A stretch of DNA of 64,000 nucleotides, from the NCBI GenBank assembly GCA_963847445.1, contig CAWJZV010000046.1, positions 1 through 64,000 on the forward strand. Direction: 5' to 3'. The stretch's first letter is position 1, and each line of letters opens with the position of its first letter. Below are positions 1 to 64,000 of the stretch, in pieces. This stretch comes from an uncultured delta proteobacterium. Its GTDB lineage: Bacteria > Desulfobacterota > Binatia > UBA9968. The notes beneath the pieces are model-generated. The model ran no database searches and was not told the origin of the DNA. It was given only the letters and a program-made list of their open reading frames with translations. Made by a program: the position numbers and the translations under genes.

Positions 1-1477
1 ATCTTCACCAAAGCGGCAGATGTCGGCGCTGACCTCGTCGGTAAAGTCGAAGCTGACCTGCCCGAAGACGACCCGCGCAACGCAGCAGTGATCGCCGATC
101 GTCGGCGACAACGTCGGTGACTGCGCCGGTATGGCAGCAGACATTTTCGAAAGCTACGAAGTTACTCTCGTGGCAGCCATCATTCTTGGTTATGCTGCGT
201 ATGTTGCCTTCCCGGCATACGGTTCGACGCTTATCTTCTATCCCTTGCTGGTGCGCGCCGTGGGCGTATTCGCCTCGATCATCGGCACTTGGGCTGTACG
301 TGGAAAGACGATCCCAAGATGAACCCGATGACGCCGATCAATGTCGGTTTTTACGTCTCGGCGGGAGTCGCGGGTCGTCGGCTTCGGAATCGTGAATGCA
401 CTCTACCTGAAGCGGGCGGACGGAACCCCGGACTTCCGCTTCTTCTTTGCAACCCTGATGGGTATCATCCTCGCCCTCATTATCGGACGGCTGACAGAGC
501 ACTTTACAGCCACCGAAAAGAAGCCGGTTACTGATATCGCCTATGCGAGTCGGACCGGAGCGGCGACACTCTTGCTTGCCGGTCTCGCAGAAGGCATGGA
601 ATCGAGCGTCTGGGCGCTCGTGGCAATTTGCGCCACGATCTTCGGTTCGATGGCGATCTTCGGCGGCGACCTCATTATGTCGTTCTACGGTATCGCTCTG
701 GCCCGGTCTGGTATTCCTCACCACCACCGGTTTCATCCTTGCGATGGACACCTTCGGCCCGATTTCCGACAACGCCAACGGCATCGCAGAACTGGCGGGT
801 GAAGAGTTCGACGACAACGCGCGGCAAATCCTCGCTGACCTCGACGCCGCAGGTAACACCACCAAGGCCATCACCAAAGGTATCGCCATCGGCCGGCGGT
901 CATCGCGGCTGTATCGCTGTTCGGCTCATTCTTCATCGACATCGAACGTGTCATGCCTGAAGATCGCTTAACCACGTTCACCCGCTCGATCAACCTCGCC
1001 GACCCGATCGTCTTCATCGGCGTTCTGCTCGGCGCAACGCTCCCGCTGATCTTTGGCAGCCTACTCGATCAAGGCGGTCAACCGCGCAGCCGGTTTCGAT
1101 CATGGCGGAAGTTCGCCGTCAGCTCGCCATCCCCGAAGTGATGAGCGGCGCCCGCACACCCGACTACGCGCAAGCCGTTGTTTGGCATCGCCACCCGCGC
1201 AGCGCAAACGGAACTGATCCCGCTCGGCTTGATCGCCATCCTCTCACCCATCGTGATCGGGCTGCTGCTCAAGGAGCAGGCACTTGGTGGCTTCCTCGTC
1301 GGTGTGATTGTCTCCGGTCAATTGCAAGCCGTGTTCATGGCGAACGCCGGCGGCGCGTGGGATAACGCCAAGAAGAATATCGAAGACGGTAATATGGGCG
1401 GCAAAGGCAGTGCCAACCACAAAGCCAGCGTCGTCGGCCAAGCGTTGCCTTTAAAATCATCGACCGATATGGCATAG
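1..1477 (+). CDS. hppA: Membrane-bound H+-translocating pyrophosphatase, K+-independent type; 5' part outside the window, frameshifted, 3' end truncated
   Basis: Motifs [54 protein letters not shown] (Lys variant) and [11 protein letters not shown] across frames. Homology stops after HKASVVG at ~1438. Confidence 0.9.
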
Positions 1478-1510
1478 AGATCGTCGGTCGCGACAAGGAG
1501 GAAGAGAATC

Positions 1511-2403
1511 GTGGCATTTCAAAAAATCGGTATCATGAGTATTGGCGAGATGGGCTTTCACTGGGCCAAGCTGCTCAAGAGCCACGGCGTCGAAGTTTTG
1601 ACTTATGACAAGGACCGCGGCGAGGTGAGCCGCAAGCGCGGCGGAAAACGCCGGCGTGACATCGGTCGCGTCGATGAACGCGTTGGTTCAGGAAGCCGAG
1701 TTGATCGTCTCCATCGTCGTGCCGTCGGCGGCCAAGAAGGTCGCCACCAAAGTGGCCAAGGCGGCGCTCAAGAGCGGCAGAAAAGATTTACTTTACTGCG
1801 ATGCCAACGCGATCTCACCGATGACCGCCGACGCCATCGCCAAAGTTCTGACGCCGGCGGGAGTGAATTTTGTCGACGGCTGCATCATCGGCTCGGCGGC
1901 GAAGATGGGCAAGGGCACGATCGTCTATCTTTCCGGGCCACAGGCTGAGCGGCTGCGCGGGCTTGAAGCTTTCAACATTCCCCTCAAGCTTTTGGGCCCG
2001 GTGACCAATCAGGCGTCGGCGTTTCAAAGTCGTTTACGCTGGACTGACCAAGGGATTTCAGGGGTTGTTTTGCGAGCTGCTCATGGGCGCGCGCAAGTTC
2101 GGCTTGCTCGACGAAATTCGCGCTCAGTACGAGGAGAGCTTTCCCGGTTTGCTCGATAAGGTCTCGTCGAGCATCATCGGCTTGCGGATTCACGCCGGCC
2201 GGCGCGCCGAGGAGATGGACGAGTTGAAGCGCACCTTCAATTCGCACGGTCTCGATTCGTTTATGGCGCCGGCGGCGCAAAAGGTCTTGCGCGCTATCGC
2301 CGCGTTCGACCTGGGCCAGGCTAGCGCCAGCGGCGTACGCCACGGCGATCTGGCGGAGACCTTGGAATTGTTCTACGAAAAGGGTCTTTTACAGCAGAAA
2401 TAG
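1511..2403 (+). CDS. NAD(P)-dependent oxidoreductase, 6-phosphogluconate/3-hydroxyisobutyrate dehydrogenase-like (DUF1932 type); frameshifted
   Basis: N-terminal Rossmann IGIMSIGEMG, then DANAISP, FVDGCIIG and HAGRRAEEMDE, joined over three ORFs. Confidence 0.75.
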
Positions 2404-2492
2404 CCAGCTGAGATTTCTTAAATCGGCCCTAGCCAGGCGGCGGGTTTCCTGGTATTGAGAGCGAAACAGTAATCTGAGGGAGGAGTCTAGTA

Positions 2493-4264
2493 ATGTCCAG
2501 AGTAGAAAAGAAACAACCGGAATACGGTTCCGATGTCGTCGTCGATCTGATGAAGGCCCATGATATCGAGTACACCGCGTTCAACCCCGGTGCGACCTTT
2601 CGCGGGATCCACGATTCGATCGTCAACTATGGCGGCAACTACAAGCCGGAAGTGATCTTCTGCCATCACGAAGAAATCTCGGTGGCCATCGCGCATGGCT
2701 ACGCCAAGGCGAAGAGGCAAACCGATGATCGCTATCTGCCACAACATGGTCGGTTTGCAGCATGCCAGCATGGCGATTTTCAACGCCTACATCGACCGCG
2801 TGCCGATGATGGTGCTCGGCGGCACTGGGCCGATGAACACGAAACGGCGCCGGCCGCGCATCGACTGGATCCACACCGCGCTGGTGCAGGGCAACCAGGT
2901 GCGCGACTACACCAAGTGGGACGATCAGCCGTATTCGCTGGCCGACGTGCCGGATTCGTTCATCCGCGGCTACCGCATCGCCACCACCGATCCGACCGCG
3001 CCGGTCTACATCAACTACGATGCCGATATTCAAGAAGACGCGGTCAAGACCATGGTCGACATGCCGGACGTGAGCCGCCACTCCAGGCCGGCGCCGGCGC
3101 AGGCCAATCCCGAAGCGCTGCGGCGCGCGGCGGAGATGCTCGTCAATGCGAAGAATCCCTTGATCGTCGCCGACATGCTTGGGCGCAATCCCAAGGCCGT
3201 GCCGATGCTGATCGAGCTGGCCGAATTGCTCGCCGCGCCGGTGGTCGATAAGGGCGCGCGTTTCAACTTTCCAGCGGTGCATCCATTGGATGTGACCGAC
3301 GGCGCTCGGGAAATTCTCCAGAAGGCTGATTTTATCTTGGCCCTCGACGTCGGCGATCTGTTCGGCGCATTGACCACGGTGAGCAAGCAGACCCGTGAAA
3401 GCGAGTACGTGACCACGCCCGGGCGTGCGCATCGCCAGCATCTCGATGAACGACATGTTGGTCCACTCCTGGGCCAACGACTTCCAGGCGTTGCAGGCGA
3501 TCGATGTTCCGATGAGCGCCGATACGTCGGTGGCGGTGCCGGAACTGACCCGGCTGTGCCGCGAGCTGATCGGCAACGACAGCGCCAAGAAAGCGACCAT
3601 CGAAGCGCGCCAAAAAGAACTGTCGGAAAAGCACAAGAGCCGCCGCGCCAAGTGGCTGAGCGACGCTCAGGCGAAAGGCTCGCAGAAAGACATCTCGACA
3701 GCGTGGTTGGCGCTGGAGATCGGCGAAGCGATCAAGCGCGAAGACTGGGTTTGCGTCAACGGCACTTCGAACGGTTGGACGCGCCGGCTATGGGACTTAA
3801 GCAAGCCGAATCAATCCCTCGGCGGCAGCGGCGGCGCAGGCTTGGGTTATGGGCCAGGCGCGGCGATCGGCGCGGCTCTGGCACTCAAGGGCAGCGGCAA
3901 GCTCGCCGTGGCGATTCAATCTGACGGCGACATGTTGATGACTTCGAGCGCGATCTGGACCGCGGCGAAACACCGCATTCCGCTGCTCATGATCATGCAC
4001 AACAACCAGTCCTACTATAATTCCGAAGAGCACGGCATCGAAGTCGCTAAGTTTCGCAAACGGCCGGTGGAGAACGCGCCGATCGGCACTCATGTTGACG
4101 ACCCGGCCATCGACTTCGCCATGATGGCGAAATCTTTTGGCGTCAACAGCGAAGGCCCGGTGCGCAACCCGGCGGATCTCCGGCCGGCCATCGAGCGCGG
4201 CGTTAAGTACGTCAAAGAGAAGCAGCTGCCGTACTTGGTCGATGTCATCGCCGAACCGCGCTAG
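2493..4264 (+). CDS. Thiamine pyrophosphate-binding enzyme (acetolactate synthase/benzoylformate decarboxylase-like); frameshifted
   Basis: NPGATFRGIHDS, HHEEISVAIAHGYAK and a C-terminal TPP motif SDGD...MHNN. Confidence 0.85.
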
Positions 4265-4297
4265 GAATTTAGCGTTGGGACAAGCAGAAAAGATTAC

Positions 4298-4378
4298 TCA
4301 CCACGAAGGACACGAAGATCACGAAGTTCGGAAAATAAATTTTCCGAAACCTTCGTGTCCTTCGTGCCTTCGTGGTGA
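4298..4378. repeat. REP-like palindrome with 9-nt periodic arms (CACGAAGnn x3)
   Basis: tcaccacgaaggacacgaagatcacgaag...cttcgtgtccttcgtgccttcgtggtga, enclosing an inner ttcggaaaa/ttttccgaa stem. Confidence 0.85.
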
Positions 4379-5277
4379 ATAAATATTTTGCGGGCTTGCT
4401 AGGCGAGTCATCCCCCAAGAATATAGCTTCAAACAACCGCACATTGGCTACCGATCCTTACCGAGAATTTCGTCAGGCGGTCGAACGGCCGGAAGAAACC
4501 ATTGACCTTGGCCGCGCCGCGCTGACCATCGCGCTTGCCGACTTTCCCGATCTCGACATCTCAAGTTATCTCCGGCGCATCGATGAGTTGGCGGTCGCGG
4601 TCGGTCAAAGGTGCGGTGCTGGGGCGGATAGGTTTCGTTCCATCGCAGCGCTCAATTATGTTCTGTTCAACGAGCATGGCTTTCGCGGCAATCGCGCTGC
4701 CTATTACGACGCGGAAAATAGTTTTCTCAATCGGGTGATCGAACGTAAGACCGGCATTCCCATCACCTTGTCGGTGCTCTATATGGAGGTAGCGCGGCGC
4801 ATCGGCCTTAACTGCAACGGCGTCGGTTTTCCCGGCCACTTTCTGGTGAAGACCGCCATTGATAGCAACGAGATCGTCATCGACCCATTCAACGGCGGCG
4901 AAATCAAATCACCTAAAGATCTGGACCAAATGTTGCGGCAGATGTACGGCGGCAAAGTCGGCTTGCGCCCCGAATTCCTCGCCCCGGTGACCAGGAAGCA
5001 GATTCTTCTACGCATGCTCGGAAATCTCAAGGCGATCTATGGCCGCGGTGATGAGTTGGTCAAAATGCTCGCTGTGCTCGATCGTCTGATCATCCTAGAT
5101 CGCGATGCGGTGGAAGAAGTGCGCGATCGTGGCGCGGTATATTTGCGGCTTGAGTGCTATGGCCAGGCGAAAGACGACTTCGAAACTTATCTGCGGCTGG
5201 CGCCGGATGCGCGAGACGCCGCGGCGATTCGCGACCAACTGGTGGATCTAGCGAAGCACCCCGTGCTAATTCACTAG
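4372..5277 (+). CDS. SirB1-family protein (transglutaminase-like domain plus TPR); true start may be TTG at ~4445
   Basis: FRGN...YYDAENSFLNRVIERKTGIPITLS, GVGFPGHFLVK, RDRG TPR tail. Confidence 0.88.
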   Translation: MVNKYFAGLLGESSPKNIASNNRTLATDPYREFRQAVERPEETIDLGRAALTIALADFPDLDISSYLRRIDELAVAVGQRCGAGADRFRSIAALNYVLFNEHGFRGNRAAYYDAENSFLNRVIERKTGIPITLSVLYMEVARRIGLNCNGVGFPGHFLVKTAIDSNEIVIDPFNGGEIKSPKDLDQMLRQMYGGKVGLRPEFLAPVTRKQILLRMLGNLKAIYGRGDELVKMLAVLDRLIILDRDAVEEVRDRGAVYLRLECYGQAKDDFETYLRLAPDARDAAAIRDQLVDLAKHPVLIH

Positions 5278-5316
5278 CCCGGCGGGCGGGTTGAGTACGC
5301 GCTCCGGCGAAGCTGT

Positions 5317-7569
5317 TTACGCTCCCAATTTAGAAAACTCTTTGAAGGTTGCCGCGAAGGAGCGGGTCAGGAACAAGTCGTGAAACGCCGCCCGGGTGAG
5401 CTGCAACGGCCGGAGCGCCCAGAGCTTGTGGGCTTTGAAATTGTTCACGCTCTCGCTCCAAATGCGCTGAAGTTTCTGGCGCGAATGGACCACCCGGTCA
5501 TTGATGGCGTCGTAGTGGATCAGGCTCAATTGCGCCTTTGACGGCAGCGAATTGCGTAGACGCTGGTAACTTTCCTGCCACTCATGGATGCGGTCGCTAA
5601 AGCGGGCGCTGGTCTGAATCTGCTGCATCTCATCGAGCCATTTGCGCGCGGTTTCCGATTCTCCCAGCCGGAGATCTTGTATGCTTTGACGCAACTGCTC
5701 CCATTGCTTTAAAAAGCGGTTGAGATCGCGCCGGCTGTATAGAATTCGAGAGGATAGGTCGTCGAGCGGCGCCAATAGAACTCGCACCCGTTCCGGCAAG
5801 GTATCTTTAGCGTTGTTATAAATATTCTGAATCTCGCCTATGCGTAACGCTCGCCAGATGTCAGACTGAGTTCTTTGGATTTGTTCTAACCAACGCTCTT
5901 CGGTTTCGCTTTTGTTGCGGGTTTGCAGCCAGACCTCTTCCATCTCCTTGACGAATTTAGTCCAGGTGATCAGCAGAGCAGTGTTTTCTTTGGTGCGTTT
6001 CCACAGATGCACCGGGAGCGAGTCGACGGCGTAGCCGGGCCGGCGGACTTTTCGATCTTTCAAGCGGAAGAAGCCGGCGACCATGGGGTGCTGCTTCTCG
6101 ATCAAAGCAGCGTTTTTGTACCAGAAGAAGATCGCCATCAGATTCCAGTAGTTTTTCGGATTGTCGGTCCACTTGGACAGCGACTTGATCATGTTCTCTT
6201 TGCTGTAAAAGGTTTTCCAAGCGTCTTCGTACGCCTCGGTCCATTCCTCCGCGGTCATGAGCGGGTGCTTGATGGTCGCGTGGAACGAATCGCGCTTGTT
6301 GAAGTCCGGGTCCATCCAATCTCCACGCTTTTTCATCTCGCGGTGATCATGGGAGCCGGGCAAGGGCGTCAGCATAAAGAACGACGCCTGATCCGGTTCG
6401 ACTTCGTCCTTGAGAAAACGCATGTCTTCGGCGACCTGCTCCTTGGAATCCCACGGCAGGCCGATGATGTAACCGGCGTGCACCAATACGCCGGCGTCAT
6501 GCCATTCCTTGATGATGGCGCGGTATTCGTCGACTTTATTTTGCTTCTTGCCTTCGGCGGCCAGGTTCTGCGGGTTGACGCTTTCCATGCCGATGAAGAC
6601 TTGAGTGCAACCGGCTTTGGCGGCCAGCGTGACGAAGTCTTTCGGTTTGCGCGCCAGATCGACCTGCATCATGAAGGTGATGTCGAGTCCCTCATCGCGC
6701 AACTTGATGATTTCTTCAAAGGTCTCGCGCCAGAGTTTTTTACGGGCGAAGTTGTCGTCGGTGAAAAAATAAAAAGATAGGCCGTTCTCAAGATTGCGCC
6801 GCATCATTGCCGCGATGCTCGCCGGGCTGCGCTCGCGCATCTTGCGCCCCTGGACGTTGATGATGGTGCAGAAGCTGCACGAGAACGGACAGCCGCGCGA
6901 AGTGTCGGCGGTGGCGAAACTCGGGTAGGCGAAATGGCGCATGGTTTTCGCGCTGGTTCGCGGCAGCGGCGCCTCGCCGATGTCGACCAAATTTTGCAGA
7001 TCCTGGGCGAAGCTATACAGCGGCTTTAGCTGCCCGTGCAGATAATCCGCGAGGATGCCTTCCCATTTGCCTTCGACTTCGCCGGACACGACGCAGATGC
7101 CTTCACGAAAAAGCTCCTGGATCTCCGGCTCCTGGTCGCTCAGCATGTTGATCGTGCCGCTGGTGTGGAAGCCGCCCATGATCACCGTGATGTTTTCGGC
7201 GCGAAAGAGCCGCGACATGTCGACGGCGCGGGGAAATTGATTGGTTTGCACGCCGACCATGCACACCAGCAGTTTGGTGCCGGGCTCCTTACTCCAGCGG
7301 ATGATTTTGTTCACCGGCACTTTTTCGGCGGTTTCATCGAAGGTGGTCACTTCGATGTCGAGCTTGCCGAACACCCGGCGCTCTATGATATCCTCGGTCA
7401 AGCCATGCAGGACGTTGAGCGTATTGCTCGGCAGCACGCCTTTCCAAAAACGAATCAGGTAGCCGTCGTCGTCGTACTTGGAAGGCTTGATCAAAACGAT
7501 ATGAAATTTTTCGCTTTGTTGCAGCATCGGACCGGTAGCCTCCCGAATGCTTGTAAGTGCTTGGAGCAT
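5317..7569 (-). CDS. Radical SAM protein with N-terminal B12-binding-type domain and long C-terminal helical extension
   Basis: SRGCPFSCSFC (CxxxCxxC), FFTDDNF, IGMES, YIIGLP, LTPLPGS; N-terminal LIKPSKYDDDGY and MGGFH. Confidence 0.85.
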   Translation of the reverse strand: MLQALTSIREATGPMLQQSEKFHIVLIKPSKYDDDGYLIRFWKGVLPSNTLNVLHGLTEDIIERRVFGKLDIEVTTFDETAEKVPVNKIIRWSKEPGTKLLVCMVGVQTNQFPRAVDMSRLFRAENITVIMGGFHTSGTINMLSDQEPEIQELFREGICVVSGEVEGKWEGILADYLHGQLKPLYSFAQDLQNLVDIGEAPLPRTSAKTMRHFAYPSFATADTSRGCPFSCSFCTIINVQGRKMRERSPASIAAMMRRNLENGLSFYFFTDDNFARKKLWRETFEEIIKLRDEGLDITFMMQVDLARKPKDFVTLAAKAGCTQVFIGMESVNPQNLAAEGKKQNKVDEYRAIIKEWHDAGVLVHAGYIIGLPWDSKEQVAEDMRFLKDEVEPDQASFFMLTPLPGSHDHREMKKRGDWMDPDFNKRDSFHATIKHPLMTAEEWTEAYEDAWKTFYSKENMIKSLSKWTDNPKNYWNLMAIFFWYKNAALIEKQHPMVAGFFRLKDRKVRRPGYAVDSLPVHLWKRTKENTALLITWTKFVKEMEEVWLQTRNKSETEERWLEQIQRTQSDIWRALRIGEIQNIYNNAKDTLPERVRVLLAPLDDLSSRILYSRRDLNRFLKQWEQLRQSIQDLRLGESETARKWLDEMQQIQTSARFSDRIHEWQESYQRLRNSLPSKAQLSLIHYDAINDRVVHSRQKLQRIWSESVNNFKAHKLWALRPLQLTRAAFHDLFLTRSFAATFKEFSKLGA

Positions 7570-7690
7570 CTTTTATAGATGATCGAGGAGCTTGGAAGTT
7601 TAAAGCGAATCTAACAACCGGGGTTGGAGGCTGTCAAGCCGGAAATTCTCTGTCAATCGTGACTCTCCCAGCGGCGAATTTCTCATCGGA

Positions 7691-8381
7691 ATGATCCAAT
7701 TCCAGCATGTTGAGAAGCGCTACACCCCGGGTCTACGCGCCCTCGACGACATCAATCTAGAGATAGACAAAGGCGAGTTGGTGCTCTTGAGCGGTGCCAG
7801 CGGCGCCGGCAAGTCGACCTTGTTGAAGCTCGTCTATCGCGAGGAGGAGCCGAGTTCGGGCGAGATTCTCGTCGAAGGTCAGGAACCTCAAATCCTTCGA
7901 TGGCCGGGCCGTGGCACGGCTGCGGCGCCGAGTCGGGTTGGTCTTCCAAGAGTTCAAACTATTGGCGAATTTGACCGCGTTGGAAAATATCGCCCTCGCC
8001 GCGGAAATCGCCGGCACCGCGAAAAAGGCCGCCCAAGTGAGGGCCGAGCAGTTGTTGGGCGAGCTCGGTCTCGCATCTCGCCGTCATGATAAACCTGGCG
8101 CGCTGTCGGGTGGGGAGCAGCAGCGGGTCGCGGTGGCGCGCGCGCTGGTCAATCGTCCAGCGCTGATTTTGGCCGACGAGCCCACCGGGAATCTTGACGG
8201 CACGGCCGCTGCCGAGACATTACGGCTCTTCAAAGATCTCCGAAAGCAGGACAGCACCATCGTGATCGCCAGCCACGATGTAAATCTTTTCAGCGTAATC
8301 GCCAGCCGGGTGATTCACCTCGAGCAGGGTAGAATAGTCGCCGATACGGCCGGCAGCGGCGCAGCGGAGTGGCGCCTCTGA
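7691..8381 (+). CDS. ftsE: Cell division ABC ATPase FtsE; frameshifted
   Basis: GASGAGKS, VFQEFKLL, LSGGEQQRV, ADEPTGNLD; followed by ftsX and envC. Confidence 0.88.
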
Positions 8382-9277
8382 TGGCTACGCTCGGGTTTGT
8401 CGCCCGACGCGCCGGTCATGGGCTGCGGCGGTTTCTTGGCACGGTTATTCTAACCAGTGTGACGATTGCGCTGACACTTGGTGTGTTTGGCGGATTCCTG
8501 TTGCTCCAACTCAATCTGGAAAAATTTTTGCGCGGGTGGGGTGATCAGCTGCAACTGACCGCATACCTCAATCATAGCGTCGGCGCCGCTGAGTTGGCAG
8601 CTTTGCTGGCGCGTCTGCAAGGCTTTCCTGAAATCGAACAGGTGCGCCATACCAGCCAGGAACAGGCCTGGCGTAATTTCCAGGCCAGCTTGGGGGCTCA
8701 GTCGGGATTGCTCGAAGGACTGCCGCGCGATGTCTTACCGGCTTCGGTTGAAATTTCCGTGCGGCCGAGTTTCCGCGATGGCGCTGCAATGGAACAGTTG
8801 GTTGGGCGTCTAAAGCAGCAGAAGGAATTGACCCAAATCGATTATCCGCAGCAATGGGTGGAACGGCTAAGCTTAGTTGTGTTGGCGTTGCAGTGGGCCA
8901 AATGGCTGGTCGCCGGAGTGCTCTTTCTCGCGACCTTTTTCCTCGTCAGCAACATGGTGAAGCTGGCGATTATGGCGCGACGGCAGGAGATCGAAGTGAT
9001 GCAGTTGGTCGGCGCGAGCGAAGCGCTGATCCAAGCGCCGTTGGCGATCGAAGGGCTGGTTCAAGGACTGCTCGGTGCGGGCGGCGGCCTCGCGGTACTT
9101 TGGGGAATTTATCGCGTGCTGCGTGACGATGCCGCGGGACTGTCTGAACTCGTTCCTGCGCTCGGCCGGATCGAGTTTCTCGATGGCCTCAGTATCGCCT
9201 TGGTGCTGGCCATCGGCGGTGTGCTCGGCGCTTCGGCAAGTCTATTCGCCGCGCGGGGGATGGTGCGCTCGTGGTAA
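8381..9277 (+). CDS. ftsX: Cell division permease FtsX
   Basis: One N-terminal and three C-terminal TM segments, LPAS, RRQEIEVMQLVGA, IQAP..IEG. Confidence 0.88.
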   Translation: MATLGFVARRAGHGLRRFLGTVILTSVTIALTLGVFGGFLLLQLNLEKFLRGWGDQLQLTAYLNHSVGAAELAALLARLQGFPEIEQVRHTSQEQAWRNFQASLGAQSGLLEGLPRDVLPASVEISVRPSFRDGAAMEQLVGRLKQQKELTQIDYPQQWVERLSLVVLALQWAKWLVAGVLFLATFFLVSNMVKLAIMARRQEIEVMQLVGASEALIQAPLAIEGLVQGLLGAGGGLAVLWGIYRVLRDDAAGLSELVPALGRIEFLDGLSIALVLAIGGVLGASASLFAARGMVRSW

Positions 9278-10437
9278 GCTTCCGCGCGTTAATCGGCGCG
9301 TGCTTGTTGCTGCTGGCCGGCTCCGGAGAGGTGCCGGGCGCGGTTGCGAGCAAGGATCTCGATGGCATCAAGAGAAGGATCGAGAGCGAAAAAAAAGGTC
9401 TATCTCAGCTGCAAATCAAAGAAGGCGGCGTGCTCAAAGCGCTCGACAAAATTGAGCACGATCTCGACAAGAAAACCAAGAACCTCAAGGTGGCCGATGG
9501 TCAATACAACGCGATCCTCGGCGCGATCCAAAAGACCGAGGCCGAGGCGCTCAAGGTGCGTGGCTCGATTAGCCAACGCGAGTCCTTGTTTCGGCAGCGC
9601 GCGGCCGCGCTCTATCGCTGGCAACGCAGCGGCGAGCCGTTCTGGTTTGCCAACGGCGCCGGCGCTCTGAGCGCAATCCTGAAACGCCAGCGTTACTTCG
9701 CGGCGACGTTAGCTTTCGACCGGGGATTGATCGGCGAATTGCACAGCGAAAGCCAGCGCCAGGAAAGTTTGCGGCGCCAACTGAGCGAGCAGAAGGATCG
9801 CTTGGCGGCGCAGAAAAAGCTGTTGGTGCTGGCCCGCGCCGCGGTGGCGCAGGAGATGGATAAAAAGAAAATTCTTTTGACGAGTTTGCGCCAGGAAAAA
9901 GCTAACCGGCTCAAAGCCTTGCGCGACATGGCAGCGGCGGCGCAGCGGCTGCAGCAAATGCTCGACGAGATCGCCCGCCGGGCGATTGTCAGACCGAGAG
10001 AATTACCTGCGCCGTCTTCCACGGGACGCGGTCTCGAAGCTATGCTTGGGCAGTTGGACTGGCCGGTCAAGGGCCCGGTGACCGCGCCCTTTGGCAAATT
10101 CAAACATCCGGAATTCGCCGCCGAGATGGTCCGCAAGGGCATCGACATCGACGCGCCGCTCGGCGACGGCGTGCGAGCGGTGGAAAAGGGCCGTGTAGTA
10201 TTCGCTGATCGGTTTACCGGCTACGGCCGCATGGTGATCGTCGATCATGGCGAGCGTTACTATACAGTTTACGGTCATCTTTCTGAAATCATTAGGAAAA
10301 CCGGCGAAGAGCTGGGCCGCGGCGAGATCCTGGGACGAGTCGGCGATAGCGATTCGCTCAGTGGCGCCAAGCTTTATTTTGAGCTGCGCAAAGACGGCCG
10401 CTCCATCGATCCCCTGCCGTGGCTTAAGAAACGATAG
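9271..10437 (+). CDS. envC: Murein hydrolase activator EnvC (coiled coil plus degenerate M23 domain)
   Basis: Signal peptide, long coiled coil, WPVKG, GIDI, LYFELR (lacks the HLH motif). Confidence 0.85.
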   Translation: MVSFRALIGACLLLLAGSGEVPGAVASKDLDGIKRRIESEKKGLSQLQIKEGGVLKALDKIEHDLDKKTKNLKVADGQYNAILGAIQKTEAEALKVRGSISQRESLFRQRAAALYRWQRSGEPFWFANGAGALSAILKRQRYFAATLAFDRGLIGELHSESQRQESLRRQLSEQKDRLAAQKKLLVLARAAVAQEMDKKKILLTSLRQEKANRLKALRDMAAAAQRLQQMLDEIARRAIVRPRELPAPSSTGRGLEAMLGQLDWPVKGPVTAPFGKFKHPEFAAEMVRKGIDIDAPLGDGVRAVEKGRVVFADRFTGYGRMVIVDHGERYYTVYGHLSEIIRKTGEELGRGEILGRVGDSDSLSGAKLYFELRKDGRSIDPLPWLKKR

Positions 10438-10502
10438 CTATTGCACCACCATTGAGCTAGAATTATAAGCTAGTTATCAGCGAGTATTTAGGGAGAAATT
10501 TC

Positions 10503-11864
10503 ATGCGACTTGTGAAGCGACATGGAACGCCACTGCTACTGATCGTCCTCGGCATCGGCATCGGCTTTTTCGTCTCCGCCCAGTGGGTACCGAACGTATC
10601 GGCGGTTGGGCGGCAGGACTACGAAAGCCTGGAAGCCTTCAGCAACATTCTGTCCATCGTTAAGAAAAACTACGTTGAGGATGTCGAGACCAAAAACTTG
10701 GTCAACGGCGCCATCAACGGCATGTTAAATTCCCTGGATCCCCATAGCGCCTACTTGACGCCCGATCTCTATAAGGATTTGCAAAGCGATACCCAGGGAC
10801 GATTCGGTGGCTTAGGCATCGAGATCACCGTCAAAGGCGGCATGCTGACCGTGGTTTCGCCGATCGAAGATACCCCGGCGCACAAAGCCGGTATCAAGCC
10901 GGGCGATCAGATTTTTAAGATCGAAGACGAATTCACCAAAGACATGTCCCTGGTGGACGCGGTGAAAAAAATGCGCGGGTTGAAGGGCACCAAGATCAAT
11001 CTGACGATCCGGCGCGAAAACACTGCCGATCTCATTGACGTCTCCTTGGTGCGCGATATCATTCGCGTGCAGAGCGTCAGGAGCCGCTCGTTGGAGCCCG
11101 GTTACGGCTATGTGCGTTTGGCGCAGTTCCAAGAACGCAGCGACCGCGATGTCCAGCGCGCCCTGGAAAAGTTGGCGGCGGAAAAGAGCGGTCTGAAGGG
11201 ACTGGTTCTGGATCTGCGCAACAATCCCGGCGGGTTGTTGAATCAAGCGGTGCGAGTCTCGGACCTGTTTCTCGACTCCGGCATGATCGTTTACACCGAC
11301 GGGCGCATCGAATCGCAAAAGCAGAAATTTTTCGCCCAGAAGGAAGGCACCTGGATGGATTTCCCGCTGGTCGTCCTGGTCAACGGCGGCAGCGCCAGCG
11401 CCTCGGAGATTGTCGCCGGCGCGCTGCAAGATCACAAGCGCGCGGTGGTTCTCGGCAGCAAGTCTTTTGGCAAGGGCTCGGTGCAGACGATCTTGCCGTT
11501 GGATGATAATTCGGCGCTGCGGCTGACCACGGCGCGTTATTTCACGCCCAAGGGCCGGTCGATTCAGGCCACCGGCATCGTGCCGGATATCCTCATTGAC
11601 AACGTCCCCCTGCAAGACGGCAAGCCCGACGAAAAAAAGCGGCCGAGCTTGCGCGAGGAAAACCTGCCGGGCCATTTGAATAACCCGCAGCAGAATTCTG
11701 CAAAGGAGCAGGAGCAGATCGACCGCGAACGGGAAAAGCAGATTCCCACTTCCGGTCCCACCGGCGACGAAACTATCGATAACGACCAGCAGCTCAAGCG
11801 CGCTCTCGATCTGTTGAAGAGCTGGGATGTATTCAAACAGGTGGTGCAGAAAAAGGCGGCGTAG
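10503..11864 (+). CDS. ctpA: Carboxy-terminal processing protease, S41A family
   Basis: LDPHS, PDZ FGGLGIEI, DLRNNPGGLL, SASASEIVAGALQD, FGKGSVQ. Confidence 0.95.
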   Translation: MRLVKRHGTPLLLIVLGIGIGFFVSAQWVPNVSAVGRQDYESLEAFSNILSIVKKNYVEDVETKNLVNGAINGMLNSLDPHSAYLTPDLYKDLQSDTQGRFGGLGIEITVKGGMLTVVSPIEDTPAHKAGIKPGDQIFKIEDEFTKDMSLVDAVKKMRGLKGTKINLTIRRENTADLIDVSLVRDIIRVQSVRSRSLEPGYGYVRLAQFQERSDRDVQRALEKLAAEKSGLKGLVLDLRNNPGGLLNQAVRVSDLFLDSGMIVYTDGRIESQKQKFFAQKEGTWMDFPLVVLVNGGSASASEIVAGALQDHKRAVVLGSKSFGKGSVQTILPLDDNSALRLTTARYFTPKGRSIQATGIVPDILIDNVPLQDGKPDEKKRPSLREENLPGHLNNPQQNSAKEQEQIDREREKQIPTSGPTGDETIDNDQQLKRALDLLKSWDVFKQVVQKKAA

Positions 11865-11889
11865 CATTTTCTAGTAAATTCAAATCGAT

Positions 11890-11924
11890 AAAAATGGCTC
11901 TCCTCTCGGAGGGCCTTTTTTTTT
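11890..11924 (+). terminator. Rho-independent terminator after ctpA
   Basis: Stem ggctctcc-tctc-ggagggcc followed by T9, with an A-tract upstream. Confidence 0.85.
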
Positions 11925-11943
11925 GTGCTACAGTCGCGGCAAC

Positions 11944-13185
11944 ATGGCGCGTATTATTGCGAAAAGAGCAATTGACTTACCGCTGTTCGCCGGCGACGCC
12001 CGCAAGTTTCTGACGATCAGCGAGCTCAACGAGCGGATCAAAGGCACGTTAGAGTCGCGGCTAGAACCGCTTTGGGTGCAGGGTGAAATCTCCAATTTTC
12101 GCATGCCGCCGTCGGGTCACTTTTATTTCACTCTCAAAGACGACAAGAGCCAAATCTCGGCGGTGATGTTTCGCCGCCAGGGGGCGCTGCTGCGCTTCAC
12201 GCCGGACAACGGCATGGCGGTGCTCTGCTTCGGCCGGGTCAGTGTTTATACCGTGCGCGGCGATTTGCAGCTCTATGTCGACGACATGGAGCCGCAGGGG
12301 CAGGGCGCGCTGGCGCTGGCCTTCGAGCAACTGAAAAAGCAGCTTGCCGCCGAAGGTTTATTCGCCAGCGAGCGCAAGCGCGAGCTGCCGTTCCTGCCCC
12401 ATTCCATTGGCATCGTTACTTCCGGCAAGGGCGCTGCGCTGCATGACATGCTGCGGATCATCGGCGACCGCTACCCTGACCGGCGTATCGTCGTTTGTCC
12501 GGTAAAAGTTCAGGGCGACGGCGCGGCGCGGGAGATCGCTGAGGGCATCGCCGATCTCAACCGTTTCGCTGCAGTCGATGTAATTATCGCCGGGCGTGGC
12601 GGCGGCTCATTGGAAGACTTATGGGCGTTCAACGAAGAAGTGGTCGCCCGGGCGATCTTCGCGTCGGAGGTTCCGGTGGTTTCGGCGGTCGGCCACGAGA
12701 TCGATTTTACCATCGCCGACTTCGTTGCCGACGCGCGCGCGCCGACGCCCACGGCGGCGGCCGAAATGGTATTGCCGCGCAAGCGCGATCTGTTGGAGCA
12801 AGTCGAGATTTTAGAAGCGCGCTTGGCTAGTGGGATCGATTTCAAAATCGAGCAGCTGCAGGAAACATTCCAGGGCTTGGTCAAGCGTTTGTCCGATCCC
12901 AGCCGCAAGTTGCGCGAGAATCAACAGCGAGTCGATGAGTTATCGGTTGATCTTTTGCGCCGTTTTCAAGAGCGGTTGCGCCAGCTCAGGGATCGCTTAG
13001 CCGAGCGCGCCGGACGTTTGGGCGCGCTCAGTCCTTTGGCCGTGCTCGAGCGCGGCTATAGCATCACGCACAAGTTGCCCGAGGAACTTATCGTCAAAAG
13101 TTCGGCGGAACTGCAAGCCGGCGATCGGCTGCGTGTCAGCTTCGCCCATGGAAAGGCGCTTTGTCTGGTGGAAGAGAAGGAATGA
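11944..13185 (+). CDS. xseA: Exodeoxyribonuclease VII large subunit
   Basis: WVQGEISN, SGHFYFTLKD, RGGGSLEDLWAFN, VGHEIDFTIADFVAD..APTPTAAAE. Confidence 0.96.
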   Translation: MARIIAKRAIDLPLFAGDARKFLTISELNERIKGTLESRLEPLWVQGEISNFRMPPSGHFYFTLKDDKSQISAVMFRRQGALLRFTPDNGMAVLCFGRVSVYTVRGDLQLYVDDMEPQGQGALALAFEQLKKQLAAEGLFASERKRELPFLPHSIGIVTSGKGAALHDMLRIIGDRYPDRRIVVCPVKVQGDGAAREIAEGIADLNRFAAVDVIIAGRGGGSLEDLWAFNEEVVARAIFASEVPVVSAVGHEIDFTIADFVADARAPTPTAAAEMVLPRKRDLLEQVEILEARLASGIDFKIEQLQETFQGLVKRLSDPSRKLRENQQRVDELSVDLLRRFQERLRQLRDRLAERAGRLGALSPLAVLERGYSITHKLPEELIVKSSAELQAGDRLRVSFAHGKALCLVEEKE

Positions 13186-13186
13186 A

Positions 13187-14107
13187 ATGACAGCGCTGCC
13201 TTTCTGCTCCTTTCTTTGGTTCGGGATTTTCGCAGTCCCGTCGTTGTTCGCTGCCGACGAGCCGAAGATTCACTGGCCCAAGCCGTTGGAGATCTCTCAG
13301 GGCGACCTCGTTGAGATCACAGTCGGCGGTGACGAGTTGCTTGAAGTGAACGGGCTGCTGGGCAAGGAGAAGATATATTTTCATTCCAGAGAAAAGGGAG
13401 TTCATTCAGCTTTAGTCGGTGTCGACGTCGAAGCGAAGCCGACGACGGTTAAATTAATACTGAAGGCGACCACCGCCGGCGGCGAACGACGTCAAAGCGA
13501 GGTGCCGCTCAAGATCAAAGCCAAGGCGTTTCACAAGGAATCCTTCAATGTGCCGCCGAGCTTCGATCAGATGAGCCCGGAGACGCTCGCCGAGATTCGC
13601 CGCGAACAGACGGCCTTCGCCAATGCCTTCGCCAATACGGCGGCGGAACGGCTGTGGAATCTGCCGTTTATCCGGCCGGTGCCACAGGAAGCATCGGCGT
13701 CCTCTTTCGGTTCGCGGCGCATTATCAACGGCGTGCCGCGCGCGCCCCATACCGGCACCGACCTGTCGGCGCCGGCGAGCACGGAAGTGGTCGCTACCAA
13801 TCATGGCCGGGTGGTATTGGTGGGCAATTTTTTCTTTGCCGGTGGCAGCGTCGTCATCGATCATGGCGGTAGCTTATTCTCGATGTATTTTCACCTGTCG
13901 GAGATCAAGGTCGAAGAGGGAGCGACGGTACGTCGTGGCGATGTGGTGGCGCTCTCGGGTGGCACCGGGCGGGTCACCGGGCCGCATCTGCATTGGGGCG
14001 TGCGTTTGAACAACACCCGAGTCGATCCGTTGGATCTATTGCGCAAGTTTTCCAGTCATACGGCTGCTATGGAGCCGAACAAAACAGCGGAGAAAGCGGA
14101 GAAATGA
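13187..14107 (+). CDS. M23-family metallopeptidase
   Basis: HTGTD, YFHLS, TGPHLHWG; N-terminal signal peptide. Confidence 0.9.
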   Translation: MTALPFCSFLWFGIFAVPSLFAADEPKIHWPKPLEISQGDLVEITVGGDELLEVNGLLGKEKIYFHSREKGVHSALVGVDVEAKPTTVKLILKATTAGGERRQSEVPLKIKAKAFHKESFNVPPSFDQMSPETLAEIRREQTAFANAFANTAAERLWNLPFIRPVPQEASASSFGSRRIINGVPRAPHTGTDLSAPASTEVVATNHGRVVLVGNFFFAGGSVVIDHGGSLFSMYFHLSEIKVEEGATVRRGDVVALSGGTGRVTGPHLHWGVRLNNTRVDPLDLLRKFSSHTAAMEPNKTAEKAEK

Positions 14108-14108
14108 C

Positions 14109-14366
14109 ATGGCGAAAAAAGAATCAACCAATAAGAATTTTGAAGGAGCATTGGAAGAACTGGAGCAGGTCGTCGAGCAACTCGAATCCGGCGATCTCGT
14201 CCTCGACGATTCACTGGCAGCTTTCGAAAAAGGCGTCGGCCTGGTGAAGTTTTGCAATCAGAAGCTCAATGAAGTGGAAAAAAGGGTCGAACTTCTAGTC
14301 AAGGACAAAGAAGGCAAAATACAGCTCAAGACGCTTCATGACCTGCCCGAAGAAGACACCGATTAA
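14109..14366 (+). CDS. xseB: Exodeoxyribonuclease VII small subunit
   Basis: FEGALEELEQVVEQLESGDL.LDDSL..FEKG. Confidence 0.95.
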   Translation: MAKKESTNKNFEGALEELEQVVEQLESGDLVLDDSLAAFEKGVGLVKFCNQKLNEVEKRVELLVKDKEGKIQLKTLHDLPEEDTD

Positions 14367-14392
14367 TTTCGCGGATTCAATTTGCTGTCATA

Positions 14393-15106
14393 CTAAATTT
14401 TTATCGGTACTGCGGATAGCTGTTTCACTGCACCGGCGACATGTTCTATCAACTGCTGGCGCGATGGGAAATCGCGCCGATAGACCGGTGGGCCGAAATT
14501 TAATTGCGCCAACCAGGTTGATCCGGTCTGGTATCGGATTCCCGTCGGGATGATCGGGATGGCTTGATGCATCACTCGTTCCGCGCTTTCGGCGATGACG
14601 GCGAAGCCGGGCTTAAACGGTAGAAACTCATCGGCGCCGGTCTTTGGCGTATAGATCGGATCGATGTTCGGATAACCTTCGGGAAAGATGATCAGCAGTC
14701 GTTTTTCGCCGAGAAGTTTTACCGACTGGCGCAAGGCCGCCAGTTGGTAGCGCGGCAAATCGCTCGGCTTGAAGAGCGTTCGACGCTGTGTCGCGCCGCT
14801 TAGGAGCGCATCCTCGCGCAGCACCATCGGCCAGCGGGCGAGTCGGTTGAGCATGCTCATTAAGAATTTGCTGCGCCGGCTCTGCGCCCAATCGAGCGTC
14901 ACGACGATATGAAAGCGCCTCTCGACGGCGGCAAAAAAAGCCAGGCCGTCGAACAGGTGGTGGTAATGGCGCGCGGCGATGATGGCCGGCCCCTTGGCTG
15001 GTAGGTTTTCTAACCCCTGAGCAACGGTTCTCAAGCGATTGACGGTGGGGATGCGGGCGAGGACATGCATCGCTTGATCGATGGCAAAGTCGGCGATTCT
15101 GTTCAC
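14393..15106 (-). CDS. PlsC-family acyltransferase, putative carotenoid-glycoside acyltransferase
   Basis: HYHHLFDG (HxxxxD), IFPEG, PFKPGF; directly downstream of a GT2 in a crt cluster. Confidence 0.75.
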   Translation of the reverse strand: MNRIADFAIDQAMHVLARIPTVNRLRTVAQGLENLPAKGPAIIAARHYHHLFDGLAFFAAVERRFHIVVTLDWAQSRRSKFLMSMLNRLARWPMVLREDALLSGATQRRTLFKPSDLPRYQLAALRQSVKLLGEKRLLIIFPEGYPNIDPIYTPKTGADEFLPFKPGFAVIAESAERVMHQAIPIIPTGIRYQTGSTWLAQLNFGPPVYRRDFPSRQQLIEHVAGAVKQLSAVPIKI

Positions 15107-15130
15107 TGGATGACGGCGTGGTCAGTTGAT

Positions 15131-16291
15131 TTAGCCAACCGGTTCGAAGACGCCGCCCTTGCCGCGGCGGTAAGTGCGGCCGCGCCAGCGATGACGGCGG
15201 CGCAGGGCGAATTGAATGATGCGCAGGATCACTGGTAAATCGGCGATGGGCGACAGCCAGTAGGTCCAGGGCCGGTTGGGGTAGGCGCGGGCAACACCGA
15301 AAAGGACGCCCAATCGGAGCATCAAGAAGAATCCGGCAACTATTAAGACCGGCAACGGTAAGCGAAATAGCGCGCTGAGAATGAGCGTCGGCATGGGTAA
15401 GGCTTGAACCCCCAACACCCCCAGCAATCCAATCGTCTCGCGCCAACCGAAGTACTGATCGCGCATGGGCAGGGACCGCGGCCAATTGTTCCAGGTCTCG
15501 CGCCAGTTTTCGTACATCTTAACGTCGACAAGTCCGTCCGATTCATAAAAGCCAATTTGCTCGCCGCATTCGGCGAGGCGGCGCACAATGGTGATGTCTT
15601 CGCACAGCGAGGCTTGCGCGGCGCGAAAAGCCTCCGTGCGCAGCAAGATCTGACGAGGCGCGAAAAAACATTGACCGTTGGCTTGAACGCGATGGCGATT
15701 TTTCGTCGCTCTGCCGGGCGAACCGAAGCGGTAGATCAGGGTGGTCAACATCGCCGGATGAATCAGCGCTTCGAGATTGCCCGACAATCGTTGTCCTGTC
15801 GCCACGGAGAAAATCCGGACGCCGCTTCTTTGAGCGTGGTGCAGCAGCGATCGCACCAGCTGCGGTTGGACCGTTACGTCCGCGTCGACGCACAGTATCC
15901 ACTCGCTATGGGTTGATGACCTTTGCAATCCCTGGTGGAGTCCCCAAGCTTTCCCGGTCCATTGGGGGTCCACAGGACTGGCGTCGACGAATTTGATCCG
16001 TTGATCGATTTTTTGAAGGCGCTGGACCATTCCTTGAGTGCCGTCGTTGGAGCCGCCATCGACGACGAGGATTTCCTGCAATTCGTCAGGCTGTTGGCAT
16101 AAAGCGGCGAGGCAGGCGTCGATCCGGTTGGCCTCGTTCAGTACCGGTAAGAGCACCGTGACGCGCTCCCTGGAAGGAACCGTGCTAACCTCGATGCGCA
16201 GTTTTGTTTTGGATAGGCCGAACAAGAATTCCTGTGCTTTCCAGTTGGCGACGGTCGTCTCAAGATTTGCCGGCGGAGAGCAAAGTTTCAC
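15131..16291 (-). CDS. GT2 glycosyltransferase, putative carotenoid glucosyltransferase (CruC/CrtQ-like); start uncertain
   Basis: LPVLNEA, VVDGGSNDGT, WTGKAW, DAD, ANGQC, EDI, C-terminal TMs and WRGR. Confidence 0.8.
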   Translation of the reverse strand: MKLCSPPANLETTVANWKAQEFLFGLSKTKLRIEVSTVPSRERVTVLLPVLNEANRIDACLAALCQQPDELQEILVVDGGSNDGTQGMVQRLQKIDQRIKFVDASPVDPQWTGKAWGLHQGLQRSSTHSEWILCVDADVTVQPQLVRSLLHHAQRSGVRIFSVATGQRLSGNLEALIHPAMLTTLIYRFGSPGRATKNRHRVQANGQCFFAPRQILLRTEAFRAAQASLCEDITIVRRLAECGEQIGFYESDGLVDVKMYENWRETWNNWPRSLPMRDQYFGWRETIGLLGVLGVQALPMPTLILSALFRLPLPVLIVAGFFLMLRLGVLFGVARAYPNRPWTYWLSPIADLPVILRIIQFALRRRHRWRGRTYRRGKGGVFEPVG

Positions 16292-17153
16292 AGGTGCTAC
16301 CGCCAGCGATCTGGCTCAGAACAAAGCGGCTTTCCTTTGGGTCGGGCTCGACCTCGGCCGATCGATTCAAGAAACTCGGCCACGCGCCGAGCACCCGTTG
16401 TTCGAAAAGTTGAGTCTCTATGCCGCCTTCGATTCTTCCCGGTTGAACCACGCGGCCGTTGAGGATCGAATGGCCGCGTTGCACGACATAAAACTCTCCG
16501 TCGGGTAATAGCGGGATGGAAATTTTGAGTGTGGCGGCCGGCTTGCCGTCGCCGTCCCAGTCGTACACTGCGGGATCGTCGATCTTGGCGGGCAGGGCGG
16601 TCTCGTTGCCGCTCGATTTGTAGCCGATCCGTTCGACGCCGAGGTCGGCGCGATAGCGCCAGCCTTGGACGTCTTTGTCGAATTGCAGCGGATACGCGTG
16701 TCTGGCCAGCGCTGCGACAAACTTGTCGGGAAAGATCATTTTGATGAACTTGGAGTCGTCGAGCACGCGAAAGTCGCAGGTCTTATGGGTTTGGATTAGC
16801 CCGGCGCCGTCGCGCTTGATCTCAACTAGAGAAACTGACTTCGATGCCGACTTCGATGTCCCGAAGACCGGCACTCGGGTTGTCGACGCCATGATCATTT
16901 CCAGACGGTAGGTGCCGGGGGGAAGAAGCTGGTCTTCCTGGGCGCTGGAAACCTCCGCTAACAACCCGCAACTAATGACAAGTGCAGACACCCAGCGCGT
17001 TAGAAATCTCGCCCGATTGCGGCAATTGTTGAGATAATTATTGATCAGGTCAAAATTAGGCTTGTGCATTTGCTTCGCTAAAACGTCAGGGGATTGCGTT
17101 ACGTTGAGTCTAGGCGATGAAAGTGTGTTTGCTTGGCTTGCGACCATTTTCAC
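16260..17153 (-). CDS. Hypothetical exported protein; true start probably downstream of the ORF start
   Basis: Signal-peptide-like WVSALVISCGLLAEVSSA, beta-rich mature part, DWDGDGKP motif, two Cys in the mature part. Confidence 0.65.
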   Translation of the reverse strand: MKMVASQANTLSSPRLNVTQSPDVLAKQMHKPNFDLINNYLNNCRNRARFLTRWVSALVISCGLLAEVSSAQEDQLLPPGTYRLEMIMASTTRVPVFGTSKSASKSVSLVEIKRDGAGLIQTHKTCDFRVLDDSKFIKMIFPDKFVAALARHAYPLQFDKDVQGWRYRADLGVERIGYKSSGNETALPAKIDDPAVYDWDGDGKPAATLKISIPLLPDGEFYVVQRGHSILNGRVVQPGRIEGGIETQLFEQRVLGAWPSFLNRSAEVEPDPKESRFVLSQIAGGSTCETLLSAGKS

Positions 17154-17213
17154 ATCTAGCAGTTTTTTTCAGGACTACACTATCCGTCACAAATGAGTCC
17201 ATATTCGCCGGGG

Positions 17214-18043
17214 TCATCTGGCGAACCGATCGGCAAAGATGAGGAGACGTGTCTTTGACTTCGTTCCAAGCGCTGCTTTCCGGGTCGACGAGATCATGAG
17301 CTGCGTTAACATCCTGGTATTGGACTCTGTTCGGAAAGCGGTTGAGTAGGCGAGCCGTGCACAGCGGGACGAACGACCTTGTCTTTGCTGCCCTGAATCA
17401 CCAAGGTCGGGACATCGATCTCGGAGGCTCGCTCAAATGCGCTGAGTCCGAGCTGACGAACTTGCGCGATCGAGTTCAACGGCACGGTGATCTGGCGGAG
17501 CGCCTGTTGGATCTGCGGGTTTTCAAGGTCGATGTCCTTGAACATCCTTTGCAGACCGAGGCGGAAATCGATAGCGGAGAAGTCAGCGTATTTCAGTGGT
17601 TTGACGCGGCGAAAGAGGAAACGAACCACCGGCCATAACATCCTTAACCAACCTTCGCCGAAACTCCAAAACGGCGCGAGCAAAACCAGCCCCGCCGGCC
17701 GCTGTTCCAGCGCGGTGTGCAATGCCAAGGCGCCGCCCATGGAGTAGCCAACCAAAATGACCACCGAGTGCTGTCGTTTCAGTTCTACCATGGCATGAAT
17801 TGCGGCGTCTGACCAATCGTGAAAGCTCCGTTGCTCTAGGCTAGCGAAATCCGCGCCTAAGCCAGGGAGCATTAGCCCATGCACGGTCCAGCCGGCGTCT
17901 CTCAGAACCGTGCCGAGCGGGCGCATTTCCGCCGGTGTTCCAGGAAAGCCGTGAAGGAGCAGGGCGGCGGGATCGCCTCGCTTGCCACGAAACGATCGAT
18001 GTTCAACACCGTCGAATGGCTTTGGCAGAATAATTTCACTCAT
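17214..18043 (-). CDS. Alpha/beta hydrolase (carboxylesterase-like); frameshifted near the 3' end
   Basis: HGFPG, GYSMGG, GSKDKVV; catalytic His (AAHDL) in the shifted frame. Confidence 0.85.
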
Positions 18044-18220
18044 GACATGAAAGCTAAGTCTTGGTTGACCTCAATGTTCTTACAGGAAAATTTGAGCAAG
18101 GGGAATTAACGGTGTTTTTGCGCGTGACCGGCTTTCGAGATTTTGGGCTCTTTACCTGACTTGGCGAGATGGTAGTAACTATCAGTTGCAGAGAAATGAT
18201 CGACGCTAACTAACTTATCT

Positions 18221-19675
18221 ATGGATCATCAACATCTTATCCTACTGACGGGCGCCACGGGATACGTTGGCGGCAGATTGCTGCACGCCTTAGAGGATCA
18301 CGGTTATCGTGTGCGCTGCCTCGCCCGACGACCGCAAGCGTTGCGAGGACGGGCAGGGGTAAACACCGAGGTTGTATTAGGCGACTGCTTCAACCCCGAA
18401 TCTCTCGAGTGCCGCGTTGGCGGGCGTGCACACGGCGTATTATCTGGTTCATTCCATGGGTTCCGCCGAATCATTTGAAGAAAAAGATCGGCAAGCCGCC
18501 AGCAATTTTGCCAAAGCCGCGCACCAAGCTAAAGTTCAGCGGATCATTTACCTTGGCGGTTTGGGTGAAGGCGCGCTGTCGCCGCATTTACGAAGTCGCC
18601 AGGAGGTTGGCGAAGCTTTGAATACGCACGGGCGTCGAGGTGATCGAGTTCCGCGCTTCGATTGTCATCGGCTCCGGCAGCCTTTCATTTGAAATAATTC
18701 GCGCTTTGGTTGAACGGCTGCCGGTGATGATCTGCCCGGCTTGGGTATCGATAGCCGCACAACCGATCGGCATCGAAGACCTGGTTAGTTATCTGGTCGA
18801 AGCTTTGGATCTTCCCGAACAGGGCCGCCGTGTCATTGAGATCGGCGGTGCCGATCAGGTTTCCTATGAAGATATCATGCGCGAGTATGCCAGGCAGCGA
18901 AATCTGCGCAGATTGATGATTTCGGTGCCGGTGTTGACGCCGCGCTTGTCGAGTCTTTGGCTCGGTCTGGTCACTCCGGTTTACGCGCGTATCGGCCGCA
19001 AATTAATCGACAGCATCCGCAATCCCACGGTGGTGCGAGATCCCAGCGCGCTCCAGCTATTCTCCGTCCGGCCGAAAGGGGTTCGGGAAATGATCGCCCG
19101 GGCGATCGTTAATGAAGATCGCGAGTTCGCTGCCACCAAGTGGTCGGATGCCTTGTCTTCCCGAGGCGAGGAGGCCAGTTGGGGCGGCGTGCGCTTTGGT
19201 AATCGGATTGTCGATTCCAGGGAAGTGTCGGTGAATTGTTCTGCGGCAAGCGCATTTCGGCCGATTCGCCGCATCGGCGGCGAAACCGGCTGGTACTACG
19301 GCGACTGGCTCTGGCAGGTGCGGGGCTTTTTGGATTTACTGTTTGGCGGTGTCGGCGTGCGCCGGGGACGGCGCGACCCCGAACAGCTTCAGGTTGGCGA
19401 TGCCCTGGACTTCTGGCGTGTCGAGGCTTTTGAGAATAATCAAAGACTTCTGCTCGCCGCCGAAATGAAGCTGCCAGGCCGAGCGTGGCTGGAATTTGCC
19501 GTTGAGGACCAAGGGACAGAGCTCGTTGATTCGTCAAACTGCGATCTTCGATCCCATCGGTGTTGCCGGATTGATGTATTGGTACGTCTTGTATCCGGTG
19601 CACAAGTTGATGTTCGGAAAGATGCTGGCTGCCATTGCCGCGGCATGCCATGACGAGAAAACCAAAGCCCAATGA
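18221..19675 (+). CDS. SDR NAD(P)-binding protein with DUF2867 (YbjT-like); frameshifted
   Basis: TGATGYVG, YLVHSM, HLRSRQEV, LDFWRVE, AEMKLPGRAWLEF. Confidence 0.85.
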
Positions 19676-21072
19676 AAACGCTGGATTCTATTCTCAGCGA
19701 TCCCAGGCTGACCGTGCGCCGCTCCGGGGAGCCTGACACGGACGGAAGATGCGTGGTTTACTGGATGCAGCGCGCCCAAAGAGCAGTCGACAATCCGGCG
19801 CTGACGGCCGCCATTGACGCAGGTAATTGTCTGGGCAAACCGGTGGTGGTGTTTTTTCAACTGGTTCCACACGCGCATCACGCGAATTATCGCCACTATC
19901 AATTTCTCGTTGAAGGGCTTGCGGATATCGCCGCGGAGCTGCAAAAGCGAAAAGTCGGCTTGGTTCTGCGCCGGTACCCGGACCATGGGTTATTGCAATT
20001 TTGTTCCGAGGTGCGGCCTTGCTTGGTCATCGCAGATGAAAATCCATTGATGGAAGCGGAGCGCACGAAAACTAGAATCGCCGAGAAAATTATCCCGCCG
20101 TTTTGGACCGTGGATTCCGACGTGGTTGTGCCGTCAAAGCTACTTGCCAAAGAGCACTACGCGGCGCGGACGATCCGTTCGAAGATCCACGCATTGTTGC
20201 CGCAATTTATGCGAAAGGTAGAGAATCCGGCGGCGCAGTTTCCATGGCGCACCCCATCCCACGTGTTGTCTCTGGTGCCTGATCCATCGCTGCTCGATAA
20301 TTTTCCCATCGACCGCGCGGTTGCGCCGTCGGCATATTTCCGTGGCGGTTCCCAAGCAGCTAAGCGCTGTTTCGAACAGTTTCTTCGATCCCGGCTTAAA
20401 GGTTACGCCACACAGCGCAACAAACCCGATCTCGATGGCACAAGCCAGTTGTCGCCGTATCTTCATTTCGGCCATATCGGCGTGCAACAGGTGGCGCTCG
20501 CGGTGCAACGGGCGGATGCCCCAGCCCAAGACCGCAATGCATTCTTAGAGGAGCTGATCGTGCGCCGCGAATTGGCGGTTAATTTCGTTCGCTTCAACCG
20601 CAACTATGAAAACTTCGATGCTTGCGAGCCCTGGGCGGATGTCACGCACCGCATACATGTTCGGGACCCCAGGCAGTATCTTTACAGCGAGAAGCATTTG
20701 GAAGACGCCGAAACCCATGATCCACTATGGAACGCCGCGCAAAAGCAGATGGTGCTGACCGGTTGGATGCATGGTTACTTGCGGATGTACTGGGCCAAGA
20801 AGATTCTTGAATGGACGGAATCGCCCCAGGCCGCCTATCAGATTGCCGTTCGGCTCAACGACCGCTACGAACTGGATGGCCGCGATCCCAACGGTTACGC
20901 CGGGATCGCCTGGGCGGTTGTCGGCAAGCATGACCGGGCCTGGGGCCCGGAGCGGCCAATTTACGGAAAAATTCGTTACATGTCCTTTGCCAGTACATCG
21001 CGCAAGTTCAACAGCAAAGCTTATATCGCGCGCGTGGCGGCGTTAGAAAAAGGCGCGCTGTCGGATCCTTAG
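19672..21072 (+). CDS. phrB: Deoxyribodipyrimidine photolyase, class II CPD type
   Basis: VVYWMQRAQR..DNPAL, SQLSPYLHFG, GWMHGYLRMYWAKK, DGRDPNGYAG, ERPIYGKIRYMS. Confidence 0.93.
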   Translation: MKTLDSILSDPRLTVRRSGEPDTDGRCVVYWMQRAQRAVDNPALTAAIDAGNCLGKPVVVFFQLVPHAHHANYRHYQFLVEGLADIAAELQKRKVGLVLRRYPDHGLLQFCSEVRPCLVIADENPLMEAERTKTRIAEKIIPPFWTVDSDVVVPSKLLAKEHYAARTIRSKIHALLPQFMRKVENPAAQFPWRTPSHVLSLVPDPSLLDNFPIDRAVAPSAYFRGGSQAAKRCFEQFLRSRLKGYATQRNKPDLDGTSQLSPYLHFGHIGVQQVALAVQRADAPAQDRNAFLEELIVRRELAVNFVRFNRNYENFDACEPWADVTHRIHVRDPRQYLYSEKHLEDAETHDPLWNAAQKQMVLTGWMHGYLRMYWAKKILEWTESPQAAYQIAVRLNDRYELDGRDPNGYAGIAWAVVGKHDRAWGPERPIYGKIRYMSFASTSRKFNSKAYIARVAALEKGALSDP

Positions 21073-21548
21073 GTGCCGGTTCGCTGCGACGGCGCGAGCT
21101 TCGCCGAATTAAATAGTTCGTTCAAGATTTTGTGGCGATAGTCAAAGATTCGCTCAATATCGGGAGCGACCAGAAACTTCTGCACGATGCGTCCGCCGGG
21201 GACGGCATATTCGACGTTGTCGCCGACCAAAGTGCCATTGTCGCGTTCCTCGAAGGTATGTTCGTGAATCCAGAGAGAGTAGGGGCCTTTGGTTTGCCGG
21301 TCGACAAAACGATACGGTGGTTCCCAGACGGCGATCTCGCTTTGCCAGCGAATCGGCATGCCGCGAATGCGCAGCCGATAGTCTAACAGCGCTCCCTGCT
21401 TTATTCGGCTCGTCGCCGGCGTCAGAATCTCGAAGCTGAGCCATGCCGGCGTGAGGCGATCGAGATTGTCGGGGTTGGAGAAGAACTCGAAATATTTTGA
21501 CGCGTGGTTGCGGCAGCCAAAGCTTTTTCTCAGCCAGTAGGTCTTCAT
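21069..21548 (-). CDS. SRPBCC/START-like ligand-binding protein
   Basis: FFSNPDNL..LTP, FVDRQTKGPY..WIHEH, IFDYRH. Confidence 0.85.
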   Translation of the reverse strand: MKTYWLRKSFGCRNHASKYFEFFSNPDNLDRLTPAWLSFEILTPATSRIKQGALLDYRLRIRGMPIRWQSEIAVWEPPYRFVDRQTKGPYSLWIHEHTFEERDNGTLVGDNVEYAVPGGRIVQKFLVAPDIERIFDYRHKILNELFNSAKLAPSQRTGT

Positions 21549-21584
21549 GATAGTTTTTGTTAGCCCTCGAGCAAGTCCTGTCGC

Positions 21585-22552
21585 TCAGACATGGTTTCGC
21601 AGCATCAGTTCTTTAGGATTGGGTTCCAGGTAAAGCTGTCCTTGCAGGTATGCAACTTGGTATTTTCTCGTGTAGTGGCGGATCATTGTAATCGGCGCGA
21701 TCAACGGGATGAGCTGGCGGCGGAAGTCGCCGATTAGTTGGACCAGTTCTTGTCGCTCGGTGGCGGTCACCTGCTTGGAGAAGTAGCCCATCATGTGGTC
21801 CAGGACATTGGCATGGGTCTTCGCGGTCGCGTGAACGGCTAACGCCTCCATAAAAACCCGGCCGTAGTCATCGTATACCGCGGCAAGAGATCTTTGTTTT
21901 GCTGCCGCCACCAGGCGACCGAGTTGGCGATAGTGACGCTCGCTGTGCGCCAGCAATAAAAATTTGTGGCTGGTGTGAAAGCGCACCAGCGCCCCGAGCG
22001 GAGCTACGCGCCGAAGTTGCGTGCTGCCAGCGATGGTAGGCGAAGACTCTCTCGATGAAGTTTTCTCTAAGCTTTAAGATCGTTCAGCCGGCCCTCTTCT
22101 TCGACCGGCAAGAGCGGCCAGCGTTGCATGACCGCCGCGGCGAAAAGGCCGCGGCCTTGCCGCGCCGCCATGCCTTCTGGACATTATAGACTTTGACGCG
22201 CTCCATGCCGCAGCTGGGCGAGTTTTTCTTGAATACATAGCCCGATAATTGCTTGTTCAGCGATGTCGCGCACGCGCTTCGCGGCAAAGTCATGCATCGC
22301 CTCGGTCCAGTCTTGGCCGGACTTCTCTGCGATCATTCGCGGATGGTTCGGTGTGCCGACTAACCGCACGGTCTCGCGCGGCACGCCCATGCCGACTTCG
22401 ACTTCCGGACAGATCGGCACCCAGTCGACGAATTTGCCGAAAAGATCGGTGAGAAAGCGGTCGCGTTTGTGGCCGCCGTCGAAACGAACCTTTTGCCCAA
22501 GCAGACAGGCGCTGATCCCGAGTCTTCGGTTTAGTTGTGAAATTTTTTTCAT
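21585..22552 (-). CDS. DUF523 (thiouracil desulfidase-like) plus DUF1722 (YbgA-like) fusion; frameshifted
   Basis: GISACLLGQKVRFDGGH, CPEVEVGMGVPRE, KKNSPSCG, FHTSHK, HMMGYF, PKELMLRNHV. Confidence 0.88.
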
Positions 22553-22651
22553 GACAATGTTGATTATTGATAACATTTTCGATAGTAAACGTCAACTATA
22601 TCTTACTTGAATGGAAGTTCTTAGCTGTTCTGAGAGCGGGATTGCAACAGG

Positions 22652-23560
22652 ATGAAAATCGTACTTACCGGCGCCACGGGCATGATCGGTTCGTTTTTGA
22701 CCGAGCGGTTGTCGAAGAGTCATCACTCGGCTTGGTCTTGCTTGAGCCGCAGACCACCAGCGGAAGTTAGCGTGGCGAAAAAACAGTGGTTGGCGTGGCA
22801 GCCGGGTGCCAGCGGCGAGTGGGAGCGGGCCATCGACGGTGCCGATGCGGTGATCAATCTTGCGGGTGAGCCGATCGCTGGCAAGCGATGGACTCCCAAG
22901 CAAAAGGAAATTCTGCGCTCGAGCCGCATCGATGGGACCCAAGCGTTGGTGGATGCCATCGCTAAGGCCCAGGTCAAACCGAAAGTAATGATCAGCGCAT
23001 CGGCAGTGGGCTACTACGGTCCCCATGGCGATGAAGCTTTGAATGAAGACAGCAAACCCGGCGACGATTTTCTCGCGCGCCTGTGCGTCGATTGGGAAGC
23101 GCAAGCGCAGAAGGCGGAATCGCTTGGTGTGCGGGTTTGCTTGTTGCGCACGGGCATTGTCTTGGCTAAAGGCGAGGGTGCGTTAAAAAAGATGGTGCCG
23201 CCGTTCAAAATGTTTACCGGCGGGCCGCTCGGTTCGGGCCGGCAGTGGATGCCGTGGATTCATATAGACGATGAGGTCGGATTGATTCAGTTCCTAATCG
23301 AGAACGAGAACGGGCGCGGCGCATTTAATGGCACTGCGCCCAATCCGGTGACCATGGCAGAGTTTTCCAAGACTCTGGGTGGCGTATTGAACCGGCCGTC
23401 GTGGGCCAGGGTGCCGCCATTTGTGCTGGCGCTGATGGTCGGTGAGATGGCGGAGATGTTGCTGAACGGCCAGCGAGCGATTCCCGAGGCGGCGATCAAG
23501 CTCGGTTTCAAATTCAAATATCCGAATCTTAAGCCGGCCTTGGAGTCGTTGGGGCTTTAG
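22652..23560 (+). CDS. TIGR01777-family oxidoreductase (YfcH-like)
   Basis: TGATGMIG, INLAGEPI, SASAVGYYG, GSGRQWMPWIH. Confidence 0.92.
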   Translation: MKIVLTGATGMIGSFLTERLSKSHHSAWSCLSRRPPAEVSVAKKQWLAWQPGASGEWERAIDGADAVINLAGEPIAGKRWTPKQKEILRSSRIDGTQALVDAIAKAQVKPKVMISASAVGYYGPHGDEALNEDSKPGDDFLARLCVDWEAQAQKAESLGVRVCLLRTGIVLAKGEGALKKMVPPFKMFTGGPLGSGRQWMPWIHIDDEVGLIQFLIENENGRGAFNGTAPNPVTMAEFSKTLGGVLNRPSWARVPPFVLALMVGEMAEMLLNGQRAIPEAAIKLGFKFKYPNLKPALESLGL

Positions 23561-23605
23561 CAATTTGAGTCCATTGTGCGAATCTCGATCAGTTTTATTT
23601 AGGCA

Positions 23606-24532
23606 TTGAATATGGCCGTTACCTTGGAAAAATCTGCTGCCGATACGAGCGCCGAATATTTTGACGCAAAGCAAAAGCGCTTGGCCCACGCGATTGTCAA
23701 CGGCGATCACGAGAGCGCCGAGCAGGTCACGGGCGAACTTATATCGGCGCAGCAGACGCTCGGCGATATTTATCTCCAAGTTGTCACCCCGGCGCTCCAG
23801 GGTGTCGGCGAGTCATGGTGCCGTGGCGATATCGGCGTCGGTGAACAGAAACTGGCGACGGAGATCGTGATCGGCCAGATGGACCGCCTGCGCGCGCACT
23901 TTGCGCCTCCAGCTAGGCGCTCGCTTTACCGCGTAATGGTAGCCTGCATCGAAGGCGAGCAACATTTCATCGGCGCGCGCATGACGGCCGACCTGTGCGG
24001 CGCACGCGGCTGGAACGTCGACTTTCTCGGTCCCAATGTGCCCAACGCAAGCGCTCGTCGATATGGTTCATCGGCGTCACCCGCAGGTGGTCGGGCTGTC
24101 GGTGACGATGGCGCACGGGGATTGAACATGTTCGTTGGGTGGTCGGTGAGTTAGCAAAGTCGGCGCCCGATGTCCGGATGGTCATTGGCGGACAGGCGAT
24201 GGTCGACAATTCCAGCGTGAAAAATCTTAGCCGGCGTTGTGAGATTGCTAAGGATATTCATTACCGGTGTCGGTTTGATCGGCCGGCTGTTGCGCGCCGA
24301 TCGGCCCAAGTCAGTGCTCAAAGAATATCAAATGGTGCTGGCGCGCCGCGTGCGCGATTTGCGGACAAAACGGGGATGGACTCAAGAGCATTTGGCCGAG
24401 GTGACTCAGGTGGCGCGCGCCTGCATCATCGCCGTCGAAGGCGGCAAGCAAAACGTTTCCATGGATATTCTGGTGCGCATGGCCAACGCGTTGGAAGTGC
24501 CGCCGGAGACATTGTTGTCAGCGGACGGGTGA
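23606..24532 (+). CDS. Cobalamin-binding domain protein (four-helix cap plus Rossmann fold) with probable C-terminal XRE HTH; CarH/LitR-like regulator; frameshifted
   Basis: GESWCRGDIGVGEQK, EGEQHFIG (ExH), FLGPNVP, VVGLS, IGGQA; then RVRDLRTKRGWTQEHLAE...VEGGKQNVSMDILVRMANALEV. Confidence 0.8.
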
Positions 24533-24558
24533 GTTCTGCTCATAAGGGGAGAGATAGG

Positions 24559-25684
24559 ATGAAGCATCAAGGATTGACGATGTACAGCGGCATCGACACT
24601 GGCCAAGCGGCGTATCGCGCCGGTATCAGATGACAAGCCGAGCCGGCTATCCAGTGGCGCCGGCACTGAAGCAGTGATGTTTGCCGATGGCCGTTGACGG
24701 AGCTTCTCGGCATCGATCACAGCGCCGCGGTGGAAAGTGCCCTGCGGCAAGCGTTGCTCGACCCTGTGGCATCGCTTACGGCCAATCCGGGCAAGCGTAT
24801 CCGGGCGCAACTCGTGGCGATGACCTATCGTCTGTTTCACGATGACCGCGCGGTGTCGTTGACCGCAGCGAAGCAGTGCCGGGATTGCGCTGAGGTCGTT
24901 GAGCTGATGCACGCCGGTTCACTGATTGTCGATGACATCGAAGATAGCAGCGAGATGCGCCGCGGGCGGCCGGCACTGCATGCGCAGTACGGAGTTCCGC
25001 TGGCGCTCAACGCGGGTAATTGGCTCTACTTTTGGCCGTTCGAGCTGCTCAAAGACGCCGGCTTCGCGGCTGAACACATGGCGTGCCTGTATGAGCGCTA
25101 TAACCGCACGCTGTTGCGCGCCCACTTCGGCCAAGGTCTCGATCTTGGCGCCAAGGTGCCGCAGTTGCCGCAGCAGGTCGGTGGCGGAAGTGTGTCTGGC
25201 CGGGATGACTCTCAAGACCGGCGCTTTGATGGGGTTCGCGGCGGCGCTGGGCGGAACTGTGGCAGGCAAACCCCAGCGCGTGATTGAATCGCTCGATGCC
25301 TTTGGCGTCGACCTTGGCATCGCATTGCAAATGTACGATGACCTGGGAAATGTCATCGGCAAATGCGATCCGCAAAAGCGTTTTGAAGACCTATCGCTAT
25401 CGCGCCCTTCTTGGGTGTGGGCTTGCGCGGCAAATGCAACCGATGCTTATGAGTACGAAACGTTTCTCCATGCTGTCGCCGAGTTACCCAACGCCAAGTC
25501 GTTGGAAAGCTGGATCGCCTCTCATGATCTCATCCCAATGACCCGCGCCAGCGCGCGCCAGCATCTGGATCGTGCCTTCGATAGGCTGAAACAGCGCCTG
25601 TGCGAGTCGGACATAGCTTGGTCATCGCGAGCCCTTCACGAACTGCGCCAGTTGGGCGAGGAGATTGCGGTCGCTTATGGATAA
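24559..25684 (+). CDS. crtE: Polyprenyl (geranylgeranyl) diphosphate synthase; frameshifted
   Basis: GKRIR, ELMHAGSLIVDDIEDSSEMRRG, GQGLDL, KTG, QMYDDL; directly upstream of crtI. Confidence 0.8.
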
Positions 25685-27223
25685 GCCGCGCGTCGCAGTC
25701 ATCGGCAGCGGCTTCGGCGGTCTTGCGGCCGCCATTCGCCTGCAAGCGGCTGGCTGCCACACTATTATCTTTGAAAAGCGCGATCAGCCTGGCGGCCGCG
25801 CCTATGTCTACCGCGATAACGGTTTTACCTTCGATGCCGGCCCAACGGTCATCACCGCACCGCAGTGTCTCGAAGAGCTGTTCACGGTCGCCGGCAAATC
25901 GATGCAAGATTACGTCGAGCTGATGCCGGTCAAGCCGTTTTACCGTTTGTTCTGGGACGATGGTTACCAGTTCGATTACTCGGATGACGATAACGCGCTG
26001 GAGAAACAAATTCGCGCCAAGTCGCCGGCCGATTGGGCGGGTTATCAAAGATTCTTAAAATACTCGCAAGAAGTCTTTCGTGAAGGTTACGAAAAGCTGG
26101 TTCATGTACCGTTCTTAAGTCTTTCGAGCATGGTCGGCGGTGGCACCGCAGTTAGTCCGACTCGAAGCTTACCGCTCGGTCTACAGCGTGGTCGCCAAAT
26201 ATATTCGCGATCCCCATCTGCGCCAGCTGTTTAGTTTCCATTCGCTCTTAGTCGGTGGCAATCCATTTACCACGACGTCGATTTACACGCTGATTCATTG
26301 CCTCGAGCGCAAGTGGGGAGTTTATTTCCCCAAAGGGTGGCACCGGCAATCTGGTTTGGGCGCTGGTGAAATTATTCCAGGAGCTGGGCGGTGAGATTCG
26401 CTTCAACAGTGAGATTGCGCGGATCGTCACCCGCGACGGCGTGGTGACGGGTCTGCAAACCAACACCGGCCGAGAAGAAAGATTCGATCTGGTCGTGAGC
26501 AATGCCGATGTGGTCCACACCTACGATTGGCTGCTCAAAGACGAACCGCGTGCGGCCGCGACAGCGCGACAGCTTGGGAAGAAAAAATACAGCATGTCGC
26601 TGTTTCTCATTTACTTCGGCACCAAGCGGAAATATCCCAACTTGCAGCACCATAACGTCATCTTCGGACCGCGCTACCGTGAGCTCTTGGGCGATATTTT
26701 TGAACGTGGCAGGCTGGCCGACGATTTTTCGCTTTATCTGCACGCGCCGACGCGTTCCGATCCGACGCTGGCGCCGCCGGGCTGCGACGCCTTCTACGTG
26801 CTCTCGCCGGTGCCGCATCTGGGTAAGCTTGCGATCGATTGGAAAGTCGAGGGGCCAGCGTTACGCGGCAAAGATTTTAAAGTATTTGGAGCAGCGCTAC
26901 ATGCCTGGGTCTCGACTGCGTCGATCGTCACGCAGAGAATTTTTACCCCGGCCGATTTTAAGAGTGAGCTCAACGCCCATCTTGGCTCGGCATTTTCCTT
27001 GGAGCCGCGTCTGATGCAGAGCGCCTATTTTCGCGTGCACAATCGCGACCGAAATATTCGCGGTCTTTATTTCGTCGGCGCCGGCACGCATCCGGGCGCC
27101 GGCATTCCCGGGGTGGTCAATTCCGGCAAGGCGACGGCCAATTTGATTCTTGAAGATCATGAAATCCGTATTGGCAAGATCGGCTGTCAAAACGACGGAA
27201 GTGTCCTATGCCTGATGCGCTAA
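25677..27223 (+). CDS. crtI: Phytoene desaturase; frameshifted
   Basis: VIGSGFGGL, FDAGPTVIT, FHSLLVGGNPF, SAFSLEP.L.QSAYFR.HNRD, GAGTHPGAGIPGV. Confidence 0.95.
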
Positions 27224-28165
27224 CCCCGGAAGTGCGCGCGGCGCTCGATGATTGCCGCGATATCATCACCAAGGGCTCGAAGAGCTTCTCCCTGGCCGCA
27301 AAGCTTTTCGATGCTGCAGACGCGCGACGCGGCGGTGTTTCTCTACGGCTGGTGCCGCTACTGCGACGATCAAGTCGATGATGCCGGCAAAGCGGATGAT
27401 CGGGTTGAGCTTGGAAGCGCAGGCTTAAGGCCCTTAAAGAGAAAACCGCTTCGGCTTTCTCGTTTGCGCCGCAGCAAGAACCGGTGTTTATCGCGCTGCA
27501 ACATATCGTGCATCGCTATGGCATACCGGCGCACTACGCGCTCGAATTGATCGAAGGCATGGCGATGGATGTGCGCGGGACTCGATACCGGACTTTGCGC
27601 GATCTCTTGCTCTACTGTTACCGGGTTGCCGGTACTGTCGGTTTAATGATGTCCCATGTGATGGGGTTGCGCGACGAAAGCGCGCTGCGAAACGCCGCCG
27701 ATCTTGGTATTGCCATGCAGCTCACCAATATCGCTCGCGACATCACTGAGGACGCCGGGATGGGGCGCATCTATCTGCCGCTGGCCTGGCTCGATGAAGC
27801 AAAAATTCCTCCTGATCAAATCAGCGCGCCGGAGAATCGTGACAAGTTGGCGATGTTGACCCTGCGTCTGCTCAACGAAGCGGATCGTTACTATCGATCG
27901 GGCGATGCCGGCTTGTGGCATTTGTCGTTTCGTTCAGCCTGTGCGGTGTCGGCGGCGCGCCATGTTTATTCCGAAATCGGTGCGCTGCTGGTTAAACGCG
28001 GGGCGCGAGCTTGGGATCAACGCACCTATGTTACCGGAGCGCGCAAGATTTGGGTGGTCGCTGCGTGGCGTCTTGAGTCTCGTGCGCTCGGCGCCGGCGC
28101 GGCTGTTTCAACCCTGGTCGCCTGGCGCGTTGAGAACCATCTGGAAGTATTCCAATGTTCAATGA
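27208..28165 (+). CDS. crtB: Phytoene synthase; frameshifted
   Basis: GSKSFSLA, LYGWCRYCDD, YCYRVAGTVGLM, LGIAMQLTNIARDI.EDA..GRIYLP. Confidence 0.93.
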
Positions 28166-28216
28166 GATCAATCTTGACACGACATGCCGGCAACCGAACG
28201 GATGTGGCGGAATCCA

Positions 28217-29497
28217 ATGAGCCGTTGCGAAGTTGATTTAAAACGCCGGCGGGTTGTCGTCACCGGGGTCGGTGTCGTGAGCCCGAACGGTATGGGTGCC
28301 GATGCCTATCAAGATTCTCTGCGGCGAGGTAGCAGTGGTATCGATACGATCTCCAGCTTCGATGCAGGCGCACTTTCTTGCCGTGTCGCCGGCGAGGTTC
28401 GGAATGTTGAGGCGGAGAATGTCCTGTCCGCCAAAGATATCAAACGCACCGGTCGCGCCGTGCATCTGGCGGTCGCCGCCGCGCAGGAAGCGCTGCGCCG
28501 CGCCCGAGTTTGTCCGGCAGCCATGAGCTTGGCGGAGAAACAGTCCTGGGGCGTGATCCTTGGCAGCGGCGGCGGCACAGCCGACTTCGTCGAGGAACAG
28601 TATCGTCTCTACTACAGCGATCAGTTGCGCAAAATCAGCGCCTACAATGTGTCGAGTTCGACCATCGGCTCGCTCTCGAGCGAGATTTCGATCCATTTTG
28701 GTTTTCATGGACCGAGCCATGTAATTTCCACCGGCTGCACCAGCTCCACCGACGCTCTCGGCTACGCCTTTAATCAAATCCGTTTCGGCTTGGCCGATCA
28801 TCTTGTCACCGGTGGCGCCGACGCGACGATTACGCCGGCGATCATGCAGGGGTTCTGTGTCATGCAAGCGGTGTCGACATCGCACAACGACGAGCCGGCA
28901 CGGGCGTCGCGGCCGTTCGACCGGAGCCGGGACGGATTTGTCCTCGGCGAGGGCGCGTGGATTTTGATTCTCGAGGAGCGCGAGTTGGCGCTGAGCCGCG
29001 GTGCAACGATCTATGCCGAGGTGCGCGGTTATGCCTCGACATGCGACGCTTATCACCGTGTCCGACTCGAGCCGAGCGGCGAGGAGCCCGCCCGGGCGAT
29101 GAGCTTGGCGATCGAAGATGCGCGGCTGGCCAAAGACGAAGTCGGTTACATTGCGCTGCACGGCACCGCAACAGTTCTGAATGATAAAACGGAGACCCGC
29201 GCGACCAAGTTATGCTTCGGCAAACGGGCCCGTGAGTTGCCGATGAGTTCGGTCAAGTCGATGATCGGCCATCCTCAAGGGGCATCGGGCGCGGCGGGCG
29301 TCATCGCCGCGATCTGTGGTATGAATGGCGGCTTCTTGCCGCCGACGATCAATCTGGATGAGTCCGATCCGGAGTGCGATCTCAATTACATTCCCAATCA
29401 GAGCATCGCCAAAGCCACCGATATCGCGCTCTGTAATTGCATCGGTTTCGGTTCGAAGAACTCCGCCTTAGTCATCGAGCGTGGAGCGATGGCATGA
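28217..29497 (+). CDS. Beta-ketoacyl-ACP synthase (FabF/KAS II-like paralog)
   Basis: VVVTGVG, STGCTSSTDA (active Cys), RPFDRSRDGFVLGEG, HGTAT, KSMIGH, GFG. Confidence 0.9.
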   Translation: MSRCEVDLKRRRVVVTGVGVVSPNGMGADAYQDSLRRGSSGIDTISSFDAGALSCRVAGEVRNVEAENVLSAKDIKRTGRAVHLAVAAAQEALRRARVCPAAMSLAEKQSWGVILGSGGGTADFVEEQYRLYYSDQLRKISAYNVSSSTIGSLSSEISIHFGFHGPSHVISTGCTSSTDALGYAFNQIRFGLADHLVTGGADATITPAIMQGFCVMQAVSTSHNDEPARASRPFDRSRDGFVLGEGAWILILEERELALSRGATIYAEVRGYASTCDAYHRVRLEPSGEEPARAMSLAIEDARLAKDEVGYIALHGTATVLNDKTETRATKLCFGKRARELPMSSVKSMIGHPQGASGAAGVIAAICGMNGGFLPPTINLDESDPECDLNYIPNQSIAKATDIALCNCIGFGSKNSALVIERGAMA

Positions 29498-30201
29498 AGC
29501 GAAGTTACGACAAAGAGATGATGGATTTCACCGGCAATAGCCCGGTGCTCCTGGCGGATGATCTGCGCAACTTGCGCCTGCTCAACCGATACCTACGCGG
29601 TTCGCACAGCGTCATGCTGGCGCTCTGGCGGGTGCTTGGAAGCGAGCCGCTCAAACCAGTTGTCTATTCTCGACGTCGGCACGGGGAGCGCCGATATCCC
29701 GGCGGCGATTTACGCCAGGGCGAGGCGGAGCGACATGTCGCCGCCACGATTTTCGACATCGAAGCCGACCCGATAACGGCGCGCATTGCAGCCCATCGAA
29801 CCCAGCAGCACGCTGAGATCAAGATTATTCAAGGCGACGCCGGCGCGCCGCCGTTTTCCCCCGGCTCTTTCGATTTCGTCGTCGCATCGCAGTTTCTCCA
29901 TCACTTTTCCGAAGCGAAAATAATCGATCTGATAACGCAATGGGCCAAGCTTGCCCGGCGCGCCATCATCATCAGCGATCTGGTGCGACATCCCCTCGCC
30001 TATTATGGCATCCGTTGGCTGACGCAGCTGACGACGCGCAACCTAATGACACTCACCGATGCGCCGCTGTCGGTGCGGCGTGCGTTCACGTTCAATGAAT
30101 GGCGTGAGTTGTTGTACCAAGCCGACGTTGGATCGGTGGAAATATTTTCGGTGTTTCCCTTTCGTATGGCTGCGGTGGTGCGGCTGGGAGGCCGTCAATG
30201 A
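29494..30201 (+). CDS. Class I SAM-dependent methyltransferase; frameshifted
   Basis: E.MD...L.LLNRYL.G, ILDVGTGSADIP (alternate frame), FLHHF, DAPLSVRRAF. Confidence 0.85.
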   Translation: MKRSYDKEMMDFTGNSPVLLADDLRNLRLLNRYLRGSHSVMLALWRVLGSEPLKPVVYSRRRHGERRYPGGDLRQGEAERHVAATIFDIEADPITARIAAHRTQQHAEIKIIQGDAGAPPFSPGSFDFVVASQFLHHFSEAKIIDLITQWAKLARRAIIISDLVRHPLAYYGIRWLTQLTTRNLMTLTDAPLSVRRAFTFNEWRELLYQADVGSVEIFSVFPFRMAAVVRLGGRQ

Positions 30202-30350
30202 AGGAGTGTGACGTCGCCGTTGTCGGTGCCGGACCCGCGGGTTGTGCTACGGCGATCTCCCTGGCGCAACGCGGCTTTCAGGTCGCGCTGATCGACCGCG
30301 CGATATTTCCGCGCGATAAATTGTGCGGCGATGCCTCTACGAAGGTGTGA
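30198..30350 (+). pseudogene. 5' stub of an FAD-dependent oxidoreductase (geranylgeranyl reductase-like); not in the ORF track
   Basis: Translates MKECDVAVVGAGPAGCATAISLAQRGFQVALIDRAIFPRDKLCGD, then stops at 50 aa with no recognisable continuation. Confidence 0.8.
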
Positions 30351-30493
30351 AGCTGACAGCGGGTCAGAATCAATCGCGGCGCCGGCGTTTGGACATGAAT
30401 TCCGGCGGCGATCGAGTTTCTGCGGTTAGCCCGGTGTGTCTGCGGTCCGCTGCTGTGATTGATGAGGGTTTAAATTCATTTGGAGGAGCAACG

Positions 30494-31381
30494 ATGCACT
30501 TCGTCGCATGGGGTTTTTTAGTTTTACAGGCGCTGATCGTGGTCGCGAGCTTGTTGGGTTACGGGATTTTTACTTCGCGTCCCGATCTGTTGATGCAGGT
30601 CGATCCCCAAGCGCGTTTCTTTACCTGGGCGTTTCACGGTTTCGCCGTCGGCAATATGCTTTTCGGCGGTCTTGCGGTGGTGGCCGACGCCTTGCTCAGA
30701 AATCGCCTCGCGGCGTTATACGCTTTTGCTCGCCGTTTATGCGGTGAGTTTGGCGAGCGAACTCATGGGCACCGGCTGGGGCGTGCCGTTCGGGCCATAC
30801 TCTTATACCAGCTCTGCTCGGTCCCAAGTGGTTCGAGCTTGTGCCGCTGTTGATTCCGCTCAGTTGGTTCACCATGAGTTGGGCTTGCTGGACGATGGCT
30901 CTGCCAGCATCGTTCGGGTGTCATCGCGATCATGCTCGCTACGGTCTTGTTGGTTTCTTGGGATCTGCTGCTCGACCCGGCGATGAGCAAGGTAACCAGT
31001 TATTGGGTCTGGGGTGAAACGGGGAGCTACTACGGCATGCCGTGGATGAATCTCTTCGGTTGGGGTGTCACTGGATTGGTGCTGTTTATCGTTCTCAACC
31101 GACTGGTGGCGCGACCGCAGACTTCGATGCGTTTCGCCCTGTGGGTCTACGGAGTCAATTTCGCATTCCCCCTGGGATTTTGCATTCTCAATCAGTACTG
31201 GATCGCGGTGGGCGCCGGAGTCGGCGGCTTGTTAGCTCGGCTGGTTCGCCTGTGGGGCATCTTTGGCTGCCAACGATCGAGTCGGATATTCGGCAAAAAA
31301 TGCTCATCTGCAAAAACTTTAAGCTCGATCTTGGCAAATACTGCACAGCATGATTTGAAGACTTGCGCCGGTCGATGTTAG
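30494..31381 (+). CDS. cruF: Carotenoid 1,2-hydratase, CruF-like (DUF422); frameshifted, end approximate
   Basis: Multi-TM; ELMGTGWGVPFGPYSY, VPLLIPLSW, WDLLLDPAM, YYGMPWMNLFGW; GGAGGA RBS. Confidence 0.8.
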
Positions 31382-31419
31382 ATTGCTCCCAGTCGGGCTG
31401 ATTAGTGCGATATTCTCCA

Positions 31420-32420
31420 ATGAGTGAAACAGGCCTAGCCGTAAAGACAAATCTCCACAGCGTCGCGAACTTCGATCTGGAGTCCTATCTGCGCTCCCGC
31501 ACCGCGGCGGTCGACCGCGCCCTCGACGGTTACTTGAAGCGCTACTCGGAGCAATCCGGCACCATCTGGAAAGCGATGCATTACGGACTTTTCCCCGGCG
31601 GCAAGCGCATCCGGCCGATTTTAGTGCTGGCCGCCGGCGAGATCTTTCACGGGGCGGCGCAAGCGCGCTCCTGCCGTTTGCCTGTGCTGTCGAGATGATT
31701 CACGGTTATTCGCTGATTCATGACGACCTGCCGGCCCTCGATAACGACGATCTACGCCGCGGCGAACCGACCAACCACAAAGTTTTTGGCGATGGCATCG
31801 CGCTGCTCGCCGGCGACGGGTTGCTCACCGAAGCCTTTCACGTGCTGTCGGCTCCCGAGATGTTAAAGTGTCTGCCCGCCGAGTTGGTCCTCAAGTTGGT
31901 CCATGAACTTTCTCACGCCGTGGGCATCGCCGGCTTAGTCGGCGGTCAGGCGTTCGATCTCGAGGCCGAGCGGCGCGAAGTCGACATTGGCGTGGTCGAA
32001 TATATTCACGTGCGTAAAACCGGCGCGTTGATCCGCGCTTCGCTGCGCTTGGGCGCGCAGGTGGCCGGCGCCAAGCCGGCTGAGCTGAAGCGCATCGCGC
32101 GCTTCGGCGAGTATCTCGGCTTGGCATTTCAAATCGCCGACGACATCCTCGATATTCTGGGCGAGACCGCGCCCGGCGAGCGGGCCGAGTCGGGACACAG
32201 CGAGTGGAACAAGGCGACTTTTCCGTCGGTGATCGGCATTGGCGCGGCGCAGGAACGGCTCAAGGAGTTACGCCGGCTATGTTTGCGCGAATTGGCTCCC
32301 TTCGGCACCGGCGCCGAGCCGTTGCGCGCGATTACCCGGCAGATTGCCGCTCGGGCATTGAACAGGAATGACGAAGTTCCAACCAAGGAGATGCAGGACC
32401 TAATATGGCGCGATTGCTAG
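31420..32420 (+). CDS. ispA: Farnesyl/geranyl diphosphate synthase; frameshifted
   Basis: GGKRIRP, HGYSLIHDDLPALDNDDLRRG, KTGALI, FQIADDILD; upstream of dxs. Confidence 0.9.
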
Positions 32421-34321
32421 ACGGTATCGAATATCCGTGCGACATGCGCAAACTCAGGATCGACGAGTTGCCGCAGTTGGCTCAGGAGATCCGCGAAGAA
32501 GTGATTTCGGTGGTGTCGGAAGTGGGCGGCCACTTCGCTTCAACTTTGGGTGCGGTGGAGCTGACCCTGGCGCTGCATTACGTTTTCAATACGCCGGAAG
32601 ACCGCATCGTTTGGGACACCGGCCATCAAACCTACGCTCATAAACTCCTCTGCGGCCGGCGCGACCGCTTGGCGACGATCCGCCAGTTGGGCGGTCTGAG
32701 CGGCTTTCTCTCGCGCGAAGAGAGCGAATACGACACCTTTGGCGCCGGTCATGCCGGCACATCGATTTCCGCGGCGCTCGGTATGGTCGAGGCGAACGCG
32801 CTGGCCGGCGGCAAGCGCAAAGTCGTCGCGGTGATCAGCGATGGCGGTTTGAGTGCGGGATTGACGTACGAAGGACTCAACTCGGCCGGCCATCTGGACC
32901 GGGACTTGATCGTTATTCTCAACGACAATGAGCACTTTATCGATCCGCGGGTGGGCGCGGTGTCGTCGTTTTTGAGCCGGCAGTTTACCACCGATCTGGG
33001 CCTGCGGCTGCAAAAAAACCTTTCGAGTTTGCTTAAGAGTTTGCCCAGCGGCGAGCAAATCAAATACGCGGCGCGCAAGATTCGCGATTCATTTTTGAGC
33101 TTGGTTACGCCGGGATTTCTCTTCGAGAGTTTGGGCTTTCAGTATGTCGGTCCCATCGACGGTCATGATATCGGCGCGATGATCGCGACTTTGGAAAACA
33201 TCAAAAGGGTCGAGGGGCCGACCTTGGTTCATGTCTTGACTAAAAAGGGCAAGGGTTTCGCACTGGCGGAACAGAACCCGATCAAGTTTCACGGCGTCAC
33301 GCCGTTTCACGTGCTCACCGGCAAGGCGAAAAAAGACAAAAGCCCAGTGCCCACCTACACCGAGATCTTCGGTCAAGCGCTGGCGCGCCTGGCCAAGGAA
33401 AATCCCAAGATCGTCGGCATCACCGCGGCTATGGGCAGCGGCACCGGCATCGATAAGTTGCAGCGCGAGTTGCCGGAACGCACCTACGATGTCGGCATCG
33501 CCGAACAGCATGCGGTCACGTTCGCCGCCGGTATGGCGACCGAGGGTTATGTGCCGGTGGTGGCGATCTATTCGACTTTTCTACAGCGCGGCTACGACGA
33601 GATTCTCCACGATGTTTGCTTGCAGAATCTTCACGTGGTGCTGGCGCTTGATCGCGGCGGTTTGGTCGGCGCCGACGGTCCAACGCACCATGGCGTTTTC
33701 GATTTCGCCTATATGCGTTCGATCCCCAACCTGGTCATCATGGCGCCCAAGGACGAAAACGAGTTGCAGCATATGCTCAAGACCGCCATCGACCATTCGG
33801 GGCCGATTTCATTGCGCTATCCGCGCGGTGAAGGTTGGAATGTCGCGCTCGACGAGCGGATGCACAGTCTGAAGATTGGCAAAGCGGAACTGCTGCGCGA
33901 CGGCACCGATCTGGTCATCGCTGCCATCGGCAACACGGCGATTCCGGCACTTAGAGCCGCGCAAGATTTGGCCCCGCTGGGCATCAACGCGGCGGTGGTC
34001 AATGCACGCTTCGTCAAACCGCTGGATGAACACCTGTTTCGCGATCTACTGACCAAAGTGCCGCGGCTCATCACTGTCGAAGATCATGCGATCAGCGGCG
34101 GTTTCGGCAGCGCGCTGGTGGAATTTCTCGCGGATGACGGCATTGCCGGTGTGGATGTCAAACGGCTCGGTGTGCCGGATCGATTCATTCCCCATGGCAC
34201 CCAAGACGAACTCAAGAAAATCTGCGGCTTCGACAAAGATGCCATCGCTCAGGCGGCCTTGCAGATGATGCGCCGTGGCAAGAAGAAAATTAGAGAGGGA
34301 TGGGAAAGAGGCAGCGCTTAG
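32405..34321 (+). CDS. dxs: 1-deoxy-D-xylulose-5-phosphate synthase
   Basis: WDTGHQ.Y.HK, GHAGTSIS, DVGIAEQHAV, YSTFLQR.YD, DGPTHHG. Confidence 0.97.
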   Translation: MARLLDGIEYPCDMRKLRIDELPQLAQEIREEVISVVSEVGGHFASTLGAVELTLALHYVFNTPEDRIVWDTGHQTYAHKLLCGRRDRLATIRQLGGLSGFLSREESEYDTFGAGHAGTSISAALGMVEANALAGGKRKVVAVISDGGLSAGLTYEGLNSAGHLDRDLIVILNDNEHFIDPRVGAVSSFLSRQFTTDLGLRLQKNLSSLLKSLPSGEQIKYAARKIRDSFLSLVTPGFLFESLGFQYVGPIDGHDIGAMIATLENIKRVEGPTLVHVLTKKGKGFALAEQNPIKFHGVTPFHVLTGKAKKDKSPVPTYTEIFGQALARLAKENPKIVGITAAMGSGTGIDKLQRELPERTYDVGIAEQHAVTFAAGMATEGYVPVVAIYSTFLQRGYDEILHDVCLQNLHVVLALDRGGLVGADGPTHHGVFDFAYMRSIPNLVIMAPKDENELQHMLKTAIDHSGPISLRYPRGEGWNVALDERMHSLKIGKAELLRDGTDLVIAAIGNTAIPALRAAQDLAPLGINAAVVNARFVKPLDEHLFRDLLTKVPRLITVEDHAISGGFGSALVEFLADDGIAGVDVKRLGVPDRFIPHGTQDELKKICGFDKDAIAQAALQMMRRGKKKIREGWERGSA

Positions 34322-35050
34322 ACTTGCTCTTGGTCGAACGCCAACTGGTGGCGAGCCGGGAAGAAGGGCGGCGGCGCATTCTCGCCGGCGAGGTTCTAGT
34401 CAACCGACAACCGGTCACCAAAGCGGGCAACTTGATCGACCGCGCGGCGCCGATCACGGTTATAGCCGCGCCTCCCTATGTCAGCCGCGGCGGCATCAAA
34501 CTGGAGAAGGCGCTGCGCGAGTTTGCCATTGAGGTCGCCGGCAAAAGTGCCATCGACATCGGTGCTTCCACCGGCGGCTTCACCGATTGTCTGCTCGTTC
34601 ATGGCGCCGCCAAGGTCATCGCGGTGGATGTCGGTTATGGCCAACTCGATTGGAAACTGCGCAACGACCCGCGCGTCGTGGTTCTCGAAAAAACCAACAT
34701 CCGTTATCTGGAGCCGGCGCGGTCTGCCGTTCATTCCGACACTCGCGACCATCGATGCCTCGTTTATTTCGCTCAAATTGATCCTGCCGAAAGTACATTC
34801 GCTAATTGCCTCAGAAGGGACTGTCGTGGCGCTGATCAAGCCACAGTTCGAAGTGGGTAAGGGTAAAGTCGGCAAAGGCGGCGTGGTGCGCTCGGCGGAA
34901 GAGCATCGCCGGGTCATCGATGAAATATCTCTAGCGGCGGTCGACTGCGGTTATCGGGTCCTGGCCGTTACCGAATCGCCGCTCATGGGACCCAAGGGCA
35001 ACAAAGAATTTTTGCTCCATCTCAAAATGAATTCGCTCGCGACGGTTTGA
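34300..35050 (+). CDS. tlyA: TlyA-family RNA methyltransferase; frameshifted
   Basis: S4 domain, YVSRGGIKL, DIGASTGGFTD, SFISL, LIKPQFE, GPKGNKEF. Confidence 0.92.
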
Positions 35051-35106
35051 ATTTTCACGCGACTGTACCGAGCGCGGCGCAGCGGCAATCAAAGACGATG
35101 GATGTA

Positions 35107-35248
35107 TCTCCCGCGAAGCCGCGAAGCGCAGAAGGTGACGGGCCGAAGCCCGTCATCCCGAGCGAGCGCGAGGGATCTAGAGAGATTTCTCCCTCTGGTC
35201 GAAATGACAACAATTCCGAACTTGGCGCCTTTGCGCCTTGGCGGGAGG
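35107..35248. repeat. Composite REP-like element: outer inverted arms enclosing two hairpins
   Basis: Outer arms tctcccgcgaagccgcgaagcgc / cttggcgcctttgcgccttggcgggagg; inner gtgacgggc-cgaa-gcccgtcat and gtcatcccgagcgagcgcgagggatct...agatttctccctctggtcgaaatgac. Confidence 0.7.
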
Positions 35249-35335
35249 AACATCGCGAATCCGACAGGCATTTACTGTCGGGAAATTTGTTCTAGCAGCT
35301 AACAATTCGATCCATAGCAATCTAAGACTATCGCC

Positions 35336-36067
35336 ATGCCATCGTTCAAGAAAATTGCCCACCGCGGCGCCTCGGGACAATATCCGGAAAATAGCCGGTT
35401 GGCCTTTGAGAATGCAATTGCCGCGGGCGCCGATATGATCGAGCTCGACTGCCAACTGAGCGCCGATGGCCATGTGGTGGTGTTTCACGATGAGCGGCTC
35501 GCGCGTACAACCGGCGCCCGCGGGAAAGTTTATGATAAGACGCTGGCGCAACTGCGCGCCCTCGACATCGGCAAGTGGCGCAAGCCGGCCTTTCGCGGCG
35601 AGAAGATCTTGACCCTGGAAGAGGCGCTGGAAATTTTTGCCGGCAACGTCGATCTATGTCTGGAAATTAAAGTCGCCGCCGGTGCGCCGCCCGGCATCGA
35701 GTTGAAGCTGCTGTTCATCCTGAGCCACTACGATTACTTGGAGCGGACGGTGATCTCGTCCTTCGATTACCGCAGCTTGGCCAGGGTGCGGGAGTTGGCG
35801 CCCGAGGCGGCCCTCGGAGTCATTCACGGAGCCGGCATCCGGGAAGATCCCATCGCCGCCGCCGAGCGGCTTGCCGCGACGTCAATCCATGTGCAAAAGC
35901 AGCTCGCGCAACGTGAATTTTGCCAGCGCGCCTGGCAGGCGGGCTTAGATCTCTACGTCTGGACCGTCAACGATCGGCGTGAGATCGAGATGTTCATCGA
36001 TTTGGGTGTACAGGGGATTATTTCCGATTATCCCGAAAAGCTATGTCTGATTGGCCGCGCTGGTTGA
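35336..36067 (+). CDS. Glycerophosphodiester phosphodiesterase
   Basis: IAHRGAS..PENS, IELD, FHD, EIK, WTVND, GIISDYP. Confidence 0.93.
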   Translation: MPSFKKIAHRGASGQYPENSRLAFENAIAAGADMIELDCQLSADGHVVVFHDERLARTTGARGKVYDKTLAQLRALDIGKWRKPAFRGEKILTLEEALEIFAGNVDLCLEIKVAAGAPPGIELKLLFILSHYDYLERTVISSFDYRSLARVRELAPEAALGVIHGAGIREDPIAAAERLAATSIHVQKQLAQREFCQRAWQAGLDLYVWTVNDRREIEMFIDLGVQGIISDYPEKLCLIGRAG

Positions 36068-36183
36068 TTGACAAAACGTTGGCGTTTTTTGTCCTGTTGC
36101 TAGGTGCTCGTAATACCCTCATTCCAGCACTCGTTTCACCCTTCGCCAATTAGTGCAAACAGTTAGATTTAAAAGTGTTTTAC

Positions 36184-36211
36184 TTGACTTGAATGATTTA
36201 TCAGCTAAAAT
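36184..36211 (+). promoter_or_regulatory. Putative sigma70 promoter for rpsU
   Basis: TTGACT-N16-TAAAAT about 50 nt upstream of the rpsU ATG. Confidence 0.5.
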
Positions 36212-36260
36212 CGAATCCGGTTTATGTGCGGTCTGCCTGGATCGGGGGTGAGTCATTTCT

Positions 36261-36455
36261 ATGACCGGAGTTCGTGTTCGAGATAACGAGTCGATTGAAA
36301 GCGCCATCCGCCGCTTTAAAAAACTATGCGAAAAAGCCGGCATCCTCGCCGAATTGCGTAAACGAGAACATTACGAGAAGCCTAGCGTAAAACGTAAGAA
36401 AAAAGCGATTGCCGCAAAAAAACGCGCCCTACGACGCGTGCGTCATGCGTTTTAA
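36261..36455 (+). CDS. rpsU: 30S ribosomal protein S21
   Basis: [22 protein letters not shown]. Confidence 0.97.
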
Positions 36456-36482
36456 GCGTCGAAATCGAGAGCCAGCGCAGCA

Positions 36483-36929
36483 ATGGACTTAAAAGCGGAG
36501 ATTCAACAAGCCGTGAAAGCCGCCATGAAAGGCGGCGACACGGTGACGCTCTCATCCCTGCGCTTGTTGTTGGCGGCGCTGCAGAACGAAGAGATTCGCT
36601 TGCGCCGGGCGCTGAGCGCCGATGAGATTCACAGAATTATCGGCACTCTGTGCAAGCAGCGCGGCGAAGCGATTGAGTTGTACCGTAAGGGTGGGCGCGA
36701 GGAGCTGGCGGCCAAAGAAGAAGCCGAGCTCGTGATCCTTCAGGGGTTTCTCCCGCAGCAACTTAGCGACGACGAGATCAAGTCGGCAGTTCAAGCGAGT
36801 ATCGACGAGGCCGGCGCCAGTGGGCTTGCCGACTTCGGAAAAGTTATGAAGTTAGTAATGCCCAAGGTGGCGGGACGCAGCGACGGCAAACGGGTTAGCG
36901 AGCTCACCAAGGCATTGCTGGGCGGTTAG
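36483..36929 (+). CDS. GatB/YqeY domain protein
   Basis: AMKGGD, KQRGEAIELY..GGREELA.KE, FLPQQLS, GKVMK. Confidence 0.92.
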   Translation: MDLKAEIQQAVKAAMKGGDTVTLSSLRLLLAALQNEEIRLRRALSADEIHRIIGTLCKQRGEAIELYRKGGREELAAKEEAELVILQGFLPQQLSDDEIKSAVQASIDEAGASGLADFGKVMKLVMPKVAGRSDGKRVSELTKALLGG

Positions 36930-37092
36930 GGCATTGGGATTGGGCTCGCTCGGGCTAGCGGGTGCTTGAGCGGTCCAGCCCGATGCCAATGGATGTCGCC
37001 CGGTTTCCCGGACAATATATCGACTGTGCGAACATGGCGAGCGGCCGGAGCGATTAACGATCGGTGCCGCCAACGCGGGTGGGTGCCAGCTG

Positions 37093-37626
37093 GTGAATTG
37101 GGTCGATTTGATTCTGCTTGCCGTTCTTGGGATATTTGGCCTTCGAGGGTTCTTCCGAGGTCTCTTCCGTGAAATCTTATCACTGGCCGGACTCATCGTC
37201 GGTTTCCTGGTTGCCGCGCGCTACGGCGATGTGGCGGCGCAGTACGCCGCGCAGCATTGGAAGTTTGCCCCGATAATGCTCAAGGGTGCGGGCTTTGTCG
37301 CGATCTTCTTTGTGATTTATTTCGGCTTTAGCGTCGCCGCTTGGCTGCTGCATCGTTCGGAAAAAATGTTGTTTCTGAAATCTGTCAATCGCGTCGGCGG
37401 CATCGCCATCGGTGTCGGCAAGGGCGCGGCTGTGGCGGCGCTGGCGATCTTCTTGTTCAGTTCCTCTTCATTGCTTTCCCAGCCCACCCGTGACTCGCTT
37501 GCAAGTGCTTATTTGGTGCCGCCGCTGTCTCAACTGGGGGAAACTTTGATCAAGGCGGGTAAGGAGCGAATCTTCACCGGCGCTGGCGCCGCGCCGACGC
37601 CGGCCGGAGGGCGGCAGGCGATCTAG
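37093..37626 (+). CDS. cvpA: CvpA-family membrane protein
   Basis: MNWVD, RGFFRGLFREI, NRVGGIAIG; four TM segments. Confidence 0.85.
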   Translation: MNWVDLILLAVLGIFGLRGFFRGLFREILSLAGLIVGFLVAARYGDVAAQYAAQHWKFAPIMLKGAGFVAIFFVIYFGFSVAAWLLHRSEKMLFLKSVNRVGGIAIGVGKGAAVAALAIFLFSSSSLLSQPTRDSLASAYLVPPLSQLGETLIKAGKERIFTGAGAAPTPAGGRQAI

Positions 37627-39373
37627 TTATTAGCCATGATTAGCCAGGATAAAATCGCCGAAATTCGCAATCGCGCATCGATTGTCGAAGTGATTTCCGA
37701 CTACGTCACGCTCAAGAAAGCCGGCCGCAATCACTTGGGACTTTGTCCGTTCCACGGCGAGAAGACGCCGTCGTTCACGGTCAACGAAGAGAAAGGGATC
37801 TATCATTGCTTTGGCTGCCATGCCGGCGGCAGCGTGTTTCAGTTTCTCATGGAGTACGATCACCAGAGTTTCCCCGAAGCGGTGGAACAGGTGGCCAAAC
37901 GCTACGGCATCGTCATCGAACGATCGGACGCGGGCAATTATCAGCGCGACCTGGGCGAGCGCGAAAATCTTTTCCGCATCAACGAGCGCGCCGCGGCTAA
38001 CTATCAGCGCATTCTGTTCGATCATCCCGAGGGCAAGGCTGCGCTGGAGTATCTCAAGCGGCGCGGCGTCGACGATGCCATCGCGCGCAAGTTCATGTTG
38101 GGCTTCGCACCGCAGGGCGGTTCGGGACTGGTCGGTCTGGTCAAGAAAGAAAGTTTAGCGTTGGCGGACGCGATCAAGCTCGGTCTGGTCGGCCAGCGCA
38201 ACGCGCAACAGTATTACGAGAAGTTTTTCGCCAGGGTGATGTTTCCCATCGCCAACGCGGCGGGCAAGATCGTCGGCTTCGGCGGCCGGGTGATCGATCA
38301 AGGCATGCCGAAGTATCTGAACTCGAGCGAGACGCCGCTGTTTCACAAGGGTTCGACGGTTTACGGTCTGCACCAGGCCAAGGAAGGCATCCGCCAGGCC
38401 GACCGGGTTGTCGTGGTCGAAGGTTATCTCGACGTGATCGCTCTGGCGCAGCATGGCATCGGTTACGCCGTGGCGACTTTGGGCACGGCGCTGACCGTCG
38501 AACATGTGCGCGCGCTTGTCGCGTTATACCAAGAATATTATCGCATTATTCGACGGCGACGATGCCGGGCTGAAGGCGGCGGCGCGCAGTTTCGAGATTT
38601 TCGTCGAAGCCGGTTTGCTCGGCCGCGCGGCGTTTTTACCCAAAGACGAGGATCCGGATAGCTTCGTCCGCCAGCAAGGCAAGGACGCCGTCGAGAAGCT
38701 GCTCGATCAAGCGGTGCCGATGGCCGATTTTTATTTTTCCTGGCTGCAGCGGCGCGACGGCAGCACCATCGAAGGCAAGAGCCAGACCGCCGCTGAGATT
38801 GGCCGGTTGCTCGCCAAAGTGACCAATCCTTTCGAAGTCGATCTGTTGATTCGCCGGGCGGCGGACCTGGGCGTACGCGAGGAGCTGTTGCGCCGGCCGG
38901 TCGGCGAATGCTGCCAATAGGCGGCCGGTGCTGCCGAACCGTCCATCGGCTGTCGTTGCGGCAACGGCGCCGAGTGACAGCCGCGACGATATTGCCGAGC
39001 GCTCGCTGGTCGGACTGGTGCTGCGCGTGCCGGCGTTACTTGAGAAATTGGCTCGGGAAACGCGCGCGCGCCAATGTTTTAGCGACAAATGGCGCCCGGT
39101 GGTTGACGCGATCATCTTGGAATGGCAAGAAACAGGGAACATCGACATTGGCGCGATCACCCAAAAGTTGCCAGAGCAGCGGGTCAGCGAATTTGCCGCC
39201 TTGGTGTTGGAAGCCGAGAACAGGTCCGATGCCGAATGCGCCAAGATGGCCGGCGATTGCCTGAACCACTTGCAGCGCAAATACTTAAAAATCCAAGAGC
39301 GCGATTTGCGCATCGCCATACGTGCCGCGGAAGAGAAACGTGACGAGATTGCCAAGAGAGAAAGGATACTAGA

Positions 39374-41245
<1,872 letters not shown>

Positions 41246-41302
41246 AACGTGGAGCCATCAAACACGCAACCCGAAACTCCTAACCCGAAACGAATTATTT
41301 TA

Positions 41303-41379
41303 GGGCCCATAGCTCAGTTGGTTAGAGCCACCGGCTCATAACCGGTTGGTCCCTGGTTCGAGTCCAGGTGGGCCCACCA
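41303..41379 (+). tRNA. tRNA with CAT anticodon, most likely tRNA-Ile2 (lysidine-modified)
   Basis: GGGCCCA/TGGGCCC acceptor stem, AGCTCAGTTGGTTAGAGC D-arm, CTCATAA loop, GGTTCGAGTCC, encoded CCA; position after rpoD. Confidence 0.93.
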
Positions 41380-41425
41380 ACTTCTTCCCTTTGTGTTTTT
41401 AACTGTTTGCCCTTCCGTGGCCCTG

Positions 41426-41600
41426 CTATCCTCTGCTGGGGTCACGGTTTGGGTCACGGTTTTTGACACACAATCCCAAGCATCTTAGCAAGCTGTCGAC
41501 GGCATCGCTGCGCACGAATCGACCGTAGTGTTTCTCGATCATCGCAACGCTGGTGCCGCAGTATTCGCCAGCCACATGATGTTGACGCCATTGGCTAGAC
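41426..41600 (-). mobile_element. C-terminal remnant of a tyrosine recombinase/integrase beside the tRNA
   Basis: VAGEYCGTSVAMIEKHYG resembles the catalytic-Tyr segment; tandem GGGTCACGGTTT x2 at 41439-41462. Confidence 0.65.
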
Positions 41601-41681
41601 CGGCGCTGATAAACATGTGTCGGCAAGCGTAGAGTTTGCGCTCTCGTACAATTGCCATCACTGCGCAGGAAAGTTGCAGAA

Positions 41682-41876
41682 CTAGGATGCCGAATCGCAA
41701 CTAGAGGGCGTACTAACACATGCCGTAACCTTGCTCCAACCACTCGACAATCCATTAGCAATATTTGTATTCTTAATGGCGACCCAAAAAACGAGCGCCA
41801 CCAAAACCACGATCAAAGTGTACTCAACGAGACCTTGACCATCTTCTTCGATTGACAAACGTTTCAACAGCTCCAT
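41682..41876 (-). CDS. flp: Flp/Fap type IVb pilin
   Basis: EEDG/QGLVEY followed by a hydrophobic helix; 64 aa; AAAGGGG RBS. Confidence 0.9.
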   Translation of the reverse strand: MELLKRLSIEEDGQGLVEYTLIVVLVALVFWVAIKNTNIANGLSSGWSKVTACVSTPSSCDSAS

Positions 41877-42157
41877 TTAAATTCCCCCTTTCTAGCGACT
41901 CCTTACCGTATTTTAATCTGAGTCGAGACCAACTAATCGCCAACTCCTTTCGCCTGATACAAAGCTCACGCCGCGGCTAACCATCCGTATGGCAAAAGCG
42001 ACTGGATATGCTGGACCGTAGCGCCTATCAGTTGAATCCTGGTGTAATAACAAAGCTTGACTCCCGCCTGGAATAACATAGCTTGACTCCAGCCTAGCAG
42101 ACGAAATGGCTGCGGGCCAATAGGGTTCAGGTTTCCGTGTCTTTGCTTTAATCAATA

Positions 42158-42172
42158 ACAAAGGCTGTGCCA
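42158..42172 (-). promoter_or_regulatory. Imperfect sigma54 -24/-12 site upstream of flp
   Basis: TGGCAC-AGCCT-TTGT on the minus strand (GT instead of GC). Confidence 0.4.
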
Positions 42173-42595
42173 GCCCGTTCCGACGTCGATTTAGCTTTGC
42201 TTTAGGCGACTTAGCTGGCCAACGGATTTCAAAGTGATTTCGTTGTCAGACTTTTGGTCATACACCGAAGGAAAAATACTGACATTGAAGTAAACCCATT
42301 TGACTAGCGGTCCGGGAGAATCAAAATGGGCAGGGCTCAATTCCTGCGGTTCTCGGCATCCCAGACCGGAAGCATGCCAGTGTCATGACTCCGCATTCGT
42401 TCGGCAGCATCAGTCATGGTGTGTCGCGATTTCCACGTCGCGTGCCAGGATCTCTTTTACCTGCATAGTTCCTCCCGAACTGTTGAAACTACGCTGCCTG
42501 GCGAAAACGAAATTACTTATTCCAAAATTAACAAGATGCGATGCGTGGTAATGAAAAATCCAGCTCGAGAACCGCGCAGGCTCGAACAATATTCA

Positions 42596-42952
42596 TCAAT
42601 ACTCTGCGCGCTCACGCCGTAAGCGCTCGGTCTCCCGACGCTGCCGATCGATCTCGTCCTGATTGCGTTGGATCTGATCTTGTTGCCTGTAGTTTTCGTT
42701 ATTCTGCCCTTGGAGCTGATCACCGACCAGCGCACCGGCTCCTAGGCCAAGCGCACCACCAACAGCGGCTCCGGCACCCGGGTGGCCGACGGCTGCGCCA
42801 ATGAGACCTCCTGCTGCCGCACCGCCGAGCGCGCCGATCCCTGCTCCCTTCTCTCTCGTCGTCAACGAGCCTCCGGCACAACCTGCGCCGAACAGAGTTA
42901 TGACGATAAGTAACAACGTTAAATTCTTGGTACCTGAGTTGCTGTTCTTCAT
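42596..42952 (-). CDS. Glycine-zipper lipoprotein
   Basis: Lipobox GAGC, GAGIGALGGAAAGGLIG zipper, Gln/Arg coiled tail. Confidence 0.85.
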   Translation of the reverse strand: MKNSNSGTKNLTLLLIVITLFGAGCAGGSLTTREKGAGIGALGGAAAGGLIGAAVGHPGAGAAVGGALGLGAGALVGDQLQGQNNENYRQQDQIQRNQDEIDRQRRETERLRRERAEY

Positions 42953-42989
42953 ATAAACTCCTTCCCTTTCTGTAACACCGCTCTCTATG

Positions 42990-43346
42990 CTAATGGGCAG
43001 ATATCAATCCCATCAGTTCGCCCGTGGAAAAAGGCTTCGCGAGCACATTTACCTCCGGTCTGTCTTTCTCCTGTTCGATCTCCGACTCCAACCACTCCAG
43101 ATCCGCGCTCATGTAGATGGTTCGAACGTTGAAATTACTGACTTTCCTGATTCGACTCACGAGCTCCACGCCGTTTTCTCCCGGCAACTGAAGATCCGAT
43201 ATCACCAGATCTGGCCTGAACCGCAGATAGATGGAATATCCTTCCGCCGCATCCTTAGCTATTCGGATTTCATATCCTTCGGACGTGAGCCGTTCCTGAA
43301 GGATAAAGGATAAATTTTCATCGTCCTCTACGAGTAAGACTTTCAA
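42990..43346 (-). CDS. Single-domain response regulator
   Basis: VLLVEDD, ISDLQLPGENG, MSA, KPF. Confidence 0.88.
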   Translation of the reverse strand: MKVLLVEDDENLSFILQERLTSEGYEIRIAKDAAEGYSIYLRFRPDLVISDLQLPGENGVELVSRIRKVSNFNVRTIYMSADLEWLESEIEQEKDRPEVNVLAKPFSTGELMGLISAH

Positions 43347-43461
43347 TGTTTTTTCATGTGGCTCTCCTCCTCACTGACTCAAGCAATTGCCGCATGGAAT
43401 TCTTATTGCCAACTTCTCTAATCGATCGGAGATTTGGCATCAGGCTTAATATTGAATGAGC

Positions 43462-43476
43462 GCAAACCTTATGCCA
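43462..43476 (-). promoter_or_regulatory. Sigma54 promoter upstream of the response regulator
   Basis: TGGCAT-AAGGT-TTGC with exact -24/-12 spacing. Confidence 0.65.
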
Positions 43477-43785
43477 GCTAGTACGACGCCGATTTTGTAA
43501 AGTTATTGTCACGGCTGGCGGGTGGAGAACCCTTCATAGAGGGAGATTTTCCTCCGCCCGCGGAAATTCTTCAAAGGCAGGATAAGCGATCTGCTTTAGC
43601 GGAATATATCTGAGACCAATTTAATTCTGGATTGATTTTGTACTAGAAGATGCGCTTGGTCGGCGCCTCCATCGCAAGATCTCACAAATTAGTCCTAGCG
43701 GGCTGATACTTCTGGCTGATACTTCTATAGTTACCTTCGCGGCGACTGATCATAATCACCTCATTCAGCTAAATAGATGGGCACT

Positions 43786-44415
43786 TCATGTTTTTGCTTT
43801 TTTCCCCGGTGCTTCAAACTGCTTGTCCTTCATCTTACTGACGAGATCTTGGTAGGAAGACTTACCGATAACGCGGTTAAATTGCGAGCGATAGTTATTG
43901 ACCAGGCTGACATTCTCAATCACGGCGTCGTAAATCTTCCAGCCGCCGCTGGTCTGGTGCAGCTTGTAATCGATGGCATATTCTTCACCTTTTTTTGTCA
44001 CGATCTTGGTATTCACTTCGGCGAAATCTTTGTCCTGCTTCTCATTTGCCACGACAACCTTTTCTCCATTATAAGACTCGATCGCGTCGACGTAGGATGA
44101 TTCCACAAGATCCGTGAAAAGCTTGACGAACTCCTGCTGTTCAGCCGGGTTTCGCCGCTGCCAGTGGGATCCAAGAGAACGCTTGGCCATCTCGGCAAAG
44201 TCAAAACTTGGTCTGATGGTCTGTCGTAGTCGATCGAGCCGCTCCGATTTAACGCTTGAATCCGTGAGAATCGCCAGAACTTTTTCGATTGTGGCTCGCG
44301 TCTGATCGCTCGGCGCCCCCGCGTTTAGCGGCAACGCAACGAACAGGAAACTCGCGGTAAGTAAGAAAAGAAGCCAGCGTTTGTGCGTCGGATAGTAGTT
44401 CATTCGTGTCCTCAT
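43786..44415 (-). CDS. mlaC: MlaC/Ttg2D-family periplasmic lipid-binding protein
   Basis: FDFAEMAKRSLG..W, WKIYD..IENVSLVNNYRSQF. Confidence 0.85.
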   Translation of the reverse strand: MRTRMNYYPTHKRWLLFLLTASFLFVALPLNAGAPSDQTRATIEKVLAILTDSSVKSERLDRLRQTIRPSFDFAEMAKRSLGSHWQRRNPAEQQEFVKLFTDLVESSYVDAIESYNGEKVVVANEKQDKDFAEVNTKIVTKKGEEYAIDYKLHQTSGGWKIYDAVIENVSLVNNYRSQFNRVIGKSSYQDLVSKMKDKQFEAPGKKAKT

Positions 44416-44494
44416 GCTAATGGCAAGTCGAAATATTCGCTGCGTTCTAAAACTGCATCACTTATGCCGATAGATTATCCCGGCAGCTAGATGA

Positions 44495-44509
44495 GCAAGT
44501 GAGATGCCA
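44495..44509 (-). promoter_or_regulatory. Sigma54 promoter upstream of mlaC; second weaker site at 44455-44469
   Basis: TGGCAT-CTCAC-TTGC; second site CGGCAT-AAGTG-ATGC. Confidence 0.65.
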
Positions 44510-44669
44510 AGAGGAGGGTGCAAGATGAGCGTGAAGTTACAGTGTTTTTTGGTTAGTTAAAGAGGAGCTTGCGAGATGACGTGAAAGTGTTTTTCATACT
44601 GACTAGATAGGAATTTTCCTTCGCTCGCGATTCCCGCGCGTGCGCGAGACAACACAGGATTAGTTGTTG

Positions 44670-44942
44670 TCCAAGAGAGGGTATGAAGTGCGCATGGCCT
44701 TGAACGGCGACGAAGCTTTGAAGCTAGTCGATAATGACTGGCTTTACGCGATATCAGAATGGGACCGGCGAGCGGACATCGCTCTTGAGTGAAATAAAGC
44801 AGCGTCGTCCTGAAATCACCGTCATCACGATGACATGCCGATCCGACCAGCGATTCCCGCAGCCAAGCGTTTGGCGCTTCGCTTATTTCACCAAACCCTT
44901 GGATCTCAGGAACTCCTGAAGACCATTCATAGACTCTCGTAG
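44670..44942 (+). pseudogene. Degenerate receiver-domain gene
   Basis: Fragments GYEVRMALNGDEALKLV, LLSEIKQRRPEITVITMT, FAYFTKPLDL in different frames; no N-terminal acidic pocket. Confidence 0.55.
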
Positions 44943-45128
44943 GCCGGTGAAAATCAATAGACTTTGATGAGTCAACTGCAAGCGTTCGGTTGGCGCATTC
45001 AGCGAGGCCGATTGTTAGGGAGAATCCCTCTCGTGATCACAGGGAAAATCCTCCCCATCGTTTCCTCGGCCCCTTACACTCGGTCAAAAGTCCAGCAAGA
45101 TCAAAGGCCTTATTCAATTTAATTGGTC

Positions 45129-45144
45129 TGGTACAGGCCTTGCA
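45129..45144 (+). promoter_or_regulatory. Sigma54 promoter upstream of a small lipoprotein gene
   Basis: TGGTAC-AGGCC-TTGCA with exact spacing; paired upstream boxes at 45017 and 45041. Confidence 0.6.
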
Positions 45145-45210
45145 CAGCGATAGTTTATCGAGTGCCGTTTTGTTTATGAATTCTAAGTTTCGTTTCTGCA
45201 GGAGGTTGTT

Positions 45211-45469
45211 ATGCGTAAAAATCATTTTATCGTGGGTTGCTTTTTGGTTCTGAGTCTGGGCGCCGGATGCTCAACTCAAACTAGAACGGTTACCAGCGAA
45301 ACTCGAGAGTATCCTTCAGAAGCGGTCGTGGAGCAGCCGCACCGAAACCACGACTACAGAAACTCGCGGTGAATCCGGCGGCGTATTGAGCAGTACCGTC
45401 GATGTGGTGGGCGACGTTCTAGCCCTTCCTTTCCGCGCCGTCGGTGGTTTGTTGAAGGGCATTTTCTAA
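45211..45469 (+). CDS. Small putative lipoprotein (~85 aa, one frameshift); missed by the ORF track
   Basis: GGAGG RBS; MRKNHFIVGCFLVLSLGAGC lipobox; Thr-rich linker; C-terminal GGVLSSTVDVVGDVLALPFRAVGGLLKGIF. Confidence 0.65.
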
Positions 45470-45706
45470 CAGCATTTGCGTCACGGTAATGCTTTACTCG
45501 ATGAGCACGCGCAATCCTATTTGAATTGTTTCTCGGTGTTGCTGTCTCCGCGGGAAGATTCTCCGCTTGAAAGTGGTTGATATTCTCCGCGGAACTCTCA
45601 GACCTCCGACCAAGTAGTCTAGAAGTCAGTGAGAGCGTGCGTTGCGGGTTACCAAAGGAACGAGTTTCCTTCGTATTTGGTATTGAATTGTTACAGAGGA
45701 CCGCAA

Positions 45707-46354
45707 ATGAAGAATAGGAGACACTATACCAGCGTTATTACTGGTTTTGCGATTGTCGGACTGATTAACACAACTGGTTGCTCGACATCCGCGACGGAGG
45801 CAAAGAAGTCCATGGGTGCACCGTCACCCCGAGCATCCGCGCCGCAGTCACCGTCGGGTGCGCTAAATTCTCCAGGCTTGACCGCTGACGCTTTGCGTTC
45901 AAGAGAGCAGGACAAATCTAGCTTAGAAGCACTGCGGCGAGGCGATGCCCCACCGACGTCGGGTGATGGCGGGTTAAAAGAAGTGTATTTTGACTTCGAC
46001 CAGTACGATCTCGACAGCGAAGACCGGGCGATTCTGCGCGCCAACGCCGACTGGCTCAAGAAAAATCTCACGGCACGCGTGGAAATCGAAGGTCATTCCG
46101 ACGAACGCGGCACCAACGATTACAATTTGGCTCTCGGTGCCAAGCGGGCGCAAGCGGCCAAAGACTATTTAACGAGCCTCGGTGTTTCGGCGGATCGAAT
46201 CACCACAACCAGCTATGGCGAAGAGATTCCGGCTTGCCGCTCGCAATCCGAAGATTGCCTGCAAAAAAATCGTCGCGACAAGTTTGTGATCACAGGCCCA
46301 GGGAGCAATACGCTAGATCGGGTCGGAATCAGCAGCCGAGAGGGATCTGCATGA
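45707..46354 (+). CDS. pal: Peptidoglycan-associated lipoprotein (OmpA C-terminal domain)
   Basis: TGC lipobox, VYFDFD, IEGHSDERGT..YNLALG.KRA, SYGEE.P, NRR. Confidence 0.88.
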   Translation: MKNRRHYTSVITGFAIVGLINTTGCSTSATEAKKSMGAPSPRASAPQSPSGALNSPGLTADALRSREQDKSSLEALRRGDAPPTSGDGGLKEVYFDFDQYDLDSEDRAILRANADWLKKNLTARVEIEGHSDERGTNDYNLALGAKRAQAAKDYLTSLGVSADRITTTSYGEEIPACRSQSEDCLQKNRRDKFVITGPGSNTLDRVGISSREGSA

Positions 46355-47199
46355 CCACCTATTGCATCAATGAATCGCTACAATCTGGTGGGATTCCCCA
46401 ACGATTGAACTTTAATGATCAAAATCTCTGGCAGGTGGTTGTCGAGTCGCCGGCGATATTTGTGTTTCTTGACTTCGACGGAACCGTAGCCGAAATCGCG
46501 CCAACTCCGGCCGACGTATTGTTTAGCGAGCCGCGAAAACGTTGGCTCAGAGATTTTCATTCGTTGCCCGGATGCTCCGTTGGAATCGTCAGTGGCCGTC
46601 CCATTGACGAGCTGAAGCGGCTCATCGGTTTAGAACAGATTTTTTATGTCGGTTGCCACGGCTTGGAGTGGGCGGCGCCCGACGGCACGTCCAATTTGTC
46701 ATGGCCGCACCGGGTGATTGTCGATGCGCTACGTTCCTTGCGCGAAGAGATGAGCCGAGCTATGGCGGACGCTGATGGAATTATCCTGGAAGACAAGGGC
46801 ATTGCTCTCGCCTTGCACTTCCGGCAGGCCGAGGGCGACACGGCATGGGCGGCGCGCCAGGAGTTTGTCCGCGCGGTCCATGGCTATCAGCAGCAGGGCG
46901 TTAAACTGGAACTTTTGGCCGGCAATGAAGTTATTGAAGCCAAACCCACAGGCATGACGAAAGCCGATGCCATAATGCAAATCCTCGCACGCTATGCTCC
47001 CACCGCGTTGCCGATCTATATTGGCGACGACCGCACCAATCAAGCAGCGTTTGAAGCCATTGCGGAAATCGGCATGGCTATTCACGTCGAGGAAACGCCA
47101 CGAAAGACCGCCGCCGCTCGATTTCTCAAGAACCCTACCGAAGTATATCTGTTTCTTCGTTGCCTGACCCATATGAGAGAAAAGCGAGACAAAACTTGA
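46351..47199 (+). CDS. otsB: Trehalose-6-phosphate phosphatase
   Basis: FLDFDGT, VSGR, GCHGLE, EDKG..ALHFRQ, IGDDRT. Confidence 0.85.
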   Translation: MTTYCINESLQSGGIPQRLNFNDQNLWQVVVESPAIFVFLDFDGTVAEIAPTPADVLFSEPRKRWLRDFHSLPGCSVGIVSGRPIDELKRLIGLEQIFYVGCHGLEWAAPDGTSNLSWPHRVIVDALRSLREEMSRAMADADGIILEDKGIALALHFRQAEGDTAWAARQEFVRAVHGYQQQGVKLELLAGNEVIEAKPTGMTKADAIMQILARYAPTALPIYIGDDRTNQAAFEAIAEIGMAIHVEETPRKTAAARFLKNPTEVYLFLRCLTHMREKRDKT

Positions 47200-47626
47200 T
47201 CGCAACTCGCCGGCACTGCTGCGATACGCGCTCGAGCGTCTGACGCCGGCATTACCACAGGACCTTTTGGCCATACCGCGCCAAGCGCATCGAACAGATC
47301 ACTGCAGCGGATTATTATCGTCGTCATTGCCTGCAGCAAAAATTTTCAACCAATTCCGCAGTCGAGCCGCGCGCGATATTAGAAATCGCCGCGGCTTGTG
47401 GCGTTTCGCTGCCAAGGTGGAATGGCCCGAGTTGCTCGGCTAGAAGCGTTCACTGCCGGTTTGACAATTTTCATCGCGCGGTGCTATCAGGCAGATGTTG
47501 ACGCTATCATGACGGTCAACAAGCACGGTGGCGGGGCCTCTAGACAAGCCGCGTCGGGTCCGTCCATGTTTCAAGCAAACTTTCGCAACGCCAGGTTCGG
47601 CGAAAACGTCGGCAGAGGAGAAACCA

Positions 47627-48706
47627 ATGACACAGCAATTGAAAGTCATCGACGGTGACGGTCATATTTTCGAAGATAGCGATGGCATCGCCCGGCACTT
47701 TCCCTACAGCGCGACCGGCGCACGGCTGCGCAGCGGGGTGTTTCCGCTCAACAGCCATATCCAGTATTCCCTGACGCGGACGCCGCCGGGGGCCTTCGCG
47801 ACCAACGCTGAAGGCCGGTTTGTTAACCCCGGTCCCGAGGGTTGGATCAAGTTCATGGAGGAGGCGGAGATCGAGCATGCGGTGCTTTTTCCCACCGCGG
47901 GCCAACGCATTGGCCGTATCGTCGACCGCGACTACGCTTGCGGCGCGGCGCGCGCGTACAACGATTGGTTGGCGGAGACTTATCTGCGGCGCGATTCGCG
48001 TTTCAAAGGGGTCGCGCTGTTACCGATGCATGATGCCGATGCAGCGTTGGCGGAACTGCAACATGCGCACAAAGATTTGGCCATGGCCGCCGTGCTGTTT
48101 CCGGCCACCGGAGTTCATTTGAATCTCGGCGCCAAGCCCTACTGGCCAGTCTACGCCGAGGCGGCGCGCTTGGGTATCCCCGTTGTCGTGCACGGCGGCG
48201 GCCATTGGGATTTAGGAATGGAAACCATGAACGTTTCCACCGGCGCCAACGCCATCGGCCATCCGATGTCACTGGCAATCGCTCTGGCGGAGATGGTGCT
48301 AAACAATTTGTTCGAACGCTTCCCCGGTCTGCGCGTCGCTTATCTGGAAGGCGGTCCGCTGTGGTTTCTCATGGCGCTCGAACGTCTGTCGCGATCCTTC
48401 GAGGCCGGCACGCCGGTCAATCCGCGCGGGGAACTGCTGCAATTGCCGGAGGGACAAACCGTCGCGGAGTACATTTTCGGGCTAGTCCGCGCTGGCCGCC
48501 TGGTGGTGGGGATCGAAGGCGGTGAAAGTGATCTCGCTTACGCGATCAAGGTCGCTGGCGAGCAAGCGTTCATGTTCTCGTCGGACTTCCCGCACGAAGT
48601 GAATCTGCAAACGATCCGAAAGGAGATTCATGAACTGCAGGAGCGCAAGGAAATTAGCGATGGCGCCAAGCAGGCGGTCCTGCGCGGTAATGCCGCCAGG
48701 TTTTAG
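47627..48706 (+). CDS. Amidohydrolase_2-family protein
   Basis: IDGDGH, ARAYNDWLAE, VVHGG, RFPGLRVAYLEGG, FSSDFPH, NAARF. Confidence 0.9.
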   Translation: MTQQLKVIDGDGHIFEDSDGIARHFPYSATGARLRSGVFPLNSHIQYSLTRTPPGAFATNAEGRFVNPGPEGWIKFMEEAEIEHAVLFPTAGQRIGRIVDRDYACGAARAYNDWLAETYLRRDSRFKGVALLPMHDADAALAELQHAHKDLAMAAVLFPATGVHLNLGAKPYWPVYAEAARLGIPVVVHGGGHWDLGMETMNVSTGANAIGHPMSLAIALAEMVLNNLFERFPGLRVAYLEGGPLWFLMALERLSRSFEAGTPVNPRGELLQLPEGQTVAEYIFGLVRAGRLVVGIEGGESDLAYAIKVAGEQAFMFSSDFPHEVNLQTIRKEIHELQERKEISDGAKQAVLRGNAARF

Positions 48707-48911
48707 CTAGCTGTCCTGCGCGGCAACGCCGCACGCTTTTCAGGTTGGCGTCTCCGGTTAACTGAGGAATGAACATCAGGGAATTGACCGCTAGCACGCA
48801 AATCCGGGGATCACGGATTCCTTCATAATTTCTTCATCCACATAGGATGAGCATTCCGTAGTACGAATTACGATGCGTGCAAAGTACCTCAGGTGAAGCT
48901 TTGGTGCATAA

Positions 48912-49648
48912 TCAATTCTGGCCGAGACGTACCATTGCCGCCTTGAGGCTCGCCCGCATACGCTCAAGAGAGTGGGTAAGCTCTTCGAATTCATCGCGCG
49001 ACTCCGAGCTATGGGAACGTCGAGATCCCCCGTGCTGATACGCTCGGCGACCTCGATCAAGCTCTTGAATGGCCGTATTAAGCGATTTGCCAGGAAAGCC
49101 GCGATGATGACCGCTGTGGCGAGCACAAGAGTTAGCGGAATCATAAACAGCAAGAATCGATTATGGATTTCGCGCTCAACGATATCTGACCACACTCCCA
49201 AACGGACCGCTCCTAGCCGCCCCTCGAGAATCGGCCGGCGTATTTCCGTTACAGGCTTCCCTTCTATGCTTATCTCACGTCGGCTGGTTTGACTCTGCTC
49301 ATCGTGACTCAGATTTTTTTGAATCTCCGGTGACAATGATAGCAAACTATTGGCAATAACATTGCCCTCACGGTTTTGAATAATAGCATAAGCAACGCCG
49401 TTTAACTCCCCATATCTGGCAACGAGAGAATGAGGACCTAACGCATCCTTACTCAAGACATATCCGGCGGCAGTATCCGCCATGCTAGTCGCAATCAATG
49501 AGGCCTGTTGGGCGTAGCTTTCTCTCAGTGCACGACCGAGAAAATAGTAAACGATGCTCGCGATAGTCAACCCGACAACGACGATCAAGATGATGAAGTC
49601 TCTTCTCATCGATAGGATCAAACTTTTTCCTTGAGCGTCGAAATCCAC
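48912..49648 (-). CDS. Two-TM membrane sensor ending in a HAMP domain with no output domain; frameshift near the 3' end
   Basis: TM-periplasmic-TM, IRPFKSL..VAERISTGDLDVPI; the shifted frame gives SRDEFEELTHSLERMRASLKAAMVRLGQN*. Confidence 0.7.
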
Positions 49649-50627
49649 CGCGGCTCCTTCTCGTTAGATTGCGTTTGCGGCTCGGCCATTTTTGTTAGCA
49701 GGAGCGAAAACGGCAACATTTTTTGCTGGAACTCCGCGCGTAGCACCTTGTCAAGTATTTCAGGGCTCGTAATTCGACGATCTTTTTTTAGTTTGAATTT
49801 ACCCGAACCCGTTGCGGCAATCTCCTGAAGACGGACAACCATAAATAAACAACCGGGGTAATGTCAACAACTTTAAGGTCAAAAACTACGACAATAGCTG
49901 TTGTGTAAAGTTTTTTTACATTGTCTGCACTGGCCCTATTTTCCTCTCCCGTTTCGCGGCGAAAACTCGTATGCAACGCTGCACAGTACTTGCGGCTACT
50001 GTGCAGCGATCGCAGGCAAATTTAAGAACGGATGCTCCGTGCTTGAATTCTTCACAGATCAGTCAAAAAAACCTACTAGATCGGAAGTCTGAAGAGCCGA
50101 ATTTTATGCCGCGCAAAGCGCCTGCGCATTTACCGCCCAATAGTGACTAGCTGGCTTGTGTTACCCGCGAGCTTGCGTGGTGAATCTGGGTACCGAGCGC
50201 CGGCGCGCCGGCACCGGCATGCGCGGGTTTTTGTCCCATTCGTAGATGGTGTCTCCGGTTGTCGCCATTGTCAGTCTCCTAAATTTTGTCCGATCCGACT
50301 TTGAACTTTTGCCCTCGAACGATTTGATCTGGCCATCAGATAACCGTTCTGGGATCGTGCAACGCTTATCGATCTGGTTGAACGAGTCAAGAAAAGGGAT
50401 GGCGTAGCCTTAAATCCTTCGCGGTATAGAGCAATGAAGAAATCACGAAATGATTGAAGGACTTGAAACATGACCATTCGAAAAAGGGCCGCTTCGGTTC
50501 CTCTTTGACGAGTTTTCCTGAGTAGGATCGAAGGACCGGCATGACGAACTAAAGATTCACCTAAGGGCGGGAAACTTCATTTAACTTCGAACTAAACAGT
50601 TATATCGAATCAAACCAGGAGAGTCTC

Positions 50628-51827
50628 ATGGCGCAAGAAACATCGAATCCTACAGAGTGGCAAGAGCCGGACAAAGGACAGAACGCGGGCATCGGCAGCT
50701 GGAACCGGCCCAACTCGCCGTACGATAACTTTATGGAAAGCGAAGGCGTGCCGATTTATCGCGGCATCGGTGTCGAGCGGGTGCAGGAGCTGCCGTTCAA
50801 ACCATGGAAGCGGCTCGGCGGCCGGGGTACGTTCATTCAGCTCTATGGCACCGAAGGTCTGTGGGGTTGTTACGTCGTTGAAATTCCTGGCGCCGATGGG
50901 CTCAAGGCCGAGCGCCATATGTACGAAGAGATTTATCTGGTCGTCGAGGGGCGCGGCACCACGGAGGTGTGGGTGGACGGATCGGCGCGCAAGCATCAGT
51001 TCGAGTGGCAGACCGGCTCGCTCTTTTCGATCCCGATGAACGCCTGGCATCGTGTGGTCAATGCGCGCTCGACGCCGGCGGTATTACTGGCGGCGACCAC
51101 TGCGCCGAATATGGTCAACCTGGTGCGCAACAGCGATTTCATATTCAATTGCCCCTACGTTTTCAAAGACCGCTACAGCGACGCCGACGATTTCTTTAAA
51201 CCGAACGAGGAAGTCGTGCCCGATCCGCTGCGCGGCCTTGCCATGAGCCGGACCAACCTCATTCCCGATGTCTTCAACAGCGAGTTGCAGTTGGACAATC
51301 GCCGGTCCCCAGGCTACCGGCGCATGGAACCGCGCATGACCGAAAATGTTTTCTATCAGTTCATCGGCGAGCATGAGAACGGCCGTTATTCAAAAGCCCA
51401 TGCTCACGCATCGGCCGCCGTCTTGGTCTGCATCAAAGGCAAGGGCTACACCTACACATGGCCGGTAAAATATGGCTTGACGCCATGGAAGGATGGCCAT
51501 CGCGACCAAATCATTCGCCAAGATTACGATCACGTCGGCATGGTCAGCGCCGCGCCGATGAGCGGTGATTGGTTCCACCAGCACTTTGGAGTTAGCAAAG
51601 AACCGCTGCGCCTGTTGGGTTGGTACGGCCCGAACAATCACCGCGCCCAGCAACCGGGACGGCCGGGCGAAAAGGCGATCGATGAAGGCGCCATCGACGT
51701 CCGCGACGGCGGCACGGCGATCCCCTACGACGAGGAAGATCCGTTTATTCGGGCGGAGTATGAAGAGACGGTGAAACGAGAAGGGGTGGCTTCGCGGATG
51801 GCGGATGATTTGTTTCGACGGAAATAG
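50628..51827 (+). CDS. Bicupin-domain protein
   Basis: ERHMYEE, FEWQTGSLFSIPMNAWH, YSKAHAH, WFHQHF. Confidence 0.82.
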   Translation: MAQETSNPTEWQEPDKGQNAGIGSWNRPNSPYDNFMESEGVPIYRGIGVERVQELPFKPWKRLGGRGTFIQLYGTEGLWGCYVVEIPGADGLKAERHMYEEIYLVVEGRGTTEVWVDGSARKHQFEWQTGSLFSIPMNAWHRVVNARSTPAVLLAATTAPNMVNLVRNSDFIFNCPYVFKDRYSDADDFFKPNEEVVPDPLRGLAMSRTNLIPDVFNSELQLDNRRSPGYRRMEPRMTENVFYQFIGEHENGRYSKAHAHASAAVLVCIKGKGYTYTWPVKYGLTPWKDGHRDQIIRQDYDHVGMVSAAPMSGDWFHQHFGVSKEPLRLLGWYGPNNHRAQQPGRPGEKAIDEGAIDVRDGGTAIPYDEEDPFIRAEYEETVKREGVASRMADDLFRRK

Positions 51828-51904
51828 TTGGGACGGCGCCGCTTATTATGTTGCCGACGCCATGCCCGCGGGATCGCCAGGCATACGCGATTGATTGACG
51901 GATA

Positions 51905-52912
51905 ATGGGAGAAACCATGTTGAGTCTAAGAAGTTGGCTGATTTGTTTTGCTGTTGTGGCCGTTTTCGCCGCTCCGGCGCTAGCACAAAGCCTGCCTAAA
52001 GTCCGCGCCGCCTATACTTCTATAGGCATCCAATTCGATCCGGTTTACATCATGAAGGAGCTTGACCTGCCGCGTAAGCATGGCTTGGACGTCGAGGTGC
52101 TGTTTGTTCCGGTGAGCTCAAGAGCGCTTCAGGCGGCATTGGCGGGCGAGATTCAGTTTCTCACCAGTGGCGGCGTGGCCAATATCAACGCGAATGCGAC
52201 TGGCGCCGATTTCGTTGGGCTGACGGCGACGCTTAATACTTTTGCATTCAAGATTCTTGGCGGACCGGAGATTAAGAAGCCGGAACAATTGAAGGGCAAG
52301 AAGGTGGCGATTTCCCGGCTGGGCGGCGCCAGCGATTTTTCCGTCCGCTATGCGCTCACCCACTGGGGCCTGGTACCCGACAAAGACGTTGCCCTTCTCC
52401 AAGTGGGCGGCGAGCCGGAATCGGTTCTGGCATTGCAAAACAAGGCGGTGGATGCGGCGATTTTATCGGAACCCTTCTCCACGGTTGCCACGCGAGCGGG
52501 CGCGGTTGTAGTTGCTGACTTAAGCCAGCTCGGCGTGCCTTACACGATGCATGGATTCGGCGTGCGCAAGAGTTTTATTCGCGCCAATCGTGATGTCGTC
52601 GTCCGATTCATGAAAGCCTATCTCGAAGGCATCTATGTTTTTAAAACCAACAAAGACCTGGCGCTCAACGTCCTGAAAAAATACACGCGGCTCGACGATT
52701 TGTCCCTGGTGCAAGTGTCCTATGACGAGATGTCCCAGCGACTGATCCGCAGGGTTCCCTACCCTGACCGCGAAGGCATTCAGACCATCATCGATCAACT
52801 CGCCAAGACCCGCCCGCAAATGAAAAGTCTAAACCCCAATGACTTCATCGACCCGTCGATCTTGAAGGAAATCGAGGACAGCGGCTTCATTAAAAAGTTG
52901 TATGGAAATTAA
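51905..52912 (+). CDS. NitT/TauT (SsuA/NMT1-like) ABC substrate-binding protein
   Basis: Signal peptide, KHGLDVE, LKGKKVAISRLG, LQVGG, FIDPSIL.EIEDSGFI. Confidence 0.88.
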   Translation: MGETMLSLRSWLICFAVVAVFAAPALAQSLPKVRAAYTSIGIQFDPVYIMKELDLPRKHGLDVEVLFVPVSSRALQAALAGEIQFLTSGGVANINANATGADFVGLTATLNTFAFKILGGPEIKKPEQLKGKKVAISRLGGASDFSVRYALTHWGLVPDKDVALLQVGGEPESVLALQNKAVDAAILSEPFSTVATRAGAVVVADLSQLGVPYTMHGFGVRKSFIRANRDVVVRFMKAYLEGIYVFKTNKDLALNVLKKYTRLDDLSLVQVSYDEMSQRLIRRVPYPDREGIQTIIDQLAKTRPQMKSLNPNDFIDPSILKEIEDSGFIKKLYGN

Positions 52913-53790
52913 TTGATTACGGTTTCCGACCAGCAATCAAATGTGATTGCTCGCCTGCACATGGTTCAGAAACGATTGTCAGGACTGTCGGGTCCGAGCC
53001 CGCGGACTCCGCCGATGTACTTGAAGCCCTAAACGCTGCCGCTCGGGCAAATCATGTGATGATTTTGTGCAAACTATCTGAAGGGCTACACCGAGGTAAA
53101 AAGGGCCGGATTTCTCCAGTCCTCGTCTTTTTACTAGGTAACGCGTCACGTTGCGTCTCCAGGCTCCCCGTGCTGCGCGGGACCAATGAGAAAGCACGGA
53201 TTGAATGCTCCTCTTTACTTGGAGCAAAGGCACGCTGAGCCTTGCGTCTTTTTTTGTCGGCTTTGATTGCTTCCATGGATTGACGCCTTCCTACTTGTGA
53301 GAAAAGCAAGCTACGTACCAAAACCGACACTTATGCAATATCGATGGGTTAGAAGGTAATGTGTCTCCTAGGGGACATTTTTTGAGACAGATTTGCGATA
53401 TTGAAGGATATTCTCGTACAAATTTGGTCCATGTCTGCCATCTACTGAGCCAATCCGATCGTTTCTTTCCCGTCATGCTGGGGCTGATCTTGCGCGTCAC
53501 CGCGCCGAACTTGCAGGTCACCGCATCTGTAAGGTTATTGATCGGTGTGTCCATGTCGGTGACTGCACGCCGTTACGGAAGTAGTTAAAATCCGCACATC
53601 CTCGATCAGTCGCTGGAAATATTCGCCGTACTGACTGGTGTCGAAACTGTTTGGCGTGTTGCGTGGTGACTCCAAAATCGGCGCGACAAATTCTCATTGC
53701 GGTCAGTCGCAGGGCCGTGCTAAAGGCTCCGTAGGTGATGGGTTAACGTGGATATTTACTCGATTCCGTGCCGTGAAAGGGCTGTGAAAA

Positions 53791-54816
53791 ATGAAGAATG
53801 CCTCCTTCCGTCCGACCGTGAGCTTTCGCTTTAGCGCAATGCTGTTTGTCGGCTACTTGCTGGGCGGTGAAGTCTTTGCGCAAGTTCCATCCGCCAAGCC
53901 CGAAAAAAATCAGCTAGAGGTCGCGATCGCGGCATGGGGGGCGACATCGATTCCCACGGCGGTTGCGCTCGATGGCGGGTACTTTGCCAAGCATGGCCTG
54001 GCTGTGAATATTTCCGTGGTGGCGGCGAGCACATCGGTGCAGGCACTGATCTCGGGTAGAGTCGATATTTATCAAGGCGGCGCCACGGCGATCGGCGGCA
54101 ATCTCGGTGGGGCCGATATCATTTACGTCGGTGCTTCGGTGGATAAGAGTTCTCTGATGTTGCTTAGCCAAAAGGGCTTGACATCGTTCGAGCAATTCCG
54201 CGGCAAGACGATCTCGACAACCTCTCCCGGCGCGTTCGGCGAAATCGTCGTGCGCATGACGGCGCGCAAACATGGCATGGAAGTGGGCAAAGATGTGAAG
54301 CTGATCTATCACCGGACGCCCGGGGAAGCTTTGTCGACCTTTCTGGTTGGCAATGCCGACGGTTTGGTGATCGGCCCGCCGCACACCGATCTGGCCAGGC
54401 AAAAAGGCGCCACGGTGGTCGTCGACTATTACAAAGAAGGGGTGAAAATCATCGGTCCGGGCACCGCGGTGATGCGGGAGTTTGCTCAGAAAAATCCGAA
54501 TACGATCAAAGCCTATTTCATGGGGCATCTCGACGGCCTGAAACGCGCCATCGATGACGAGGAGTATGCAAAAAAGCTTGACACCAAGTATTCCAAGATT
54601 ACCGACGCAGCGTTACTCGCCGAAAATTACCGGCAAGGCTTGCGGGTCTGGAACAAAGACATGAGCGTCGATCCGGCGGCGATTCGCGTGGTGCTCGAAA
54701 ACTCACCGGACGACAAGGGAAAAGGCGCCGACCCGAAGCGGTTTTATGACAACTCGATAATCCAGGCGGTCAATCGCGATTACGCTTCGAGGCTATTCCC
54801 TGGGGAAGTGAAGTAG
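53791..54816 (+). CDS. NitT/TauT-type ABC substrate-binding protein
   Basis: Signal peptide, GYFAKHGL, FRGKTI, FYDNSII. Confidence 0.85.
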   Translation: MKNASFRPTVSFRFSAMLFVGYLLGGEVFAQVPSAKPEKNQLEVAIAAWGATSIPTAVALDGGYFAKHGLAVNISVVAASTSVQALISGRVDIYQGGATAIGGNLGGADIIYVGASVDKSSLMLLSQKGLTSFEQFRGKTISTTSPGAFGEIVVRMTARKHGMEVGKDVKLIYHRTPGEALSTFLVGNADGLVIGPPHTDLARQKGATVVVDYYKEGVKIIGPGTAVMREFAQKNPNTIKAYFMGHLDGLKRAIDDEEYAKKLDTKYSKITDAALLAENYRQGLRVWNKDMSVDPAAIRVVLENSPDDKGKGADPKRFYDNSIIQAVNRDYASRLFPGEVK

Positions 54817-54955
54817 GGCAGGGCGGATAGCTTGTTTCGGCGGAAATAGAGAACTGGTTCGCGCGTAACGGAACGACTAGGGAATGTCAGTGAGACATGG
54901 ATAGATTGCAAAGTACCCAGTCTGTTTAGAAAGTAAGGCGTGGCCCTGGCCCCGG

Positions 54956-55258
54956 TCACTGCGCGCCCATGTCGAGGGCGCGGTGCGCGGCATGAAAGAC
55001 AAAGCCTTCGCGATCAAGACCATGGGCAAGTATTTTCGCACCGACGACAAAGAAGTGCTCGACGAAACTTACGAGTTGAGCATCAAGACCGGCTTCACCG
55101 TGCCGCCGTATCCGGCGGGCATTCCCGGTCTGTTGCAAGACTTGGAAAGGACTACGCCCAAAGCTAAAACCGCCAAGCCTGAGGAGTTCATCGACAACCG
55201 GCTAGTGCGTGAGATGGATCAGAGCGGGTTTGTGAAGTCGCTGCTGGCGGGGAAGTGA
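54956..55258 (+). pseudogene. 3' fragment of a third NitT/TauT substrate-binding protein
   Basis: LRAHVEG...KYFRTDD.EVLDETY...PEEFIDNRLVREMDQSGFV matches the C-termini of the neighbouring binding proteins; N-terminal part absent. Confidence 0.7.
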
Positions 55259-55372
55259 GCGGAGCTGAACGGCGACGATAATATTCGAATAGAAATTACC
55301 AAGCCACACCGGTTCGTCTCTCTGCCAGCGATGAAATCATCGGGGAATTTTGAAAAAGCAGCTTAGCAATGG

Positions 55373-56956
55373 CTACAGGTCGTTGCCTGCGTAAGACATA
55401 TTAAAGCTTTTATTCACAGCGGAAAATCGGGCACGATGTTTTTGAGCAGGGCAAACGAGAGCGCGGGCCAGTTCGACAAATGACGGGTCTTTGACTTTCA
55501 CGCGGTAGAGTTTGCCTTCGCGGTCAACCATCACCCAGTGCAGGATCGCGCCGCGCCAGCCTTCGACCATCCCGAAGGCCGGTTCGAAAGCGGGCAGTGA
55601 ACCGAGCGGATTGGCAATCGCGCCGTCGGGCATTGCCGCGAGCGCCTGCTTGATCAGACTCACCGACTCGCGGACTTCTTCGACGCGCACCATCGTCCGC
55701 GCGTGCACGTCGCCCGACTCGAACACCGGCACGTGGAACTTCAGCGCGCTGTACGCCGCAAAGGGATGATCGCGCCGCACATCAACGTCCAGGCCCGAGG
55801 CGCGCGCCACGTAGCCCAGCACGCCGTGATCGGTCGCCGTCTTGAGGGTCAGACGACCCGCGCCCTCCAGGCGATCCATCAGCATGGTGTTGCTCAGGCT
55901 GATGTCGACGATTTCGTTGAAGTCGGCCAGGATCGAATCGAGTTCACGCGCCAGATCAAGTCCGATCGGCAGATCGTGGCCCACGCCGCCCGGCACGATC
56001 CCGCCGCGCAGCAGCCGGTTGCCGGTCAGGCGTTTGTTCAAGCGCAGCAGCCGCTCGCGGATGCGGAAGCAGTGCGAGTGGGCGACGGCAAAGCCGGTGT
56101 CGTTGCAGATCTCGCCGAAGTCGGCGATGTGGTTGTAGAGCCGTTCCATCTCCAGCAGGATGACGCGCAGATACTTGGCGCGGGCAGGCACGTCGCAGCC
56201 GGCCAGCGCTTCCACCGCCTGGCAGTAGGCCAGCGAATGACCGATGGTCGTGTCGCCGGAGATGCGCTCGGCCAGTTCCACGCCATCGGCCGGCGCAGCG
56301 ACCTTCGAAGAGTTTCTCCGTGCCTTTGTGCGTGAAGTAGAGGCGAATCTTCAGATCGATCACCGTCTCGCCGACCACGCTGAAGCGGAAGTGGCCCGGC
56401 TCGATGATGCCGGCATGCACCGGCCCGACCGGAATCTCGTAGACGCCCTCGCCGCCCACCGGCAGGAAGGGAAACGGCGTGCCGTCGTCCTCGAATTTCT
56501 CCGGCGGCGACGGCGTCTTTGCGCAGCGGAAAATAATCTTCCGGCCAGAAAGCGTGGCGCACCAGCGGGCGGGGATCGGGGTGGTCCATGGCTTCGATGC
56601 CGAACAGATCTTTGATTTCACGCTCGAAGCGCGAGGCCGGATAATAGAAGGTCGCCATCGAAGCGATGGTCGGGTCTTCGGCGGGCAGGTTTTTCGTGGC
56701 GTGCACGAACCAGTTCTCGCGGTCGTTGGCGAAGAGATAGTGGACTTCAAACACGCCCTTGTCGGCGCGGCGGTCGTTGGCGACCATCAGCCGCAGTTCG
56801 GCGTTGAAATCGGCGCGGAGAATCTTCGCCAGGTTGAGCGCATCGCCGCGCGCAATTTGAAAGTGCAATTCGTTGCCACGCAGGATGTGGACATTTTTGA
56901 CGCGGTTTTTGAAATTTGTCCGCAAGCGCGGCTTGGAGTTGGGTGAAGTTGGTCAT
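55373..56956 (-). CDS. Ehr large subunit (HyfG/HycE, NuoC+D-like) lacking NiFe cysteines; frameshifted
   Basis: FEREIKDLFG, GPVHAGIIEPGHFRF, HKGTEKLFE, ERISGDTTIGH, EGWRG, DPSF, NKSFNMSYAGNDL. Confidence 0.88.
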
Positions 56957-58468
56957 TTTGAAATAATCCCCACACTTTGATTGAGCAAGGTCGCCAGCGG
57001 CGCGGGCAGGGTCAGACCGAGCGTGACCAGCACAGCCACGTTAATCAACAGCAAGCGCAATGCGCCACGAGAAGCGTTCCGCCGGGCGTTCTGTGTTTAT
57101 TTCTTCTTCCGATGGCGTGCCGTACAGCATCTTGTTCAGATGACTGATGAACGAGACAAAGACCACCGCCAGCAGAGCCAGCGCCGCGCCCATCAGCCAG
57201 GGATGGTTGAGCGCGAAACCGGCGCGGAAGAGGGCGAACTCCGCGATAAAGATGCCGCCCGGCGGCAGGCCGATCAGGGTCATCAAGCCAACGGCGAACA
57301 GCGCGCCCGTCCACGGCATGGTTTTGAGCAAGCCGCGCGTTTTTGCGATCAGCGGCGATCTGTATTTGTGTTCGATGTTATCCACCAGGAAGAACATCAG
57401 CGACTTGGCGGCGGTGTGATTGACCAGATGCAACAGCGCGGCGAATGTGCCCAGCGGCCCCAGCGCCAGGCCGAGACAGATCAGGCCGGTATGTTCGATG
57501 CTGGAATAGGCCAACATGCGTTTGTAGTTCGTCGCCAGCACCACGCTGAAGGCGGCGATCAAGCAGCGAGAGCAGACCGAGCGCCATGAGCAGGTTGTTG
57601 GTGTAGCCAACTGCCCAGGGTCGCATCGGCCACCACCTTCCAGCGCAGAAGCGCGTACATCGCCACCGCGAACAAAGCCGACGACATCAGCGCGGTCAGC
57701 GGCGCGGGCGATTCGCCGTAGGCATCCGGCTTCCAGGTGTGCATCGGCGCGATGCCGGCCTTGGTCCCGTAGCCGATCAGCAGGAAGACAAACGCCAGGC
57801 GCATCACTTCGGGATGCAGGGAGGGCGCGGTGGCGAACAGCACGGTCCAGTTGAGGGCGTTTTCCGCGCGCCCCGACAGTGAGACAAAATCGAAGTAGGC
57901 CAGCACCGTGCCGGCAAAGGCCAGCGCGATGCCGACCGAGCCGATCAGGATGTATTTCCACGAGGCTTCGACGGAGGCTTTGTTGAGTTTGAGCGGGATG
58001 ATGAAGGCCGAAAATATGGTGGTGGCTTCGATCGCGATCCACATCACGCCGACGTTGTTGGCCGAGACCGCCAGCAGCATCGCGGCGATGAACAGGTTGA
58101 TGAAAACGTGATAGCGGCGCAATTGGTTGGGACCGTAAGCCAGTTCGCCCCAGTGCGGATTTTGGATCGGGCGCCCGAGGCCGGGGCTGAGAAATAATGT
58201 CAGCGTGGCAACGGCTGTCACGCACACCATCAGCAGGGCGGAGAGACTGTCGGCGCGCAGAACCTCGTCGAGGTTGAGCCATTCGAGCTTGAGTCCCCAG
58301 GTTGGGGTCTGACCGCCGATGACTTGCGCCACGAAGCCAAATGCCGCGCCGAGCGAAATAAGCGAAAGCCACGCGCCAATCCAGCCGACCAAGGCGCGAT
58401 ACGGGCGGACGAGAGACGCCAATCAAGGCGGCGAGTAAGGGAGGCAAAATCAGGAAGAAGAAAGTCAT
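56953..58468 (-). CDS. hyfF: HyfF-like antiporter-type membrane subunit; frameshifted
   Basis: WIAIEATT, EASWKY, GYGTKAG.APMHTW.PDAY, KRMLAYSSIEH, GLPP. Confidence 0.88.
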
Positions 58469-58478
58469 GGAGAGTCTC

Positions 58479-59140
58479 TCAGTGTTTGAGTTCGTTCAAC
58501 TGGTCAACGTCAATGGATTCAAACGTGCTGTGAATGTGATAGACAAAGACCTGCATCACGAGAAAGCCCATCAGCACGTCGAGGAACACGCCCAGTTCGA
58601 CGATGAGCGGGATGCCGAAGGTGCCCAGCACGGCCAGCAGGGCGATGCCATTCTCCATCACCAGAAAGCCGACGATTTGGGTCAGCGCCTTCTTGCGCGT
58701 GATGACGACGAATAGCCCGACGAAGATCAAGCCCCATCGCCAGCGGCAAGCCGCCGCGCGTGGGCAAGTCGCTGACCAGGACCAGCGGACGGGTGATAGC
58801 GTAGGCCAGCAGCACGAGCAGTCCGGCCAGGATCAGCGAGGTGGCCACGTTAACGTAGGGCTGTAGCTCGCGCTCGATCGCCAAAGCGTTTTTCCATACG
58901 CTCCAGATAGCGCGGCAGGATGAGGACCTTGAGAACGAAAAGCACAGCGGCGACAAAATACAGTTCCGGATCGTGGCCGAAGTAGCCAATGATGACAAAC
59001 ATAACCGTCAGCGCGGCCGACTGCCATTGAAAGACGCTCGTGTAAGCGTGCAAACTTTTGCGCCACAGCAAGGTAATGCCAAATAGCAGGACTACGCTGG
59101 AGCCGAGGGTGGAGAGTTGAGAGAAGAGGCTATCGTTCAT
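58479..59140 (-). CDS. hyfE: HyfE-like membrane subunit; frameshifted
   Basis: KVLILP, TRKKALTQIVGFLVMENG, PLIVELGVFLD, LNELKH. Confidence 0.88.
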
Positions 59141-59151
59141 AGGTTATCCGT

Positions 59152-59203
59152 GTAGCGCGAGATTCATCTCGCTTTATTTGGTGCGAGTTAAATCTCGCGT
59201 TAC
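59152..59203. repeat. GTAG-type REP-like palindrome between hyfC and hyfE
   Basis: gtagcgcgagattcatctcgc...gcgagttaaatctcgcgttac. Confidence 0.65.
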
Positions 59204-60142
59204 TTCAAAAGAAATGACGACGTGACCGCCAGCAGTGCCAGCACAAACGACATGCCCAGCAGTTCCGGCACGCGGAACAGGCGCAGTTTGGCGATGCGCG
59301 TTTCAACCACGGCTACCACTACAGCCCAACATCGCAAGTTTGAGAATGAGCGTCACGACAGCAATTGCCAGCGCCGCGGGGGTGAGCGTCAGTCGCCAAG
59401 CCCCACGGCACGAACAGGTTCGCCAGCAGGGAGAAGAAGATGGTCAGTTTCAACCATGACGCCCATTCAATCAGCGCCAGGTAGCGGCCCGAATATTCCA
59501 GAATCATGGCCTCGTGGATCATGGTCAGTTCCAGATGCGTGGACGGGTTGTCCACCGGCAGGCGTCCTGTCTCGGCCAGTGTGACGATGAAGAGCGCGGC
59601 GAAGGCCAGCAGATGACCAGGGCTGAGCGCCGAGCCAGGCTGCGTCAACGTGGCGGTAACGATGTGCCCCAGATTGGTCGAGCCCGCGCCCAGCGCCAGG
59701 CCAAAGATGGCCAGGGCAATCGTCGGCTCGGCGATGGCGGCCACGGTCATCTCGCGGCTGGCACCCATCCCGCCGAAGGCGGTGCCAGGATCCAGTCCGG
59801 CCAGCGCCAGGAAGAAAGTCCCCAGCAGCAGCAGATAGACGACCACCAGCAGGTCGCCGATATCGTCAAAGGGCAGGGGCGCGGCGATGAGCGGGACGAG
59901 GAAAGTCACTGCCACCGCGCTGGCAAAGACGATGTAGGGCGCAAAGCGGAACAGCCACGAGGCGTTGTTCGACATGACCACTTCTTTGCCGAACAACTTG
60001 GCGAGTTCAAAGTAGGGCTGCCGGAGGGCGCGCCGCGCCGATTTTGCAGGCGGGCTTTTACCCAGCGCACAAAACCCACCAGCCCCGGCGCCAGCAGCAG
60101 CGCCAGCAATGCTTGAGAAAATTCGAGAAGATAACCAGTCAT
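59200..60142 (-). CDS. hyfC: HyfC/NuoH-like membrane subunit; frameshifted
   Basis: KARLQNRRGA, GTAFGGMGASRE, ETGRLPVDNPSTHLELTMIHEAMILEYSG. Confidence 0.9.
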
Positions 60143-60170
60143 ATCAAAGTCTCCATAGCCGCTGGAGTTT

Positions 60171-60217
60171 ATCGGCAGATTTCGCAGATGGGCCAAAAAT
60201 CGGCGGAATCGGCGGTT
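60171..60217. repeat. Short 9-nt periodic REP-like palindrome
   Basis: The minus strand reads ccgccgattccgccgatt...atctgcgaaatctgccgat. Confidence 0.5.
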
Positions 60218-60222
60218 TTGTT

Positions 60223-62265
60223 CTAAAACCACCTCGCGGCTAAAAGCAAAATAATCAGAATCACCGTGACATACACCAGATATAAATGGAGCGAACCCGC
60301 CTGCAACCGCCGCACCTGGCGCGCCGCGAATCGCACCAGCCGCAGGAACGGGTCGTACAGCAAGCGCTCGAACAGCGGCGTGATTTCGCTCTTGTATTCG
60401 ATGGACTGGACAAAATATTTCGAGTCGGGGTGGAATTCAATCGTCAACTCTTTGGTCGGGCGGTAAAGTTCGGCGAAGACGCGGCGCAGCGGTTCGGCAA
60501 ACGCAGTGGCGGTGTATTCCATGCGCGGGGTCTGTCCCGTGCGGCCACAGCCCCAGGTGTCGCTCACGCGCAAGCGGCGATTGACGCGCAGAATCCACAT
60601 CACCAGCGGGATGAGCGCGAGGAGCATCAGCAACCCGAGCATAACCAGCGTGGGGGACATTTGCCCAAAAGCGGCAGGAGATCTGCACCGACACGTTAAA
60701 CGTGAAGGTCTGACGCGTATCGGGCAGACCGCCGAGGCCGTTCAGGACTCCGCCGACTACCAACAGCGGCAACGCACCACAAAGGGAGCGGCCAGCGAGG
60801 CCCAGCCCGACGCAAGCCAGCGCCAGGATCGCCCATGCCGATGCGCATCGAGAGCGGCGCCTCGTGGGCGTGTTCCGCTTCGTGGGAACGCGGGATGGCC
60901 AGGAAGGTGATGCCAAAGGCTTTGACGAAGCACGCCGCCGCCAGGCCGCTGGTCAGCGCCAGCATGCCCACCGCGATCGGCATCAACACCGCCACTTCAG
61001 GCACGGGGATGTTGAAGCCGCCCAGCAGGGCTTGAAACACCAGCCATTCCGAGGCAAAGCCGTTGAGCGGCGGCAGGGCCGAGATGGCGGCGGCGCCAAT
61101 CAAGAAGAAGAACGCCGTCCAGGGCATCCGCTTGATCAGCCCGCCCATCTCCTCCATGTTGCGCGTGTGCGTGGCGTGCAGGACCGAACCCGCGCCGAGG
61201 AACAGCAAGCCCTTGAAACTGGCGTGGTTGATGGTGTGATACAGCCCGCCGATGAAACCGAGCGCGGCCAGCGTCATCAGTCCGTAACTGTGGAAGACCA
61301 GCCCCGCGCCGATGCCGATCAGGATGATGCCGATGTTCTCGACCGAGTGATAGGCCAGCAGTCGCTTGAGGTCATGCTCCATCAGCGCATACAACACGCC
61401 GAGCAGCGCCGAGACCGCGCCAATGCTCAAGGACCAGTCCGCCCCACCAGACGGGACCGCCGCCGAGCAAATCCAGCGCCACGCGCATCAATCCGTAAAT
61501 GCCCATCTTGATCACCACGCCCGACATGAGCGCCGAGACGTGACTCGGCGCGACCGGATGCGCCATCGGCAGCCAGATATGCAGCGGCACGATGCCCGCC
61601 TTGGCGCCGAAGCCGAACAACGCCAGCAGGAAAATTGCATCGCGGGTCAGCGGCGCGAGCAAGGCCGAGGTCGAGCGCATAGCCACAAATGAAGCGGTCA
61701 ACTCGCCGCCGGAGAGCAGGAGGAACATCGCCACCAGCGCGGCAAAGCCCGCATGGGTCATGGCAAGATACCAGTTGGCGGCGCGCACCGTGCCAGGCTG
61801 GTCGTTCTCGGTCAGCACCAGCCAGTAGGCCGAGAGCGACATCACTTCCCACATCAGCAAAAAGGTCAGGGCGTTGTCGGCCATCACTTGCAGGCTGAGC
61901 GACAGCAGCAGCACGTTGAGCATCGCGCCGAGCATCCGCAGGGAGTAGCGGCCTTCATAGGCCGCTGAGTAGCCGAAGCCATAGAGCGAAGCGGACGCGC
62001 CGACCAGGCCGATAACGATCAGAAAGAACGCACCCAGCCCGTCGAGCCGTAGGGCAAAGCCTGTCAGCGGTAGAAAAGATGGGATGGAAAACTGAATCAG
62101 CTCACCCGATGCCAGAGCCGCGACTCCCAGAGCGAATCCCGCGCCTGCGCCGATGACCGCTCCCAGCGCGGACAGTCCGCGACTGAGAACGCCGCGTCCA
62201 AAGACCAGCGCACCGACTGCGCCCAAGGCGTAACCTGAAAGCATCAGCAGGAATAGGGACATCAT
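60223..62265 (-). CDS. hyfB: HyfB-like antiporter-type subunit, downstream copy; frameshifted
   Basis: [58 protein letters not shown]...RMEYTA. Confidence 0.9.
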
Positions 62266-62292
62266 AAGGTGTAAGCGGTTGGCAAATTTACT

Positions 62293-64000
62293 TTACTGGC
62301 CTGTCCACAACGACGCGACCAGCATCAGTACCAGCATGACGAAAAGATAAGCCACGTAGCCGTGCAGGGAACCGGACTGAAACCGCCGCACGCGCAGGCT
62401 GATCCATTGCGTGACGTCCAGCAACGGCGCGTAGAGAAACTCTTCGAACCACGAGCGGATGTCGCTCTTGTACTCGATGGACTGCACGAAGTATTTGGAC
62501 TCGGGGTGGAAGTCAATCGTCAGTTCTTTGGTCGGGCGATAGAGTTCGGCAAAGACGCGGCGCAACGGTTCGGCAAACGCAGTGGCGGTGTACTCCATGC
62601 GCGGCGTCTGCCCGACGCGGCCACAGCCCCAGGTGTCGCTGACGCGCAGGCGGCGGTTGACGCGCATGACAGCCATCACCAGCGGCGCAAGTCCCAGCAC
62701 GATCAGCAAACTGAGCGCGATCAGCGTCGGCGAGATTTGGGCGAAGCCTTCGGGCATTTGCAGGGAAAGGTCCGCGGAAAACGTCGGCGCGACGGCGGGC
62801 AGTCCGCCTATCCCGGCGACGACGCGCCCCAGGATCGGCACGATGACGGTGGGCGTCAGCCCCAGCAGCGACGCAGGCGAGGACGAGCAACCCCATGCCC
62901 GATCCGCATCGAGAGCGGGCGACTTCGTGCGCGTGCGCGGCTTCGTCCGAGCGCGGGATGGCCAGGAAGGTGATGCCGAAGGCTTTGACAAATCCGGCGG
63001 CGGCCAGACCGCCCGTCAAGCGCCAGCAGCCCGACCGCGAGGGTCATCAGCGCGGCGACAACGGGCTGCGGAATGCTCACGCCTGGCAGCAGCGATTGGA
63101 ACAAGAGCCATTCGCCGACAAAGCCGTTGAGCGGCGGAAGGCCGGCAATCGCCACCGCGCCGATCAGAAAGAACAACGCCGTCCACGGCATCCGCTTGAT
63201 CAGCCCGCCCATCAGGTTCATGTCGCGGGTGTGCGTGGCGTGCAGGACCGAGCCGGCGCCCATAAACAGCAGCCCCTTGAAGGCGGTGTGATTCAGCGCG
63301 TGATACAGCGCGGCGACGAAGGCCAGCGCCGCCGCTGTCGGCAGGCCGCGCGCGCCGAACAGCAATCCCGCGCCGACACCGATAAAGACGATGCCGATAT
63401 TCTCGACGCTGGAGTAGGCCAGCAGACGCTTGAGGTCGTTCTCCATCAGCGCGTACAGAATTCCCAGCAAGGCGGAGACCGCGCCAACGGCCAGCACGAG
63501 CGCGCCCCACCAGGTCGGCCCGCCGCCGAGCAAATCCAGCGCGACGCGCAAAATGCCGTAGACGCCCATCTTGATCATCACGCCGGACATCAACGCGGAA
63601 ACGTGACTCGGCGCGGCAGGATGGGCGCGCGGCAGCCAGACGTGAAGCGGCACGATGCCCGCCTTCGAGCCAAAGCCGAGGAAGGCCAGCAGGAAGATCA
63701 GGTTGCGCGTCGTCGCCGAGAGCGAGGCCGCGCCTGCGCGCAGATCGGCAAACGCGCCCGTCCCGCCATTCATCAGCAGCACAAACGCGGCCAGCAACAG
63801 CGCCAGCCCGGCGTGCGTCATGGCGATGTACCACAAGCCCGCGTTCCGTACTCGCTCTTCGCCTGATTCGGTGATGACGAGAAAGTACGAGGCAAGCGAC
63901 ATGCCTTCCCACATCAGCAGGAACGTGAGCACGTTGTCGGCCAGCGTGACGAGGCTCATCGTCAGCAGAAACAGATTGAACATCACGCCCAGCAAAGGCA
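62293..64000 (-). CDS. hyfB: HyfB-like antiporter-type subunit, upstream copy; 5' end outside the window; frameshifted
   Basis: [49 protein letters not shown]...RMEYTA. Confidence 0.9.

Follow-up and report, generated by a model that had tools for sequence, protein, structure and literature searches.

The regulator described here lies on the forward strand of the window, by which we mean the whole 64,000-nucleotide stretch of DNA analyzed in this study, in a putative operon that opens with an SDR gene and continues through the regulator into crtE, crtI and crtB (Table 1). An earlier note on this DNA had placed it directly upstream of crtE-crtI-crtB, and this context is confirmed. Genes for a beta-ketoacyl synthase and a methyltransferase follow after crtB. 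On the other side of the SDR gene, a divergent unit composed of a DUF523/DUF1722 gene and an SRPBCC gene is encoded on the opposite strand, with a DNA photolyase gene next to it. A scan of positions 22450 to 24750 predicted no terminator-like site in the gaps on either side of the regulator, toward the SDR gene and toward crtE; the one such site in this interval is located inside the SDR gene.

Table 1. Features of the regulator gene and its surroundings, with positions in the window
Feature	Position	Strand	Basis or remark
SRPBCC gene, divergent unit	21069-21548	-	
DNA photolyase gene	19672-21072	+	Near the regulator in part of the crt-linked clade
DUF523/DUF1722 gene, divergent unit	21585-22552	-	Split
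Second conserved inverted repeat, ATGTT..N10..AACAT	22557-22576	.	∼30 bp from the palindrome; overlaps putative promoter hexamers
Operator-like imperfect palindrome, GTCAAC-TATA-TCTTAC	22591-22606	.	Sole genome match; conserved across the crt-linked clade
SDR gene (NAD-dependent epimerase/SDR with DUF1731), first gene of the putative operon	22652-23560	+	
Four-helix cap subdomain (B12-binding_2)	23675-23890	+	Pfam
Cap motif W69-C70-x8-Q79-K80, in the place of Thermus CarH W131-H132-x8-E141-H142	23816-23851	+	Alignment
Rossmann B12-binding subdomain	23930-24256	+	Pfam and alignment; three frames in the assembly
Inserted base 1	24047	+	Assembly error; comparison with orthologues and run contigs
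Inserted base 2	24116 (placement 24115/24116)	+	Comparison with orthologues and run contigs
Inserted base 3	24257 (placement 24257-24260)	+	Comparison with orthologues and run contigs
XRE-type helix-turn-helix (HTH_31/HTH_3), C-terminal	24338-24511	+	Pfam; model helices 235-301
crtE, polyprenyl synthase	24694-25684	+	Split by assembly indels
crtI, amine-oxidase-type desaturase	25665-27223	+	Split by assembly indels
crtB, SQS_PSY	27208-28236	+	Split by assembly indels

In the assembly as given, the first open reading frame (ORF) of the regulator covers 23606 to 24154 and the last one 24239 to 24532, and a three-frame translation places the middle pieces of the Rossmann domain (..PQVVGLSVTMAHG.. 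and ..VIGGQ..) in the two other frames. We aligned the DNA with its intact orthologues L002, L003 and L004, whose genomes belong to the same genus as the window. Relative to them, the window has one extra base at each of three places (about 24047, 24116 and 24257), and the gene contains no further indels. Given that the three insertions add up to +3, the first and last frames are identical. Removal of the extra bases leaves a single gene of 918 nt (23612 to 24532, plus strand) with an ATG start codon at 23612, 305 codons and a stop codon. Contigs from three independent public runs (X1, X3 and X7), mostly 95 to 99% alike to the window, all leave out one base at 24047/8, and those from X1 and X3 also lack one base at 24115/6 and one at 24257/60; none of the X1, X3 and X7 contigs that cover the three sites keeps the extra bases. 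The public runs represent relatives of the window strain, since the best word share of 0.33 indicates that none of them is the same strain. A further run, X4, reached just 6 of 30 bins, with no coverage at the three indel sites.

Between positions 22272 and 30332, the window differs from L027 by 23 insertions and 4 deletions whose lengths are not multiples of three (∼3.3 per kb), and the indel density inside the regulator is the same as in its surroundings. Given this density, and given that the three bases are absent from orthologues and run contigs, we regard the frameshifts as assembly errors, so that the organism appears to have an intact gene that only the assembly disrupts. The fusion proposed in the earlier note, which depended on the repair of three indels, therefore holds, with the orthologue alignment giving one 305-codon gene. 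It is highly improbable that the three frameshifts carried by the assembly are real and that the regulator is a dead pseudogene in the organism, since indels of the same type, nearly all of them insertions, also split crtE, crtI, crtB, the DUF523/DUF1722 gene and a nearby NAD-binding/DUF2867 gene, the three bases are missing from all close relatives in the three public runs and sum to +3, and the rest of the gene is without premature decay.

According to Pfam, the regulator consists of a B12-binding_2 domain, a B12-binding domain and a C-terminal XRE-type helix-turn-helix (HTH). ORF 23606-24154 matches B12-binding_2 with an E value of 6.2e-12 as well as the first 40 positions of B12-binding, while ORF 24239-24532 matches HTH_31 (E value of 4.7e-11; 43.3 bits against a cutoff of 27), HTH_3 (2.1e-09; 37.7 bits against a cutoff of 23) and HTH_19, likewise above the curated Pfam cutoff. 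Pfam detected no MerR domain in the regulator, which has HTH_31/HTH_3 at its C terminus instead, and 53 of 54 homologues agree with it in this respect. We modeled P0001, an orthologue with 93% identity, with AlphaFold2 on a 55-sequence alignment (mean pLDDT of 89.6), and the model contains a four-helix bundle, a Rossmann fold and a five-helix HTH that begins at residue 235. When its cobalamin-binding domain (CBD; first ∼215 residues) was compared to known structures with Foldseek, the match to CtMerR (8jbs_B) had a TM score of 0.86 and an rmsd of 2.4 Å and that to Thermus CarH (8c31_D) a TM score of 0.84, as opposed to only 0.53 for the methyltransferase corrinoid protein 7xcn_N. The predicted fold is hence closest to that of photoreceptor CBDs and not to that of methyl-transfer corrinoid proteins. 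In a PDB sequence search, 8jbs (2.9e-17) ranked ahead of photocobilins (∼5e-15) and CarH (6e-10), and the tail of the protein matched small XRE regulators such as C.AhdI, SinR and others.

To place the residues of the sensor module, it helps to start from what has been established for CarH. In Thermus CarH, W131 stacks on the adenosyl group, E141 hydrogen-bonds to it, H177 is the lower ligand, and H132 takes over as the upper ligand once photolysis has occurred and is required for tetramer disassembly, as described in PMC10442372. A review (PMC8156234) presents Wx9EH and ExHx2Gx41SxV/Tx22-27GG as the defining motif pair and notes that every CarH homologue studied retains Wx9EH, on which AdoCbl binding critically depends. 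The second motif is intact in our regulator in the form ExHx2Gx41SxTx26GG (E116-x-H118-x2-G121, S163-x-T165 and G192-G193 in P0001, with the same letters in the frames of the window), the position of the lower axial ligand being H118 (23963 to 23965) in EGEQHFIG, with LSVT and then GG downstream. W69, H118, G140, P144, S163 and G193 are invariant across the 55 aligned sequences. The first motif is altered: W69 is kept, and positions +10 and +11 are Gln and Lys. Our alignment thus supports the motif reading of the earlier note, in which His132 of CarH is replaced by Cys and E141-H142 by Q-K. Consistently, three of the four elements of the SignatureFinder signature of light-responsive CBDs (GxxW, EH, GxxH and GxxxP, as given in PMC11796333) are present as GESW, GEQH and GPNVP, and EH is replaced by QK. 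As described there, the signature requires EH, so that members with QK or EK would be filtered out. Among the QK/EK orthologues L025 to L028, dN/dS is 0.08 to 0.43 in the cap, 0.17 to 0.42 in the Rossmann domain and 0.10 to 0.39 in the linker and HTH, showing that the sensor module is under purifying selection and not decaying.

To see how widespread this arrangement is, we scanned one genome per prokaryote species and obtained 129 stretches coding for a relative, of which the best 80 were analyzed. All 80 match the family profile; 77 have a full-length single ORF (including L029 and L065, which are cut at the contig end), two are split in two (L037 and L048) and one is a contig-end fragment (L060). 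Going by record titles, the family occurs in Binatia-like metagenome-assembled genomes (MAGs), Chloroflexota/Dehalococcoidia/SAR202, Bdellovibrionota, Rokubacteria/Methylomirabilota, Planctomycetota (including Candidatus Uabimicrobium amorphum), Acidobacteriota, Armatimonadota including Fimbriimonadales, and others. The Binatia-like MAGs are variously titled delta proteobacterium, Thermodesulfobacteriota or Syntrophobacter. With the first 147 residues as the query, PF02607, PF02310 and an HTH_3-type domain were found in one chain of 266 to 330 amino acids in 53 of 54 longer relatives, and Pfam confirmed the three domains in all 12 regulators from other phyla. A search of the family profile against 1.84 billion representatives at 50% identity yielded 3,115 proteins with E values of at most 1e-30. 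Of the best 150 of these, nearly all are single end-to-end matches of ∼280 to 330 amino acids, and the match includes the HTH part in 142 of 145 countable ones. The pieces in the window match family profile positions 1 to 146, 176 to 215 and 215 to 304, and its orthologues match positions 2 to 304 in one ORF. Judged by these profile matches, the reversed layout, with the CBD preceding the XRE domain, is that of a large and widespread family and not a peculiarity of the window.

The altered cap motif is distributed differently from the layout. Across the 77 full-length ORFs, the EH position is occupied by EH in 63, EK in 9, QK in 4 and GH in 1, and the residue after the Trp is His in 41, Cys in 25, Arg in 6 and another residue in 5, whereas the lower His and the Pro of GxxxP are present in all 77. 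Similarly, EH is found in 129, WH in 49 and the lower His in 141 of the 145 countable proteins among the best 150 of the 3,115 representatives. The family at large therefore looks like a canonical AdoCbl-type sensor, with W-C...Q-K of the window as a minority state. Conservation of WCxGxIxVxEQK, which the earlier note had put up for checking, is not a feature of most homologues, which keep EH. Its suggestion of a distinct type stands insofar as a fused, non-MerR gene with an altered motif exists, while the architecture and the altered motif do not come as one package, since 63 of the 77 loci have EH. Given that the family mostly carries W-H-x8-E-H, the reversed layout alone suggests that the photoreceptor module is of the ordinary AdoCbl type and that merely its DNA-binding domain has been exchanged.

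To gain an idea about the history of the variants, we built a tree of the 77 family proteins; this is a quick maximum-likelihood tree, rooted at the midpoint and with SH-aLRT as its only support measure, in which several long branches, L049 among them, were flagged. All crt-linked members fall into one clade of 24 (support of 100), in which L049, with W-R and Q-K, is the sister of 23 W-C proteins. Within the W-C group, members with EH are spread over several branches and those with EK form two separate subclades, one of which contains the nested QK group of the window (L025 to L027). The state of the EH position needs a minimum of five changes over the whole tree, which can be read as three changes from His to Lys, one from Glu to Gln within an EK lineage, and the GH of L095. 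The Q-K/W-C state is accordingly a derived, lineage-specific variant inside the crt-linked clade. All Lys variants among the 77 loci lack a His after the Trp, although the number of events, three or four, is too small to make this more than a weak indication.

Gene context is conserved along the same lines. A crt gene lies just downstream of the regulator in 22 of the 24 clade loci, the contigs of the other two ending within ∼400 bp of the regulator, and SDR/DUF1731, DUF523/DUF1722, SRPBCC and often photolyase genes recur upstream. Outside the clade, a CrtI- or CrtB-like ORF occurs within 10 kb in only 4 of 53 loci (L054, L061, L063 and L099), with 29 to 40% identity and more than 2 kb away, and we did not count these as linked. 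The linkage to crt genes expected in the earlier note is therefore a property of this 24-member clade and does not extend to the rest of the family. Some members outside the clade adjoin SDR/DUF1731, DUF523/DUF1722, SRPBCC, DUF1295 or mfd genes. For comparison, the regulons of CarH/LitR proteins include carotenoid, photolyase and short-chain dehydrogenase genes, as reported in PMC9758184. The genome contains two PF02607 matches, namely, the regulator and an open frame of 558 amino acids, which indicates that it has no MerR-type CarH, and a gene for a PduO-type adenosyltransferase is present, in line with a supply of AdoCbl.

Alignment of the window with 12 clade loci over the DUF523-to-SDR intergenic region revealed a conserved block, GTCAA-n-TATA-n-n-T-n-AC, which in the window lies in the region 22553 to 22651 that the earlier note had singled out as a possible operator. 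A matrix of this palindrome scores 33.4 at 22587 to 22610, with a runner-up of 14.3 in the 64 kb, and detects a site in 22 of the 24 clade loci, 10 of which are outside the training set; the two misses have no upstream DNA. The second region named there, 18044 to 18220, has no match to the palindrome, neither at a matrix score of at least 8 nor by pattern with 0 or 1 mismatch. In the 7.19-Mb genome, the pattern has a single match (22591 to 22606) versus none for a control pattern, and allowing one mismatch adds 5 matches versus 9 for the control, so that there is no signal of a wider regulon. Most EH and EK members have a near-perfect inverted repeat, GTCAAnTATAnTTGAC, which in L035 is a perfect 24-bp palindrome; in the subclade of the window, the right half is degenerate (TCTTAC versus nTTGAC). 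Where no SDR gene intervenes, the palindrome precedes the regulator by 43 bp in L042 and by 189 bp in L039, and related sites lie 2 to 94 bp before the regulators of L052, L061, L062 and L063 from other phyla. No GTCAA palindrome was found upstream of the Bdellovibrionota-type members, which have a different conserved block in common, and CarH-style tandem 11-bp direct repeats (nAnnTnnACAn) are absent from 22540 to 22660.

Inspection by eye suggests that weak TTGAC-like hexamers of both conserved elements could act as the −35 boxes of two promoters arranged back to back. In that case, the palindrome would span both the start region of the operon on the plus strand and the −35 element on the minus strand, a classic position for a repressor. 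Given that its halves are TTGAC-like and overlap plausible −35 elements, its conservation may partly reflect the promoter rather than an operator. A consensus scan of 22450 to 24750 returned no sigma-70-type promoters (1.4 expected).

Taking these observations together, we lean, with moderate confidence, toward a CarH-like mechanism, with an XRE output domain and a palindromic site, in which the regulator represses the divergent promoter region in a corrinoid-dependent manner and is released by light. The CBD, made of the four-helix cap and the Rossmann domain, would hold a corrinoid via His118. In the dark, the corrinoid would drive formation of an oligomer whose C-terminal XRE HTH domains bind 22591 to 22606 and possibly also 22557 to 22576. 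Binding within this ∼100-bp region would repress the operon of SDR/DUF1731, regulator and crtE-crtI-crtB, making the regulator autoregulated, as it is part of the operon, and at the same time the divergent DUF523/DUF1722-SRPBCC unit. Light would photolyze the upper Co ligand and loosen the oligomer, and carotenoid synthesis would be derepressed. We infer corrinoid binding, light response, repression and the role of the palindrome as the regulator's site from the single gene, its domain order and fold, the kept B12 motif, purifying selection, linkage and the unique, conserved palindrome. What speaks against this mechanism is that the EH of Wx9EH is missing, that His132, which drives tetramer disassembly in Thermus CarH, is a Cys, that the right half of the palindrome is degenerate in the subclade of the window, and that the palindrome may in part be conserved as a promoter. 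With E141-H142 changed to Q-K and His132 to Cys, the form of the corrinoid and its photochemistry may differ from those of CarH.

Several other explanations of the altered cap have to be weighed against such a light-released repressor. The Q-K module could have lost AdoCbl and serve as an oligomerization scaffold in a corrinoid-independent repressor resembling CarA, in which case any light control would come from another factor, for instance an antirepressor or a sigma factor. This would fit the degenerate operator half-site in the same subclade, the absence of Wx9EH that is given as the cause of the B12 independence of CarA (PMC8156234), and the requirement for EH in the signature of light-responsive CBDs (PMC11796333). 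However, W69, His118, GxxxP and the full ExHx2G..SxT..GG motif are invariant, the cap and Rossmann domains of the QK/EK lineage are under purifying selection, the His position has turned into Lys on three separate branches, which is not the picture of random drift, and PF02607 finds no other CarH-like sensor in the genome, making this explanation unlikely. We consider it still less probable that the protein is a corrinoid or redox switch rather than a photoreceptor, tuning the operon by sensing cobalamin supply or a Co/thiol redox state via Cys70. A Cys in the place of the Co-ligating His132, the altered adenosyl cap, and the existence of nonphotoreceptors with the same two-domain module (MetH and methyltransferase corrinoid proteins) are in line with it, but the neighboring genes are light-protection genes for carotenoid synthesis and photolyase, the fold is nearest to photoreceptor CBDs and not to methyl-transfer corrinoid proteins, and EH is kept in sister lineages with the same gene context.

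Alternatively, the crt-linked clade could represent B12 photoreceptors with rewired cofactor chemistry, which use an upper ligand other than adenosyl or are derepressed by light independently of EH; we assign this a rather small chance. The Cys in place of His132 might form a thiolate-Co bond after photolysis or provide thiol/redox gating, and Gln-Lys would replace the Glu-His adenosyl cap, with His changed to Lys on three branches while the lower-face contacts stayed fixed.

CarH serves as the model for how light is sensed through B12 and has found wide use as a part in optogenetics. To our knowledge, all characterized transcription factor versions are MerR fusions with a Wx9EH cap. CarH/class I LitR, represented by Thermus thermophilus CarH (PDB 5C8D/5C8A/8C31) and Myxococcus xanthus CarH, has the same two-subdomain CBD as our regulator (Foldseek TM scores of 0.80 to 0.84; phmmer, 6e-10), and both share the lower His in ExHxxG, the cap Trp, adjacent carotenoid genes and, likely, the one-protein sensor-repressor logic. 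They differ in the DNA-binding domain (MerR type and N terminal in CarH, XRE type and C terminal here), in the cap (E141-H142 and His132 versus Q-K and Cys) and in the operator, which consists of tandem 11-bp direct repeats in CarH as described in PMC8156234 and of a 16-bp palindrome as the candidate here. In PMC9758184, every LitR class is described as having its HTH at the N terminus. Lacking MerR, EH and a direct-repeat operator, the regulator is not a member of CarH/LitR as these are defined, even though it has their sensor fold and probably also their logic.

The best CBD match, CtMerR of Chloracidobacterium thermophilum (PDB 8JBS; PMC11796333), shares GxxW, GxxH and GxxxP with the regulator and differs by its EH and MerR domain in place of QK and XRE. 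In the same work, database mining is described to have revealed light-type CBDs fused to HTH domains on the N- or C-terminal side, and the portion of its text available to us describes no XRE-fused member. Photocobilins (PDB 8J2W/8J2X/8J2Y) have a related CBD that also lies N terminal to another module, which according to PMC10979010 is a biliverdin-binding domain, in one case together with a diguanylate cyclase, and not a DNA-binding domain. CarA of M. xanthus, the B12-independent paralogue of CarH, is a carotenoid repressor whose CBD is without Wx9EH, and this absence is taken to largely explain its B12 independence in PMC8156234. Compared by description, CarA has an N-terminal MerR domain, whereas our regulator has kept the Trp and all lower-face motifs. 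The regulator matches the SCHIC domain of AppA only weakly (E values of 0.14 with Pfam and 2.7e-4 in the PDB search), far below CarH-type CBDs. AppA SCHIC and AerR/PpaA are B12-binding-like sensor modules that control pigment genes; they lack a DNA-binding domain and exert their effect via CrtJ/PpsR.

We found no paper that describes or bench-tests a CBD fused to an XRE domain, and among the 37 proteobacterial B12-domain transcription factors of the P2TF paper, 35 have MerR. A genomic survey of Binatota (PMC8262859) records carotenoid genes without a regulator, and a term search of its text gave no mention of CarH, LitR, photoreceptor or cobalamin; the protein described here would be the first candidate regulator for these carotenoid genes. 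Beyond this lineage, a B12 sensor module wired to an XRE domain at its opposite end in many phyla implies that the state of the cofactor and DNA binding are coupled in a different geometry, and the crt-linked clade offers natural experiments at residues held to be essential, with His132 changed to Cys and EH to EK or QK. Compared with CarH, the CBD-XRE family is probably a straightforward analogue, and any surprises would come from the Cys/Lys cap variants.

Downstream of crtB, the window carries genes for a beta-ketoacyl synthase and a methyltransferase, and a corresponding cluster is present in a relative's genome, G004, where these two genes are followed by a 387-amino-acid open reading frame (ORF), a 286-amino-acid ORF, and two further ORFs. 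The 387-residue product begins with what resembles a dinucleotide (FAD)-binding motif, and the N terminus of the 286-residue product is hydrophobic; these G004 descriptions were read from the first residues, while the Pfam assignments refer to the two window genes. The cluster may direct synthesis of either a modified carotenoid or some related lipid.

Coordinates of features at the regulator loci
Feature	Sequence	Positions	Strand	Remark
Beta-ketoacyl synthase and methyltransferase genes	Window	28184-30201		Downstream of crtB; Pfam
Corresponding cluster	L014 (G004)	14343-19901
308-amino-acid protein with N-terminal XRE HTH	L014 (G004)	4450-5376	-
Regulator neighbors	L050	7939-9797
Regulator neighbors	L059	8826-9713 and 10747-14256

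Frameshifting indels, nearly all of them single-base insertions, occur at ∼3.3 per kb in the assembly (window 17000-31000). With L027, a crt-linked locus of the window's own QK group, as the reference, 23 insertions versus 4 deletions were counted between 22272 and 30332. Such indels split crtE, crtI, and crtB, as well as the DUF523/DUF1722 and NAD-binding/DUF2867 genes. Throughout this genome, annotations that rely on ORFs will be fragmented.

In the Bdellovibrionota-type loci (L069 to L101), a DnaJ-domain gene is divergent from the regulator and a Methyltransf_9 (DUF1698) gene adjoins it, with no crt genes nearby. The DNA ∼100 bp 5' of these regulators shares a conserved block containing a TG-n-TA-type element, which differs from the GTCAA palindrome, the candidate operator of the crt-linked clade. 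In Planctomycetota and Fimbriimonadales (L050 and L059), the regulator adjoins either genes for DUF1295 and SDR proteins or SDR/DUF1731 together with mfd, which encodes the transcription-repair coupling factor. These neighbors are consistent with a theme of light or photo-oxidative stress across the wider family.

Two further matches occur in the relatives. The 308-residue G004 protein matches the HTH part of the family profile (E value of 7e-09), and its gene, lying between the DUF523 and SRPBCC genes, is an insertion found in G004 only among the relatives. In another relative, a second, distant match to the cobalamin-binding part (G022:C659:808-1197; 26% identity) lies in a 360-amino-acid open frame and could be a different cobalamin-binding-domain protein, e.g., a MerR-type CarH.
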